NCBI GenBank assembly: GCA_001767855.1
Contig: MEMF01000002.1
Coordinates: forward strand, 369,493-433,492
From: Alphaproteobacteria bacterium RIFCSPHIGHO2_01_FULL_41_14
GTDB taxonomy: Bacteria; Pseudomonadota; Alphaproteobacteria; UBA7879; UBA5542
Direction of reading: 5' to 3'
DNA length: 64,000 nt
How positions within the stretch are numbered: position 1 is the first letter of the stretch; each line of letters begins with the position of its first letter. Positions 1-64,000 of the stretch are shown one piece after another. The notes under the pieces were generated by a model. It did no database searches, was not told the DNA's origin, and saw only the letters and a list, made by a program, of their open reading frames with translations. Made by a program: the position numbers and the translations under genes.

Positions 1-686
1 TGAAAAACGTCAGTTTTGACATTCCTTACGGACAAACCATTGCCTTTGTAGGCCCGTCCGGATCCGGAAAGACAACCATTTTTGAGCTGCTGATGCGGTT
101 TTATGATCCTGTGGCAGGGGAAATTCTGGTGGGGGGACAAGATATTCGAACGATTCCACTCCTTCACCTTAGAAATCAAATGGGATTGGTGTCGCAAGAG
201 TGTATGGTTTTCTCCGGCAGTGTTTACGATAATATTGCCTATGGCACAAAGTCGCCCTCGCGTGCGCAAATTCTTGAGGTGTCTCGCATGGCCCGGGTGA
301 GTGAATTTGTGAATCGTCTGCCCAAAAAATTTGAGTCTTACATTGGTCAACGCGGTGTGTCTTTGTCAGGAGGGCAAAGACAACGCCTTTCCATTGCGAG
401 GACTCTGTTAAAAAATGCTCCCATTTTGTTATTAGATGAGGCAACCTCTTCTCTGGATGCGCAGCAAGAGGCCTTTGTGCAGCAGGCAGTAGAGCGCTTG
501 GTGGTGCACAGAACCACCCTTGTCATCGCGCACAGACTCACCACTGTTCAAAAGGCGGAGAGAATCTTTGTGTTAGAGAAGGGGAAAGTTGCAGCTTCAG
601 GCACTCATCGAGAGCTTTTGAAAACATCAAAAATCTATAAGAATTTGGCAGCACTGCAGTTTTTAGATAAAGAGATTGAAGAATAA
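1..686 (+). CDS. ABC transporter ATP-binding domain (C-terminal NBD of an MsbA/ABCB-type exporter); 5' end lies outside the window
   Basis: The frame is open from nt 3. Walker A GPSGSGKTT, ABC signature LSGGQRQR, Walker B ILLLDEATS, H-loop IAHRL. Confidence 0.9.
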   Translation, partial: KNVSFDIPYGQTIAFVGPSGSGKTTIFELLMRFYDPVAGEILVGGQDIRTIPLLHLRNQMGLVSQECMVFSGSVYDNIAYGTKSPSRAQILEVSRMARVSEFVNRLPKKFESYIGQRGVSLSGGQRQRLSIARTLLKNAPILLLDEATSSLDAQQEAFVQQAVERLVVHRTTLVIAHRLTTVQKAERIFVLEKGKVAASGTHRELLKTSKIYKNLAALQFLDKEIEE

Positions 687-777
687 GGTAATATTTATTA
701 TAAGATTAAGAGTTATTTTAGTTAACCTTATTTTTCAGTTTGGGTATAGTATAAAAGAAGGGTTACGAGCGTTTCTT

Positions 778-2028
778 ATGAAGAATTACATTAACAAGGT
801 TGTCTCTTTTCTAAACGAACAGAAGCAAAGGGCCTCAGAGCTTCTTAAAAGTATAAAAAGCAAGAAGTCACCCGTGCATTTTAAGGCGCCGGTTTTGAAG
901 ATGTCCATGTTCTCTTTGTCGCAGACAAAAATGCCTTCTTTGAAAGAGGGAACGCTTCGGGGCATTTTGGTTTTTCAAACAGTATTAATCATTGGGGGCC
1001 TTTCTTTTGGGGGATGGTTCTATTGGACCAAGATGAGACATCCGGAAGAAGCAAAGAAAAGAGATATTCCCCAATCCATCGTAGAAGCCTTGCCCGTTGA
1101 ACTGGGCACCTTTGAAACTTTTACCTCGGTGGTTGGAACGCTCAAAGCGAATGAATCCATCATTGTGCGTCCTGAGGTAGAGGGTAAAATCAAGGAAGTT
1201 CGTTTTAAAAGCGGGGATCCTGTCTCTCAGGGGGATATTTTGGTGACGCTGGAAGACAGTGTTTATAAGGCCATGAAAAGAGAAGCCAAAGCCAAAGTAG
1301 ACCTCTGGCAGGGTAAGTACAATCGAGCCGAAATTTTATATGAAAAAAGATCAGGAACCTTAAGGGAAAAAGAAGAAGCGTTTGCCCAGCTTGCCATGGC
1401 CCAAGCCGATTTGGATCGAGCGACCAGTCAGATGAGAAAAACAACCATTCGTGCCCCTTTTACGGGGGTCATTGGGTTTAGGACCATTAGTCCCGGTGCG
1501 TATGTACGGCCAGGAGAAGATCTGGTAACGCTGGATGAAATGGATCCCATGAGTATCGAGTTCCGTATTGCCGAGAACATGATTGATAAAGTATCCATCG
1601 GCAAGATTGTTCAAGTTGAGATTGATGGGTTCCCCAATAACGTGTTTGAGGCGACCATTGATGCCATTGATACCAACATTGACCCCATGGGACATAGCGT
1701 TCGGGTGAAGGCTCAGCTCTCGAATAAAGAAGAGCTCTTTAAACCAGGTCTCTTTGGAAAAGTGAAGTTTTTAGTGAGTTCACATGAAGATGTCATTATG
1801 GTTCCAGAATCTGCCGTGGAAAGCCGTGGAAATCAAGAGTACGTTTATCGTGTGGAAGAGGGGAAAGCGCGCTATACTGTGGTGAAAACCGGGGGCAGAA
1901 ATGGGGAAAAAGTAGAAATTTTGTCTGGTCTTGAGCCGGGTCAAACGGTCATTGTGGCGGGCCAAATGAAGATCCAAGACAAATGGCCAGTGATGGCTGT
2001 TCCTCCGTACGTTTTAAAAAGATTTTAA
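778..2028 (+). CDS. Efflux RND periplasmic adaptor (HlyD/membrane-fusion family)
   Basis: N-terminal TM segment, lipoyl-like motif VRPEVEGKIKEVRFKSGDPVSQGDILVTLED, coiled-coil hairpin, and C-terminal beta-barrel region. Sits directly upstream of the RND permease. Start at ATG 778 is preferred over the track start 676, which overlaps the ABC gene. Confidence 0.85.
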   Translation: MKNYINKVVSFLNEQKQRASELLKSIKSKKSPVHFKAPVLKMSMFSLSQTKMPSLKEGTLRGILVFQTVLIIGGLSFGGWFYWTKMRHPEEAKKRDIPQSIVEALPVELGTFETFTSVVGTLKANESIIVRPEVEGKIKEVRFKSGDPVSQGDILVTLEDSVYKAMKREAKAKVDLWQGKYNRAEILYEKRSGTLREKEEAFAQLAMAQADLDRATSQMRKTTIRAPFTGVIGFRTISPGAYVRPGEDLVTLDEMDPMSIEFRIAENMIDKVSIGKIVQVEIDGFPNNVFEATIDAIDTNIDPMGHSVRVKAQLSNKEELFKPGLFGKVKFLVSSHEDVIMVPESAVESRGNQEYVYRVEEGKARYTVVKTGGRNGEKVEILSGLEPGQTVIVAGQMKIQDKWPVMAVPPYVLKRF

Positions 2029-2040
2029 GAGAAGAATCCC

Positions 2041-5000
2041 GTGAATCTGTCTGAACTTTGTATTCGTCGACCCGTCCTTTCCATCGTGATGACCTTATTG
2101 ATGGTCATTGTGGGGGCGGTGAGCTATACCTATTTGCAGCTTCGTCAATTTCCCCAAGTGGAACGCCCTATCATCAGCGTCACCACCACCTATGAAGGAG
2201 CGAGTCCCCAGATCGTAGAATCCCGTATCACGAAACCGCTTGAGTCTGCTTTAGCGGGTATCGAAGGGGTGGAATTTATCACCTCCATTAGTGAGTCTGA
2301 AAATAGCCGCATTAACTTGAACTTTAAACCTGATCGAGATATCGATGCCGCCGCTAGTGATGTGCGTGAGAAAATTGGCCGCGTGCGGATGCGCTTGCCA
2401 GAAGGGGCGCGAGACTCTTTGATTAAAAAATCAGATGCGGATGCGGCGGCCATTATTTACTTGGCTCTTTCCAGTGATAATCCAGAGATAGGGACAGCTG
2501 AATTATATGACTATGCCCACCATTATCTAGAAAATGAATTTGAATCCATTGGGGGAGTGGCCGCCATAGAACTTTTCGGTTCCAACGGCAATATGGTTCA
2601 TATCTGGCTCGATCCGGTCAAGATGGCGGCCTACAATGTCACGACCCATGAAGTGTCCGCGGCTTTAAGGCAGCAAAACGTGCACATTCCAGCGGGGCGC
2701 TTGGTGGGAGACAACCGCGAAGTGATGGTGACCACGGCGGCGAACCTAAAAAGCATCAAAGAATTTAAGAACGTCATCCTCCACAGAGAAAAAGACTATT
2801 TGGTGAAATTGGAAGATGTGGCTCGCGTGGATTTTTCTCCCGCCGAAGATCGGAGCTTGGCTCGGTTCAATGGGAAGCCGGCTATTTCCATTGGATTAAT
2901 TAAAAAATCCATTGCCAATCCCTTGCAGATTGCCGAGGAATTGGATGCGTTGCTTCCTGCCGTCAAACAGAACTTGCCCAAAGACTTTAAGCTGGCCATT
3001 GCTTACGACAAAACTATCTACATTGATCAATCGTTGAAAGAAGTGTATAAGACGTTCTTTGAAGCCACAGGATTTGTTCTGGTGATCATCCTTCTTTTCT
3101 TGTGGTCGTTTCGGGCGTCTTTGGTGCCACTGGTTACCATCCCCATCTGTGTGATTTCCACCTTTACGCTTCTTTATATCTTTGGGTTTAGCTTGAATAC
3201 GTTAACCCTCCTCGCCATTGTTCTCGCCATTGGGTTGGTGGTGGATGACGCCATTGTGATGATGGAGAATATTTATCGGTACATGGATGAAGAAGGACTT
3301 TCTCCGCTCGAAGCTGCCTTTAAGGGCAGCAAGGAAATCAGCTTTGCCATTATTGCCATGACGCTGACGCTCGCGGCCGTCTATGCACCCATTGCCTTGT
3401 CACAGGGGGTTATTGGGAAAATGTTCACCGAGTTTGCGTTGACCCTTGCGGGGTCTGTGATCATTTCAGGATTTGTGGCCCTTACCCTGTCTCCCATGAT
3501 GTGTGCCCATCTTCTGAGGCCTCATAAACTGCCGGAAGAGGGAAAAAAGAGGCGGAGACTTAACACGCTGCTCGAAGTGAATCGGTTTGATCCGTATTAT
3601 CAGAAGCTGGAAAATGGGTATGGGGTTCTTTTGCGTAAACTCATGTCTGTCAAAGGAATGGTGGTCGGTGCGGCCATTGGTTTCTCTGTGGTGGGAGGGA
3701 TAATTGGCGCCAAATTCTTGCCCAGCGAACTCACACCGCAAGAAGATCAGGGGCTTATTAATGCAGGAGCGATGATTCCACAAGGGGCAACGATTCAATA
3801 TATGTCTCAGTATGTGGCAGAAATGGAACGGATTCTCCAAGAAATCCCAGAACTGAGCAGCCAACTCTCCACCATTGTCCAACCCAGCCCACTGATTTGG
3901 ACTCTCTTGGTAGATTGGAAAGATAGAAAGCGTTCAAGTCTTGAGATCATCGAGGAAATCCGACCAAAATTAAGGGCTATTCCCGGGATCAATGCCTATG
4001 CGTCTCCTGGAAGAACACTGCTGAGTGGGGGGGGAAAGACGGAAGAGTCCATCCAATTTGTGTTGCAGACCACCAAATCCCAAAGTGAATTAGATGCCGC
4101 GTCCGAGATTTTAGAACGTGCCTTGAGACAAGAGCGCATTATTCCTTACCTCATCACAGACCGAGGCGAGGATACGCAAGAATATATCGTGGAAATCAAC
4201 CGCGATAAAGCGGGTCTTCTAGGGGTTGATGTTGCCACCATCGGAGAAACCTTTGATACCTTTGTGAGTGGGCGCCGAGTCACTGACTTTAAAAAAGACA
4301 GCGAGCAATTTGACGTAGTCGCCTCTGTGGCCACAGATCAAAAAAGATCGCCCAATGATCTCAGCAACATGTTCGTGAAGGGCCGATTTAGAGACAGAGA
4401 AGTCATGGTGCCTCTCTCCAACATCGTGACCTTAAAGAAGGAAAACATTCCCATCCAAATCAACCACTACAACCAATTACGTTCAGTGACGTTGTCGGGC
4501 GAGTTGGCGCCAGGGATCAGCTTGGGTCAGGCGGTGGAAACCTTTGAAAAACTTTCAGCGGAGATCTTACCAGAGGGGATTCGAGCAGAATTTTCGGGAG
4601 AGACAAAGAAATTCTTAGAAGCACGGTACACCATCTATCTGATCTTTGGCCTGGCTCTTATTTTTATCTATCTGGTGATGGCGGCGCAATTTGAAAGCTT
4701 TGTGGATCCCTTCATTATTATGTTCACCGTTCCGCTCTCTCTTTCGGGGGCCTTGATTACTTTAAAGCTTGTGGGGGGATCCATTAATATTTATAGCCAA
4801 ATTGGGCTCATTACCTTAATTGGGCTGATCACTAAACATGGGATTCTTATTGTGGAATTTTCTAATCAGATTTTGGATAAGGAAAAGAATCTCACCCTTG
4901 TGGAAGCCGTGACGCGGGCGGCACTCCTGCGTCTCAGGCCCATTCTCATGACCACTGCGGCCATGGTATTAGGGGCGGTACCCCTGGTGATTGCCACCGG

Positions 5001-5145
5001 GGCGGGGGCAGAAAGCCGTCGTCAAATAGGCTGGGTTGTGGCAGGAGGTATGATGATTGGAACCCTCTTTACCCTCTTTGTGATCCCGGCCGTTTATACA
5101 TTTTTATCGAGTCGTAGAAAAAGAGAAAGACAAGAGGAGATATAA
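2041..5145 (+). CDS. Efflux RND transporter permease (AcrB/MexB-like, 1034 aa)
   Basis: Length, N-terminus MNLSELCIRRPVLSIVMTLL, 12-TM layout with two large periplasmic loops, and conserved VVDDAIVMMENI. GTG start 12 nt after the adaptor stop. Confidence 0.93.
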   Translation: MNLSELCIRRPVLSIVMTLLMVIVGAVSYTYLQLRQFPQVERPIISVTTTYEGASPQIVESRITKPLESALAGIEGVEFITSISESENSRINLNFKPDRDIDAAASDVREKIGRVRMRLPEGARDSLIKKSDADAAAIIYLALSSDNPEIGTAELYDYAHHYLENEFESIGGVAAIELFGSNGNMVHIWLDPVKMAAYNVTTHEVSAALRQQNVHIPAGRLVGDNREVMVTTAANLKSIKEFKNVILHREKDYLVKLEDVARVDFSPAEDRSLARFNGKPAISIGLIKKSIANPLQIAEELDALLPAVKQNLPKDFKLAIAYDKTIYIDQSLKEVYKTFFEATGFVLVIILLFLWSFRASLVPLVTIPICVISTFTLLYIFGFSLNTLTLLAIVLAIGLVVDDAIVMMENIYRYMDEEGLSPLEAAFKGSKEISFAIIAMTLTLAAVYAPIALSQGVIGKMFTEFALTLAGSVIISGFVALTLSPMMCAHLLRPHKLPEEGKKRRRLNTLLEVNRFDPYYQKLENGYGVLLRKLMSVKGMVVGAAIGFSVVGGIIGAKFLPSELTPQEDQGLINAGAMIPQGATIQYMSQYVAEMERILQEIPELSSQLSTIVQPSPLIWTLLVDWKDRKRSSLEIIEEIRPKLRAIPGINAYASPGRTLLSGGGKTEESIQFVLQTTKSQSELDAASEILERALRQERIIPYLITDRGEDTQEYIVEINRDKAGLLGVDVATIGETFDTFVSGRRVTDFKKDSEQFDVVASVATDQKRSPNDLSNMFVKGRFRDREVMVPLSNIVTLKKENIPIQINHYNQLRSVTLSGELAPGISLGQAVETFEKLSAEILPEGIRAEFSGETKKFLEARYTIYLIFGLALIFIYLVMAAQFESFVDPFIIMFTVPLSLSGALITLKLVGGSINIYSQIGLITLIGLITKHGILIVEFSNQILDKEKNLTLVEAVTRAALLRLRPILMTTAAMVLGAVPLVIATGAGAESRRQIGWVVAGGMMIGTLFTLFVIPAVYTFLSSRRKRERQEEI

Positions 5146-5148
5146 GCC

Positions 5149-5748
5149 GTGACATTACAAAGAGCTAGATTCTTCCGGTTAATTAAAGAGCCAACAGAAA
5201 CTCCCTCGAATATGGGGCGTTCAACCCATTATTATTTGGGCATTTTCGACCACTTTACCACCGGCAAGACGTGGTTCCCCAGTTGGAATTGGACAAGCTT
5301 TTTGTCCGCCCTCTTTGGGATCGAATTGGTGTGGCTTGTGTATCGACGGATGTACGTGTATGCCGTTTTTTACTTAGGGATTTTGGTGGTGCTCACCAAT
5401 TTAGGATTTGTGGGGTTTTATTTCCTCAATAAAAACTTATCTCCTGAGACCAAAACCTATTTATTAGAAAAATTTTCCGATAAGGATTTCTTGTTTTTCT
5501 CTTTGAAAATGCTTTTATGGTTGATTAAACTTCCCGTGATCTTGATGTTCGGAGTGTTTGGAAATGCTTTGTACTTTAAATTCTTAGAGAAAGAATCTCA
5601 TAAAAAATATCTTCCTAAAAGCGGTATCTCAACGGTAGGCGCAGGGATCGTCCTTTTGATTACGCTGGCGCTCGTTCTTTTAAATAATTACCTTTTACAA
5701 ACCGCCAATACCAATCTTTACAGTAAGCTTCATGAGTACTTTGTATAA
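5149..5748 (+). CDS. Membrane protein, DUF2628-like
   Basis: The motif WNWTSFLSALFG...WLVYRRMY followed by several hydrophobic helices resembles the DUF2628 pattern. GTG start 4 nt after the RND stop. Confidence 0.55.
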   Translation: MTLQRARFFRLIKEPTETPSNMGRSTHYYLGIFDHFTTGKTWFPSWNWTSFLSALFGIELVWLVYRRMYVYAVFYLGILVVLTNLGFVGFYFLNKNLSPETKTYLLEKFSDKDFLFFSLKMLLWLIKLPVILMFGVFGNALYFKFLEKESHKKYLPKSGISTVGAGIVLLITLALVLLNNYLLQTANTNLYSKLHEYFV

Positions 5749-6724
5749 GCCGTCCCTTATCTTAATCGGCTGCGGGGATTGGGGCAAAAATATTGCGAGA
5801 ACCCTCTCCAGAATGGATGTCTTGGCCGGCATTGTGGATCCATCTCCTCACGCGATACGTCTGGCGGACGAGCTTCATGTGCCCGTGTTCAGTTTAGAAG
5901 ACGCTCTTCAGAAAGAGGCCGTTAAAGGGGTGGTCATTGCAACGCCCACTCCCACCCATTTTTCTCTGGCTGAGCAAGCTTTACAGAAGGGAAAAAGCGT
6001 TTTAGTCGAAAAACCTTTGGCGGTGAAAGACACAGAAATTAAGTCTCTAAAAAAAATAGCGGATGAGCGCGGGCTAACCCTCATGGCGGGGCACCTTTTG
6101 GTGTACCACAAGGCCTTTCAACACTTAGTTTCGGGGGTGCGAGCGGGGAAATTAGGGAAAATTTTGCGGATCGAGACAAGTCGCAAAAACTTCGGAAAAG
6201 TCCACGCTCATGAAGGCGTTTTGTGGGACCTTGGCCCCCATGACTTCTCCATGATTCTGAGTCTCACGAAGACGCTGCCCACCCAAGTTTTTTCCCAGGC
6301 TGAAAGTTACGTGTATGAGGGGAAACCAGACAGTCAAACAATCCTTCTGTCCTATGAAGAGGGTCCGTCGGTCAAGATCGAGCTTTCTCGCCTGCATCCC
6401 TTTAAAGAACAAAAAGTGGTGGTCATCGGCACAAAGGGATCTATTGTCTTTGACGACACAAAAGAATGGGCAGAAAAATTAATCTTTTATGCGAATCAGA
6501 TCGAGATAGCCTCCCCGCTTTTGACCCGACAGGCGGGGGAAGCTATGGCTCTTACACCAGGAGAACCCTTAAAGGAAGAATTAACCCATTTTGTGGAATG
6601 CCTCCGTACCCAAAAGGAGCCTTTGTCGTCTGCTCTTCAAGCACAGCAGGTTTTATCCTTGATCAAAGCGGCAGAATCATCTGATCAGAACAAATCTTGG
6701 GTTCTGATGCCCCAAAAAGAATAA
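5732..6724 (+). CDS. Gfo/Idh/MocA family NAD(P)-dependent oxidoreductase
   Basis: N-terminal Rossmann LILIGCGDWGKN, and VVIATPTPTHFSLAEQALQKGKSVLVEKPLA, which is typical of the family. Confidence 0.85.
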   Translation: MSTLYKPSLILIGCGDWGKNIARTLSRMDVLAGIVDPSPHAIRLADELHVPVFSLEDALQKEAVKGVVIATPTPTHFSLAEQALQKGKSVLVEKPLAVKDTEIKSLKKIADERGLTLMAGHLLVYHKAFQHLVSGVRAGKLGKILRIETSRKNFGKVHAHEGVLWDLGPHDFSMILSLTKTLPTQVFSQAESYVYEGKPDSQTILLSYEEGPSVKIELSRLHPFKEQKVVVIGTKGSIVFDDTKEWAEKLIFYANQIEIASPLLTRQAGEAMALTPGEPLKEELTHFVECLRTQKEPLSSALQAQQVLSLIKAAESSDQNKSWVLMPQKE

Positions 6725-6734
6725 AGGAAAGATC

Positions 6735-8012
6735 ATGCGTACGGAAGATACATGTCAAGAGCTGACAGAGCTCACCACCCTTCCCAACGGATTTCGGATT
6801 GTCACCCGTCGCATGCCACACGTGGAGACTATTTCCATGGGCGTTTGGGTGGGGGCGGGGTCGAGACGGGAGACGCTCTCCAACAATGGTATTGCCCATT
6901 TTCTAGAGCATATGGCCTTTAAGGGAACCACCACGCGATCAGCGTTTGATATCGTCCAGCAGATTGAGGCCGTGGGCGGCGATTTAAATGCCGCCACAAG
7001 CCAAGAGGTTACCTATTACCACGCGTCCCTCCTCAAGGAACATACGGCACTGGGGATCGAGATTTTGGCAGATATTCTGCAGAACTCCACGTTTTTATCG
7101 GCAGAGATTGAAAAAGAACGAAAAGTAGTGCTGCAAGAGATTGACCAAACGGAGGATACGCCCGATGACGTGATCTTTGACCATTTTCAGGCTGTCTCTT
7201 TTCCTGATCAACCTTTGGGGCGGCCTATCTTGGGGTCACGCATGACAGTGAATGGGCTAACTCAAAACATGCTCCACGATTTTGTGGCACAATACTATGT
7301 GCCGCAGAGGATGGTTTTTTCTGCCGCTGGGAATTTGCAGCATGAAGAGATTGTGGCCCAGGTGGAACGCGCCTTTCTTACACTCCAGGCTTTACCCGAG
7401 GCGCCCCTGCCGCGCGCTTCTTATAAAGGAGGATATGCCCATACCTTTAAAAAACTTGAGCAACAGCATATCGTTCTCGGGTTTGAGGGGTTGGCCTTAG
7501 AGAGTCCTGATTTTTATCTGGCCCATTGTTATTCTTCCCTCCTCGGAGGGGGGATGTCGTCGCGCCTCTTCCAAGAGATCCGTGAAAAACGAGGCCTTGT
7601 TTATGGCATTTCTTCCTTCATGTCGTCGTACCAAGAGACGGGGCTTTTTGGTATCTATACAGGCACCAGCGAAGATAAAACAGAAGAGATTATAGAGATC
7701 ATCTTCCAAGAGATAGAAAACACCGCTTCCCATATAACGTCGGAAGAAGGGGAGCGTTCTAAAAACCAGGTGAAGGCCTCGATTCTGATGGCGCAAGAAA
7801 GCACAGCCTATTGGGCCAACACGCTGGCCCGGCAAGTGCTTGTTTTTGGAAGACCGCGGACGGTAGAAGAAGTGATTTCTAAGATCGACGCTGTAACGGA
7901 AGAGAAGATGGGGCAATATGCGTCGCAGTTACTGTATTCCACCCCTTCGTTAGCCTTCATTGGCCCTCGCAAGAAAAAAATTAACTACCGTTTCGAGGCA
8001 AAAAGGGGGTAA
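6735..8012 (+). CDS. M16 family zinc peptidase (pitrilysin / mitochondrial-processing-peptidase-like)
   Basis: Inverted zinc motif HFLEHMAFKGT (HxxEH); about 425 aa, typical of alphaproteobacterial MPP-like peptidases. Confidence 0.9.
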   Translation: MRTEDTCQELTELTTLPNGFRIVTRRMPHVETISMGVWVGAGSRRETLSNNGIAHFLEHMAFKGTTTRSAFDIVQQIEAVGGDLNAATSQEVTYYHASLLKEHTALGIEILADILQNSTFLSAEIEKERKVVLQEIDQTEDTPDDVIFDHFQAVSFPDQPLGRPILGSRMTVNGLTQNMLHDFVAQYYVPQRMVFSAAGNLQHEEIVAQVERAFLTLQALPEAPLPRASYKGGYAHTFKKLEQQHIVLGFEGLALESPDFYLAHCYSSLLGGGMSSRLFQEIREKRGLVYGISSFMSSYQETGLFGIYTGTSEDKTEEIIEIIFQEIENTASHITSEEGERSKNQVKASILMAQESTAYWANTLARQVLVFGRPRTVEEVISKIDAVTEEKMGQYASQLLYSTPSLAFIGPRKKKINYRFEAKRG

Positions 8013-8328
8013 TCAAATACTAAAAAACCCCCAGAGGTGTAATCTCCAGAGGTTTTTTTGTCTCAGGCTAACTTACCAAGCCTGAGGTGGGTTCCAAGCT
8101 TGAGGCGGGGTATACGATAGAGCTTGTGGTGGAGTCATCAGTGTTGTTGTTCGAGACATTTTATTCTCCTATGTTTCGTGTTATACGCCTCCTATCTATA
8201 CCCTAATTTTAAAATAATCAAATAGAAAAATAATAATTTTTCTATTTAGGGAGAATAAATTTTTGGAGACTCAGAAAAATGAACTCAGACTTGTTTTTTA
8301 AGCCCAGAGAATATCAAAAGAGGAAGGT

Positions 8329-9261
8329 TTAGTGAATAAATAATACCCGCTCTCTCGTGGCCTTCTGTTGGTTCACCTTTTCGATCAAATAATCTCTAAA
8401 GGCAATCACTCTTTTTGAGTTCGCCAAAATTTGGGGATAAATAAAGAAAATATCCACTTCTGGGCCAGGAAGTTCGGGCAGAATTCTAACCAGACGTCCT
8501 TGCTTAATGATGGGAAGTTCTTCTGACAAAGATCCAATGCCGATTCCGCTCAGGACACAATCGATGAGAGGCTGTGAGGATTGAATGCGGAGATACGGTT
8601 CTCGGGGGAGGTCATCCGCCCGCTTTCCGATGGTTAAGAACCAGTCCACTTCCCTATAAGGTTTAGCATTGTCTTGACCGGTGGTAATGGCAATCAATCG
8701 ATGATTATCCAACTCGTCTGTCGTTTTGGGTATACCAAATTTTCTAACATAATCGGGGCTGGCATAGAGACCTACATGCCAGGTCATGATATAATGCTGG
8801 ATGATATTCTGACCATCGGAGATGAGGGGTTGAATCAACACATCTGCTTCACCAAGAGTGACATCGGGGGTGTGATTTAGGGGAGAGATGGACAACCGTA
8901 CGTCTGGATATTTTTCTAAAAATCCGGGTAAATATCTGGAAATCCACAAAGAAGCTAAGCTAGGGGTAGTGATCACCCGTAAAGGCCCCGACACATCGTC
9001 TCTGCTGTTTTCATCTAAAATGTTTCGGGCGGATTCTATTTCAGACAAAATAATGCGTGTTTTGCGGAACAACAGCTCCCCTTGCAACGTCAGCGTCCAT
9101 AATTCTTGTCGGCGATTAAACAAAAGTGTTTTGAGGTCTTGTTCCAAGGTGGAAATTAATTTTTCAGCGCTGTCAGCAGAAATACTCAGCTCTTCTGCCC
9201 CTTTTGGAACAGAACTATGACGAGCCACAGAATAGAAGACCTTTAACTTTTCAAAGTTCAT
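8329..9261 (-). CDS. LysR family transcriptional regulator
   Basis: N-terminal wHTH (LKVFYSVARHSSVPKGAEELSISADSAEKLISTLEQDL..LFNRR) plus a roughly 200-aa substrate-binding domain; 310 aa. Confidence 0.8.
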   Translation of the reverse strand: MNFEKLKVFYSVARHSSVPKGAEELSISADSAEKLISTLEQDLKTLLFNRRQELWTLTLQGELLFRKTRIILSEIESARNILDENSRDDVSGPLRVITTPSLASLWISRYLPGFLEKYPDVRLSISPLNHTPDVTLGEADVLIQPLISDGQNIIQHYIMTWHVGLYASPDYVRKFGIPKTTDELDNHRLIAITTGQDNAKPYREVDWFLTIGKRADDLPREPYLRIQSSQPLIDCVLSGIGIGSLSEELPIIKQGRLVRILPELPGPEVDIFFIYPQILANSKRVIAFRDYLIEKVNQQKATRERVLFIH

Positions 9262-9376
9262 GATGAAAAATATCCAAATTTAACAAAAACATTACTGAAT
9301 AACGAGGGGGGTGTCAAGAGAGGGCCTAGAGGAAAAGATTTACATTATACCTCAGAGAATCTATATAAAAGAGATC

Positions 9377-9453
9377 GTGCCCGTAGCTCAGTTGGATAGA
9401 GCACAAAATTCCTAATTTTGGGGTCGGAGGTTCAAGTCCTCTCGGGCACACCA
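9377..9453 (+). tRNA. tRNA-Arg (anticodon CCT)
   Basis: Hand-folded cloverleaf: acceptor GTGCCCG/CGGGCAC, D arm GCTC-AGTTGGATA-GAGC, anticodon stem CAAAA/TTTTG with loop TTCCTAA, T arm GGAGG-TTCAAGT-CCTCT, encoded CCA. Confidence 0.9.
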
Positions 9454-9480
9454 GCTTCTGATCACGTATGGATTGGTTAT

Positions 9481-9555
9481 TGGCTGGGGTGGAAGGATTC
9501 GAACCCTCGTATGGTGGTACCAAAAACCACTGCCTTACCGCTTGGCGACACCCCA
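9481..9555 (-). tRNA. tRNA-Gln (anticodon TTG)
   Basis: The reverse complement TGGGGTGTCGCCAAGCGGTAAGGCAGTGGTTTTTGGTACCACCATACGAGGGTTCGAATCCTTCCACCCCAGCCA folds as a cloverleaf. Anticodon loop TTTTGGT, T loop TTCGAAT, encoded CCA. Confidence 0.9.
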
Positions 9556-9642
9556 AGAAAATTTTTGTCTCAGATGAAATTAATAACAAACCTACGAAAA
9601 GGCAAGGGAATATTGATCACTAGGTCGGGGAACTTCGATTTC

Positions 9643-10194
9643 TTACCGGGGATCTTTGATGCCCTTTTTCCAGGCACCCTCGTAAAAATTATACGAGAAA
9701 GGGTTGCGCGAGCGTTCTTTGGGCGGGGCAGAAGAGTCCTCGTATCCTACCGCAATCACCGCCATGGGAATACAATCGTCTGGCAACCCAAACTCTAAAA
9801 TAAGCTCTGGCCCATTAAACCCGCCCATTTGGTGGGCCATCAGGCCTGACGCTGCGGCTTGCAGGCATAAATAAGCAGAAGCCGCGCCCGTATCGTGAGC
9901 CGCCCATCGGTTGTTTTTGCCTGTTTTTCTAAAGGTATAGTCGGCCACCGATATGATCAGAAGAGGGGCATTTTTCGCCCACTCTTGATTGGGTTTGGCG
10001 AGTGCGTGGAACACTTTTTCATAGGCCCCGTTTTTATGGTCCTTTTCACAGATAATGTACCGCCAAGGTTCTTCGCCGTAACACGAGGGCGCCCAGCGGG
10101 CCGCATTCAGAAGGTCTTTCAAAACAAAAGCGGATACGGGTTTGGTTTTATCAAAACTGTATCCGCTATGCCGTTGTTTAAAAAGAGGATTCAT
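9643..10194 (-). CDS. Nitroreductase family protein
   Basis: N-terminal RHSGYSF...LLNAARWAPSCYGEEPWRYI motif and about 180 aa, typical of NAD(P)H nitroreductases. Confidence 0.8.
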   Translation of the reverse strand: MNPLFKQRHSGYSFDKTKPVSAFVLKDLLNAARWAPSCYGEEPWRYIICEKDHKNGAYEKVFHALAKPNQEWAKNAPLLIISVADYTFRKTGKNNRWAAHDTGAASAYLCLQAAASGLMAHQMGGFNGPELILEFGLPDDCIPMAVIAVGYEDSSAPPKERSRNPFSYNFYEGAWKKGIKDPR

Positions 10195-10205
10195 AAGGGG
10201 TCAAG

Positions 10206-18760: not shown

Positions 18761-18994
18761 TTTTCTTGATAGTGTCTCATTTTCTTCCATCACAAACTGA
18801 GACACTGTCGTCTTCTATTTATCCTCTCTAATTAATTGAGAAAGGATCATATAGTTGATCGGATTGTTCAAATTATTTTGAAGAATTATGTAAGACTCTT
18901 CATTCACATTTACGTTCACGACAATTAGCCGTATTTGTCCTGCAAATCCAACATTTTCTTTCTATAAGATTTTTATTTTTTTTTAACTAGCATG

Positions 18995-20016
18995 TTATTT
19001 GTTATTCTCTAAATTCTCTTCCAATTCTTCCTTAAATTCTTCTTCATCTGGCAGAGCTTCTTTGAGTTTTTGTTCCAACTCTTTATTGAGTTTATATTCC
19101 GACACTCCCAAAGGTCTCTTTATCCCATCTAAAGAATATTTGACCGTAACATTTCGTTTGTCCCTACACAGGATAATCTCGATGCTTGGGCTATCGGTTG
19201 GATGACGTAGTGTGTTGTCCACAAGGTTTAAATAAAAATTCATTTTCCCCGCATGCTCTGGTAGAAATTTTCCTGCCTTTAGCTCGATAATGACAAAACA
19301 GCGTAGTTTGATATGGTAGAAGAGTAGGTCTAAAAAATAGTCTTCTCCTTCTAATTCTAAATGGTATTGATTTCCTACAAAGGCAAAACCTTTTCCGAGT
19401 TCTAAGAGAAAATCTTTTATATTATCTGTGAGAGCTTTTTCGAGAGATCGTTCCTTGATGTTGTCCTCGATATTTAAAAACTCTAAATTATAGGGGCTTT
19501 TTATTAACTCGTGAGATAGGTCTGATTGGGGGGAGGGAAGGGCCTCTTTAAAATTTGTGATGGCTTTTCCCTGTCGTTCATACAATCCGCTTTCTATTTG
19601 ATGGACTAAAACATTGCGAGACCAACCGTTTTCTATGGTTTTGTGAGCATACCACAGTTGTTCTTCGTCCTTAGTTTTTTCTAATAAAGCCAGATTATGA
19701 TACCACGTAATTTGTGCAAGGGGTGCTTGCACAATTTGAAAATCTTTCCATCTGTCTGCAAAAGCTCTCATATATTTAGGTTAGTGAGAGAAAGACCTTT
19801 CATCTCAGGAAACTCCTTTCTTAAATCTTGGGAAACTTGTTCGAGTATTTTTGCTCCCCACCCTTCTTTCTGCTGCATTTCTAGAATTTGATTCCCTATC
19901 TTCCAATAAAGAAGAACGAGCTCTTTGTTGACAGAAAGATTCGCTTTTATTCGTGCTTGAGAGATCTCCTTTTTGAGAGTTTCTATGTAGGTCTTATACG
20001 AGAGATCCATTGTCAT
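18995..20016 (-). pseudogene. PDDEXK nuclease, DUF1016/YhcG family, interrupted by a 1-nt frameshift
   Basis: Two ORFs (19768..20016 and 18995..19771) overlap by ATGA. Together they cover an N-terminal ...LRKEFPEMKGLSLTNL / (K)YMRAFADRW... and a C-terminal PD-(D/E)xK core (DLLFYHIKLRCFVIIELKAGK). The junction CTAAATATATGA reads LNI* in one frame and KYM in the other. Confidence 0.7.
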
Positions 20017-20273
20017 ATTATGTTGCTCCTTAATTTTGTGTGGACTATAGTACGATTTGTATTGTTCATCAATTGTGCTGGAATCGAAGGGACCTGTTTT
20101 AGAACTGACCCACGAACTTTTTCTTGACTTATTTAAAAAATTATTTTAGAAGGGTCGACATAATCTATTCTTCTTAATCAAAAAGATCTTTCTTAATAGC
20201 TTTTTTTAGTATACCAGCTTACTCTTGTTTTATGTACAAGGGAGAGATGGTTCTTTACAGGTTAGTGTGACGC

Positions 20274-21464
20274 ATGAAAAATGGGCAAAAACTTATATTT
20301 CCCTATGCGCTTGTGTTTTATGAAGCGGTTCTTTATTTGGCAAATGATATGTATTTGCCAAGCCTGCCGAGAATCGCGCGGGATCTCGGTACTTCCCAAG
20401 ACATGGTCCAATATACTCTGTCGTTGTGGTTTATGGGCACCTGCAGTTTGCAGATTTTCTTGGGGCCTCTCTCTGACCGGTTTGGTCGTCGACTCATCTT
20501 GGTGTGGGGGGCCGTTCTGTTTTTTGTCAGCACCTGTTTTTGTGCTATGGCAGACTCCATCGAAATGCTTTTGGTGGCGCGATTCTTCCAGGGGTCTGTG
20601 GTGGGAACAGTGACGGTGGCAGGCTATGCGGCTATTCACGAATTTTATGACAGCCGTCGCACTGTCCAATTGCTATCCATCATGGCGTCCATTATTATTT
20701 TAGCCCCCGCTGTGGGACCCATCTTGGGAGCTTGGGTGATAGAGTTTTATTCTTGGCGGGTCATTTTCTTTGTGCTCGCTGGATGGGGCGCTTTGGGGGT
20801 TGTTGGTCTTTATTTCACTATGCCTAAAGGAGGTTCGAGACGAAAAATCCGCATCAAAGGCGTGATAGAAGATTATAAATCTTTGATGAGGAACAGCTCT
20901 TTCTTGAAATACGCTTTGGGGTTTTGTTTTATCCTCAGCTCGTTCTTCATTTGGATTGTGGAGGGGCCTTTTGTGATTATTGAGGGGCTCAAGTTAAGTC
21001 CCACCGTTTTTGGCTGGATGCAACTTTTTGTTTTTGGCTGTTTTGGGGTGGGGGCGCAGATTGCCAAAATTCTTATTAAAAAGCGTCCTGTGTCCGAACT
21101 TGTGCGATTGTCCATCCTTGTTACCCTAAGTGGCGCTGGGTTGTTCGTGTGGATGAGTCTCATGATGAGCACCCATTGGGTGTTGATAACGGCCGCCGTT
21201 ATGGTGATTTCGCTGGGGGCGTCCATGGCTTTTGGCTCTTTGAATCGCCTGGCCATTGAAGCCAGCACGGTGACCATGGTGAATCGAACCGCCGTTTTCT
21301 CTTTGTTGGTAAGCGCCATTGGTACGCTGGCTTGTTTTGTCATGACGCTCTTTAATAACCACACGTTTTTGAACTTATCTTTTGTAATGACTGCTTTTCT
21401 GATCTTGGGGGCAGCACTGATCTGGCCGGGATCGAAAAGAATCCGATTCTTGGAAGACGCTTAA
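20274..21464 (+). CDS. MFS transporter, Bcr/CflA-type drug-resistance family
   Basis: 12 predicted TM helices; MFS loop motif GPLSDRFGRR between TM2 and TM3. Confidence 0.85.
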   Translation: MKNGQKLIFPYALVFYEAVLYLANDMYLPSLPRIARDLGTSQDMVQYTLSLWFMGTCSLQIFLGPLSDRFGRRLILVWGAVLFFVSTCFCAMADSIEMLLVARFFQGSVVGTVTVAGYAAIHEFYDSRRTVQLLSIMASIIILAPAVGPILGAWVIEFYSWRVIFFVLAGWGALGVVGLYFTMPKGGSRRKIRIKGVIEDYKSLMRNSSFLKYALGFCFILSSFFIWIVEGPFVIIEGLKLSPTVFGWMQLFVFGCFGVGAQIAKILIKKRPVSELVRLSILVTLSGAGLFVWMSLMMSTHWVLITAAVMVISLGASMAFGSLNRLAIEASTVTMVNRTAVFSLLVSAIGTLACFVMTLFNNHTFLNLSFVMTAFLILGAALIWPGSKRIRFLEDA

Positions 21465-21495
21465 ACTGACTGACAGAAAAAAAGATCACCCCTCA

Positions 21496-21520
21496 AACCC
21501 TCCTCACCGAGGGTTTTTTT
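21496..21520 (+). terminator. Rho-independent terminator after the MFS gene
   Basis: AACCCTC-CTCACC-GAGGGTT followed by TTTTT. Confidence 0.6.
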
Positions 21521-21543
21521 ATGTGTAAAGAAAGGAGACTTGA

Positions 21544-22740
21544 ATGTTGAACTGGAAAACGTTGATGGGATGGAGAAAAGAGAAACCCTCTGCGAAAGAC
21601 CTCGCGTGGGTGCAGGGAGGCCGACCCATGGGGGCCTCGCGCACCTACACTCGATTGGCAGAGGAAGGGTACGAGCGCAATGTGATTGTTTACAGATGCA
21701 TCAACCTCATTGCCAAAAATTTGGCCATGCCTCCTTGGATTTTATACGAGGGAGATCGCGAGGTAGAGCGGCACGTTTTGGCGGACCTCATAGAAAACCC
21801 CAACCCCTTGCAAACGCGCACCACGTTTCTAGAATCTCTGGCCAGTTATTTGCTGCTCGACGGCAATGTGTATGTGCAAGCTGTGGGGGAGGAAGGTGTC
21901 CCTCGTGAGCTTTTTCTTTTAAGGCCCGATCGGGTGCAGATTATGGCGGGGGACGGTACTCTGCCGCGGGGATATGTGTATCAGGTGGAAGGCAAAAAAT
22001 CCTATTACCCGGTAGATCCCGAGACGGGGGCATGTGCCATTCTGCACCTCAAGTTATTCCATCCCAGCAATGATTGGTATGGCCTGAGCCCCATTCAGGC
22101 GGCAGCGGCAGCTATTGATCAACATAATGCGGTGGGGAGTCATAATCTTTCTTTGCTGCGCAATGGGGGACGACCTTCTGGTGCCTTGGTGATGCCAGGG
22201 AATGAGGGTTTGACGGATGAACAACGGATGCAGCTCAAAGAAACGGTGCGAAATCTCTATCAAGGCTCCGAGAATAGCGGGCAGATTTTGGTGCTGGAAG
22301 GCGGCATGAAATGGTGCGAGATGGGCCTCACCCCCAAGGACTTGGATTTCATGGCGGGCAAACATATTTCCACCCGCGAAATTGCCCAGGCCTTTGGGGT
22401 GCCCTCCATGTTGGTGGGGGTGCCGGGAGATAGTACGTTTTCGAACTATCGTGAGGCTCGATTTCATTTGTGGGAAGACACCGTCTTGCCCCTCCTCCAC
22501 ATGGTGATGGAGGAAATGAACCGGTGGATTGTGCCGGCGTACGGTGAGCAGTTAGCCTTTGCTTATGATGCAGATCAGATTCCCGCTTTGGGATGCCGGC
22601 GTGAACGGCTGTGGAACCGTATTCAAGATGCCACCTTCTTAACGGTGAATGAGAAGCGATCTGCCCTGGGGTATTCGCCCCTTCTAGACGGAAACAATTT
22701 AGAAAACATAGAAAGGAAACACAATGATTCAACAAGATAA
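21544..22740 (+). CDS. Phage portal protein, HK97 family (GTA g3-like)
   Basis: 398 aa. Motifs typical of HK97-family portals: NPLQTRTTFLESL...LLDGNVYV, LSPIQAAAAAIDQHNA, GRPSGAL, REARFHLWEDTVLPL. Immediately followed by protease and capsid genes. Confidence 0.88.
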   Translation: MLNWKTLMGWRKEKPSAKDLAWVQGGRPMGASRTYTRLAEEGYERNVIVYRCINLIAKNLAMPPWILYEGDREVERHVLADLIENPNPLQTRTTFLESLASYLLLDGNVYVQAVGEEGVPRELFLLRPDRVQIMAGDGTLPRGYVYQVEGKKSYYPVDPETGACAILHLKLFHPSNDWYGLSPIQAAAAAIDQHNAVGSHNLSLLRNGGRPSGALVMPGNEGLTDEQRMQLKETVRNLYQGSENSGQILVLEGGMKWCEMGLTPKDLDFMAGKHISTREIAQAFGVPSMLVGVPGDSTFSNYREARFHLWEDTVLPLLHMVMEEMNRWIVPAYGEQLAFAYDADQIPALGCRRERLWNRIQDATFLTVNEKRSALGYSPLLDGNNLENIERKHNDSTR

Positions 22741-23263
22741 AAAACTGACTCTAAAATCCACCACAGACGCCGGATGGTTTTCGGGATATGCGAGCGTTTA
22801 TGAGTGCCTAGATCTCCACAAAGATATAGTGGCTAAGGGTGCCTTTACAGAGACGCTCAAAGGGGAAGAATGGCCCAAAATGTTGTGGCAGCATGACCCA
22901 GCGCATCCCATCGGTCGGTGGGAGAAAATAGAGGAAACAGAGGAAGGTCTTTATGTGGAAGGGCGACTGTTTTTGGAAATTGAAAAGGCGCGCGAGGCTT
23001 TTGTGCTGCTGTGCGAGGGGGTTTTGAATGGTCTCTCCATCGGGTTTCAGGTGGAAAAATCCCGCCGGCTTTCCGGGGGGAGGTTGTTGGAAAAAGTGCG
23101 CCTTTATGAAATTTCACTGGTGACGTTTCCGGCGAATGGGAATGCCCGGGTTCTGACGGTGAAGAACCAAGATTTGTGTGCGGATCTTTTGGAAAAAGTG
23201 CAGCGCTTGCGGGAATCCATTTCCCGTCACTGCGAAGAAATCCGTCAGGATTACTGTCTATAA
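22724..23263 (+). CDS. HK97-family prohead (head-maturation) protease (GTA g4-like); the last 13 codons and the stop are supplied by a repeat element
   Basis: GYASVYECLDLHKDIVAKGAF...WQHD..HPIG... LSIGF...LYEISLVTFPANGNARV. The 3' end overlaps repeat B (23222..23314). Confidence 0.85.
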   Translation: MIQQDKKLTLKSTTDAGWFSGYASVYECLDLHKDIVAKGAFTETLKGEEWPKMLWQHDPAHPIGRWEKIEETEEGLYVEGRLFLEIEKAREAFVLLCEGVLNGLSIGFQVEKSRRLSGGRLLEKVRLYEISLVTFPANGNARVLTVKNQDLCADLLEKVQRLRESISRHCEEIRQDYCL

Positions 23264-23314
23264 AAGCTGGATCGCGTGTGATCAGCTTTTCAAGCCTCCT
23301 CGCGATGACGGGAG
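23222..23314. repeat. Palindromic repeat family B, copy 1
   Basis: tcccgtcactgcgaagaaatccg...tataaaagctggatcgcgtgtgatcagc...cctcgcgatgacggga. The termini are imperfect inverted repeats. A second copy at 59077..59193 carries a roughly 24-bp insertion. Confidence 0.8.
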
Positions 23315-23366
23315 TGGGGGACGGCAGAAAAATGAATAACACCTTTCCCGAATAGGGAAAATCACG

Positions 23367-23391
23367 GGCCAGATTTTCTGGCCTTTTTTTT
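23367..23391 (+). terminator. Rho-independent terminator between the protease and capsid genes
   Basis: GGCCAG-ATTTT-CTGGCC followed by an 8-nt T-run. Confidence 0.6.
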
Positions 23392-23418
23392 ATCCATCAA
23401 TATGAAAGGACAATATCC

Positions 23419-24552
23419 ATGACACTAGAAAAACTATCGACAAACATCGACGCGTTGGAAAAAGGATTCCAACAGTTTCAATCCACCCAACAAGGGCGCT
23501 TGGAGAAGCTGGAACACAAACTGTCCGATCTGCCGCTCTTTCGTAAACAGATGACCGCCGATCGGCGTCCAGAGGTGTCTCTCAAATCAACGCTGCCCCA
23601 AGGCAGTGCGACAAAAGCCTTCGAGGCGTATGTGAGAGGACATACCGATTGGGATGTAAAGGCGCTCAGCACGGGGGAGACGCCCGGGTCGTACCTCATG
23701 CCGGAGGTCATCCAAGAACGCATCTCGAAAGACCTTCAGTCAGGCAACTCGTTCCGGTCTGTGGCGCGGCAGATGAGTGTTTCGGGGGGCAGTGTGGACG
23801 TGATTGTGGATCGTGACTTGCCGGCGGTGGGATGGGTCTCGGAAATGGAAGCACGACCTGAAACTGCGCCTCCTATTTTAGAAAAAATCCGCATTACACT
23901 GCAGGAACTCTATGCCAAACCAAAGGCTACCCAGAAACTATTGGATGATGGAGCCATTAACATCGAGGATTGGCTCGTGCGTAAGGTGACCGACAAGATG
24001 ACTCGTATCGAAAATGAAGCCTTTATCTTGGGCAATGGTGACGGGAAGCCCCGGGGGTTCCTCAGCTATGAGATGGGAGACGAAGCCACTTTCGGGCGAC
24101 TGCAGCACCACAAAACTGGAGAAAATGGGGCCTTCGGAGACGATGGCGCCGATGTGCTGGTGGATATGGTGGCTTCGCTCAAAACCGAGTACCAATCAGA
24201 AGCTGTCTGGATCATGTCGCGCTCGGCACAAGCCGCGGTGCGCAAACTGAAAGAATCCGAGACGGGGCAATACTTGTGGCAACCGGCGCTGGGGGAAAAA
24301 CCTCTGCCCACGTTGCTTGGGTATTCCGTGTATGTGCTGGATGAAATGCCGGCGCTTTTGCCGGGAATAGCTAGCTGCTCCCTCGCCTTTGGAAACTTTA
24401 AGGAGGGCTATCAGATTGTGGAAAAACCTCAGATCAACGTTTTGAGGGATCCCTATAGTGCCAAGCCCTATGTGGAGTTTTACATCACCAAACGCGTGGG
24501 CGGAGACGTGATCGATTTTGATGCCATTAAGGTATTGAAGTTCGAAGCCTAA
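23419..24552 (+). CDS. Phage major capsid protein, HK97 family (GTA g5-like)
   Basis: 377 aa. N-terminal delta-like coiled coil, then ...GSYLMPE..., LQELYAKPKATQKLLDD, FILGNGDGKPRGFL, LAFGNFKEGYQIVE. Position directly after the protease gene. Confidence 0.88.
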   Translation: MTLEKLSTNIDALEKGFQQFQSTQQGRLEKLEHKLSDLPLFRKQMTADRRPEVSLKSTLPQGSATKAFEAYVRGHTDWDVKALSTGETPGSYLMPEVIQERISKDLQSGNSFRSVARQMSVSGGSVDVIVDRDLPAVGWVSEMEARPETAPPILEKIRITLQELYAKPKATQKLLDDGAINIEDWLVRKVTDKMTRIENEAFILGNGDGKPRGFLSYEMGDEATFGRLQHHKTGENGAFGDDGADVLVDMVASLKTEYQSEAVWIMSRSAQAAVRKLKESETGQYLWQPALGEKPLPTLLGYSVYVLDEMPALLPGIASCSLAFGNFKEGYQIVEKPQINVLRDPYSAKPYVEFYITKRVGGDVIDFDAIKVLKFEA

Positions 24553-24582
24553 TCCAACCCCATCTTTTTTAATCAAGACCCA

Positions 24583-24612
24583 AAAGAGAGGCATTCAGCC
24601 TCTCTTTTTTTT
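24583..24612 (+). terminator. Rho-independent terminator after the capsid gene
   Basis: AAAGAGAGG-CATTCAG-CCTCTCTTT followed by a T-run. Confidence 0.65.
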
Positions 24613-24620
24613 AACCAACA

Positions 24621-24728
24621 TATAGCTAGAGCCATTTAAATTGAGCATAGGCACGACGCAGCGAAGCGTAGTCAACCTACGTGAGTGAGGAGTAACGCAT
24701 GATCAATTTATAAGGGATCGGCTATAAC
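24621..24728. repeat. MITE-like palindromic repeat family A, copy 1 (about 107 bp)
   Basis: Near-identical to 50229..50334. The termini TATAGCTAGAGCCATTTAAATTGA and TCAATTTATAAGGGATCGGCTATA are imperfect inverted repeats. Confidence 0.85.
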
Positions 24729-24740
24729 AGGAGAGACTCA

Positions 24741-25331
24741 ATGAAAACATCCGTATTAGACCACCCAAAGACAGAACCCGTTTCCCTTCTAAAGGCGAAA
24801 ACGTTTTTAAGAATAAATCATACCCACGACGATGAGCTTATGCCCCACCTGATCACCACGGCTCGGCAAATTGCTGAGACATATACGCGTCGTAAATTTA
24901 TTACGCAACGCTTGGTCTCGGTACTGCCGTTCCGCCCCAATCACAGCAAGAAAGCAGGACTGCAGCGCGTGTGGGCATCAGGAGACCGGTATGCCCTCTT
25001 TCTACCCCGTGGTCCCGTGCAGAAAGTGGTGGAAGTAGAGATCATCACGGAAGAGGGCGAGACGTTGCCCGTTTCGTACCACGGGTACCATGTGAATCAT
25101 CATCGAGACCCCGCGTTGCTGGTGGTGGATGACCGAAACGGCTGGGGGGTGCGTGTCACCTACGACGTGGGATATGGCGATCGAGCCGTAAATGTGCCGG
25201 CGCCCATCCGTCAGGCCATCTTGCATATGGTGGTGGAGATGTACCAAAACCGCAATGTGCTGGAGGCTCGCTTGATCCGCAGCGTGACGCCTTTCTTGGC
25301 GCCCTATCGGTTGATGGGAGATATGCTATGA
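24741..25331 (+). CDS. Phage gp6-like head-tail connector (GTA g6-like)
   Basis: The opening EPVSLLKAKTFLRINHTHDDELMPHLITTARQIAETYTRRKF is the typical gp6-like start; position after the capsid gene. Confidence 0.75.
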   Translation: MKTSVLDHPKTEPVSLLKAKTFLRINHTHDDELMPHLITTARQIAETYTRRKFITQRLVSVLPFRPNHSKKAGLQRVWASGDRYALFLPRGPVQKVVEVEIITEEGETLPVSYHGYHVNHHRDPALLVVDDRNGWGVRVTYDVGYGDRAVNVPAPIRQAILHMVVEMYQNRNVLEARLIRSVTPFLAPYRLMGDML

Positions 25332-25675
25332 CACAGAAAAAACAAGGCTGCGACGCGCTGACGGAACTGGTGTTCTTAGAGCAACTCTTTCAGGAATCCG
25401 ATGGAGAAGGGGGACTCACCTCCGAGTGGCGACCGGTGGAGTCCTTGTGGGTCAAAATTGAGGCCCAAAAACCGGGAAGCGTGACCGAGCGGTGGCAAGG
25501 AGAACGCCCGCACTTTGCCGCGCGATATTGGGTATGGATCCGGCAAGAGCAGGTGCTGCCGCCGATTTATCGGCTGCGGTGGGAGAAGGGGGTGTTGACC
25601 CCCCTCTCCGCTATGACGTGCCTTGCGGGGGAGGAATGGCAAATGGTTTTGACTGAGCAAGAGGAGGTATCATGA
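25328..25675 (+). CDS. Phage head-closure / head-tail adaptor protein (GTA g7-like)
   Basis: 115 aa, translationally coupled (ATGA overlap), with the expected size and position in an HK97/GTA head module. Confidence 0.65.
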   Translation: MTQKKQGCDALTELVFLEQLFQESDGEGGLTSEWRPVESLWVKIEAQKPGSVTERWQGERPHFAARYWVWIRQEQVLPPIYRLRWEKGVLTPLSAMTCLAGEEWQMVLTEQEEVS

Positions 25676-26067
25676 AAAGTGACTATGGCGTGATGGGGGC
25701 CGTTTACCAGGCGTTGTCGGGGAGGGAAGGGACGCTCAAAATTTTCCACTATGTCCCCCAAGGGGTGATGCCCCCCTATGCGGTGCTGGAGCTCATGGCG
25801 TTGGAGCGGGGGAACTCCCTGCCCCCGCCCCACTTTCAAACCCGAGGTGAGATGACGGTTCGCGTGTGGAGTGCCTATGAGGGCCTCGCTGAAGTGGCGG
25901 AGATCGTGGGCGCGCTCAGTATCTTTTTTGACGGGAAAAAACTGGACCTCCCTGAGGGTCAAGCGTGGTTTGATGTAACAGAGAGGCGATTTTCCGCCCA
26001 GCAGTCGAGCGCTAAGAATCCGTGGCGAGAGGGAAGTGTAACGCTGCGATTTGTAGTGCGACGATAA
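25672..26067 (+). CDS. DUF3168-type tail-completion protein (GTA g8-like)
   Basis: 131 aa, ATGA-coupled. The opening AVYQALSG......IFHYVPQGVMPPYAVLE resembles DUF3168 openings. Confidence 0.6.
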   Translation: MKSDYGVMGAVYQALSGREGTLKIFHYVPQGVMPPYAVLELMALERGNSLPPPHFQTRGEMTVRVWSAYEGLAEVAEIVGALSIFFDGKKLDLPEGQAWFDVTERRFSAQQSSAKNPWREGSVTLRFVVRR

Positions 26068-26185
26068 TTTTTAACAGACAAGGAATATCCATGAGAAAAA
26101 TAATCACATTTCAGACGTACTGGGGTGCGATCTCTCCTGCCTTGCGGCGGTGGTACCGGTTGCCCAGATGGTGGAGGGAGCGGCC

Positions 26186-26692
26186 ATGACACAAACGCTT
26201 CTTAAAATTCAGGGAGCTGGCATGCCGCCCGTGATGCTGGACCAGTGTACACAAACCCTGGAAGCGATGCCGCTGGGGGGCCTTCACCGCACGGTGAATG
26301 GTGAGCTTATTTATACGGGCGTGCCGGGGAGGATGAAGTACCGCACCGTGTGCTCGGGCACGGGCAATGGGACCCCGGGCTTGGATGCCCTCAAACGAGG
26401 GGATCAAGTGACCGTGCACTGTATCCAACGGTTGTGGCAAGAAGCGACGGGGGAGCGGACGATACTCTCCCGCCCTGCTGTGGTGGGGACGGTGCTGGTG
26501 ATGGACGAAAATCGGCAGGCGGTGGCGTTTACCATGAACTCCCCTTCCGAGGTGGCGGTGACACCTCCCCTCTCGCTTCCGTTGTATCTGAGTTATTGCC
26601 CCGTTTTGATCACCCGTGTGGGGGAGATTAAATTGAAAGCACGGGAATGGGACGGGGGGCAAGAGTGGCATCTCGGGATGGAAGAGGTTTAG
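26186..26692 (+). CDS. Hypothetical protein, GC-rich, phage-module associated
   Basis: ORF continues the GC-rich block after g8. Start chosen at MTQTLLKIQ. No recognisable motif, and it does not resemble the TP901-1/GTA g9 tube protein. Confidence 0.45.
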   Translation: MTQTLLKIQGAGMPPVMLDQCTQTLEAMPLGGLHRTVNGELIYTGVPGRMKYRTVCSGTGNGTPGLDALKRGDQVTVHCIQRLWQEATGERTILSRPAVVGTVLVMDENRQAVAFTMNSPSEVAVTPPLSLPLYLSYCPVLITRVGEIKLKAREWDGGQEWHLGMEEV

Positions 26693-26740
26693 AAAGGATG
26701 GGTGTTGACAGGAGCGGAGCTCCCCATTACAGTCAAATTC

Positions 26741-27649
26741 ATGACACATGCACCATCAAATTGGTTCCTGTCCGCGGGATACAGGCAAGGGGTTTTCTGG
26801 GCCATTCTTACAGCGCTCGTCAGCGTTTCTAATGACGTGATCACCAAGTTTGTGGGGACGCGGTTGAATGGGATGGAGATTTCTTTTTTCCGTTTTTTCT
26901 TTAGTATGATCACCGTGCTGCCTTTCATGATTCCTCAGGGATGGAAGGCCTTTAAAACAGAACGGGCTGATTTGCACGTGTGGCGGGCGGTGATTGGCGC
27001 GGCGGCCATTGCGTTGTTCGTTTTTAGCTTGATTTACTTGCCGTTGGCGGAAGTTACGGTTTTTTCGTTTACCCAACCCCTCTTTTTCATGCCCATTGCG
27101 CTGCTGCTGCTGAAGGAAAAAGTCACGTTTAATCGATGGATTGCAGGTATCTGTGGATTTATTGGGATTTTGATCGTAATCCAACCAGGGACCCTGTCTT
27201 TTAAAATGGTGTCGCTGTTGCCCATGGGCGCAGCCTTTTTGTTTGCCATGCTCGATATGCTGGCCAAGAAAATGGTGGTGAAAGAAAGCACCACCACGTT
27301 GTTGTTTTATTTTGCGTTGGGGACAACGCTTGCGGCCTTTATTCCAGCCCTCTATGTGTGGCAAACGCCGACCCTTGTCGAATTGTTTTGGCTCTTCTGT
27401 TTGGGGGCGGGCGCGAACTTGATTCAAGTGTGTTTGTTTCGAGCGTTTGCGGCGACGGACGCGTCATCGCTGGTGCCCTTCCGATATACGGAACTCGTCT
27501 TTGCCTCCCTCTTTGGGTATATGTTCTTTAACGAACTGCCCAGCCTGATCGTTTATCTGGGTGCCGCCGTGATTATTGCCAGCACCTTGTACCTTTCGTA
27601 CTCAGAAATGCGCCGGTCGAAAAAAGACCCACTGCCGATGGCGTCTTGA
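26741..27649 (+). CDS. DMT superfamily (EamA-like) transporter
   Basis: Ten hydrophobic helices in two EamA-like halves. ATG 26741 is preferred over GTG 26702. Confidence 0.8.
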   Translation: MTHAPSNWFLSAGYRQGVFWAILTALVSVSNDVITKFVGTRLNGMEISFFRFFFSMITVLPFMIPQGWKAFKTERADLHVWRAVIGAAAIALFVFSLIYLPLAEVTVFSFTQPLFFMPIALLLLKEKVTFNRWIAGICGFIGILIVIQPGTLSFKMVSLLPMGAAFLFAMLDMLAKKMVVKESTTTLLFYFALGTTLAAFIPALYVWQTPTLVELFWLFCLGAGANLIQVCLFRAFAATDASSLVPFRYTELVFASLFGYMFFNELPSLIVYLGAAVIIASTLYLSYSEMRRSKKDPLPMAS

Positions 27650-27812
27650 GTCTCCAGAGGAGGCCTTACCTTAAATTCATCCTTGAAAATCTGGAATTGT
27701 GTGCCATAATTACAAGGATGATAACACGAAGAATAACACACATATGTCTCAGTTATCATCTGACGTATAACCGCTTGACCCAGAAAGTCTCGGGGGGTTT
27801 TAAAGGAAAATC

Positions 27813-28001
27813 CTACTCATCCCCCACGGTGGCGTCAGACCCCACCCCCTCTTCGTTTGGGTCTTCTGTGTCGGAGTTCGTGTCCTCTCTCCCATCATCG
27901 TTATCGGATTCCATCATGGGGTCATCCTCTGCGGCAACCGCAAGAGGGGAAAGGGCGGTATTTAGGAAAAATAATCCCACAAGAACCAGTATGTATTTCA
28001 T
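27813..28001 (-). CDS. Small secreted acidic protein
   Basis: Signal peptide MKYILVLVGLFFLNTALSPLAVAA followed by a 38-aa Asp/Glu-rich tail. Confidence 0.5.
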   Translation of the reverse strand: MKYILVLVGLFFLNTALSPLAVAAEDDPMMESDNDDGREDTNSDTEDPNEEGVGSDATVGDE

Positions 28002-28081
28002 CGTGTCAATTCTCCTGATTTTAGACTCGTCTTTCCCCGTCTCATGCCTGCATGGGCGGGGGTGACGAAAAAAGCGTGGTC

Positions 28082-28357
28082 TTACGGCAAAACTCTGAAT
28101 TGATCGTTTTTATGGAGAGATTCTAGCATTTTGTTTTTTGACAAATCCCCTTCTCCAGAAACTGCGATCCTGATTTTTGAGGATTTAAGGCCGGTTTGCT
28201 CTGCCAAAATAGAGATGAGCTCAGACACGGTTGTGCCTTCGTTAACCTTCCCATATGGTTTTGCAGTATGGCTGAAGGGAGAAGCGGAAAGCCGTAGACT
28301 AAGGGCAGTTAAAGCCAAAAAACAAATACACAAAGTAACAGAAATTTTGTTGAACAC
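28082..28357 (-). CDS. Small secreted protein (92 aa)
   Basis: GTG start at 28357 preceded by AGGAGG. Hydrophobic signal-like N-terminus VFNKISVTLCICFLALTALSLRLSA. The longer track ORF extends into a repeat element. Confidence 0.45.
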   Translation of the reverse strand: MFNKISVTLCICFLALTALSLRLSASPFSHTAKPYGKVNEGTTVSELISILAEQTGLKSSKIRIAVSGEGDLSKNKMLESLHKNDQFRVLP

Positions 28358-28532
28358 GGAAGCCTCCTTGTAAGTTATATCCTTCAAGCGTACCAGAGTC
28401 CTACTGGGCTGGCAACCCCACCCCCCTCTTTTTGTTTGATCCATCGCCACTGTGTTGCTCCTCGTCATTACGTTTTTTCCTGTCGCCCTCGATGGCACGC
28501 GGGGGCCCAGGAAAACTTCAGCTTAAATACTG

Positions 28533-28602
28533 GATGTAAGAAAGACTGGATCCCCGTCTTCACGGGGATGACAAAGATACGGGGATGACAAAGATACGGG
28601 GA
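28533..28602. repeat. Hairpin repeat family D (inverted copy of 16703..16738) followed by a 17-bp tandem duplication
   Basis: gatgtaagaaagactggatccccgtcttcacgggga is the reverse complement, with a few mismatches, of ttcccgcggagacgggaatcaagtctttcttacatc. It is followed by tgacaaagatacgggga x2. Confidence 0.75.
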
Positions 28603-28686
28603 TGGCGAAGAAGTGCAGTCATCTCCGCGGGGGAGACAGGAAGAAAGAAGCATTCAAATTTTCGACAACAGACAAGGGAGACTTTC

Positions 28687-30384
28687 ATGACATTTTATTT
28701 TGCGTGGGTGAACACCCCAGAAATCTTTGATGCTGGTCGGCACGCACGGATGGACGAATCCATTTTGCACTTCGAGGTTGATCACCAAGAGGGCGCCGTG
28801 CCCTTGTTGCGGCTCACGGTGGCCCTTGCGATCCACACCCCCCAAAGGCAAGGCCAACGGGGGATTTTGTGGCAGCAAGACGAGGCAGGCCATGCACATC
28901 TTTTATTTGATGGCATTTTAGTGATGACCCCAGCGGAAAAAAGGGAAGATTTCTTGTTGTTGGTACTCGAGGCGGGGAGGGCTGACAAGCCGTCCCAATT
29001 GGAACGGCTGTTGAGCACAAAAAAACAACAGGAATTTGAACCTTTATTGGTGGCGGAAGAAGATCAAGAGGCGGTGGAGGAAGTGTTAGAATCTCTCTCT
29101 GCCGTGCCCCATTGGGATCGCCTAACGGGCGACGTTATACTCACGGAATTAGGTCAACATCGAGAGACGGTGGATCTCGGCCCCACCTTTTTTGCGGAGA
29201 GTCTTCAGATGCACCAGGGAGGACGACCTCTGGCGGCGGTGCGGTTTTCTCTGACGGCCGAGTGGGTGCAGAGGTATGATGGCGTGGTGGACTTGGGCCC
29301 CCTTATTCAACAGGCTGGTACGCGCGGATACCTCAGCAGCCTTACCCCTGACGATTTGCAAAAACGATGGTGGCGCAAGGTGTATCCCCTGCTGCGGACG
29401 GGTTATGAGATTTTGGAAAGTCGCCTCACGGTGGTGGTGCCCCCCGAGACGGGTGGGCTCGAGGTGTATCCCCTAAAAAGCGCTGCCTTTACGGTGCGGG
29501 GACGTGTCCAAACCTTGGCGCGTAGCTGGCTGCAGCCGGTTTTGACACTCCAGTGGCATTACCGGCAAAAACGCAAAGAAACGGTACACATAGAGGTGCC
29601 CTGTGGAAAAACGGGTGACGTGTTAGAGTTGTCTGTGCGGTTGCAGGATATCTGTGGTGCTCAGCCCATCGCCTCCTGGAAACCTCATCAAGTGTATCCT
29701 ATCAAAACTTTGGTGCGGCATGAGGACACAGTGTATCGGGCCATCAAAGTTCATGTAAGTGACACTACTTTTCAGACAGAATTCTGGGAGGTACAAGGGA
29801 CGTGGCCCACTGCGCTCGAGGACCCCAGCCGCTGGAGTTTTTTCGAGACAGAGCGGGGGCGCGCCGTGATTCATCATGTGATGCGGCGGGCAGAGGCTTA
29901 TGGGGTCATGGCGGCGAGAGAGCTGGAGGTGCGGTGTCATCTTCCCTTTGCCGCGGGTCGGCTGTTACGCGGGAATCAACAGGTCCGGCTCACGGATCCA
30001 CGGTTGCCAGGGGGATCGGTGACGGGAGATGTGCTTCACTATCGGCTGGTGGCAGAGGGGGATACGGGCGAGCGCTGGGCTGAGGTGACCCTTGGGGTGA
30101 CGATGCATCTAATGCGAGCGTGGAAACTGAAAGGATTGCAATCCCTCAAGAAGGCGGAAGGCATTCTAGATCCCCGGGCTGTGACCGCGGCAGATCTAGT
30201 CACTTCTCTGCAGCTGACCGGTGGGGCGGAGACGCAAAACCAACGCCTGGAGAGAAGAGATTTTCCCAGCTTGATGGCCGCCCATCGAGCCTTGGACAAA
30301 ATTCCGACGCGATTGAGGATCGAGCTGAAGGATCTCAAAAGTGCAGAAGAGTTGAGTCATGAATGGGCAGCGGAGATTCTGTGA
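28687..30384 (+). CDS. GC-rich phage-like protein (566 aa), possible tail or host-recognition component
   Basis: GGGAG RBS before ATG 28687. Composition matches the GTA block. Contains the segment ASWKPHQVYPIKTLVRHEDTVYRAIKVHVSDTTFQTEFWEV (29671..29793), which resembles the CBM5/12-like W..Y..G..V..Y.A...H......W motif common in phage fibre or baseplate proteins. Confidence 0.5.
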   Translation: MTFYFAWVNTPEIFDAGRHARMDESILHFEVDHQEGAVPLLRLTVALAIHTPQRQGQRGILWQQDEAGHAHLLFDGILVMTPAEKREDFLLLVLEAGRADKPSQLERLLSTKKQQEFEPLLVAEEDQEAVEEVLESLSAVPHWDRLTGDVILTELGQHRETVDLGPTFFAESLQMHQGGRPLAAVRFSLTAEWVQRYDGVVDLGPLIQQAGTRGYLSSLTPDDLQKRWWRKVYPLLRTGYEILESRLTVVVPPETGGLEVYPLKSAAFTVRGRVQTLARSWLQPVLTLQWHYRQKRKETVHIEVPCGKTGDVLELSVRLQDICGAQPIASWKPHQVYPIKTLVRHEDTVYRAIKVHVSDTTFQTEFWEVQGTWPTALEDPSRWSFFETERGRAVIHHVMRRAEAYGVMAARELEVRCHLPFAAGRLLRGNQQVRLTDPRLPGGSVTGDVLHYRLVAEGDTGERWAEVTLGVTMHLMRAWKLKGLQSLKKAEGILDPRAVTAADLVTSLQLTGGAETQNQRLERRDFPSLMAAHRALDKIPTRLRIELKDLKSAEELSHEWAAEIL

Positions 30385-30438
30385 AAGATTTTTACATCCC
30401 CTCTTTCCATCATTGCTGTACAGGGATAAAAACAGCCG

Positions 30439-31143
30439 CTACAGCTTTAATCCGTCAAAGATAATCTGATCTAGGGTCTTAAGCGCGCGCTCGGCGTCAA
30501 GGCGATTTTTGAGCGCTTTGAAGCAATCTGAATGCCCTGAGAAGGTCTTGTCCGCAAAGGCGATCGCTTCCCTTATATGGTCTTCCCGAATGAGGGTGCA
30601 TACGGTGTCCACGTGTTCTTTTTCTTGGGAGGGTGTTGTTTTTGAAAGTTTAAAAAAGGACACGATCTTTTGCTCAATCACTTGAATTTTTGATTTGTGC
30701 AGGAGGCAGAGTCGGACAGATCTCTCCAGAGCGGGGAGAGAGGGGATACCCTCCGTATTTTGTCTCAGAACTTCAAATTGCGCGTGAGAAAGATCGGAGC
30801 CAACAAGACGTTCGAGGTTCTCAAGTTCAGCGGAAAAATTCTTACCCGTTGAGACGTGATATTTAAGTTTTTCAAATAAAAATATCTTTTTAAGGTTCGT
30901 CGAAATTTTATCTAGGATTCCGTTGTGAAGGATTGTCGGATGATTGTGCTCTTCAGCTTCAGTCCTCAATTTTCTTTTCTCAGGGCTTTGGCTATGAAAG
31001 GAGACGGAGACTGAAAAGGGTGCATGGCGCATAAAATAACTGCCGGCCCCCACAAGGGCACCAAGACAAAGAACCAAGAGGGCGAGAAACCCGCGTGTAA
31101 ACTTTTTGCTGTCCTTTTTTCGGGGGTGCAATGAGTAAGTCAT
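30439..31143 (-). CDS. Hypothetical membrane-anchored protein
   Basis: 234-aa ORF with a single N-terminal TM (FLALLVLCLGALVGAGSYF) and a helical C-terminal region. Confidence 0.5.
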   Translation of the reverse strand: MTYSLHPRKKDSKKFTRGFLALLVLCLGALVGAGSYFMRHAPFSVSVSFHSQSPEKRKLRTEAEEHNHPTILHNGILDKISTNLKKIFLFEKLKYHVSTGKNFSAELENLERLVGSDLSHAQFEVLRQNTEGIPSLPALERSVRLCLLHKSKIQVIEQKIVSFFKLSKTTPSQEKEHVDTVCTLIREDHIREAIAFADKTFSGHSDCFKALKNRLDAERALKTLDQIIFDGLKL

Positions 31144-31286
31144 AAGAATAATTCTAAGATATTTTTTGGAAAGATGCCATGGGAAAAAAGCTTACCCCCT
31201 GATTTCCCTTGTGCAAGCCGTAAAAAGACAATAAACTGATGACAGATTATATAAAAAAAGTGATGATTTACAGAGGAGCGTTCCCC

Positions 31287-31883
31287 ATGAAAAGACTTTT
31301 ATCCGTTATTTTTCTATCCCTTTCATTTTTCTTATCTCAAGAATCCACGGCGAAGATGATGCGCGGGATTGACTCGAGTGCTTGGCACTGTAAAACACAT
31401 GACAGTCGCAAGTGTACGACCGTGGAAGGGTTTAAAAAGGAACTTAAGGCTGAGTGTGGGGCGGCGGCGGGGAACTGTCGGCATCGTTTTTGCCGCGCAA
31501 ACTGTGTCAGCTGGCAAAATCCAAAGGCAGAGTGTGCCACATACTGTCTCAGCCACAAGACGCTCGTTCGTTTTGATATAGATTCGAGACGAACACTCTA
31601 CACCAATTTTTTGCTTCCCTCTGAGTGGGTTGAGACTGAAAGACACGTACAAAATCTCAAAAAGCTGAAAGCTAATAAAACGTTGTGGAAGTCTTCCTGG
31701 CAGCGGAAAAAAGAAGCCAGCCTTCGGGAAAAGGAGCGTCAGTTCCTAGAAGAATTAAACAGCTCAGCGCAGAGCGGGGCAGAGGTGAAGGCTCGGGCTT
31801 TTGACGTGGATCAGGACCTTCTTCGCGCTCGAGAGAGAGCTAATAAGAGAGCGGGAAAGAAACATTATTGGACAGACAATTAA
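31287..31883 (+). CDS. Secreted 8-Cys-module protein, paralog 4
   Basis: RBS GAGGAG. Signal peptide MKRLLSVIFLSLSFFLSQESTA. Module WHCKTHDSRKCTT...GNCRHRFCRANC...CATYCL..LVRFDIDSRRTLYTNF, followed by a charged helical tail. Confidence 0.75.
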   Translation: MKRLLSVIFLSLSFFLSQESTAKMMRGIDSSAWHCKTHDSRKCTTVEGFKKELKAECGAAAGNCRHRFCRANCVSWQNPKAECATYCLSHKTLVRFDIDSRRTLYTNFLLPSEWVETERHVQNLKKLKANKTLWKSSWQRKKEASLREKERQFLEELNSSAQSGAEVKARAFDVDQDLLRARERANKRAGKKHYWTDN

Positions 31884-31928
31884 CTGGGTTAGCTCCTTAA
31901 TCATATAGCTGATCCAGCCTTACTTTCT

Positions 31929-32231
31929 CTAAGCTGCTGTTTCGTTAGGCTTAACAACTTTTTTAATCTGTGTCCAAAGGGTGTTTTTCCCTATTTGTAA
32001 GTCATAGTGTTGTTGTAAGTTTAGCCATGTATCTGCCGAGACACCAAAAAAACACTCAAGTCTTAGGGCGGTATCCACACTCACATTTCTTTTCTTTTGA
32101 AGAACTTGAGAAATGCGGTTAGTGGGAACATCCAGCTTGCGCGCGAGCTCCGCACAGGACAATCCAAGAGGTTCCATGAAATCTTCGAGAAGAATCTCTC
32201 CAGGGTGGACTGGGGCTAGTTTTTTTGCCAT
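31929..32231 (-). CDS. higA: HigA antitoxin (XRE-family HTH)
   Basis: MAKKLAPVHPGEILLEDFMEPLGLSCAELARKLDVPTNRISQVLQKKRNVSVDTALRL is the canonical HigA/VapI sequence pattern. Confidence 0.9.
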   Translation of the reverse strand: MAKKLAPVHPGEILLEDFMEPLGLSCAELARKLDVPTNRISQVLQKKRNVSVDTALRLECFFGVSADTWLNLQQHYDLQIGKNTLWTQIKKVVKPNETAA

Positions 32232-32250
32232 TTTAAAATCTCCTTTTTTA

Positions 32251-32532
32251 TCATTTATGATAATCAACAATTTCCACGTCTTCCGCATGCCCTTCGCGCC
32301 ACTTAAAACAAACACGCCACTGTTTATTGATACGCAGGCTATAGCTTTCTTTTCTATTTCCCGTGAGTTTTTCTAATCGGTTGCTCGGTGGAAGGACTAA
32401 ATCTTCTAAACGAACAGCTGCATGCAGATAAGAGAGGCGTCTTAAAGCTTGACGCTCGAAGGACTTATAAGGCTTCACGCTTACTCCTTGGAAGAGTATT
32501 TCTGCATCCTTATCTTTAAAGCTTTTGATCAT
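32251..32532 (-). CDS. higB: HigB toxin (RelE/ParE superfamily, plasmid-maintenance killer protein)
   Basis: MIKSFKDKDAEILFQG...LRRLSYLHAAVRLEDL..PPSNRLEKLTGNRKESYSLRINKQWRVCFKW; located upstream of higA, as in higBA operons. Confidence 0.9.
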   Translation of the reverse strand: MIKSFKDKDAEILFQGVSVKPYKSFERQALRRLSYLHAAVRLEDLVLPPSNRLEKLTGNRKESYSLRINKQWRVCFKWREGHAEDVEIVDYHK

Positions 32533-33120
32533 TATGCCCGATAATAATACGCGATACGTATTGAGTCAACCAAGATGAAGGAAGATTTTTATGAGGAGAG
32601 AGATTTCTCTTTCTGATCAATTCTTCCCTGCTTCTCCTTTCCGTCATTGCGCGGAGGGCCATGAGGCCCGACAAAGCAATCTATCTTTTTTGCTGTAATA
32701 GATAAAGCTGAACAACTTCTTTAAAAATTCTTATGAATTTTCTCGAGAGTGACGGGGGCGGGCACGCCTGTGCGAGGGCGGCAGTAGAATGGTGTGGAAA
32801 CGACAAGTAAAAAGAAGTAAAAAATAATTATTGCGTAATGAACACGTAAAACTAAACAATAAAATAAGGTTCCTTAACGACCCCCTGGAGGATTTTTATG
32901 GAACCTTTTCTATATTTTAGAGGGTCTTCTATCTAGAAGTTGACTCTCTCCCAAATTATTTTATTTTTTATTTATGTTTACTGTCTTTAGTATATCACCT
33001 GTTTTTTCAAAAAAAAACCTTTTTATTTCAGAGGGGTATTCAATGAATCACCCCCCAAAAGCCGCCCAAGAAATTCTCTTCCGTTCACGCATTTTAATAC
33101 AGTAAAAACAAGGAGTAAAA

Positions 33121-34029
33121 ATGAAATCTTACAGAGAGAAACCGTATCATCCTGGATATGTAGCCCCCCTCACGGGAGAGGCTTTTACGCGCCGCGCCGT
33201 GCTCGAAATGGAAGAAGAGGGGTTTGCCCAGGGGCATGACGTTCAGATTTTAGAGGCGCCCCCGCACCTCACGTTACGGCTCGACATGCGTCTGCATTTT
33301 TACGAGGGGGCGGTCCCTTTAGAGCGGGGGGTGAATGGGAAATCAGCAGGGATCACACCGCTCTATCAACCGGGGAATGTGCTTTCTGACGGGTCAGAGA
33401 ATCTCAAGCCCTTATGCAAGGTGCGGGCGGTGGATTTTGTGTATCTGCAGCGGGGGATGTATGTAGACGTCGAAGAGGTGAATCGACCTTTTTACGAAGG
33501 GCACGGAGTGGCAGCGCTCATCCAGTTGGTACTGGGTCAAGTGGTGTTCCAAAAGCCCTTTGCAGGACGGGCTGATGCGCTGCGTTTGGAGACCCATCTC
33601 AGGCGGCAGGATCGGGATGAATGGACGGAGGTCATCGGTTTTGGGCGTGAAACCTACCCCCTCTATCCCTATGGCGGGTATGCCCCTCCCCACGGTGACG
33701 TGCGGGAGGTGGAGCAGGTGTATGCCTTCGCGGGGGTGGACCGCAGCGACGGGCAGATGGTGACGGCCTTGAAGCTCTATCGAAGCTCTTTTTTCCACAC
33801 CAGTGGGGGATTTCCGCCCACTCCTTTTACGTATGATCATAAAAAGTGGGTTTTCCCCCAAGGCGTGTTGCCCCTTGAACAGATGACGGTGGGGCAGGCT
33901 CTCAGCGAGGGGCATCTGACCTTTACGCTGAAGGAGGCGTCTGGGGAGGTACAGACGTATGCCTCCTATGGGTATGAGCAGGTGGGGGGGTCTATGAGCC
34001 AAATTAACGTACATTGCCAACCTCAATGA
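33121..34029 (+). CDS. GC-rich hypothetical protein (302 aa); the 3' end abuts an IS remnant
   Basis: Long ORF with the GTA-block composition and no recognisable motif. Its final codons run into the transposase-fragment frame. Confidence 0.45.
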
Positions 34030-34119
34030 TCTTTCCCAAACGCTGGGCCCCCGCCTACGAGAGGGCGACATGGGATGAGATTTTAAACTGTCTTCATCGC
34101 CCATCTTTCGTATTTGCAG

Positions 34120-34520
34120 GGAGTCTATTGATAGAGATCTATGGAAAACCTAATGTGATTGTAAGTGACAATGGAACCGAACTTACGAGTAAGGCTGTTT
34201 TAGAGTGGGCAACAAAGCATCGTATAGAGTGGCACTATATCACCCCTGGAAAACCTTCTGAGAATGGCTTTACAGAAAGCCTCAATGGAAAAATACGGGA
34301 TGAGTGTCTCAACGAACATTGGTTCCAAACCCTCCAACAAGCCAAGGATATTATCCATGACTGGAGGCAAGATTATAACTACGTCAGACCACATTCCAGC
34401 CTAGGCTACAAAACACCTATAGAATTTATAGGAGTCCCCAATGGAGAAAAGAGAGAAGATTTTTGTTCATTGATTCCAGTTCACAAACCGGCTATAAAAG
34501 CCTCAGGACTCTACTTCTAA
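34120..34520 (+). mobile_element. IS3-family (IS407/IS2-like) transposase fragment: C-terminal part of the rve/DDE domain only
   Basis: [92 protein letters not shown]. The HTH and the first two DDE acidic residues are missing upstream. Confidence 0.8.
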
Positions 34521-34920
34521 ATGGACCATACTTTGGGAGCAGGCCAGCGGCCATCCGTGAGGTAACCTTTGTCCCCATTCCCTTGACTGCTGCTCGACCA
34601 GGCTGATAGAGGTAGCTTACCACCTCTGCTCCATCCATCAGGTTCTCAGCTGCAACGCCAGATACTCCGGCTGCGCGTAATACGCGCCGGACATACTCCT
34701 TCGTGTAGAGTCATCGCAGTCTCTACTGTCTCCAGCATTCCCTGCGCAGGAAGCCCCCTCGCTATACTGTCAACCAAAAGGGCCTGTCTCGGATTCTGCT
34801 TCTTCCATACCTGTATCTCTTCTGCCAGGGCCTGGTTACAGCTGCAGCCTTACCCTTCACTTGGTTTATGTATGGTTTTAACCTATCCAAACCAATTATG
34901 TTCGTCTAGATCCTCTCAAT

Positions 34921-35475
34921 TTATGATAATCTTGATTTGTTGTAATGAGCTTCGATGATGTCGTCATAAAACCAAGGTGACTCATAATACAGTCGCCAAA
35001 TAAATCTTTCGAAGGAATCTTCTATTTTTATATGACTAGGAGTCCATACTGCATTAGGGTCATGAGAAGCTGGTCTCATAATAAGAAACCTCGAAGAATC
35101 CCCAATTTCAAAAAAAGGCAGATCCCCAGGTTCAAGCATTTCGAGAGTAGCATTACTCATCCAATGATCCTCGCATTCTGCAGGCCCTTCTATAGTTTCT
35201 GTTCTAAATCGAATAATTTCTTTTGAAAAATGAGCCACCACCAAGGGAGGAAGAATTTCGTTATTATTATAAAATTCGTATCCCGCCGGAGGAATCTCAG
35301 GGGAACGTAACATTCCAAAACCAATTTCCTGATAAAAAGATCTTAATTGAGATGGAAAATTAACTCCCAATTTTTGTTCTGCAGTCACAATTTCTTCAGA
35401 TTTTAGTGGCAAGAACCAATTGTCGTTAACTTCACTGCCTCCAGGAATAAATTGTTTTAAATATTCGTAAGTCAT
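34921..35475 (-). CDS. SMI1/KNR4 (SUKH-1) family immunity protein
   Basis: Typical opening ...EEIVTAEQKLGVNFPSQLRSFYQEIGFG. 184 aa. The start codon overlaps the toxin stop (ATAATG at 35475). Confidence 0.85.
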   Translation of the reverse strand: MTYEYLKQFIPGGSEVNDNWFLPLKSEEIVTAEQKLGVNFPSQLRSFYQEIGFGMLRSPEIPPAGYEFYNNNEILPPLVVAHFSKEIIRFRTETIEGPAECEDHWMSNATLEMLEPGDLPFFEIGDSSRFLIMRPASHDPNAVWTPSHIKIEDSFERFIWRLYYESPWFYDDIIEAHYNKSRLS

Positions 35476-38400
35476 TATTGTTTCGTTTCTAACAACCTAT
35501 TTAAAGGGGACCCTGTCCCATGAATGCCACCTTGGTGTTGGGCTCCAAAAGAAACTGGTTTCATATTCCACCAAACGTGTGGCCCTCCTACCTCTTGAGG
35601 AATAATATGATGCGCATCAACTCGTGTTTTTTTTAACTCTCCTCTGATATTGCGCATCTGAAATGGCCACACTTGCCCCGTATGATGTTCCCATTCACTG
35701 ATGAGATTCTGCCTTGTAGCTTTCGTAAAAGAATCAGAATGCAGCTGCTTTTCCATAGGTGTCAACTTTTCAAACTTACCCGTTCTCATGGCAGTTGCCA
35801 ATTCTTTTTTTTGCAGTTCGGTAAATTTAAACCCAGATCGGGCTTCCATGTCTCGGATATACTCTACCGCACCCCCTGCCCATTTTGTATCAACGGGTTT
35901 GGTTTTTCTAACTTCCCCCACCAACACCTCAGCCCTTGCCCCGGTCGATTCTGCCATTACAGTAGAACGTGCAGCACCCGAGGTATTAGCCACCATTTTT
36001 GGACGAACAACAGAACGAGAGATGTCGAACAGTTTCATGGATTCATCAGCGCTAGCAACAAATCCTCCTATACCTTTTAAAACCTTTGCTGCTCCTTTCA
36101 CAAGGGGACCGCCTACCAAAAAGGCTCTGCCTATCTGATCCAAAAAACTTTGCGGCAAGCGTTGCTCAGCAGGGGTGTTGACGCCGAACAGCGTAAATGC
36201 TCCCAATACCGCTTCGCTTTCAGCGATGTTTTGGGCTGTTTGTTGTATCATAAACAGTTCCGACGAATCCCTTGATGTTACAAATGATTCTAGGGTCGCA
36301 TGATATGTTCTCTCATTCTGTGCCTGTATGTCTGAGATCACTTCTTTAAAATCACTTACAGGACCGAGGTCTCCCCGACGAAAGCCCCTTCCTATGGCTT
36401 TCACTATCCAGATATCAGACTCTTCTATTCCATCGAGAAGGCTACTTGCTTTCTGCCCAGCTTTCTCTAACACCTGCTTATATACTTCCCCAGTACTCAG
36501 TATCCCTTGGTCCTCATCCTGCTGCTCTTGAGCTATCAACTCCATGGTTTGTAGGAAATTTTCATCAATTGCTGTCGTCCCTGTATGAACTGCAGTGCCC
36601 ACCCCCCCTTGGCCGGTGGCAAGCGCAGCGATCCCCGCCATTATCTTAGCCGTGTTGGCATTTCTTTGAATCTCTTCCTGAGTCGATGTTGTTGTCGTGA
36701 GCCCTTCTGCAACCATTTCTGCAACAGCCGCTCCAATCGCTCCGGCCAGCGCGCCACGTCCTATATGCTTCGGATCCAGAATGGCCCCCGCCGCAGCGCC
36801 CACGGCCGCATGCAGAATCTTGTGGGTTGTTCCATCTAAGGACTCTACAGAACCGGTTGCCTCTTTGGGTTGGTTTGCAGCCCTTGCTTTTCCTAATTGG
36901 TTAGCCGCATACCCTTGCACAACATTTGCAACCATAAGCCGTGCTGCTTGGCTTAGATCAGGTGCTTCTTGGTTGACAAGGGCTGTTACAGCTGTTTGGG
37001 TGCCTGTCGTAAACACCGCTCTCGCTGCATGCTGAGCTGGCGTCATATCAGCCCCTTTCAGCGTGATACCTAAGGTGGGCGCTAGTTTGTTCACAACCCC
37101 AGCTGTAGCCGCTGCAGCGATAACCGTCTTGAGGCTTTCCACCGAAGCGAGGCTTCGACAAGTTGCTTGTAGGTCTCCTCCTGTTTGGAGAAAGGTGACA
37201 GCCGCCGTGGAACAAAGAGTGCTGAAGGCTGCATTCCCCATAACGGCTAAGATACCACTCCCGGCACCCCCTGTCGCAACGGACACAGCAAGCGCAACAA
37301 TGATGGCACCCTCCTGCCCAATACCGGTAGAAAATCTTTTGGTATGCACCCAAGAGGTTAATTGACGTGTCCTCTCTTCCGGGTCGATCCCGCTGATTAA
37401 CGTTGCATACTTATCCCAGTCCACGTTTGTAAATTGAGCCGGCACATGAATAGATTCCCATTCTTTTACGTCTACACTGGACCGATGTTCTACCTCCTGA
37501 CCTGCTTCCGTTCTCGTTCCCATCGTTCCAAAGAAGCCGCTCTGGCTCGATTCACTTCGTGTGAGCATCACCTCCACCGTGGGGCGTACGGTCATCCCTT
37601 GGGTGGTCATATCCGTGAGTTTATCTCCACGAATCGTCGTTCCTTCAAAGTCAGCGGTCTTTGTGTCCACCTGGATCGTTTTTCCTTCAACATGCGTGTC
37701 TAAAAATTGAGGCATCTCTGTAGTACTTTTTTGCTCTGCCCCACCAAACGATGTGGCTTGTGTCATGGTTGAGGTGTGTTTGTTATGACGTGCCTTCGCC
37801 CCCGTCTTGAGCGTTTCCCCTTTGAAGATGAGCTCCCTTTCTGGCGCTCGTACAATCCCTTCTGCTGTAATCACCTGACTCAACAGCTTTAAGCTTCCTT
37901 CCAGACTTCCCATCTCAGGGGTGCTAAAGGCCGTTTGATAGAGTTCGTCCTCTGTCGCCTTGGCTGAGAAAGCCGATTGTTTTACTCGACATGTGTGGTT
38001 TTGTCGATATTCCTTAGACGCGTATTCTTGCTTGATCTCATACTCGGCCTCAACAATGTTGTCTCTCACCGTGAGATAATAACTTCCATGGTTCTCAAAA
38101 ATTTTGGCCTTGATATGTCCTTTCTTACTTCCAAACACAAGCGTCTGCACATAAGTGGGGAGAATCACTTCTTGGCCCAAGTCGTTAAGAATTTTTTCTT
38201 GAAGATCTAACGTATTGAGCAAAACCCGCCACCCATTAAGAGTCACATCGCCCCCAATGAGATTCATGCCTGTTAAGAGAATATCTTTATCTGACTCAAA
38301 CGCCACACTCCCGTCCTGCCCTGATCCTGCAATTGCTAGAAGACCAGGCCGACGTATTGTATGATGATGGGTCGTCTCTTGTATCTTGGACGAACTCGAT

Positions 38401-41400
38401 AAGAATCCTCCTTCTGCCGAAGCGCTCCTTTCTTTCGTTGAAACATCTTCTTCATATGTATGGGAAGAAGAATGAACCCCGTCTTTTCCACGAACTTTAA
38501 ATTTCTTTTTTCCAATGTTGACACCATCTAGAATAACTTTACCCTCTGTATCAATGACATACTCTTTCTCTGCAATATTAGCGCCATCCGGACGATTTAA
38601 ATCCGGATGAAGGGTTCCTTTCTTCAAATGAAGGACGGGCACCAAACATTTTTTCTCATTAATAATTTTTGGAACGAAATATAACCCCTCATCCACTTCC
38701 TCAGGAGTAATGACCAGAATCTCTCTATAATAAGTTTCAGACTCTAGGTCGGGCTCTCCCCCACTTTCCTGAGGAAGATAGACAAAGTTTTTTCGAGCAA
38801 CTGTTGAGGGATTTTTTTGTAACGCAGCATCATACGCAGCTTTTCCTGCATCTGCCACTTGTTTCATGGAAGGGATATATCCCGTATTCATTTTTCTATG
38901 AAGAAGTCTGGTCATCAGCCCCTGAATGTCTTCAGGAGGCAAAAGCATTTTGTAAGACTCAAGGTCTTCCACTTTTTCAGCCCCCTCTATAACAACCATG
39001 GGGATCTTTTCCTTAAAATTTCTTTTCAAACTCGTTTGTAAAATATAAGGAGATTCTTCTGGAGCAGTTACATACATCTGACGATCAAACCCATGCGTTT
39101 CTTCAGGAAGTATCTCCATAAATTCTGGAAGTTCCTTAACTTCTGGGAGTTTAATGTTCCCTTGATATCCCGTTGTAACAGCCCCCGTGGCCTGAACGTT
39201 GATGGTATCACTCACCATATTCCCCGAAAGGTCCGCTTCGCCTATGCCTGTGACACCAACTTTTTCTGCCGAACTCATGACGGCATGAACAACCCCCCTT
39301 GTCCCCGCTTCAGGATAGTCCCGCCGCCAATACGTATAGGATTTACTTTTACTCCCTATTCCAAAGGTCGAATGCTTTTCCACAGAAACATCAACCCCTG
39401 TCTTCGTAAGGGTTTGGATATGGGTTTTTACATAATTTTGGTTCACAACCTTTGTTGCAAAATCAATACCAACCTCACTCCTGGCCCCCTGATCATCCGC
39501 TTCAAAGGTGTTTAGGAACTTTCTCTTTTGTTCTTCTGGGATCCCCTCAATCTCAATCCCCCCTGGCGCATACAAAAAGCTTGCGGCATTCAACGCATAA
39601 ACTATATCTCTGAGTTTTAATTTTCCTTTTCCTATATTGAATTCCGCCGGATCTGTGTTGGCATAATCTATCTGCCAATACCGATGGGAGACGATGCTTG
39701 TATCAATAATGCCCAACATATTTAAAAAGTAGGGAACTCTCCATTTAAACTCTTCTGGTTGCGTCCCTATATGAAAGGCTCCTCCAAAGTTGAGGAATAA
39801 ATTTAAATTTTCTACACTGACACCCTTTTGAACCTGTACTAACCCCAAGGTGCTGAGGAACTTCCCCTCTCGAATGCCTTCGATAAAAAGTTGTCCTCCT
39901 ACATTCAAATAACAATTAGGTTGAGACTTATAAAAATGATGTTTCCAATCAAACTTGTCTCGTCGAACATCTCCCTCTGTCAGGATCTCTGTTTCTTCGT
40001 CTCCGATCGCCCAACCCATTTGGATATGGGGAGAGACCAACTCTGTATCTCCCGCAGACTCCATTCCTCCATAATTAAAAATCTGCTTTGTTCCAACCAA
40101 AGTGAGTTTCTCCGCCCCGAATATTGATTCGGGAGGCTTTTCTTTGCTAGAGAAACGAAAATCCAAGTCCTCAAACACTTGGGATAAGAACTCGTCTTCT
40201 TTTGCATGTTTCAAATATGGAAAAGGAAAGCAATTATCCTCTCTTCTATCTTCCACATCGAGATTGGCCTCGTTGATGATTGTTTTAGCCTTTATTGTAA
40301 GTTTTTTCTTCGTCTTAAGAATACTGCTATTATAAAATTCAAGCCCCTGGAGGTTCAAACTGTAGGGAAGGTCTTCTAGAGGGGTGTTATTCTGAATAAC
40401 ACCTCCATAGGTGATGAATAAGGATTCACAGTTTAAATCAATTAGGTGGCTTTTATAACCCAATATTTCTTCTAAAGTTCTCGATTTTTGGCTAGCTGTT
40501 TCGTGGAATTCTAAAATAGGAGCTGTTAATATTCCTCTCAAAAAAGACGGTAAATTTTCAACGCCTTCAAAAGATATTTTTTCCTCAGACTCAATTGTGC
40601 CCCCAGCATCAATATCGTGTTGAGATAACGTACGACTTTTTAATCCTCTAAGTTCTTTAAACTCAATTTTTTGTTTAGCTTTTATCTGTCCTCTTCCATT
40701 CGCGAGATGAAGTTCTGTTTCATTGAGAGATAGCTGATCTTTTGCCGTTATTTTTCCTCGAATGTTTGAAATCTTCCGCATCTTTTTTAGATCAATATTT
40801 CCTTCTGAAAATATCTTTCCTTCCGTATTATCAAGTGTTTTCCCTCCCATCTTTATTTGATGAGTGGACTCTACCCGTCCCCTCGCGGTGCTAATGAGAT
40901 CTTGAGCTTCTAGTATAACCTCGGGTCCAGCAATAACGCCGCCGTCATTATTAAAGATATTTCCCTGTAGGCTTGCAAGATGCGTGCTGGTTTTAGATTT
41001 AATTGTAGACTCATCATGGTTTAAGATCCGACTTTGGGCTTCTAAAGAAACTCTGCCTTCAGGACTTTCAATTTTTGAACAATCCCCATTCACTATGTCC
41101 CCGTTTGTCTTAGTCTCCACTAACGTTTCTCCAACAACGGAAGATCCTTCTGAATTAATAAAGTTTCCTAATAATTCATCTATTGCAGGCGCTGTTTTAT
41201 CCCCACCCTCTTTCTCTTTTGTTGAGTTTGATGACGCCTCCGCAAACCGTTTGGCATGAGACTGGCTATATCTATCAAAACTAGAATCTTTATTGCTGAG
41301 AATGGGTGTGGTGGACTCTCCGATTTGAATTCTAACCGTTCCACCAGAAATAAGGGCGACGATAGCATTAGAAATCCCTTCAGAGACTCTCATATCTAAA

Positions 41401-42566
41401 GTTTGCTCCGACCTTATCTTAGAATGAGTGTTGTACACTCTTGTCGCTCTGGCAGAAAGCGTCTTAGACATAAGGAGAGACCCTTCTTTATTGTTAAGAA
41501 TTCTTATGTTGAGGTCCATTTCATTCTGGCTTAAAATAGCCCCTCCGATGTTGTCAAGGGTTCTAAGAGGCGCATTTATAAGTAAGTCCCCCAAGGAGAA
41601 GAGACGGCCATGATGATTTAGAAGAGGATTCTGACTCGCCACTGAAAGATTTATAGAAAAATCTTTTGTACTTCCAATAGAGGAACTTAAATTATCAAAA
41701 TCTTTTACATTAAAAATAAGAGCCCCTTCTCCTCTGAATGTACTGTGGTTCCCCGCTCTATAAACATCCCCCGTGTAACTAAAAGGATTCTCTACATGGA
41801 AATAAGATTGATCTAAGAAAAACTTTTTAGAGGTCACCTGAGCCGTGGCAGAAAAGATACGACTCTCCCTCAACCCAAACTTTTCTGCGATGACTTCTAA
41901 CAGAGTGGACGTAATGAGGCTTTTAAAATTAAGAGAAACAGACGGCGCCCTCAACGTTGTGTGAAGCCCTTCGATGGATCCTCCTTCAAATTTAATGAAG
42001 GCCGCACTACGAAGATCTAGACGATTTCCTCTAAAAAGGTTGCTTCCCCAAATACCACTATCCGCTACAACAGAAGCTTCCTCCCCAAAAGAGAATAGAC
42101 CTATATTTTCATAAGTTTTACTATTCAAAAAGATGTTGCTACAAGAGTTGATATTATAGGTTGTCAGACCTCCTAGAGTTACAAAAGAAAGACCTTTGGA
42201 TCCTTCAAGAGAAAAAATCTTTGCGTTTCCTTCGCTGTCTACAAAAAAGTCGATTTTTAATCCGTTACTCCACCCTAAATACCGTTGGTTGAGACCCTTC
42301 TTAAGGAAAATGCGTTTCCCTTCTTGGACAGAGATAGCTTTTTTCTTCTCTCCCTCTCGTCCATAAACTTCTAAATTTTGAAGACCTAAAATTGAAAGGG
42401 AGTTTTTTTTGTCAATCCCTATTTTAACAGGACCATTATATAAAATTGAAGAATAGGCTTTCGTATTATCTGGTTCATCAAAAACAAAGGCAGAGCCGAA
42501 TGCCTCCCAAAATAATAAAAGAAGACTAACAATTAACCATCTCCGCCCAAATAGGTTTTTCCTCAT
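35475..42566 (-). CDS. FhaB/CdiA-like polymorphic toxin (2363 aa) with a DUF637-like region, a VENN-like boundary (IDENF) and a C-terminal AHH (HNH/EndoVII) nuclease
   Basis: Signal peptide MRKNLFGRRWLIVSLLLLFWEAFGSA, then about 1700 aa of beta-helical, Gly/Asn/Ser-rich repeats. A DUF637-like segment follows: FLQTGGDLQATCRSLASVESLKTVIAAAATAGV. TAIDENFL lies at 36552..36569. The C-terminus reads KKTRVDAHHIIPQEVGG...GGIHG (AHH at 35607..35615). Confidence 0.85.
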   Translation of the reverse strand: MRKNLFGRRWLIVSLLLLFWEAFGSAFVFDEPDNTKAYSSILYNGPVKIGIDKKNSLSILGLQNLEVYGREGEKKKAISVQEGKRIFLKKGLNQRYLGWSNGLKIDFFVDSEGNAKIFSLEGSKGLSFVTLGGLTTYNINSCSNIFLNSKTYENIGLFSFGEEASVVADSGIWGSNLFRGNRLDLRSAAFIKFEGGSIEGLHTTLRAPSVSLNFKSLITSTLLEVIAEKFGLRESRIFSATAQVTSKKFFLDQSYFHVENPFSYTGDVYRAGNHSTFRGEGALIFNVKDFDNLSSSIGSTKDFSINLSVASQNPLLNHHGRLFSLGDLLINAPLRTLDNIGGAILSQNEMDLNIRILNNKEGSLLMSKTLSARATRVYNTHSKIRSEQTLDMRVSEGISNAIVALISGGTVRIQIGESTTPILSNKDSSFDRYSQSHAKRFAEASSNSTKEKEGGDKTAPAIDELLGNFINSEGSSVVGETLVETKTNGDIVNGDCSKIESPEGRVSLEAQSRILNHDESTIKSKTSTHLASLQGNIFNNDGGVIAGPEVILEAQDLISTARGRVESTHQIKMGGKTLDNTEGKIFSEGNIDLKKMRKISNIRGKITAKDQLSLNETELHLANGRGQIKAKQKIEFKELRGLKSRTLSQHDIDAGGTIESEEKISFEGVENLPSFLRGILTAPILEFHETASQKSRTLEEILGYKSHLIDLNCESLFITYGGVIQNNTPLEDLPYSLNLQGLEFYNSSILKTKKKLTIKAKTIINEANLDVEDRREDNCFPFPYLKHAKEDEFLSQVFEDLDFRFSSKEKPPESIFGAEKLTLVGTKQIFNYGGMESAGDTELVSPHIQMGWAIGDEETEILTEGDVRRDKFDWKHHFYKSQPNCYLNVGGQLFIEGIREGKFLSTLGLVQVQKGVSVENLNLFLNFGGAFHIGTQPEEFKWRVPYFLNMLGIIDTSIVSHRYWQIDYANTDPAEFNIGKGKLKLRDIVYALNAASFLYAPGGIEIEGIPEEQKRKFLNTFEADDQGARSEVGIDFATKVVNQNYVKTHIQTLTKTGVDVSVEKHSTFGIGSKSKSYTYWRRDYPEAGTRGVVHAVMSSAEKVGVTGIGEADLSGNMVSDTINVQATGAVTTGYQGNIKLPEVKELPEFMEILPEETHGFDRQMYVTAPEESPYILQTSLKRNFKEKIPMVVIEGAEKVEDLESYKMLLPPEDIQGLMTRLLHRKMNTGYIPSMKQVADAGKAAYDAALQKNPSTVARKNFVYLPQESGGEPDLESETYYREILVITPEEVDEGLYFVPKIINEKKCLVPVLHLKKGTLHPDLNRPDGANIAEKEYVIDTEGKVILDGVNIGKKKFKVRGKDGVHSSSHTYEEDVSTKERSASAEGGFLSSSSKIQETTHHHTIRRPGLLAIAGSGQDGSVAFESDKDILLTGMNLIGGDVTLNGWRVLLNTLDLQEKILNDLGQEVILPTYVQTLVFGSKKGHIKAKIFENHGSYYLTVRDNIVEAEYEIKQEYASKEYRQNHTCRVKQSAFSAKATEDELYQTAFSTPEMGSLEGSLKLLSQVITAEGIVRAPERELIFKGETLKTGAKARHNKHTSTMTQATSFGGAEQKSTTEMPQFLDTHVEGKTIQVDTKTADFEGTTIRGDKLTDMTTQGMTVRPTVEVMLTRSESSQSGFFGTMGTRTEAGQEVEHRSSVDVKEWESIHVPAQFTNVDWDKYATLISGIDPEERTRQLTSWVHTKRFSTGIGQEGAIIVALAVSVATGGAGSGILAVMGNAAFSTLCSTAAVTFLQTGGDLQATCRSLASVESLKTVIAAAATAGVVNKLAPTLGITLKGADMTPAQHAARAVFTTGTQTAVTALVNQEAPDLSQAARLMVANVVQGYAANQLGKARAANQPKEATGSVESLDGTTHKILHAAVGAAAGAILDPKHIGRGALAGAIGAAVAEMVAEGLTTTTSTQEEIQRNANTAKIMAGIAALATGQGGVGTAVHTGTTAIDENFLQTMELIAQEQQDEDQGILSTGEVYKQVLEKAGQKASSLLDGIEESDIWIVKAIGRGFRRGDLGPVSDFKEVISDIQAQNERTYHATLESFVTSRDSSELFMIQQTAQNIAESEAVLGAFTLFGVNTPAEQRLPQSFLDQIGRAFLVGGPLVKGAAKVLKGIGGFVASADESMKLFDISRSVVRPKMVANTSGAARSTVMAESTGARAEVLVGEVRKTKPVDTKWAGGAVEYIRDMEARSGFKFTELQKKELATAMRTGKFEKLTPMEKQLHSDSFTKATRQNLISEWEHHTGQVWPFQMRNIRGELKKTRVDAHHIIPQEVGGPHVWWNMKPVSFGAQHQGGIHGTGSPLNRLLETKQ

Positions 42567-42617
42567 TTTATTTCCTCCACAATAGTTGAATAAAAAGATA
42601 GGGTGTCCTGTTTATCG

Positions 42618-43325
42618 TTAAAACAAACCAAGAACTTTTTTCTTTTTTTTCTTCCCCCCTCCGGTAGATTGGGTCTGTGCCTTAGGAGCCTCTTGAGGTG
42701 CGGGAGGCGCTGCTACATAAACCTTTTTCCACTCTTCAAATGGTTTTGGTTCATGAAGTTGCACGCCTGGAGAGACTTCCCAAATATCCTCTGTAGAGGC
42801 AAATTCATATTTTACTCCATTTTCCTCGATGGTTTTCTGACGGTCTTCTTCTGAAGGCTCTACACGGACCCACGGAAAGGATTCTCTTTCCTCCTCCCCA
42901 AAAGGAACCTCTACATTATTCTTCACAAAGAAAGATTTGACGATGAGTCTGGAAAGCTTTCTTTCTGCATCTCTCACCCACTCCCCCGGTCTCATCTTTT
43001 CTTCATATTCTTCTGTAACTGTATTTTTATGTGTTTCCCTATCTCCCAAAAAATTTCTCTCGTGGAATTTTAAGAAAATCTTTCCCCTGTTCTTTTTTGT
43101 ATAAAATGGTTCAGAGTCAATGACACTCCTAGGTGTTAAATCTTCCCGAGCAGATCCATCCAGTGCACTGTTCCCCGAGTCCTCCAAAGGCCTCACTTCC
43201 CACTGAGGCGCCGCTGATAAAGCATGGGCATAATGCCCCCCGTCATATTCCAAAGCACTTGTGTACCCCATGAGACCCTGACTTAACACGCTGACTCCCA
43301 ATATAAACTTTCCAATCTTCGTCAT
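42618..43325 (-). CDS. Hypothetical secreted protein encoded directly upstream of the toxin gene
   Basis: RBS GAGGGGAAG. Signal-like N-terminus MTKIGKFILGVSVLSQGLMG. Acidic central region and poly-Lys tail GGGKKKKKKVLGLF. 51-nt gap to the toxin start. Confidence 0.55.
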   Translation of the reverse strand: MTKIGKFILGVSVLSQGLMGYTSALEYDGGHYAHALSAAPQWEVRPLEDSGNSALDGSAREDLTPRSVIDSEPFYTKKNRGKIFLKFHERNFLGDRETHKNTVTEEYEEKMRPGEWVRDAERKLSRLIVKSFFVKNNVEVPFGEEERESFPWVRVEPSEEDRQKTIEENGVKYEFASTEDIWEVSPGVQLHEPKPFEEWKKVYVAAPPAPQEAPKAQTQSTGGGKKKKKKVLGLF

Positions 43326-43527
43326 TCTTCCCCTCAATTTCTTTGCTGATATTTCAATATTTTCAGAAACATACATCAAAAAACCAATAAGAGGTATATC
43401 AATTTATGAATACCTTAAGTTAACTGAGAGTATCTTTTAGCAAACCTAATTTTTTACACCAAAAATCAGCTTTTTTAAGGACCCTCCTTATTGTAGTCCT
43501 AATTTTCCATAGTGTTTTTCTATAATG

Positions 43528-43790
43528 TCCCCAGGCTCAAGCATTTCGAAAGCATCATTACTCATCCAATGATCATCGTGTTTGGTGGGGCCTTCTACAA
43601 TCTCTTCTCTGAATCAAATAATTTCTTTTGAAAAATGCGCCGCCACCAAGGGGGGGAATTTCGTTAACACAATAAAACTTATATTCTTCAGGCATTTTAT
43701 GTGGGACTACCAAGCAACCAGCGCCGATTGTTTGGTAAAAAGATCTCAACTGACACAGTTTAAAGAACTCTCCCTTTAAGAGTTATGGTG
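43528..43790 (-). pseudogene. Decayed orphan copy of the SMI1/KNR4 immunity gene
   Basis: The minus strand reads LVAAHFSKEII*FREEIVEGPTKHDDHWMSNDAFEMLEPGD. The intact gene reads LVVAHFSKEIIRFRTETIEGPAECEDHWMSNATLEMLEPGD. The in-frame TGA is at 43614..43616, and both ends are missing. Confidence 0.8.
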
Positions 43791-43953
43791 AACACGCTTT
43801 TTTTTCAAAACTAAACCACTCAAACATCTTTGTGCCGTAGCAAAAGTATATCTAACTTCCATAATATTAGTCTGTAATACATGTTTAATCGATTATAAAA
43901 CACTGGTAAATTTCTAATACATCCATCAGTAAGAAAGTTCTCTTCACCCTATT

Positions 43954-44979
43954 TTGCAGTATGTAGTGCGTAATCTGCACACTAATTCATTTTCAGAGAC
44001 GCGAAGCAATTATCCCACACCGCTTTGTATGTCTCTAAAACGAAGTTTTATTATAACAGGGTCTAGTAGCCCCGATCTTCTTTCTCAGACGTCAGAAACT
44101 TTGGCGGGAAGAGTTGGGATATTAGAAATAGGAACTCTAAAAGCAAATGAGTATTATCAAAAACCTCTGAGTCCTTTCTATAATTTATTTGCTTCAAAAA
44201 TTTCACCTGAACGCATTCCTTCTGGTTCCCAACCCCTCTCAGGCCAAGAGATAGACTTTATTTGGATGAAGGGGGGGTATCCAGAGCCCTTACTGGCAAA
44301 GAATCCGCTTTTCTATAATCAATGGATGGAAAACTACAGGGATACATATATTAACCGAGATATAGCGAGGCTGTTTCCTTCTCTTAATAAAGTCAATTAT
44401 CGTCGTTTTCTCAGCATTCTTTCTAAATTATCTGGAACGATTCTCAATAAGCGAGACATGGGCCGAGCGCTAGAGGTCAATGAAGGCACGATAAAACAAT
44501 ATCTCCATATCGTGACGGGCACTTTTTTGTGGCGTTCTCTGCCGAGTTTCGAGAAAAATATTATCAAATCAGTTATTAAAATGCCGAAAGGATATATTCG
44601 AGATTCAGGTCTGCTTCATTATCTAACAAAAATAAGCTCCCTTGAAGAATTGAGTGAAAATCCCTTGGTCGGTGCTTCTTTTGAATCTTTCGTTATAGAG
44701 GAGCTTTTGAAAGGATTAGAGTCAACGCTGGTTACAAACTGGCAGCCTTTTTATTATAGGACGAGAAATGGAGCAGAGATTGATCTTATTTTAGAAGGGC
44801 CTTTTGGGGTTTTGCCCATAGAGATTAAATACAGTTCTACCGTGAAGTTGAGACAAATTTCTTCTTTAATCCAGTTCGTAGAAGAACACCAATTTCCCTT
44901 GGGAATCGTTATCAACCATGGCCGATCTATCGAATGGATCCATGATAAGATCGTCCAAATCCCTGTGGGCTGGATTTAA
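43954..44979 (+). pseudogene. DUF4143-containing AAA ATPase (COG1373-like), 5'-truncated
   Basis: Contains ...IITGSSSPDLLSQTSETLAGRVGILEIGTL and a C-terminal DUF4143/PD-(D/E)xK-like region (GAEIDLILEG...LPIEIKYS). It lacks the N-terminal Walker A region expected about 100 aa upstream. The track start is a TTG. Confidence 0.6.
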
Positions 44980-45033
44980 GAAAGAATTTCTTCTTGTAAA
45001 AATGGAGTCAGACTCCATTTTTACATGGACTTT

Positions 45034-45699
45034 TTATGAAAATAATCCCCGTTTGCGGACCACGGTCAAACCATCCCCGAGCGGCAGCAACACCATATCC
45101 ACGCGGGTATCTTCATGGATCTTGGCATTCAGGTCTTGGATGGCCTGGGCATAGGGCGCGGGATGGGGGTTAATCACATCTCCGCTTGAAAGCGTATTAT
45201 CTAGTACAATGAGGCCTCCTGCGGGACAAAGTCTGAGGGCTGATTCGTAATAGTTGTCGTATCCGCGCTTGTTCGCATCAATGTAAATGAAATCAACAGG
45301 GGTACCCTCCTGCTCTAATTGATCGAGAGTCACCTGCGCGGGACCTTGGCGAAAGGTGATCTGAGGGCCACGGCCTGATTGATCCCAGAACACACGGGCG
45401 TCTTCTGCCAGCTGCGCATCTGTTCCACAGGTGGTGAGGTGGCCCTGGGCCCCCATCACCAAGGCCATAGCCAAGGTAGAGTATCCGATAAACGTGCCGA
45501 TCTCTAAAATATGATGCGGCTCTGCAATCTGAACTAATAACGCAAGGCATTGGGCGGCCTCGGGTAAGGTATGTTGGTGCAGTTGGGGGTGATGCTGAAA
45601 ATGCGACCGCAAGGCAGCCAATGCGGCGGGCTCGCGATATCCCACGGATTGGTAATATGCATACAGCTCGGGGGTCAGTTGAATGGGTCCATGTGCCAT
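45034..45699 (-). CDS. Class I SAM-dependent O-methyltransferase (caffeoyl-CoA OMT-like)
   Basis: SAM motif ILEIGTFIGYSTLAMA, plus FDFIYIDANKRGYDNYYESALRLCPAGGLIVLDNTL. Confidence 0.85.
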   Translation of the reverse strand: MAHGPIQLTPELYAYYQSVGYREPAALAALRSHFQHHPQLHQHTLPEAAQCLALLVQIAEPHHILEIGTFIGYSTLAMALVMGAQGHLTTCGTDAQLAEDARVFWDQSGRGPQITFRQGPAQVTLDQLEQEGTPVDFIYIDANKRGYDNYYESALRLCPAGGLIVLDNTLSSGDVINPHPAPYAQAIQDLNAKIHEDTRVDMVLLPLGDGLTVVRKRGLFS

Positions 45700-45766
45700 G
45701 GGGGCATGATGGCATGAGCGAGATCAGGAATCAAGCGGGGACATAAAGCGCCAATACTTCAGATCT

Positions 45767-46891
45767 TTAAATGGATAGCAGCTTAACGAACGTCACAAAA
45801 GACGGCGTGCCTTCAGTGAAGGGGGATTCTAAGTGAGTATGGGTGATGGACGCCATGTGATCACTAATCTCTGTATACTCTTTAGGATTTCCAAATTCAA
45901 TTTGTCTTTTTGGATCTCCAAACCAGGTCACAACGATGTGGAAGAATTTCACATGATAATTTTTCATTTTACCATACAGCCAATTATAACAGGCTCCTGT
46001 AAACTGCATTCGACAACAATCGCAACTATTATACGTGGAATGGAGGTGAAGAATAACGCTCTCTAAAGGTTCGTGAGGTAGAAAGTTGATAGAGTTCTCC
46101 TGGAATACACGTAAAACTCTAGGCTCACTATGGTAGAAGTTTTTTATTAATTGATTAAAAGCAGCTGTAGCACGCTCACAAGTTTTTCTCCACTTTTCTT
46201 CCTGATTTTTAAGCTCCCCGGATCCATCAGACAGAGGCATATCAACATAAACCCCTCGATTGATTAAAGAGGATTCTGCCATGATTTTACGAAAGTGGGA
46301 TTGATAATTGTCAAATTCTTTTTGAAAAGACTCGAAAGCCTTGAATGCTGTTTCAGAGGAGTCTTCATACACTTTAAGTTGCCTTTGTAATAAGCCTAAA
46401 GCTTCTTTTTCACATGTTCTAAGAGGTGTGAAATTTTGGGTTACAACCCTCTTAATTTCTTCCACAGCAAGAGGAGACTCTCGAATAGAAATCTTCATTT
46501 CTGGTGTGCAGAGTTTTTGCATATCAGATCTTTTGGCCGAACTGTCAAAAACAAGGGGCAAGGAAGAGAGGGAGAAGAGTTCATGAAGTTCCCTAAATGA
46601 AGCTTGCATTTCTCCAGTTTGATCGTCCTTTCTGTAAAAACCTAGTTTTGCGGTTACAAAATTAGTTGTATTGCCTCTATTTTCTTGACGGTCAAGGGCA
46701 GTAATTCTTCTTTCCTTCTCCCATAGCTCTCGATGGAGTCTTAGAACGGGTTGTCCATATAATGTAATAGGATGACCTGCGGTATCCTTCAGATCACAAA
46801 GCCCCCATGATCCATCCGAGGGCGCTGAGAAAGAATAAAGGAAGAATCCTGTTAAAAAGGAGAGAAGAAAAGCCGTTAATTTATGAGGCAT
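45767..46891 (-). CDS. Hypothetical secreted protein (374 aa) with a C-terminal HE...CxCC motif
   Basis: Signal-like N-terminus MPHKLTAFLLSFLTGFFLYSFSA. C-terminal PHEPLESVILHLHSTYNSCDCCRMQF. Overlaps the upstream ORF by 11 nt. Confidence 0.55.
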   Translation of the reverse strand: MPHKLTAFLLSFLTGFFLYSFSAPSDGSWGLCDLKDTAGHPITLYGQPVLRLHRELWEKERRITALDRQENRGNTTNFVTAKLGFYRKDDQTGEMQASFRELHELFSLSSLPLVFDSSAKRSDMQKLCTPEMKISIRESPLAVEEIKRVVTQNFTPLRTCEKEALGLLQRQLKVYEDSSETAFKAFESFQKEFDNYQSHFRKIMAESSLINRGVYVDMPLSDGSGELKNQEEKWRKTCERATAAFNQLIKNFYHSEPRVLRVFQENSINFLPHEPLESVILHLHSTYNSCDCCRMQFTGACYNWLYGKMKNYHVKFFHIVVTWFGDPKRQIEFGNPKEYTEISDHMASITHTHLESPFTEGTPSFVTFVKLLSI

Positions 46892-47645
46892 CGAAGTCTC
46901 TTAAGGAACTGCTTTGATCAGGATCGGTATCCCACGTTTCTTCCGAGAAAGAAATGGGGTGAGCTCCTGCTCTTTTTTTGTAATATTCTCGATGACGGTC
47001 TGCCCAATTCCTAGGAAGATATCCTTCTTCTAACAGCTGTCTATAGATTTGTACTCGTGTGGACGCTTGATAAATATAATATTGAGGAAGAAAGATTATG
47101 TGAGACATAAAATCTGAAACTTTTTGTTTGTCTCCTTTCTCTAAAGTTTCTAAGGTTTTGCATAGCCTCGCAATATTTTTCTTGGAAGAGTCTGAGTTGC
47201 CGTTAAGATTAATAAAATCACAGCCTAAAGTATCTCTCCATTCTTTTAGGTGGGCAGCACTTTTTGCTGTCAAACAATTAAAGGAGAGATCAAGAATGGC
47301 ACACTTGATTTCCTTTGGCCGGAGTTCAGGTAAAAGGCTTTGGGTAATTTCCGAAAAAGCATCATCATCCATCCCGTCTTGGTAAAAATTCAAAACATAG
47401 GTTTTAGTAGGATACAACTCTAAGCGAGAAAATCTTTCCGAAATGGAATCTGCATCACTATAAATTGATGGAGTCGAAGAATCCTCTTCTGCACCGTTAT
47501 CTAAAACATTTTTTGCAAATTTGCTGAGAACATTTAAACGAGAAAAATCTATATCTTCGGGTACTTTCGCTGCTGAAAAAGAATCCCTTACAAGAAGGCT
47601 GAGGAATACCAAAGCGCCTAAAAATAGCTTATTTATAGAGTTCAT
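46881..47645 (-). CDS. Hypothetical secreted protein (254 aa) with a short LRR-like segment
   Basis: Signal peptide MNSINKLFLGALVFLSLLVRDSFSA. Contains ILDLSFNCLTAKSAAHLKEWRDTLGCDFINLNGNS. Confidence 0.55.
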   Translation of the reverse strand: MNSINKLFLGALVFLSLLVRDSFSAAKVPEDIDFSRLNVLSKFAKNVLDNGAEEDSSTPSIYSDADSISERFSRLELYPTKTYVLNFYQDGMDDDAFSEITQSLLPELRPKEIKCAILDLSFNCLTAKSAAHLKEWRDTLGCDFINLNGNSDSSKKNIARLCKTLETLEKGDKQKVSDFMSHIIFLPQYYIYQASTRVQIYRQLLEEGYLPRNWADRHREYYKKRAGAHPISFSEETWDTDPDQSSSLRDFDAS

Positions 47646-48853
47646 TTTGCCACCATTCCAATAAACATTTGAAAAATATCAGATTTTTTCTGGAGATGCA
47701 ATTCAAAACGGACTCAGATCTCACCACCCGACAGTTTTTTCTTTTTTTTGGAAAAGTATCGGGTGGTAAGTTAAGTAAATAAATTCTAAAATACTGTATT
47801 ATTAATCTTTCTTCTATATATAGTCTAAGTTCTGCTTTCTCTATAATAAGGAGAAGTGGCAAGGAAAGACAGTAATCTTGAGGTAAAAGAATGAAAATAA
47901 CGACGATTGTGAGGATGGTGTGCCTCGGTGGATTCAGTTTAGCCGTGGCGGCAAGTTCAGCGTTTTAGGCTGATTGCTTAATCGAGGACAGGCCACAAGA
48001 AATAAAACGTACCCTTTCAACGATCGTAGCTGACCTTGATGGCCCCATTCACCCTCAGGATTTTTCGTTCCTATCACGCGAAGGAAAGGGTTTAGAGTCT
48101 GGCCCCCCCATGTTCTCAGGATTCTTATTTAAGGGCACGCATGGAGACCATTTTGGAGGGGCAGGCAAGCGAAAAGCAGCAACAGATACAAGATGAACTC
48201 GATGGAGTGTCGCCTAGAAAAAAAGAAAAACAAAGTATAAGGTGTCACAATAAGAAGTACGCTCTTTTCGCGTAAGCGTCGTGAAAAATATAAACTGCTT
48301 GTTGCGCTCTATAATGAGGCTTCTAAGAACCGAGCAGCCTTTGAGGCAGTTCCCCCCGTTTTATGAAGAATAGGAGGCCTGCTAATCAACCCTTTGGGTA
48401 ATTCTTAGGGGTAATTCTTTGGCGCCGACACACGTTGGGAAGGAGAGCAAAACGACTTTAAAAGAGAAAAAGCCGAACCTTTGTCCGGCTTTCTAAGCTG
48501 ATTCATTCTATATCTGTAAGGTAGCCCTCTTTTTTCCTGCAAGCTTCCCTGTGAGTGTCCGATTTCCGGACCTCAATTTTTGATTTATAAAGACGAGACT
48601 TCCTAAAATAGATATTTACATCAAGATAATGGATAAAAAGGGGTGGTGTCAATGCAAAAAAACACGTATCTACCCCCCGACAGAATTAAAGGGGCGTAAA
48701 AAAAGGTCGTCTTTGCGAGGAGATTCGAAGAATCGACGCGGCAATCCAGCTTATAAAGCCTGTCTTCGCTCTGACATAGTGCCTGTTATCAATATCCAAA
48801 AACAAAGGGTCTTTGAAGATGGGGCATACCCACAAAAAGACCTTTGTATCTTA

Positions 48854-49006
48854 TTATTTTTCGTCGTCCAACGGTTCCTCTTCTTCCTCTAAGGCAAGCT
48901 CGCAATAAACATTTGTACGATTCGGATCCACCATCCAAAAATCTTCTTCAGACTCATACTCAGAGGACTCAGGGGAGGGAAAAAAGGGAGGTATAGTATT
49001 TGTCAT
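48854..49006 (-). CDS. Possible small acidic protein (50 aa), not on the ORF track
   Basis: AAGGAG RBS 7 nt before ATG 49006. Translation: MTNTIPPFFPSPESSEYESEEDFWMVDPNRTNVYCELALEEEEEPLDDEK. Confidence 0.3.
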   Translation of the reverse strand: MTNTIPPFFPSPESSEYESEEDFWMVDPNRTNVYCELALEEEEEPLDDEK

Positions 49007-49151
49007 GGTCACGCTCCTTACTAGTTTGTCAGTCCGATATTAATGTTTTTGTTTTCATAAATACAGATGAAAAAACAAAAAATTTCTCTTTTTCAAAATT
49101 TTAAAGATTGCCCCTTCAACCAATGACAGTGAAAAGAAAGGAAGAACAAAC

Positions 49152-49614
49152 ATGTTAACACTTTTAGGATCTCTTCTAGGGTTTGTGGGCAGCCTTGTGC
49201 CCGAGATTTTTAAATATATTCGAGATTGTTCCGACCAATCACACGAGCTGAAAATTCTAGATCGGCAAGTCGATATGATGAAGTTGCGCCATGCCCACAA
49301 CTTGGAAGACTTACAAATGGTGGGTCAGACAGAAGCCTTAAAGGTTCTGTATAAATATCCCCCCAAAATGGGAGTTCGGTGGGTGGATGCCCTGAGCGGC
49401 AGCGTCCGTCCGGTGATCACCTATGCTTTTTTTGGCTTGTATCTTGGGTTGAAGGGGGTGCAAATTTATGGGTTGTGGCACTGGTTGCCCCTGGCCGGAT
49501 GGGGAGCATCTGCTGAGCAAAATTTGGCATGAGGAAGACCAGATTTTATTCGCAACCGTGGTGTCCTTTTGGTTTGGTCAACGGGCCTTGATTCGCCGAT
49601 TGAAGAAAGAGTAG
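49152..49614 (+). pseudogene. Putative 3-TM holin (GTA-holin-like), with the last TM segment in a different frame
   Basis: TM1 MLTLLGSLLGFVGSLVPEIF and TM2 VRPVITYAFFGLYLGL are in the track ORF, which stops at 49532. A +1 frame continues LLSKIWHEEDQILFATVVSFWFGQRALIRRLKKE and stops at 49612..49614, 4 nt before the lysozyme ATG. Confidence 0.5.
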
Positions 49615-49618
49615 TCTC

Positions 49619-50086
49619 ATGAATCGTCGAGTAAATGGTCAAGACGACACCTTCGTCAATACTCAGGCTATAAGGCTTATTAAAAAATTTGAGGGAAAGA
49701 GTCTGGTGCCTTACGCGTGCCCAGGGGGATACAAAACGATTGGGTGGGGGCATCGTGTGCTGCCGTACGAATCTTTCGTATCCCTTACGCTGAGAGAGGC
49801 TGAGGTTTTATTGGTGCACGACTTGCAGCGGTGCGGGCGGACATTGACCCAGTTGGTGACGGTACCGCTGGAACGCCATCAAGAAGCGGCCCTGCTATCG
49901 TTCCTATTCAATGTGGGAGGAGGGGCGTTTCAGCGCTCAACCCTGCGCATGAAAGTGAATCGGCAAGAACACTTAGACGTGCCGTACGAGTTCCATCGAT
50001 GGGTGTGGGCCAAAGGGCGGAAATTGCCCGGGTTAATCGCCCGCCGCGCTGTCGAAGCCGCGTGCTATGAAGGCGTGTTATTCTAG
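49619..50086 (+). CDS. Phage-type lysozyme / endolysin (GH24-like)
   Basis: AIRLIKKFEGKSLVPYACPGGYKTIGWGH..., QEAALLSFLFNVGGGAF, and WVWAKGRKLPGLIARR. Confidence 0.88.
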   Translation: MNRRVNGQDDTFVNTQAIRLIKKFEGKSLVPYACPGGYKTIGWGHRVLPYESFVSLTLREAEVLLVHDLQRCGRTLTQLVTVPLERHQEAALLSFLFNVGGGAFQRSTLRMKVNRQEHLDVPYEFHRWVWAKGRKLPGLIARRAVEAACYEGVLF

Positions 50087-50228
50087 GTTGGGTGGTGTGT
50101 CGGGGAAGCTTCTGCATAATCGATCTCAGGAAGACTAGATCCCAGCCCCGCGCGGGAATGATAAAAGGAGTACAAGGATGGAAAAAGGGTTGACCCGCAT
50201 TCCAAAATCTTCCATAAAAATAAAGATC

Positions 50229-50334
50229 TATAGCTAGAACCATTTAAATTGAGCATAGGCACGGCGCAGCGAAACGGAGTAAACCTATGTGAATGAGGAG
50301 TAACGCATTCATTTTATAAGGGATCGGTTATAAC
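50229..50334. repeat. MITE-like palindromic repeat family A, copy 2
   Basis: Aligns end to end with 24621..24728 with about 10 substitutions or indels. Confidence 0.85.
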
Positions 50335-50362
50335 ACTAAAAAATGAGGGGATGGAAGACTGA

Positions 50363-50632
50363 ATGGCGGGGGTTGTCTTGTGTTTGGTGATGATTCTTCT
50401 GGGGGAAGTCTTTGGGGCGGCAGGGGATGAGACGTTCACTTCCTTAGCGTTAAGAGTACATCCAGGTAGGATGATAGAGGCGAAAGAAGAAACGTTCCCC
50501 CCTATTTTTTTAAATAATTTTCCGTTCCATGCCTCTCAATTGGCGCAAAAAAGGCATCGTCGTTTAGAACAGGCTCAGCCTCCGCAAGACCAGGGAGCTA
50601 TTCAGAAGAAGAAAGAAAATAAAACACCATGA
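50363..50632 (+). CDS. Hypothetical small secreted protein
   Basis: Hydrophobic N-terminus MAGVVLCLVMILLGEVFGAAG; ATGA-coupled to the next ORF. Confidence 0.4.
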   Translation: MAGVVLCLVMILLGEVFGAAGDETFTSLALRVHPGRMIEAKEETFPPIFLNNFPFHASQLAQKRHRRLEQAQPPQDQGAIQKKKENKTP

Positions 50633-51582
50633 TTATTAAAAAAATTCCTTTGACCCTAAAACACCAAATAGTCTTGAAATTTTCTTGGCGATTTTTTGGG
50701 CGTGGAGCAGGGGTTGTTCTGATGACACTTGCGAGCTGGGGTGATGCCCCCATGCTGCCGCCGGCCTTGAAGGGGCACCCTCAGGACCCGGCCCATCGTG
50801 CCGCTTTGGAAACGCGGCTGCAGGCGTTGGAAGAAAAGAAAACCCAACTGGAAGCGATGCCCGGATCCCTCGATCAACAGCGCGAGTATCAGGCCCGCAT
50901 CGATCGGCTGTCTGAGCGACTGGGGCATCAAACCGTTCCCTTTTCAGAACCCCGAAATGGGGCATCTTCTGCGTCGTTACCGTCTCATCCGGAGACGGGA
51001 GAGGTGGATTATTTCCATGACCGAAGCCAAATCATGGCGGTGGATCACACCATTCAAGAGCGGGGGGGCATTCGGCCTCATAGCTCGTTGCTGGAAAACA
51101 TGCCCCGCACCAATCTGCATCGGTCGGTTTTGACCGGCTCTAAACGAGGTGTTGTGATTGATGGGGATCAACCGCCAAGACCTGCCTCCGTTACGGCGCC
51201 GGCTCTCGCCTCCTTAAATAGTCAGGTCCAAATGTCTACCCAGATGCCTACCCAAATTCCTGGGCCCCTCACCGTTGAGCCTGCAGTGCGTCAAGAGGAG
51301 CGATCCACTGTACCGGCGGCGGCGGTTCCGGGCCATCCGCTGGTTCTTCCGTCAGGCACCATGCCCCCGCCTCTCTGGGGGCAAACAGCTTCCCATCAAG
51401 ATTATGTGAATAAGGCCGGCTGGAGTGCAACCCCTCCACCCATCACAGGGCCCTTGTTTCAGGCGCCTCCGTCCCCCATGTCCCACACGTCCGGAACGGC
51501 TGGTGTCGGATACCTTGGCAATGAGCATGATCCACGGTTTTCTTTTGCGCCGCAAAAGCTGATTCAAAGCTGGGGTCGCTAA
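50629..51582 (+). CDS. Hypothetical GC-rich, proline-rich protein (317 aa)
   Basis: N-terminal hydrophobic segment GAGVVLMTLASWG, coiled coil LETRLQALEEKKTQLEAM, and a low-complexity Pro/Ser/Thr-rich C-terminal half. Confidence 0.5.
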   Translation: MIIKKIPLTLKHQIVLKFSWRFFGRGAGVVLMTLASWGDAPMLPPALKGHPQDPAHRAALETRLQALEEKKTQLEAMPGSLDQQREYQARIDRLSERLGHQTVPFSEPRNGASSASLPSHPETGEVDYFHDRSQIMAVDHTIQERGGIRPHSSLLENMPRTNLHRSVLTGSKRGVVIDGDQPPRPASVTAPALASLNSQVQMSTQMPTQIPGPLTVEPAVRQEERSTVPAAAVPGHPLVLPSGTMPPPLWGQTASHQDYVNKAGWSATPPPITGPLFQAPPSPMSHTSGTAGVGYLGNEHDPRFSFAPQKLIQSWGR

Positions 51583-51626
51583 TCGTAGGATCAGTTGTGG
51601 TTTTTATGGGGGCGTTGAGGTTTGGC

Positions 51627-52124
51627 TCAGGGGTAATCTAGGTAGTCAGGATTTAGATCAGGATAAGCCTTTGGGTTTAAATAATACGCATTTTGAAAGC
51701 TAATTTGATCTTCATACCACCGTTCCTGCTCTGCCTCTGTCTTGGGGTACCAATAGGATGGCGTCGACTCCTTTGTTGGTGGTTGAGAGGCGACAGACTC
51801 TGTCAAGAAAACATCGGCGGTGTCTTCAGCTGCAACGGCTTCTTCACCTAAGGTGGGTATGGCAGTGTTAAATATGCTCCCCGAAGCCTCTACAGGATCA
51901 TCCCAACTGTTAAAGACGGAATTGTCGAAAGAATGCCGGGGTTGGTTGTGGTCGTCATATACAAAAAAAGGGGAAAGGGGAGGACGGTTTAAAGAGGGAG
52001 GACAAGATTCTTGGCGATGAAATGTATTAGGAGACCCGAGCGGTTCTGCTGCGTTTGTCATGGCCTGAGAAAAGCTGGACAATAATCCCAACATAAGGAT
52101 AAAAAAAGGAAGAGCAGGTTTCAT
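51627..52124 (-). CDS. Hypothetical secreted protein
   Basis: Signal peptide MKPALPFFILMLGLLSSFSQA; mature part is Pro/Asp/Tyr-rich. Confidence 0.55.
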   Translation of the reverse strand: MKPALPFFILMLGLLSSFSQAMTNAAEPLGSPNTFHRQESCPPSLNRPPLSPFFVYDDHNQPRHSFDNSVFNSWDDPVEASGSIFNTAIPTLGEEAVAAEDTADVFLTESVASQPPTKESTPSYWYPKTEAEQERWYEDQISFQNAYYLNPKAYPDLNPDYLDYP

Positions 52125-52248
52125 GAAGATCTCCTTATTTCCTTTATTAGACTCGATTACGGGGGAAAAGACAATACTTGTTGTTCAGATAGCCTTCCCC
52201 CTCCGACCGTTTTTTAAAAAAAGGAAACCACTGTCTTTGCGAGAAAAT

Positions 52249-52794
52249 TCAGGAGGAGGCGTCTTTCGGTTTTTTCCTTTCTTCAGAGGAATCAAAGCCA
52301 GAAGGGGAGAGTCCTAAAACCCCGCGGGTTTTTTGGGTTCTAAAAATAAGTTTTTCAAAGAGAGGCATCATCTTCCGCTCAAGAATGAGTTGGTTTTGAG
52401 ATCCTCCGGTTGCCCCAAGTTGCCACTTTAAGGCTTTTGTGAGGTGTTCTCTCGCGGCTTCTTGGTCCGTTAGCAGATAGGCAGGAAGTACTTCCCATCT
52501 GAAGGTTCTGAGCTGTTTTCTAACCTCTCGGAGCTCGTGGATTAACATGGTAAGTTCGTCTATGACAGCGCCCGTAATAATAGCCCCTAACTCTGGACCA
52601 GCTGTATGTTTCTCAGGGCTGCGCTTTGGCTGAGAGAGCTGAAGTTTCCACCTCTCTATCAATTCTTCATAATGTTTGAGAGGGGACGGGGGGGAAAGGC
52701 TTTCTTCTGCTGGCGAGAAGCCGGTGGCAGAAACAGAAGGGAAGGGGGGGCTTAGGGCAAGGAGGGTCATTAAGATAAAGAGGAGAAAGCGCAT
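52249..52794 (-). CDS. Hypothetical secreted coiled-coil protein
   Basis: Signal peptide MRFLLFILMTLLALSPPFPSVSA; contains the helix LTMLIHELREVRKQLRTFRWEVL. Confidence 0.55.
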   Translation of the reverse strand: MRFLLFILMTLLALSPPFPSVSATGFSPAEESLSPPSPLKHYEELIERWKLQLSQPKRSPEKHTAGPELGAIITGAVIDELTMLIHELREVRKQLRTFRWEVLPAYLLTDQEAAREHLTKALKWQLGATGGSQNQLILERKMMPLFEKLIFRTQKTRGVLGLSPSGFDSSEERKKPKDASS

Positions 52795-52998
52795 AAGAAA
52801 CCTTTATTATTCATGTGTGAGCCGATCTTTTTTAAGGTATGTGGCCTTTTTAAAGTATACGGGGCTAAAAATCTAAAATCTATGGAAAGAAAAAGGGGAG
52901 GGAGAGAAAACAGATTTTTCTGGTTTCTTTTTTTTGACCTCGTGGTCACTTTTTCCCGTCACCTTCGAAATTTTTATGAATGTTTTCGAGAGTGATTT

Positions 52999-53346
52999 CT
53001 AGAGGGAGGAGAGCTTGGCAAGAAACGCCGCGACGTCGGCCTCGGTGGGCCTAGATTCTGGGATAAACTGGTCGAGATTCAACTGTTGTAAGGCTGTTTT
53101 TATATTTTGTTCCGGCTCTTCCGAAGAGGCAATAAGGAGAACCTCTCGGAGAAGAGATTCCATGACATTGACCTGTTTTCTGAGCCTAATATTGTGCATT
53201 TCTAACCGGTCGACTTCACCCAAAAGAAAGAGTATTTTGTGGTGGAGGGGAGGGGATTCATCCTTGTCTTCTCCCGTTGCCGCATGGTTGAGACCCATGC
53301 TGAGAGCAAGGATCACCCAGAGGGCCGCTGATTTCACGAAAGTCAT
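52999..53346 (-). CDS. Hypothetical secreted coiled-coil protein
   Basis: Signal peptide MTFVKSAALWVILALSMGLNHA; contains the helix LGEVDRLEMHNIRLRKQVNVMESLLREVL. Confidence 0.55.
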   Translation of the reverse strand: MTFVKSAALWVILALSMGLNHAATGEDKDESPPLHHKILFLLGEVDRLEMHNIRLRKQVNVMESLLREVLLIASSEEPEQNIKTALQQLNLDQFIPESRPTEADVAAFLAKLSSL

Positions 53347-53538
53347 TTGGGTGTGTTCCCTATTTTAATTTGATGAAGCCTCCTTCATGGAAGTGGTTAT
53401 CCCTGGATTTAATATAGACTATTTACGTGATTTTTACAGCAATAACGATTTCCCTTAGGGGAGGCGCACCCGAGGTCAAAAGAGAAAGGCCAAGGAAATC
53501 CTTGGCCTTTTAGTTTTTAGTCGATTCACACAAAAAGT

Positions 53539-54378
53539 TTAAATCTGAGCTTCACTTTCATCATGAGTCTGTTCTGCCACAGTTGACGCTGTCAGATCTG
53601 CTGCTTCTTGGTCCGCTGCCGTTTGAGCTTTTGCCTGAGCTACGAATGCATCTACCCTCATCTGAAGATCTGCATTGATTACCTGAGCTTCTTCAAGCTG
53701 GGCAGCTAGGTCACCGACTTGCTGATTAGTCATCGCTAACATCTCCTCCAGAGCTTCTACTCTTTGAATAGATCCTAGCATTATTCCATCTCCCTCATCT
53801 ACATGGCTTCTAAGATCTCTGAAGATCCTTACAAACCACTTCATGACATCTGCCTCAGTAGTCTCTGGGGTATTTAATTGGTTGCCCCCGTATTCAAAAA
53901 TAAGGTCAAGAGCCTCCCTAGGGAAGGTCTCTCTAGAAAGGGCGCCTACGAGGGGTACTGGTGCTGCGTCTTTGTCATCGGATTTCTCATCAACACCAGG
54001 TCCTTCTTGCAATGGGGCAGAGGGAGCAATGGCTTCTTCCTCATCTGAGGCTGCTGAATCGTAATCTTCTAATGCGAATAAGTTAGGTGAGGTAGCAGCT
54101 GCAGCAGCTTCTTCTGCTGGTAAGTCAGCTGGGGGAACCGTTACTGGGCTGCGGGATAATGGGCCTGGAAGAGTGCTTTCATCTTTTAGGAGGTCCCCTA
54201 TTTGGGTTATGCTCCCGGTAGGAACAGGCTCGAGCGTCAAGACACTAAGTTCGGGTGTTTCTGCTCTGACGGCGCTAACTTGAACGGGGAGATCTTGTTC
54301 TTCCCCAGCCGCATTCCCTAAAGTGACCCCAAGGGCGAGTATCAGCCCCAGAGCCGTTGTTCTGATTAAATTCATCAA
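53539..54378 (-). CDS. Hypothetical secreted acidic or coiled-coil protein
   Basis: Signal peptide MMNLIRTTALGLILALGVTLGNA, an Ala/Glu/Pro-rich acidic centre, and C-terminal coiled coil VEALEEMLAMTNQQVGDLAAQLEEAQ. Confidence 0.6.
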   Translation of the reverse strand: MMNLIRTTALGLILALGVTLGNAAGEEQDLPVQVSAVRAETPELSVLTLEPVPTGSITQIGDLLKDESTLPGPLSRSPVTVPPADLPAEEAAAAATSPNLFALEDYDSAASDEEEAIAPSAPLQEGPGVDEKSDDKDAAPVPLVGALSRETFPREALDLIFEYGGNQLNTPETTEADVMKWFVRIFRDLRSHVDEGDGIMLGSIQRVEALEEMLAMTNQQVGDLAAQLEEAQVINADLQMRVDAFVAQAKAQTAADQEAADLTASTVAEQTHDESEAQI

Positions 54379-54637
54379 CTATCCTCCATGTTTCATTTAA
54401 TATTATCTATGTTTCGTATATCGGGTTTCAGGATCTGATTCAACATATTTTTTCCATATCTAGTGAACCTATACCTATACCCTTACACTTTATTCTGGGC
54501 AAAAGAGAGTAAATCTGCTATTGCGGATAGGAAGGAACCCTTGATCTTTACGTAAGGGTTAAGAGAAGTAGAATTTAAGACGCCAAGAGGATGAGGCGTG
54601 AGACCGGCTAGATTTGAATTTTTGAATAAGGAACTTT

Positions 54638-54856
54638 ATGGCAAAAGAAGATTTAATTGAAATGGAAGGAGAGGTCTTTGAGCTATTGCCCAATGCAACC
54701 TTTCGCGTGAGACTAGAAAATGGTCATGAAATCATTGCCCACACCTCGGGCCGTATGCGCAAACATAAAATTCGAGTTATGTTGGGGGATAAAGTGACCG
54801 TCGAGATGACCCCGTATGACTTAACGAAAGGGCGGATTACTTTCCGTTCAAAGTAG
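54638..54856 (+). CDS. infA: Translation initiation factor IF-1
   Basis: [70 protein letters not shown], an essentially canonical IF-1 sequence. Confidence 0.97.
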
Positions 54857-54863
54857 CCCAACA

Positions 54864-54966
54864 CCAACCCCATCTTTTTGTTTGATCCTTCATCCCTGCG
54901 TTGCTCGCGTAGGGTAACTACGCGTCGCGCCTAGGGCTTCGTCTCAATTCAAAAATCTGAGGTTGG
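54864..54966. repeat. Palindromic repeat family C, copy 1 (about 103 bp)
   Basis: ccaaccccatctttttgtttgatccttcatccctgcgttgctcgcgtag-ggtaa-ctacgcg...aaaaatctgaggttgg; the arms are imperfect inverted repeats. Confidence 0.75.
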
Positions 54967-54973
54967 ACCAGCT

Positions 54974-55062
54974 CTCTCTTTTTGTTTGATCCTTCATTCC
55001 CGTGTTGCTCGCGTAGGGTAACTATGCGAAAGCGACGGGAACAAGTCACACCAAAAAAGATG
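54974..55062. repeat. Palindromic repeat family C, copy 2
   Basis: ctctttttgtttgatccttcattcccgtgttgctcgcgtagggtaactatgcg...; the left arm is nearly identical to copy 1. Confidence 0.75.
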
Positions 55063-55199
55063 CTTAAAGATTAATCTGGAATAACAGTCGAGTACATCAC
55101 CTCTTGCGGGATGTCAAAGCCTTCTCTTTGAATTAAAGAGTTGTCTTGGGGAAACGTTCAGTGATATCTTCAACGGGTGAGTATGAGAGGGTGTGGCGG

Positions 55200-55457
55200 A
55201 TGACAGTTGAACATGAGGATACGAGGACGTCTGTTCCAGAAAAAAAAACTAAAAAATCGGAACAATGTCCTTTGTGCCAGAAAGAGGTGTCTTTGTCTTA
55301 TCGTCCTTTTTGCTCGAAAAGATGTAAGATGGTAGATCTTTATAAATGGGTTTCTGGCCATTATGTAATTCCCGGGGATCCCGCAGAAGTGGTAAAAGTA
55401 GAAGAACAAGAGGCGAAAGAAGAGTGGGAAAAAGCCTGGAATGAAAAGGATTTCTAG
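55200..55457 (+). CDS. yacG: DNA gyrase inhibitor YacG (zinc finger)
   Basis: CPLCQKEVSLSYRPFCSKRCKMVDLYKWVSGHYVIPG. ATG 55200 is preferred over the TTG at 55146. Confidence 0.8.
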   Translation: MTVEHEDTRTSVPEKKTKKSEQCPLCQKEVSLSYRPFCSKRCKMVDLYKWVSGHYVIPGDPAEVVKVEEQEAKEEWEKAWNEKDF

Positions 55458-55750
55458 GGGCGTACGACCGGTTTGTTTGGGAAGTCCCTTCGCTATGTTA
55501 AGAAACAAACTGAATAAATTTTGGTGTATCCCCTGAGAGAAAATAATGAAGAAGAGTTTTAGTCTTCCCCCCTGTCGTCATCCAGAGCCAATTCGCACGA
55601 ATTGGCGTGGGATCCAGCTGTCTTAAATATACTCCCGGCATATGATCAGAGAGGAGACAGCTTTATTAAGATGGATTGCTTTGGAAATCTTGGGCGGATT
55701 TCCGCGCAATGACGGAAAGAGGTGCGGGAACGAGACGGAAAAATGGTTGT

Positions 55751-64000: not shown

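Follow-up and report, generated by a model that had tools for sequence, protein, structure and literature searches.

Does this locus, in which a run of phage head genes is followed by no recognisable tail and its partner genes lie scattered, hold the debris of a GTA or prophage, or a gene set that its host still maintains? We considered the whole 64,000-nucleotide stretch of DNA that was analysed (the window) and judge it reasonably probable (about 70%) that the region is a Holosporales-type, RcGTA-related set of domesticated phage-particle (GTA-like) genes. The core is a module of six co-directional head-neck genes at 21544-26067, all intact and arranged as RcGTA g3-g8:

21544..22740, + strand: portal protein (RcGTA g3 type; PF04860, 3.5e-82; TIGR01537)
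22724..23263, + strand: HK97-type S78 prohead serine protease (g4 type; PF04586, 5.5e-29; TIGR01543)
23419..24552, + strand: HK97-fold major capsid protein (g5 type; PF05065, 1.3e-72)
24741..25331, + strand: head-tail adaptor/connector (gp6-like, g6 type; PF05135, 1.8e-9; TIGR02215, 3.8e-21; PHROG 442)
25328..25675, + strand: head completion/stopper protein (g7 type; PF05521, 4.8e-5, at 24.3 bits just below the Pfam cut-off of 25)
25672..26067, + strand: tail terminator (DUF3168/Tail_completion_gp17, g8 type; PF11367, 1.3e-6, above the cut-off; PHROG 176, 'tail terminator')

These Pfam, TIGRFAM and PHROG matches bear out the initial annotation, which had read portal, protease, capsid, gp6-like, adaptor and DUF3168 genes in the RcGTA g3-g8 order. 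For the stopper, the orthologues in two related loci (L008 and L028) are unmarked Phage_HCP matches, and comparison with the RcGTA stopper Rcc01689 gave a weak hint only (E 0.49). Among solved structures, the top sequence match of the portal was RcGTA Rcc01684 (7.8e-84; next phage 2.4e-19) and that of the capsid was RcGTA Rcc01687 (2e-68; runner-up 5e-36); judged by these scores, both proteins are far nearer to the solved RcGTA proteins than to any phage structure, by tens of orders of magnitude. Canonical RcGTA-type clusters (Afifella, Methylobrevis, Novosphingobium, Parasphingorhabdus) showed 40-46% identity in the portal and 35-37% in the capsid. The reference itself, from Rhodobacter capsulatus, comprises a 17-gene head-tail cluster and distant loci (structures 6TBA, 6TSU, 6TE9 and 6TOA). 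Besides the gene order and clear capsid and portal homologues, it shares with the window a TIGR02215-type adaptor, lysis genes unlinked from the structural cluster, elevated GC and the lack of integration and replication genes. It differs in that g9-g15 (PF06199-type tube, tape measure, DUF2460 Dit, DUF2163 hub, peptidase, megatron) are not sequence-detectable here and in that TerL is split here and lies apart from the portal gene; nor was a tape measure, tail chaperone, small terminase or GafA/CtrA-type regulator found within the window.

An ordinary integrated prophage, or the remnant of a recent phage, might be suspected from phage-type head, lysis and terminase genes that are GC-richer than their surroundings and from an IS3 fragment and a HigBA pair nearby. 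The compositional difference is real: the phage-type ORFs, described as GC-rich in the initial annotation, have a GC3 of 0.60-0.69, compared with 0.27-0.55 in their neighbours. However, GTAs are known for a GC higher than that of their host genomes (PMC7360931), and the solved proteins nearest to these are those of RcGTA. Across 13.4-64 kb of the window, Pfam records and scans, together with direct scans of the orphan ORFs, yielded no integrase (the IS3 transposase fragment was all that was seen), and no repressor, replication or att features were seen within the scanned window. Independent samples are ~100% identical at the region, with no empty site seen. The head locus also occupies the same chromosomal place in relatives of several species with 84-58% capsid identity, and these have the cmk-rpsA-MFS and EamA flanks in common. 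We therefore consider an ordinary prophage very improbable.

The spacers of the head-neck module contain further elements:

23366..23393, + strand: terminator-like hairpin with a T-run in the protease-capsid spacer (8 pairs, 5 of them GC, T8)
24582..24612, + strand: intrinsic-terminator-like perfect hairpin 3' of the capsid gene (11-bp stem, loop ATTCA, T-run; read directly in the sequence)
24621..24728, no strand assigned: MITE-like repeat in the capsid-adaptor spacer (blastn)

The two hairpins confirm the terminators that had been placed between protease and capsid and after capsid. The MITE-like repeat has a second copy at 50229-50335, 3' of the lysozyme gene (blastn, 90% identity over 109 nt), and repeat copies at 23222-23313 (across the 3' end of the protease gene), 28422-28443 and 54867-54888 match a repeat inside the terminase gap described below. 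More broadly, the genes are separated by low-GC DNA (effector and toxin genes, IS and repeats), which stretches the set over ~29 kb. A compact relative, L030, has the order portal-protease-capsid-adaptor-106-117-171-EamA-602-298-CBM-Hydrolase_2-177, where a cell-wall hydrolase of its own takes the place of a GH24 lysozyme at the end, and parts of this linkage recur in L028, L006, L026 and L029. The scattering is best explained by foreign low-GC insertions into an ancestrally compact cluster, and not by a regulon laid out as in RcGTA. The suggestion of a multi-locus GTA that is maintained is supported.

Four genes 3' of the tail terminator or farther downstream bear on whether a tail is truly missing:

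26186..26692, + strand: orf168, a conserved tube-fold protein and candidate tail-tube or distal-tail-ring component (AF2 model and Foldseek; position conserved in relatives)
26702..27649, + strand: EamA/DMT transporter, a passenger gene (PF00892)
28687..30384, + strand: orf565, a baseplate-hub-fold protein with a CBM5/12-like insert and candidate tail-tip component (AF2 model and Foldseek; family profile)
33121..34029, + strand: orf302, a conserved protein linked to the hub gene and further tail-tip/baseplate candidate (conserved linkage; GC3 0.63)

The initial annotation had held that 26186-26692 does not resemble the tube protein g9, that a DMT transporter gene comes next, and that no tape-measure or hub genes follow. 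The transporter is indeed there, and orf168 gave no sequence-family match in profile searches; its predicted fold, however, is of the tail-tube/distal-tail class. The best Foldseek matches of its AF2 model (pLDDT 87, pTM 0.79) were tail-tube, Dit and neck tube-fold proteins, including the RcGTA chains 6toa_G and 6tba_50 (TM 0.3-0.48). Its homologues are kept at the same position in relatives (65%, 55% and 42% identity), and GGAGGGAG lies 6 nt 5' of its ATG. Similarly, a hub is absent at the level of sequence, as orf565 has no Pfam or PHROG match (VgrG Pfam families included), but its AF2 model (pLDDT 92.8, pTM 0.84) has a predicted baseplate-hub fold: 37/37 Foldseek matches at E<=1e-3 were hub, spike or tail-tip entries (best 2.5e-10), including Pvc8, Afp8, VgrG1, Mu gp44, T4 gp27 and the 80alpha baseplate. 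RcGTA baseplate chains were absent among its top 50 hub matches. While the RcGTA hub is of the DUF2163 type, the hub-fold protein in this locus looks more like gp27, VgrG and Mu gp44, and it carries an insert: the family profile (978 representatives) matches chitin-binding CBM5/12 at positions 333-378 (2.5e-10), and members match PF02839. For both orf168 and orf565, the fold matches (TM-scores 0.3-0.5, identity 6-16%) show fold class and not orthology to RcGTA g9, g12 or g13. At this predicted-fold level, tail genes are present, as a ring-like orf168 and a hub-like orf565. orf302 has no family or PDB-sequence match; it is 59% identical to a 302-aa gene of L028 and 26% identical to a 294-aa gene of L025 that lies one small gene 3' of the hub homologue, and it weakly matches the gene (298 aa) that follows the L030 hub.

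The head and neck could be maintained as a GTA-like capsid while orf168, orf565 and orf302 serve a different contractile or injection system (for instance a T6SS, as its Hcp-like and VgrG-like parts), or an unrelated surface structure, and are nearby by chance. Such a reading could appeal to the best hub-fold matches of orf565, which are eCIS and T6SS spikes (Pvc8, Afp8, VgrG1), to L026 and L029, where the orf168-EamA-orf565 trio stands without adjacent neck genes (both on short contigs), and to a pattern scan of IMG/VR in which the orf565 family was not found. We think it unlikely. In the window, as in L006, L008, L028 and L030, the tail-terminator gene is directly followed by orf168 or its homologue; the orf168 fold matches are mainly siphophage tube/Dit and RcGTA neck chains, with Hcp no higher than rank 39 (probability 0.47). 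L006, L028 and L030 show the orf565 gene in linkage with the head genes, and in L030 the genes that come after it encode a CBM protein, a hydrolase of the cell wall and a membrane protein, which is phage late-gene order. In addition, published T6SS loci of Holosporales, [tssB-tssC-hcp] and [ywqK-vgrG], have recognisable Hcp and VgrG (PMC8163844). The conserved linkage, together with a GC3 as high as that of the head genes in orf168, orf565 and orf302, also supports the earlier proposal that the orphan ORFs at 28687-30384 and 33121-34029 belong with the head genes. Wherever a relative shows homologues of both orf168 and orf565 (L006, L028, L026, L029 and L030), EamA stands between them, in either orientation.

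Two lysis genes lie farther downstream:

49152..49532, + strand: holin-like small membrane protein (PHROG 6637, 3e-20, function unnamed; two hydrophobic (TM) segments)
49619..50086, + strand: GH24 phage lysozyme (endolysin; PF00959, 2.9e-33; GC3 0.61)

In the holin-lysozyme cassette noted earlier at 49152-50086 the GH24 lysozyme is real, and a two-TM holin-like gene lies 5' of it; the two count as members of the gene set. In L025, a homologue of the holin-like gene (56% identical by blastp) sits immediately 5' of the lysozyme homologue (51% by blastp) and 3 kb from the orf565 homologue, a hub-lysis linkage that also speaks against placing the hub gene outside a phage-type set.

The remaining partner is the large terminase, previously taken as one gene at 58156..59760. 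Its domains are present, but as two same-frame ORFs:

58156..58911, + strand: N-terminal ATPase half (Terminase_6N), separate ORF (PF03237, 3.8e-29)
58912..59232, no strand assigned: 321-nt insert in the terminase linker, with palindromic repeat elements and at least 3 in-frame stops
59233..59760, + strand: C-terminal RNaseH-like nuclease half (Terminase_6C), separate ORF (PF17289, 8.1e-21)

The ATPase half has Walker A AGRGFGKT, Walker B GAWVDE and TTTP; the nuclease half has conserved nuclease motifs and its own start codon and ribosome-binding site (GGAGG 5 nt 5' of the ATG). The identical split was found in 18 contigs from independent samples, and in related lineages the break falls at the same point and leaves both halves intact. 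The insert differs among relatives (321 nt of repeats, 552-560 nt, or 2.2 kb with an unrelated gene); here it is strongly structured (z = -5.6), and it contains no intein and matches no Rfam intron or other RNA family. Relative to L015, the ATPase half is 82% identical (dN 0.12, dS 2.1) and the nuclease half is 81% identical by tblastn, or 84% over 172 aligned codons (dN 0.115, dS 1.53). Across two clades, each already sharing the split, both halves show 77-84% amino-acid identity and w ~0.06-0.14. The sequences suggest that a break in the linker joining its two domains divided terL into separate ATPase and nuclease genes, and that selection acts on each of these in at least two clades. DNA packaging probably runs on a two-piece terminase, considering that the catalytic motifs are kept, the nuclease gene has a ribosome-binding site and both halves are under selection in these clades. 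Against this, the split TerL may have lost packaging activity.

An interrupted terminase is also what one would expect of a dead GTA or prophage that has lost its tail, had its terminase broken by repeats and kept intact ORFs by chance or because the loss is recent. In line with this, the repeats in the terminase bring stop codons, protease homology with relatives stops at residue 167/179 and a repeat element supplies its final ~12 codons, neither a tape measure nor canonical tail genes can be detected in the window, foreign genes are inserted all through the region, and in the Holosporaceae relative L024 the terminase is clearly frameshifted. However, the insertions always fall between genes and never within a domain, the terminase halves are conserved as described, and the structural genes are intact here and in relatives at saturated dS. 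Comparison with relatives, a check proposed with the initial annotation, gave dN of 0.11-0.35 (head genes, orf168 and orf565), far below a dS that is >1.3 or itself saturated. Intact genes, syntenic down to 58% capsid identity, with dN far below saturated dS and no integrase found in the scans, therefore indicate a maintained domesticated cluster, and the decaying GTA or prophage offered earlier is not supported. Retention in a ~1-Mb genome (~986 kb) also argues for function, as reduced genomes lose useless DNA. We judge decay to be quite unlikely.

Under the preferred reading of a maintained GTA-like gene set, the genes would have been inherited vertically in an uncultured, endosymbiont-type alphaproteobacterium from groundwater, and low-GC effector and toxin genes, IS and repeats would have pushed an ancestral compact cluster apart. 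The genes may build a small RcGTA-like head and neck with a stub tail that has no tape measure and consists of a ring (orf168) and a hub (orf565); the particle would be filled by the two-piece terminase and released by holin-endolysin lysis. The siphophage tail tip (Dit and hub/Tal; 80alpha, T5, SPP1) resembles L030 in its tube-fold ring, gp27-like hub, and fibre-like and lysis genes. It differs in having a tape measure, a chaperone pair and a separate major tube gene, whereas here an unrelated EamA transporter gene separates the ring gene from the hub gene and identity to any phage protein is 6-16%.

Phage terL genes can be interrupted by introns, inteins or homing endonucleases (Twort-like Staphylococcus phages; mycobacteriophage inteins). 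There too the coding sequence is broken by mobile DNA, but here the halves are not rejoined into one polypeptide, the nuclease half carries translation signals of its own and the insert varies among relatives.

A head without a tail and a terminase elsewhere is a pattern already published for endosymbionts among the Holosporaceae and Rickettsiales, whose GTA clusters are reduced (George et al, 2022, Genome Biol Evol; PMC9254644). As here, those clusters keep capsid, portal, protease, adaptor, stopper and terminator with no sequence-detectable tail, their large terminase lies away from the main cluster, and they are under purifying selection in reduced endosymbiont genomes. They also have unknown genes 3' of the adaptor, suspected there to be tail genes; here such genes receive predicted-fold assignments (a tube/Dit ring and a hub with CBM5/12) and a linked lysis pair. 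The window differs further in that its cluster is stretched by low-GC effector/toxin genes and repeats and its TerL consists of two selected ORFs; the text of that paper makes no mention of a split TerL. Such a particle could carry random host DNA, as GTAs do, or a different cargo.

Six co-directional genes at 21544-26067, with an MFS gene upstream, follow the order of genes g3-g8 of the Rhodobacter capsulatus gene transfer agent (RcGTA). Matches are given with their E-values.

21544-22740: portal, co-directional with the other five genes (PF04860, 3.5e-82)
22724-23263: S78 prohead protease (PF04586, 5.5e-29)
23366-23393: hairpin with a T-run, terminator-like
23419-24552: HK97 capsid (PF05065, 1.3e-72)
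24582-24612: perfect 11-bp hairpin with a T-run, terminator-like
24741-25331: gp6-like adaptor (TIGR02215, 3.8e-21)
25328-25675: head-completion protein or stopper (PF05521, 4.8e-5, slightly under the cut-off)
25672-26067: DUF3168/Tail_completion_gp17 terminator protein (PF11367, 1.3e-6)
26702-27649: EamA/DMT transporter, downstream of the head module

Both of the transcription terminators claimed in the initial annotation are thus present. The top solved-structure match of the capsid was RcGTA Rcc01687 (2e-68), with the best phage protein next (5e-36), and that of the portal was RcGTA Rcc01684 (7.8e-84), again with the best phage protein next (2.4e-19). For the adaptor, stopper and terminator proteins, single-sequence PDB searches returned no significant RcGTA match (stopper, E 0.49), and the assignment of g7 and g8 is backed at the level of Pfam families only. 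Homologues of g3-g8 in order, nearer to RcGTA than to phages, are one mark of an RcGTA-like GTA, and this is the arrangement found here.

Such systems have been described. GTA capsid-portal clusters without detectable tails occur across Holosporaceae and Rickettsiales (George et al. 2022, PMC9254644). Their large terminase (TerL) is apart from the main cluster and their genes are under purifying selection, and the authors suspected that the unknown genes following the adaptor code for diverged tail proteins. Like these reduced clusters, the window keeps the capsid-portal and neck genes and has no tail detectable by sequence. The system belongs to this published class, and its classification is unchanged; what is new here, modestly, is a set of tail-tip genes at the level of folds and a conserved split terminase. 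Why phage-capsid genes are kept in tiny endosymbiont genomes was a question raised in 2022. We give roughly a one-in-three chance to the reading that the “tail-less” Holosporales-type clusters encode a complete but unconventional particle, with an RcGTA-type head and neck, a stub tail, its own lysis pair and a two-piece TerL. In such a particle, the stub tail would lack a tape measure and would consist of one tube-fold ring and a gp27-like hub displaying a chitin-type CBM5/12 module. A naturally two-piece TerL, with ATPase and nuclease as separate polypeptides kept by selection in several lineages, would fill the particle, which its own lysis pair would set free.

The capsid protein occurs in many metagenome assemblies from groundwater and soil, the longest contig being 985,649 bp. 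Sequencing runs that contain the locus are all of DNA, the RNA runs of that study being tiny and empty. The best named relatives are of Holosporales type: Ca. Bealeia, a Holosporales MAG and, for the family of the hub-fold gene (orf565), Ca. Paracaedimonas. In relatives with 84%, 83%, 82% and 58% capsid identity, the module lies at the same site, from cmk-rpsA-MFS to EamA. We compared every head and neck gene, together with orf168 (26186-26692) and orf565, against the relatives’ contigs L001 and L006, which gave dN of 0.11-0.35 and dS of 1.3-5.8 or beyond correction. Because dS is saturated, these values set only an upper bound on dN/dS (w), roughly w<0.2, and the exact ratio is not measurable. 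Judged by these substitution rates, neutral evolution across the L001/L006 divergence is ruled out. The genes show the purifying selection reported for reduced GTAs (George et al. 2022). Other assemblies of the same organism are ~100% identical at the locus and hence uninformative on polymorphism. A dying remnant, the decay reading, is contradicted by genes that are intact and under selection. The other reading offered by the initial annotation, a maintained multi-locus GTA, holds. An ordinary prophage would bring an integrase, att sites, repressor or replication genes and patchy presence among strains; the locus does not fit this description and is conserved across species, and its cross-species synteny contradicts a prophage origin of that kind. 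Across 13.4-64 kb of the window, Pfam records and scans showed neither att sites nor genes for an integrase, a repressor or replication; a HigBA pair and a fragment of IS3 were all that was seen. Taken together, the synteny, the selection and the lack of these three gene types in the scanned DNA argue that the element is a set of particle genes, domesticated and passed on vertically, and no prophage.

Tail and lysis candidates lie further downstream.

26186-26692: orf168, tube-fold candidate
28687-30384: orf565, hub-fold candidate
33121-34029: orf302
upstream of the lysozyme gene: holin-like gene with two TM segments
49619-50086: GH24 lysozyme (2.9e-33)

Among the window ORFs examined, there was no Pfam, NCBIfam or PHROG match to a tube protein, chaperones, tape measure, DUF2460 Dit, DUF2163 hub, NlpC/P60 peptidase or megatron. 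The contiguous g9-g15 tail module of canonical RcGTA is not found within the window, where analogues of the tube and hub appear at the level of folds only. The three candidates orf168, orf565 and orf302 likewise have no match in Pfam, PHROGs or NCBIfam, and their profiles found nothing among PDB sequences except the CBM5/12 segment of orf565. Orf168 is kept at the same position in relatives (identity 65% in L006, 55% in L028 and 42% in L008). With 16 homologues as input, AF2 gave a confident model (pLDDT 87, pTM 0.79), whose Foldseek matches are nearly all tail-tube, distal-tail or neck tube-fold proteins, RcGTA neck and virion chains among them. As the TM-scores of these matches are modest (0.3-0.48), the claim is limited to fold class: orf168 is modelled as a tube-fold protein, a fold match not being proof of orthology.

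The second candidate, orf565, has a family of 978 representatives and a very confident model (pLDDT 92.8). All of its PDB fold matches at E<=1e-3 (37/37) were baseplate-hub, spike or tail-tip entries, including Pvc8, Afp8, VgrG1, Mu gp44, T4 gp27 and the 80alpha baseplate. Positions 333-378 of the family profile match chitin-binding CBM5/12 modules, and family members match PF02839; this glycan-binding module on the hub suggests the kind of surface that the particle might bind. A scan of IMG/VR viral contigs with only two peptide patterns, a weak negative, found no member of the orf565 family. Since the hub fold is common to orf565 and VgrG, orf168 and orf565 could be taken for tube and spike parts (Hcp/VgrG) of a T6SS, but neither matches an Hcp family or one of the VgrG families (Phage_GPD, Phage_base_V, T6SS_Vgr), and the genes around them encode neck proteins, EamA and lysis proteins. 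Moreover, the hcp and vgrG genes of Holosporales T6SS are recognisable and occur in other contexts, the loci [ywqK-vgrG] and [tssB-tssC-hcp] (PMC8163844). As for the tail-tip assignment, orf302 is 59% identical to a gene of L028, and its distant kin are genes that follow the hub homologue in L025, L029 and L030. The initial annotation’s view that tail genes are lacking stands at the level of sequence families and fails at the level of folds, where a predicted tube fold (26186-26692) is followed by a hub-fold gene. On the models, the supposedly missing tail would be partly present, as a diverged ring, a hub and their partner set. As candidate tape measures, we considered the genes of 452-473 aa that follow orf168 in L006 and L008; they are low-GC, have signal peptides and are missing from the window, and were rejected.

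The compact relative L030 (46% capsid identity) holds all structural genes in a single run, in the order portal, protease, capsid, adaptor, 106 aa, 117 aa, 171 aa (orf168-like), EamA on the opposite strand, 602 aa (orf565-like), 298 aa (orf302-like), a 176-aa CBM5/12 protein, Hydrolase_2 and 177 aa. The last three, at the cluster end (L030:17832-19471), are the CBM5/12 protein, a SleB-type cell-wall hydrolase and a membrane protein. With a Hydrolase_2 end there and a holin-like/GH24 pair in the window, the lysis cassette has been exchanged within the cluster family. In L025, the orf565 homologue is joined to homologues of the window’s holin (56%) and lysozyme (51% identical). The window keeps the gene order of its compact relatives, with low-GC genes in between: small secreted proteins, HigBA, the IS3 fragment, a SUKH immunity gene with a 2363-aa DUF637 toxin, and a DUF4143 ATPase. 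LRR, Fic, WH2 and toxin genes are all part of the window’s gene content. Third-position GC (GC3) sets the particle genes (head and neck 0.53-0.66, orf168 0.69, orf565 0.60, orf302 0.63, lysozyme 0.61, and the ATPase and nuclease halves of TerL 0.57 and 0.66) apart from the inserted genes (0.27-0.49), and GC above host level is a reported GTA trait (PMC7360931). By gene order and composition, the scattering is secondary, from inserted effector and toxin genes, so that the “compact” relatives supply the real gene list.

In the relatives too, effector genes of eukaryotic type and low GC, for LRR proteins, a Fic enzyme and secreted proteins, lie repeatedly between particle genes (L006:1427-2839, L006:5286-6368, L008:11230-12975, L028:4120-5724 and L028:1090-1824). 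The sites are the capsid-adaptor and portal-protease spacers and the DNA past the terminator gene or orf168, with none inside a particle gene. Effector genes may favour the cluster spacers when they land, or may be expressed together with the cluster. With LRR/Fic effector genes lodged repeatedly in these clusters, such a particle might serve host interaction in place of bacterial gene exchange.

Several further features of the spacers were observed. EamA lies between the tube-fold and hub-fold genes wherever both were seen in relatives, down to 26% identity and on varying strands (window 26702-27649, L026:1369-2316, L029:2576-3562, L030:13506-14426). Between orf302 and the lysis pair sits a polymorphic-toxin cassette (34921-42566; GC3 0.27-0.39), with the haemagglutinin/CdiA-like DUF637 protein followed by a SUKH-1 (SMI1/KNR4) immunity-type gene. 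The IS3-family transposase fragment (34014-34520; rve_3, C-terminal part only) starts within the last codons of orf302, and this gene pair recurs in other assemblies of the organism. In both the window (43954-44979) and the distant relative L025 (3223-4392), on opposite strands, an AAA_14/DUF4143 ATPase gene separates the orf302-type gene from the holin-lysozyme pair; the shared position may be chance or old synteny. A MITE-like pair is found at 24621-24728 and 50229-50335.

The large terminase, annotated initially as one gene at 58156-59760, is two ORFs.

58156-58911: TerL ATPase domain, N half (PF03237)
59233-59760: TerL nuclease domain, C half (PF17289)

The halves share a frame, with 321 nt and at least three stops between them; GGAGG lies 5 nt ahead of the ATG of the nuclease ORF. 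Canonical RcGTA has a single g2 directly upstream of the portal gene, and the canonical relatives L019-L022 carry a fused TerL adjoining the portal gene, whereas TerL in the window is split and lies 35 kb downstream of it. As in reduced GTAs, TerL is away from the main cluster, and in the relative L016/L030 it is ~100 kb from the capsid gene. The insert consists of palindromic RPE-like repeats (58893-59232), a separate element from the MITE-like pair, with copies in other spacers at 23222-23313, 28422-28443 and 54867-54888; repeats of this kind also supply the end of the protease gene, its last ~12 codons and its stop. An intron in the gap was considered and rejected, with no Rfam family match and with relatives’ inserts being unrelated sequence or holding an ordinary gene.

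The split is present in 18 contigs from independent assemblies and is therefore no assembly error. In most of the ~90 relatives whose contig includes both TerL halves, the gene is fused, with a match gap of 18-51 nt for nearly all and no stops. Split genes fall in clade A (the window, L015 and L031) and clade B (L033 and L040; L034 groups here, and its contig ends before the C-terminal half). Further exceptions to the fused form are L032 and L036, with no nuclease half within 3-5 kb, and L024, a Holosporaceae MAG with a frameshifted gene. The break is always within the interdomain linker, which in the fused L039 reads ...RDLIQYGLPLG-VNAF-VRVVIAVDPA; the stop comes a few codons past YGLP in clade A and right after KY in clade B. 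The inserts differ: the window has 321 nt, L015 has 2.2 kb that include an unrelated gene of 404 aa, and clade B has a stretch of repeats 552-560 nt long. Both halves are intact, with the Walker A, Walker B, TTTP and nuclease Asp motifs conserved. For the N and C halves, w was ~0.06 and ~0.08 between the window and L015, and 0.14 and 0.07 between L033 and L040, whose nuclease halves have a common SD-ATG start (MDKDF). The tree of the ATPase half is a polytomy at the relevant depth and is compatible with both a single and a multiple origin of the split. We infer that the two-piece terminase is a working one; if active, it would offer a natural test of whether packaging-motor domains need a covalent link.

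In L024 (Holosporaceae bacterium HK-STAS-PROT-86; L024:6001-10682), several frameshifts break the ATPase half, and 3.5 kb of DNA separate it from the nuclease half. This DNA contains the decayed relative of a gene found between the two halves in L015, the one of 404 aa. Directly downstream of the nuclease half in the window (59921-61480) is a gene for a protein of 519 aa that has a signal peptide and LRR_6 (ribonuclease-inhibitor-type) repeats; these internal repeats are ~76-80% identical in DNA.

Follow-up and report, generated by a model that had tools for sequence, protein, structure and literature searches.

A Holosporales locus that probably encodes a polymorphic toxin system with an Rhs2CT-type DNase tip and a SUKH-1 antidote

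Organisation of the locus and its flanks

The locus analysed here lies in a 64-kb stretch of DNA (hereafter the window, meaning that whole stretch) from a bacterium of the Holosporales, an order whose members are known to live as symbionts inside protist cells. Three genes in an operon-like arrangement form its core, and they are listed below with their flanking elements. Both open reading frames reported in the preliminary description, those of the toxin and of the small protein that follows it, are present, and the overlap proposed between them was confirmed as a single nucleotide shared by the toxin stop codon and the following ATG (TAATG).

35475..42566, (-) strand: polymorphic toxin gene, 2363 aa (from the list of open reading frames)
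34921..35475, (-) strand: SUKH-1 (SMI1/KNR4) immunity gene, 184 aa (above the Pfam threshold)
42618..43379, (-) strand: conserved upstream gene, 253 aa from a TTG start, with a hydrophobic N-terminal segment, ending 51 nt before the toxin gene
43524..43755, (-) strand: decayed second immunity gene, a pseudogene remnant with a frameshift, a stop and an internal deletion
34014..34520, (+) strand: truncated IS3-type transposase fragment (Pfam rve_3, 107.5 bits) at the flank of the cassette

The toxin gene is preceded by a GGAGG Shine-Dalgarno sequence 8 nt 5' of its ATG. Scans for promoters and terminators across the locus gave results at or near chance level, and Rfam had no match in the GC-rich spacer 3' of the immunity gene. 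The 253-aa upstream gene is 52% identical to the gene at the equivalent position in L001, the locus of a toxin ortholog in a Holosporaceae metagenome-assembled genome; it belongs to no Pfam family and no homolog of it adjoins the other carriers of the toxin domain. It is possibly an accessory or export factor.

The remnant at 43524..43755 retains 53-69% identity (tblastn) to immunity residues 42-119, and its C-terminal end, IIEKHYGK, is that of the immunity protein at another related locus, L003. It is an upstream immunity relic only, no orphan fragments of toxin C-termini being found within the window. The locus is set among pseudogenes: the transposase fragment corresponds to the C-terminal half of the enzyme only, and a truncated DUF4143 ATPase also flanks the locus. 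Eukaryote-like WH2 and LRR proteins are encoded nearby.

Flanks of this kind, in which transposase and ATPase genes are truncated and an immunity gene has decayed, would fit a locus that is itself a non-functional relic, pseudogenising in a reductive genome, as would a near-identical assembly (L002) in which the toxin gene has a premature stop at codon 2035, the variant K2035*, 30 codons past the cassette junction described below. We nevertheless regard decay of the locus as very unlikely, given that the 7.1-kb open reading frame is intact and has a strong ribosome-binding site, that every conserved catalytic residue is kept, and that the immunity gene is intact and coupled. Moreover, the L001 ortholog, at 59% identity, is also intact and almost gap-free across 2000 residues, which argues for long-term purifying selection.

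Toxin body, cassette junction and export route

The toxin divides into the following segments (all on the (-) strand).

42486..42566, (-) strand: predicted Sec signal peptide, residues 1-27 (basic residues, then a hydrophobic core)
40557..42029, (-) strand: filamentous-haemagglutinin-type beta-helix repeats, residues ~180-670, strongest at ~320-670 (homology to Pseudomonas proteins)
37380..40556, (-) strand: middle body, residues ~671-1729 (49-80% identity to the L001 ortholog, otherwise orphan)
36729..37241, (-) strand: DUF637 domain, residues 1776-1946 (Pfam PF04830, 33.3 bits against a cut-off of 26.6)
36552..36680, (-) strand: PT-VENN-type pretoxin segment, residues ~1963-2005, ending in TAIDENFL (the ortholog segment passes Pfam PT-VENN)
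35880..36551, (-) strand: N-terminal part of the variable tip, residues 2006-2229 (mostly orphan)
35478..35879, (-) strand: Rhs2CT-type atypical HNH DNase toxin domain, residues 2230-2363 (profile and fold homology)
35607..35612 (H2319-H2320), 35565..35567 (N2334), 35535..35537 (H2344) and 35520..35522 (H2349), (-) strand: predicted catalytic and metal-binding residues (by correspondence with Rhs2CT)

The signal peptide claimed for the toxin is supported, as a prediction, by its N-terminus MRKNLFGRRWLIVSLLLLFWEAFGSAF, in which a basic n-region precedes a core with a Kyte-Doolittle hydrophobicity of 2.5, and the N-termini of the L001 ortholog and of other carriers resemble it. The long beta-helical repeat body described earlier held for part of the protein. 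Residues ~180-670 gave matches in several registers to Pseudomonas hemagglutinin-repeat proteins carrying PF05594/PF13332 (P0002-P0004, E-values down to 4e-11 against the whole database), Pfam Fil_haemagg (E = 0.11) and the TIGR repeat models remaining below threshold on the toxin; residues 28-180 and ~670-1730, on the other hand, have no detectable relatives beyond one ortholog. The DUF637-like segment, for its part, proved to be a genuine member of its Pfam family, and DUF637 is the sole Pfam family recognised in the carriers P0007, P0012 and P0014.

The end of the conserved body is defined by comparison with L001. The two toxins are 41-82% identical up to ...TTAI(D/E)(E/N)NFL (residue 2005), and identity falls from 75-82% to chance exactly at IDENFL (36552..36569, residues 2000-2005), beyond which L001 has an unrelated tip followed by a different, unrelated SUKH gene. 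The IDENFL boundary is therefore a true cassette junction, as the VENN-like boundary of the preliminary description had implied, and the variability anticipated downstream of it was found in the one ortholog compared. The L001 segment, which ends in IENNFL, passes the Pfam PT-VENN model (23.1 against 20.3 bits), whereas the window's own degenerate IDEN copy has no Pfam PT-VENN match; in L003 the motif reads TAIENNFF. A scan of metagenome contigs with full-length alignment yielded no further relatives.

Under the criteria for polymorphic toxin systems of Zhang et al. 2012 and Jamet and Nassif 2015, we find both a shared body with differing tips (L001) and a shared tip and immunity gene on unrelated bodies (L003 to L009). 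The window locus is an already recognised kind of bacterial weapon.

The earlier assignment to the CdiA/FhaB-like proteins survives in its repeats, DUF637 and VENN-type junction, but not in the elements of two-partner secretion. The TPS secretion domain (Pfam Haemagg_act PF05860; NPNL/NPNGI motifs) had no Pfam match in the whole toxin or in its isolated N-terminal 431 aa at E<=10, and was equally negative by NCBIfam and PDB profile search. A database profile search with the N-terminal 340 aa returned no homologs, and hhalign put the probability of a match to the canonical TPS domain of P0004 at 0.2. Searches for the TpsB/CdiB partner (Pfam and/or NCBIfam) found no ShlB/POTRA match among nearly all large open reading frames (including every one of >=400 aa) of the 64-kb window, and no TpsB is annotated within 5-6 kb in L003-L009. 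That neither a TPS domain nor a TpsB turned up counts against the reading proposed below at its step of outer-membrane export and delivery.

These results bear directly on an alternative, namely that the locus is a canonical CdiA/CdiB system of contact-dependent inhibition (T5bSS) whose TPS domain has diverged strongly and whose cdiB gene lies in another part of the genome. Like the CdiA/CdiB/CdiI systems of the E. coli and Burkholderia types, the window encodes a large protein, exported by Sec, that combines FHA-type repeats with DUF637, a VENN-type junction and a variable C-terminus, and an immunity gene follows directly; this arrangement bears the hallmarks of CdiA. It departs from them in several respects: there is no detectable TPS domain or adjacent cdiB, the VENN motif is degenerate (IDEN), the immunity protein belongs to SUKH and not to a CdiI family, and the middle region is an orphan in which no receptor-binding or YP domains are recognisable. 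As the TPS domain went undetected by Pfam, by database search and by hhalign, as TpsB is missing from the window and from the vicinity of six related loci, and as Zhang et al. 2012 place Odyssella toxins of this sort, which have a signal peptide only, in the generally secreted class ('T2SS'), we consider a canonical system conceivable but on balance doubtful. DUF637/VENN carriers without the TPS/TpsB export pair are in this way flagged in symbiont-like genomes.

The predicted DNase tip and its SUKH-1 partner

A word-indexed homolog search with the 358-aa tip found nothing, and the toxin-domain family was revealed solely by an exhaustive HMMER search, which recovered 457 representatives at E<=1e-3. 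The top match of that search, P0006, was discarded as a repeat-inflated false positive: it is a repetitive protein that aligns with tip residues 45-105 in 36 places, each time weakly (~3e-4 to 0.1). The domain is C-terminal in 141 of 149 carriers. Upstream of it, only the last ~70-110 of residues 2006-2229 are common to some carriers, and this region would be a linker or entry region.

The toxin domain is related to the C-terminal toxin of Serratia marcescens Db10 Rhs2 (Rhs2CT; PDB 8CM0, 9T38), both by phmmer (E = 4.9e-4 to 8cm0) and by profile (E = 1.6e-11). A single-sequence AF2 model of the tip was of no use (pLDDT 45); an alignment-based AF2 model of the toxin domain reached a pLDDT of 91.7, and its top Foldseek matches were 9t38/8cm0 (probability 1.0, rmsd 2.2-2.3 Å). 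The two domains are homologous at 26-27% identity, each at the C-terminus of a polymorphic toxin, and have in common a helical N-terminal part and a beta-hairpin with HH, followed by WWN and distal histidines. The family signature, WE..TGQ.WP...HHI...GG..WWN.xP...HQ.G.H, is preceded by four helices, and the sequence DAHHIIPQEVGG...GGIHG is present near the toxin C-terminus. H2319, H2320, N2334, H2344 and H2349 are 97-100% conserved over 150 family segments and all present in the window; their roles are taken from the Rhs2CT study, the correspondence being by alignment or inference. Rhs2CT is a proven DNase that is sensitive to EDTA and inactivated by H1369A (bioRxiv 10.1101/2025.10.28.685041). 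A dependence on EF-Tu is a further trait of Rhs2CT. By sequence and modelled fold, the window toxin would likewise carry at its end an HNH-type DNase that requires metal and belongs to the Serratia Rhs2CT family.

The AHH label originally given to this tip is not supported as membership of the Pfam family. The A-H-H tripeptide is present, as in AHH, and the tip is a nuclease of the HNH superfamily, but of Rhs2CT type: it has no match to Pfam AHH (PF14412) at E<=10, nor does any of 45 family members at E<=1. In Pfam, 31 of these 45 weakly match generic HNH, 10 match HNH_5 and one LHH. Like AHH, LHH, WHH and Tox-REHH, the domain is an HNH/His-Me-finger superfamily tip of polymorphic toxins, which often come with SUKH immunity. 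Tox-REHH/Rehh (bioRxiv 10.64898/2026.09.22.753552) was rejected as the family identity, having other conserved residues (R46, H52, E53, H102, H121) and another scaffold, and is a parallel only. A family that has neither a Pfam nor an NCBIfam model is now tied to a structurally and biochemically characterised DNase.

The identification of the small protein as SMI1/KNR4 (SUKH-1) was upheld by Pfam, with 34.0 against 25.4 bits for SMI1_KNR4 and 30.9 against 27 for SUKH_6. SUKH proteins are an established family of predicted immunity proteins for nuclease toxins (PMC3113570, PMC3482391). Homologs of the window protein (27-74% identity, E<=3e-11) directly follow the same toxin domain in six loci (L003, L004, L005, L006/7, L008 and L009), the bodies of which are unrelated, one being an Rhs protein. 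Toxin/immunity identities to the window at these loci are 63/74, 46/50, 47/42, 42/44, 46/52 and 42/27%. The toxin-domain family thus has a dedicated SUKH-1 partner subfamily, unlike the immunity protein of Rhs2CT itself, RhsI2, a novel alpha-helical protein. It is from the gene context, with the co-variation of toxin and immunity identities, that we infer neutralisation of the DNase by the SUKH-1 protein; Rhs2CT, the relative with proven activity, is a T6SS toxin whose immunity protein is not of the SUKH type. The carriers differ accordingly, that of Rhs2CT being a PAAR-Rhs T6SS effector and that of the window a Sec-signal/FHA-repeat/DUF637 protein.

Proposed function and relation to other Holosporales systems

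Taken as a whole, the three-gene locus probably encodes a polymorphic toxin system whose DNase tip is exported against competitors and whose SUKH-1 protein is the antidote. The 2363-aa protein would cross the inner membrane by its Sec signal and the outer membrane possibly through a remote TpsB, and its N-terminal two thirds, including the FHA-type repeats, would form a stalk for surface display or delivery. DUF637 and the degenerate PT-VENN segment (TAIDENFL) would close the conserved body and provide the junction for recombination, beyond which an interchangeable tip would degrade target-cell DNA. In the producer and its kin, the translationally coupled SUKH-1 protein would bind the DNase and neutralise it. 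The likeliest targets would be rival bacteria, for instance further Holosporales strains, that share a host cell or niche with the producer.

The protist host is another candidate target, in which case the DNase tip would reach the host nucleus and the SUKH protein would provide self-protection before export or act as the antidote of an addiction module. The intracellular life of the Holosporales in protists and the WH2 and LRR proteins encoded near the toxin would suit such a role. As a dual-kingdom toxin, Rhs2CT uses the import machinery to enter fungal nuclei (bioRxiv 10.1101/2025.10.28.685041), and in the related Ca. Bodocaedibacter polymorphic toxins have been proposed to play a part in addiction (PMC8163844). 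We nonetheless judge host targeting improbable: a coupled, conserved and co-varying immunity gene, together with the relic of a second allele, is the signature of conflict between bacteria, the presence of immunity genes led Zhang et al. 2012 to argue for bacterial conflict in Odyssella, and Rhs proteins outside this group use the same cassette. A frankly speculative extension, to which we attach very little weight, is that Sec-exported DUF637/VENN carriers without TPS domain or TpsB form an endosymbiont-associated class in which the Rhs2CT-type tip works across kingdoms, adding host addiction to interbacterial killing; protist nuclear DNA would then be damaged once loss of the symbiont had removed the SUKH antidote or its regulation. 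If it is true that the DNase acts on eukaryotic nuclei as Rhs2CT does, this would bear on symbiont competition or on enforced retention in protists.

Returning to the favoured interbacterial system, its occurrence in an apparently host-restricted genome was initially called unexpected, which is an overstatement. Complete toxin and immunity systems are documented in Odyssella (PMC3482391) and in Ca. Bodocaedibacter (PMC8163844), and the present locus is a well-defined, intact addition to the small set of such complete polymorphic systems in obligate intracellular Holosporales. Odyssella thessalonicensis and the systems PTS I-III of Ca. Bodocaedibacter vickermanii share with it the order, the lifestyle and large secreted nuclease-tipped toxins with immunity genes, but their bodies are not homologous to the window toxin outside DUF637. 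The tip of Bodocaedibacter PTS I is a Pfam AHH domain with Imm43 immunity, whereas that of the window is of Rhs2CT type with SUKH-1. Finally, where the window has no downstream orphan array, the Odyssella locus L008 carries the same toxin-domain/SUKH pair followed by orphan WHH/LHH and SUKH modules.

The proposed toxin gene pair and the body of the large protein

On the minus strand, a large ORF is directly followed by a small one, with the following features read from the ORFs and the sequence:

35475..42566, minus strand: large toxin ORF, 2363 aa, uninterrupted
34921..35475, minus strand: small ORF, 184 aa, after the large ORF
36552..36569, minus strand: IDENFL, residues 2000-2005 of the large protein

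The TAA of the large ORF and the ATG of the small one have one base in common (TAATG), and the ATG of the large ORF is preceded at 8 nt by a GGAGG Shine-Dalgarno sequence. The N-terminus of the large protein (MRKNLFGRRWLIVSLLLLFWEAFGSAF) shows the charge and hydrophobicity pattern of a predicted Sec signal peptide, and DAHHIIP...GGIHG is found close to its C-terminus. Re-reading of the sequence showed the preliminary description of both ORFs, their overlap, the signal peptide, IDENFL and the C-terminal motif to be accurate.

Pfam recovered a single family in the large protein, the DUF637 that had been proposed; it spans residues 1776-1946 and scores 33.3 bits (cut-off 26.6). Haemagg_act/TPS, PT-VENN and AHH gave no Pfam match in the large protein, including when N- and C-terminal pieces were searched alone (E<=10). 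The only signal in the tip, the variable C-terminal part after residue 2005, came from generic HNH; it was weak (E 0.03) and placed at DAHH. The small protein exceeded the cut-offs of both SMI1_KNR4 (34.0 vs 25.4 bits) and SUKH_6 (30.9 vs 27), in line with its earlier assignment to the SMI1/KNR4 (SUKH-1) family. For the large protein, NCBIfam added a sub-threshold filamentous-haemagglutinin repeat match and nothing else, a database-wide search with the whole sequence returned a single identical fragment besides a few remote matches, and the full-length alignment, used as a profile against PDB sequences, retrieved nothing.

Residues ~180-670 aligned in many registers (local BLAST, two-sequence profile) to Pseudomonas hemagglutinin-repeat proteins carrying PF05594/PF13332, to which the DUF637 segment also aligns; such many-register matching is how beta-helix FHA repeats behave. 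Residues ~670-1730 are orphan except for a single ortholog (L001, see below), and the beta-helical repeat body claimed for the protein is thus retained for the first of these segments only.

A predicted C-terminal nuclease domain related to Rhs2CT

A word-indexed homolog search with the tip retrieved nothing, and searching 1.84 billion representatives exhaustively with HMMER yielded 457 proteins at E<=1e-3, 276 of them at E<=1e-10. The region common to this family corresponds to the last ~134 residues, and ends <=10 residues from the C-terminus in 141 of 149 carriers, which are about 100 to 3000 aa long. One DUF637 carrier (P0014, 1511 aa) holds two tandem domains of this type (residues 1208-1332 and 1378-1506), which is unusual for a C-terminal tip. 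The family signature is WE..TGQ.WP...G...(a)HHI...GG..WWN.xP...HQ.G.H, and H2319, H2320, N2334, H2344 and H2349, all kept in the window, are 97-100% conserved.

A PDB sequence search linked the tip to 8CM0 (E 4.9e-4 for the tip sequence alone, 1.6e-11 for the family profile), a structure of Rhs2CT, the C-terminal toxin of Serratia marcescens Db10 Rhs2. An AlphaFold2 model of the domain built with the family alignment (pLDDT 91.7, pTM 0.83) gave strong Foldseek matches only to 9T38 and 8CM0, both of the Rhs2-CT endonuclease toxin; these reached prob 1.0 with an rmsd of 2.2-2.3 Å across ~110 columns, and matches to generic HNH domains were far weaker. Rhs2CT is a DNase by experiment, metal-dependent, EDTA-sensitive and without RNase activity; its active site comprises His1368/His1369 on a beta-hairpin and two loop histidines, and H1369A inactivates it (bioRxiv 10.1101/2025.10.28.685041). 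H2319/H2320 align with His1368/1369, and H2344 and H2349 would correspond to the distal histidines. The Pfam AHH family was ruled out as the identity of the tip, which does not match it, nor do any of 45 family members, 31 of which give a weak generic HNH match; the domain is not represented among NCBIfam models. On the basis of the sequence and fold match to Rhs2CT, the homologous His-His pair and these 0/45 AHH matches, the tip is predicted to be an HNH-superfamily DNase of the Rhs2CT type. Of the AHH/HNH nuclease tip originally suggested, the superfamily stands and the AHH family does not.

Cassette junction and SUKH partner

One ortholog of the large protein, 2267 aa long, was found in a scan of GTDB genomes; the contig (L001) belongs to the MAG of an uncultured member of Holosporaceae. 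Its gene order is that of the window, the ortholog being preceded by a ~240-aa gene (52% identical) and followed by a small ORF. The two large proteins are 41-82% identical, with 75-82% over the last 300 residues ahead of the junction, and identity drops to chance directly past ...GTTAI(D/E)(E/N)NFL. Neither the tips nor the downstream proteins match, and the L001 downstream protein is likewise SMI1_KNR4 (41 bits). The L001 pretoxin segment, ending at IENNFL, passes Pfam PT-VENN (23.1 vs 20.3 bits); that of the window, where VENN has degenerated to IDEN, has no Pfam match. The tip variability after IDENF on which the polymorphic-toxin proposal depended was therefore seen, with a single ortholog compared.

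As the immunity protein of Rhs2CT itself has a novel helical fold and is not SUKH (bioRxiv 10.1101/2025.10.28.685041), the toxin/SUKH pairing was checked through gene context. In all informative loci sampled, the gene right after the toxin is SMI1_KNR4, overlapping the toxin gene or lying <=11 nt away.

Identity to the window at other loci with the same toxin domain (toxin domain / immunity protein)
L003, carrier P0007: 63 / 74%
L004, carrier P0012: 46 / 50%
L005, carrier P0019: 47 / 42%
L006/L007, carrier P0045: 42 / 44%
L008, carrier P0034: 46 / 52%
L009, carrier P0078, an Rhs/YD-shell protein: 42 / 27%

The immunity proteins of these loci are all homologous to that of the window (6/6, E<=3e-11), and the carrier bodies are unrelated to its body except for DUF637; the L003 junction reads TAIENNFF. 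Toxin domain and SUKH gene behave as a cassette with a dedicated SUKH-1 partner subfamily, whose protein would neutralise the toxin.

In L008 (Ca. Odyssella thessalonicensis, AEWF01000003.1), short orphan modules lie 3' of the toxin/SUKH pair (13971..15628), namely a WHH/Colicin-DNase fragment with a 134-aa ORF and an LHH fragment with a SUKH_5 protein; this orphan array is of the classic type, unlike the window, which has none. In L004, the neighbour of the cassette carrier is a protein of 808 aa (14518..16944); it has a U-box, as in eukaryote-like E3 ligases, along with faint dynamin/GTPase matches, which suggests that this contig likewise comes from a host-associated bacterium.

The locus is flanked by the following:

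34014..34520, plus strand: IS3-type transposase fragment, C-terminal half (rve_3, Pfam)
34521..34920: 400-bp non-coding spacer between immunity gene and transposase fragment, 52.5% GC vs 37% in the adjacent immunity gene, without Rfam match
43524..43755, minus strand: decayed SUKH immunity pseudogene upstream of the operon (frameshift, stop, internal deletion)
43954..44979, plus strand: DUF4143 ATPase fragment, only the end of AAA_14 kept (Pfam)

Gene fragments on both sides suggest a rearranging island. The pseudogene end, IIEKHYGK, matches the L003 immunity protein and not the resident one; it is the relic of a second immunity allele, hinting at past cassette replacement or loss of a neighbouring toxin locus. 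Raw third-position GC, uncorrected for amino-acid composition, varies strongly within the locus (34924..35475 vs 36552..37316): it is 0.27 in the immunity gene, 0.39 in the HNH domain and 0.46 in DUF637/pretoxin, compatible with a separate origin of the cassette. A second assembly of the locus (L002, ENA) is 99.97% identical, the sole differences being three transversions within 9 nt (36464..36472, codons 2032-2035), 30 codons past the junction; one creates a stop (K2035*) that breaks the toxin gene into parts of 2034 and 309 aa. These reflect either real strain heterogeneity near a recombination junction or an assembly artefact.

Export, targets and genomic setting

The canonical TPS domain of the Pseudomonas proteins did not align to the large-protein N-terminus, whose first 340 residues have no homolog in a 5.8-billion-protein index and reached an hhalign probability of 0.2 against that domain. 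No TpsB-like gene (ShlB/POTRA match) was found in nearly all large ORFs of the window, including every one of at least 400 aa, and the annotation around the related loci shows none either. With no TPS domain recognised and no adjacent TpsB found, the protein does not qualify as a canonical CdiA, and the CdiA/FhaB-like assignment fails in this respect; the system may still act CdiA-like should another part of the genome encode a TpsB.

We consider it likely that this is an FHA-repeat/DUF637/VENN polymorphic toxin, whose carrier would be exported via its Sec signal and on across the outer membrane, whose Rhs2CT-type DNase tip would be delivered into competing bacteria, and whose coupled SUKH-1 protein would neutralise the DNase in kin. 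Action against the host is disfavoured: Rhs2CT is a dual-kingdom toxin, but the immunity signature speaks against it, and Zhang et al. 2012 (PMC3482391) interpreted the immunity genes of Odyssella as pointing to bacterium-bacterium and not bacterium-host conflict.

Ribosomal protein S1 of the window falls in the same 90% cluster as a protein named "[Holosporales bacterium]"; L001 is from Holosporaceae, and L008 from Ca. Odyssella thessalonicensis L13, which belongs to Holosporales and lives as an endosymbiont in Acanthamoeba. Such weaponry, thought unexpected in a host-restricted genome, is already documented in this lineage: Zhang et al. 2012 (PMC3482391) drew attention to Odyssella as an endosymbiont possessing complete toxin-plus-immunity systems, Ca. 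Bodocaedibacter has three polymorphic toxin loci, one AHH-tipped, for which host addiction was proposed (Midha et al. 2021, PMC8163844), and Rickettsia and relatives carry CDI/Rhs-like C-terminal toxin modules (Verhoeve et al. 2022, PMC9111745). The kind of system is therefore known; the useful by-products are the tie of an unmodelled toxin family to Rhs2CT and the SUKH partner of that family.

Elsewhere in the window, a 415-aa protein (10206..11453, minus strand) bearing the actin-binding motif WH2 of eukaryotes (Pfam, 35.2 bits against a threshold of 23.1) is a candidate host-actin effector, which fits an intracellular lifestyle, and a 519-aa protein (59921..61480, plus strand) whose eight leucine-rich repeats are of the LRR_6 class (RNI-type, eukaryote-like; E 2e-54) is a possible host-interaction effector. 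The first gene of the same-strand block 21544..~30400 (plus strand) encodes a phage portal protein of the HK97 family (TIGR01537, E 1e-62), and a 599-aa ORF in it (28585..30384) has no family match. The block, which includes the GC-richest stretch of the window (0.52-0.54 over ~22-30 kb), probably represents a gene-transfer agent or the remnant of a prophage.
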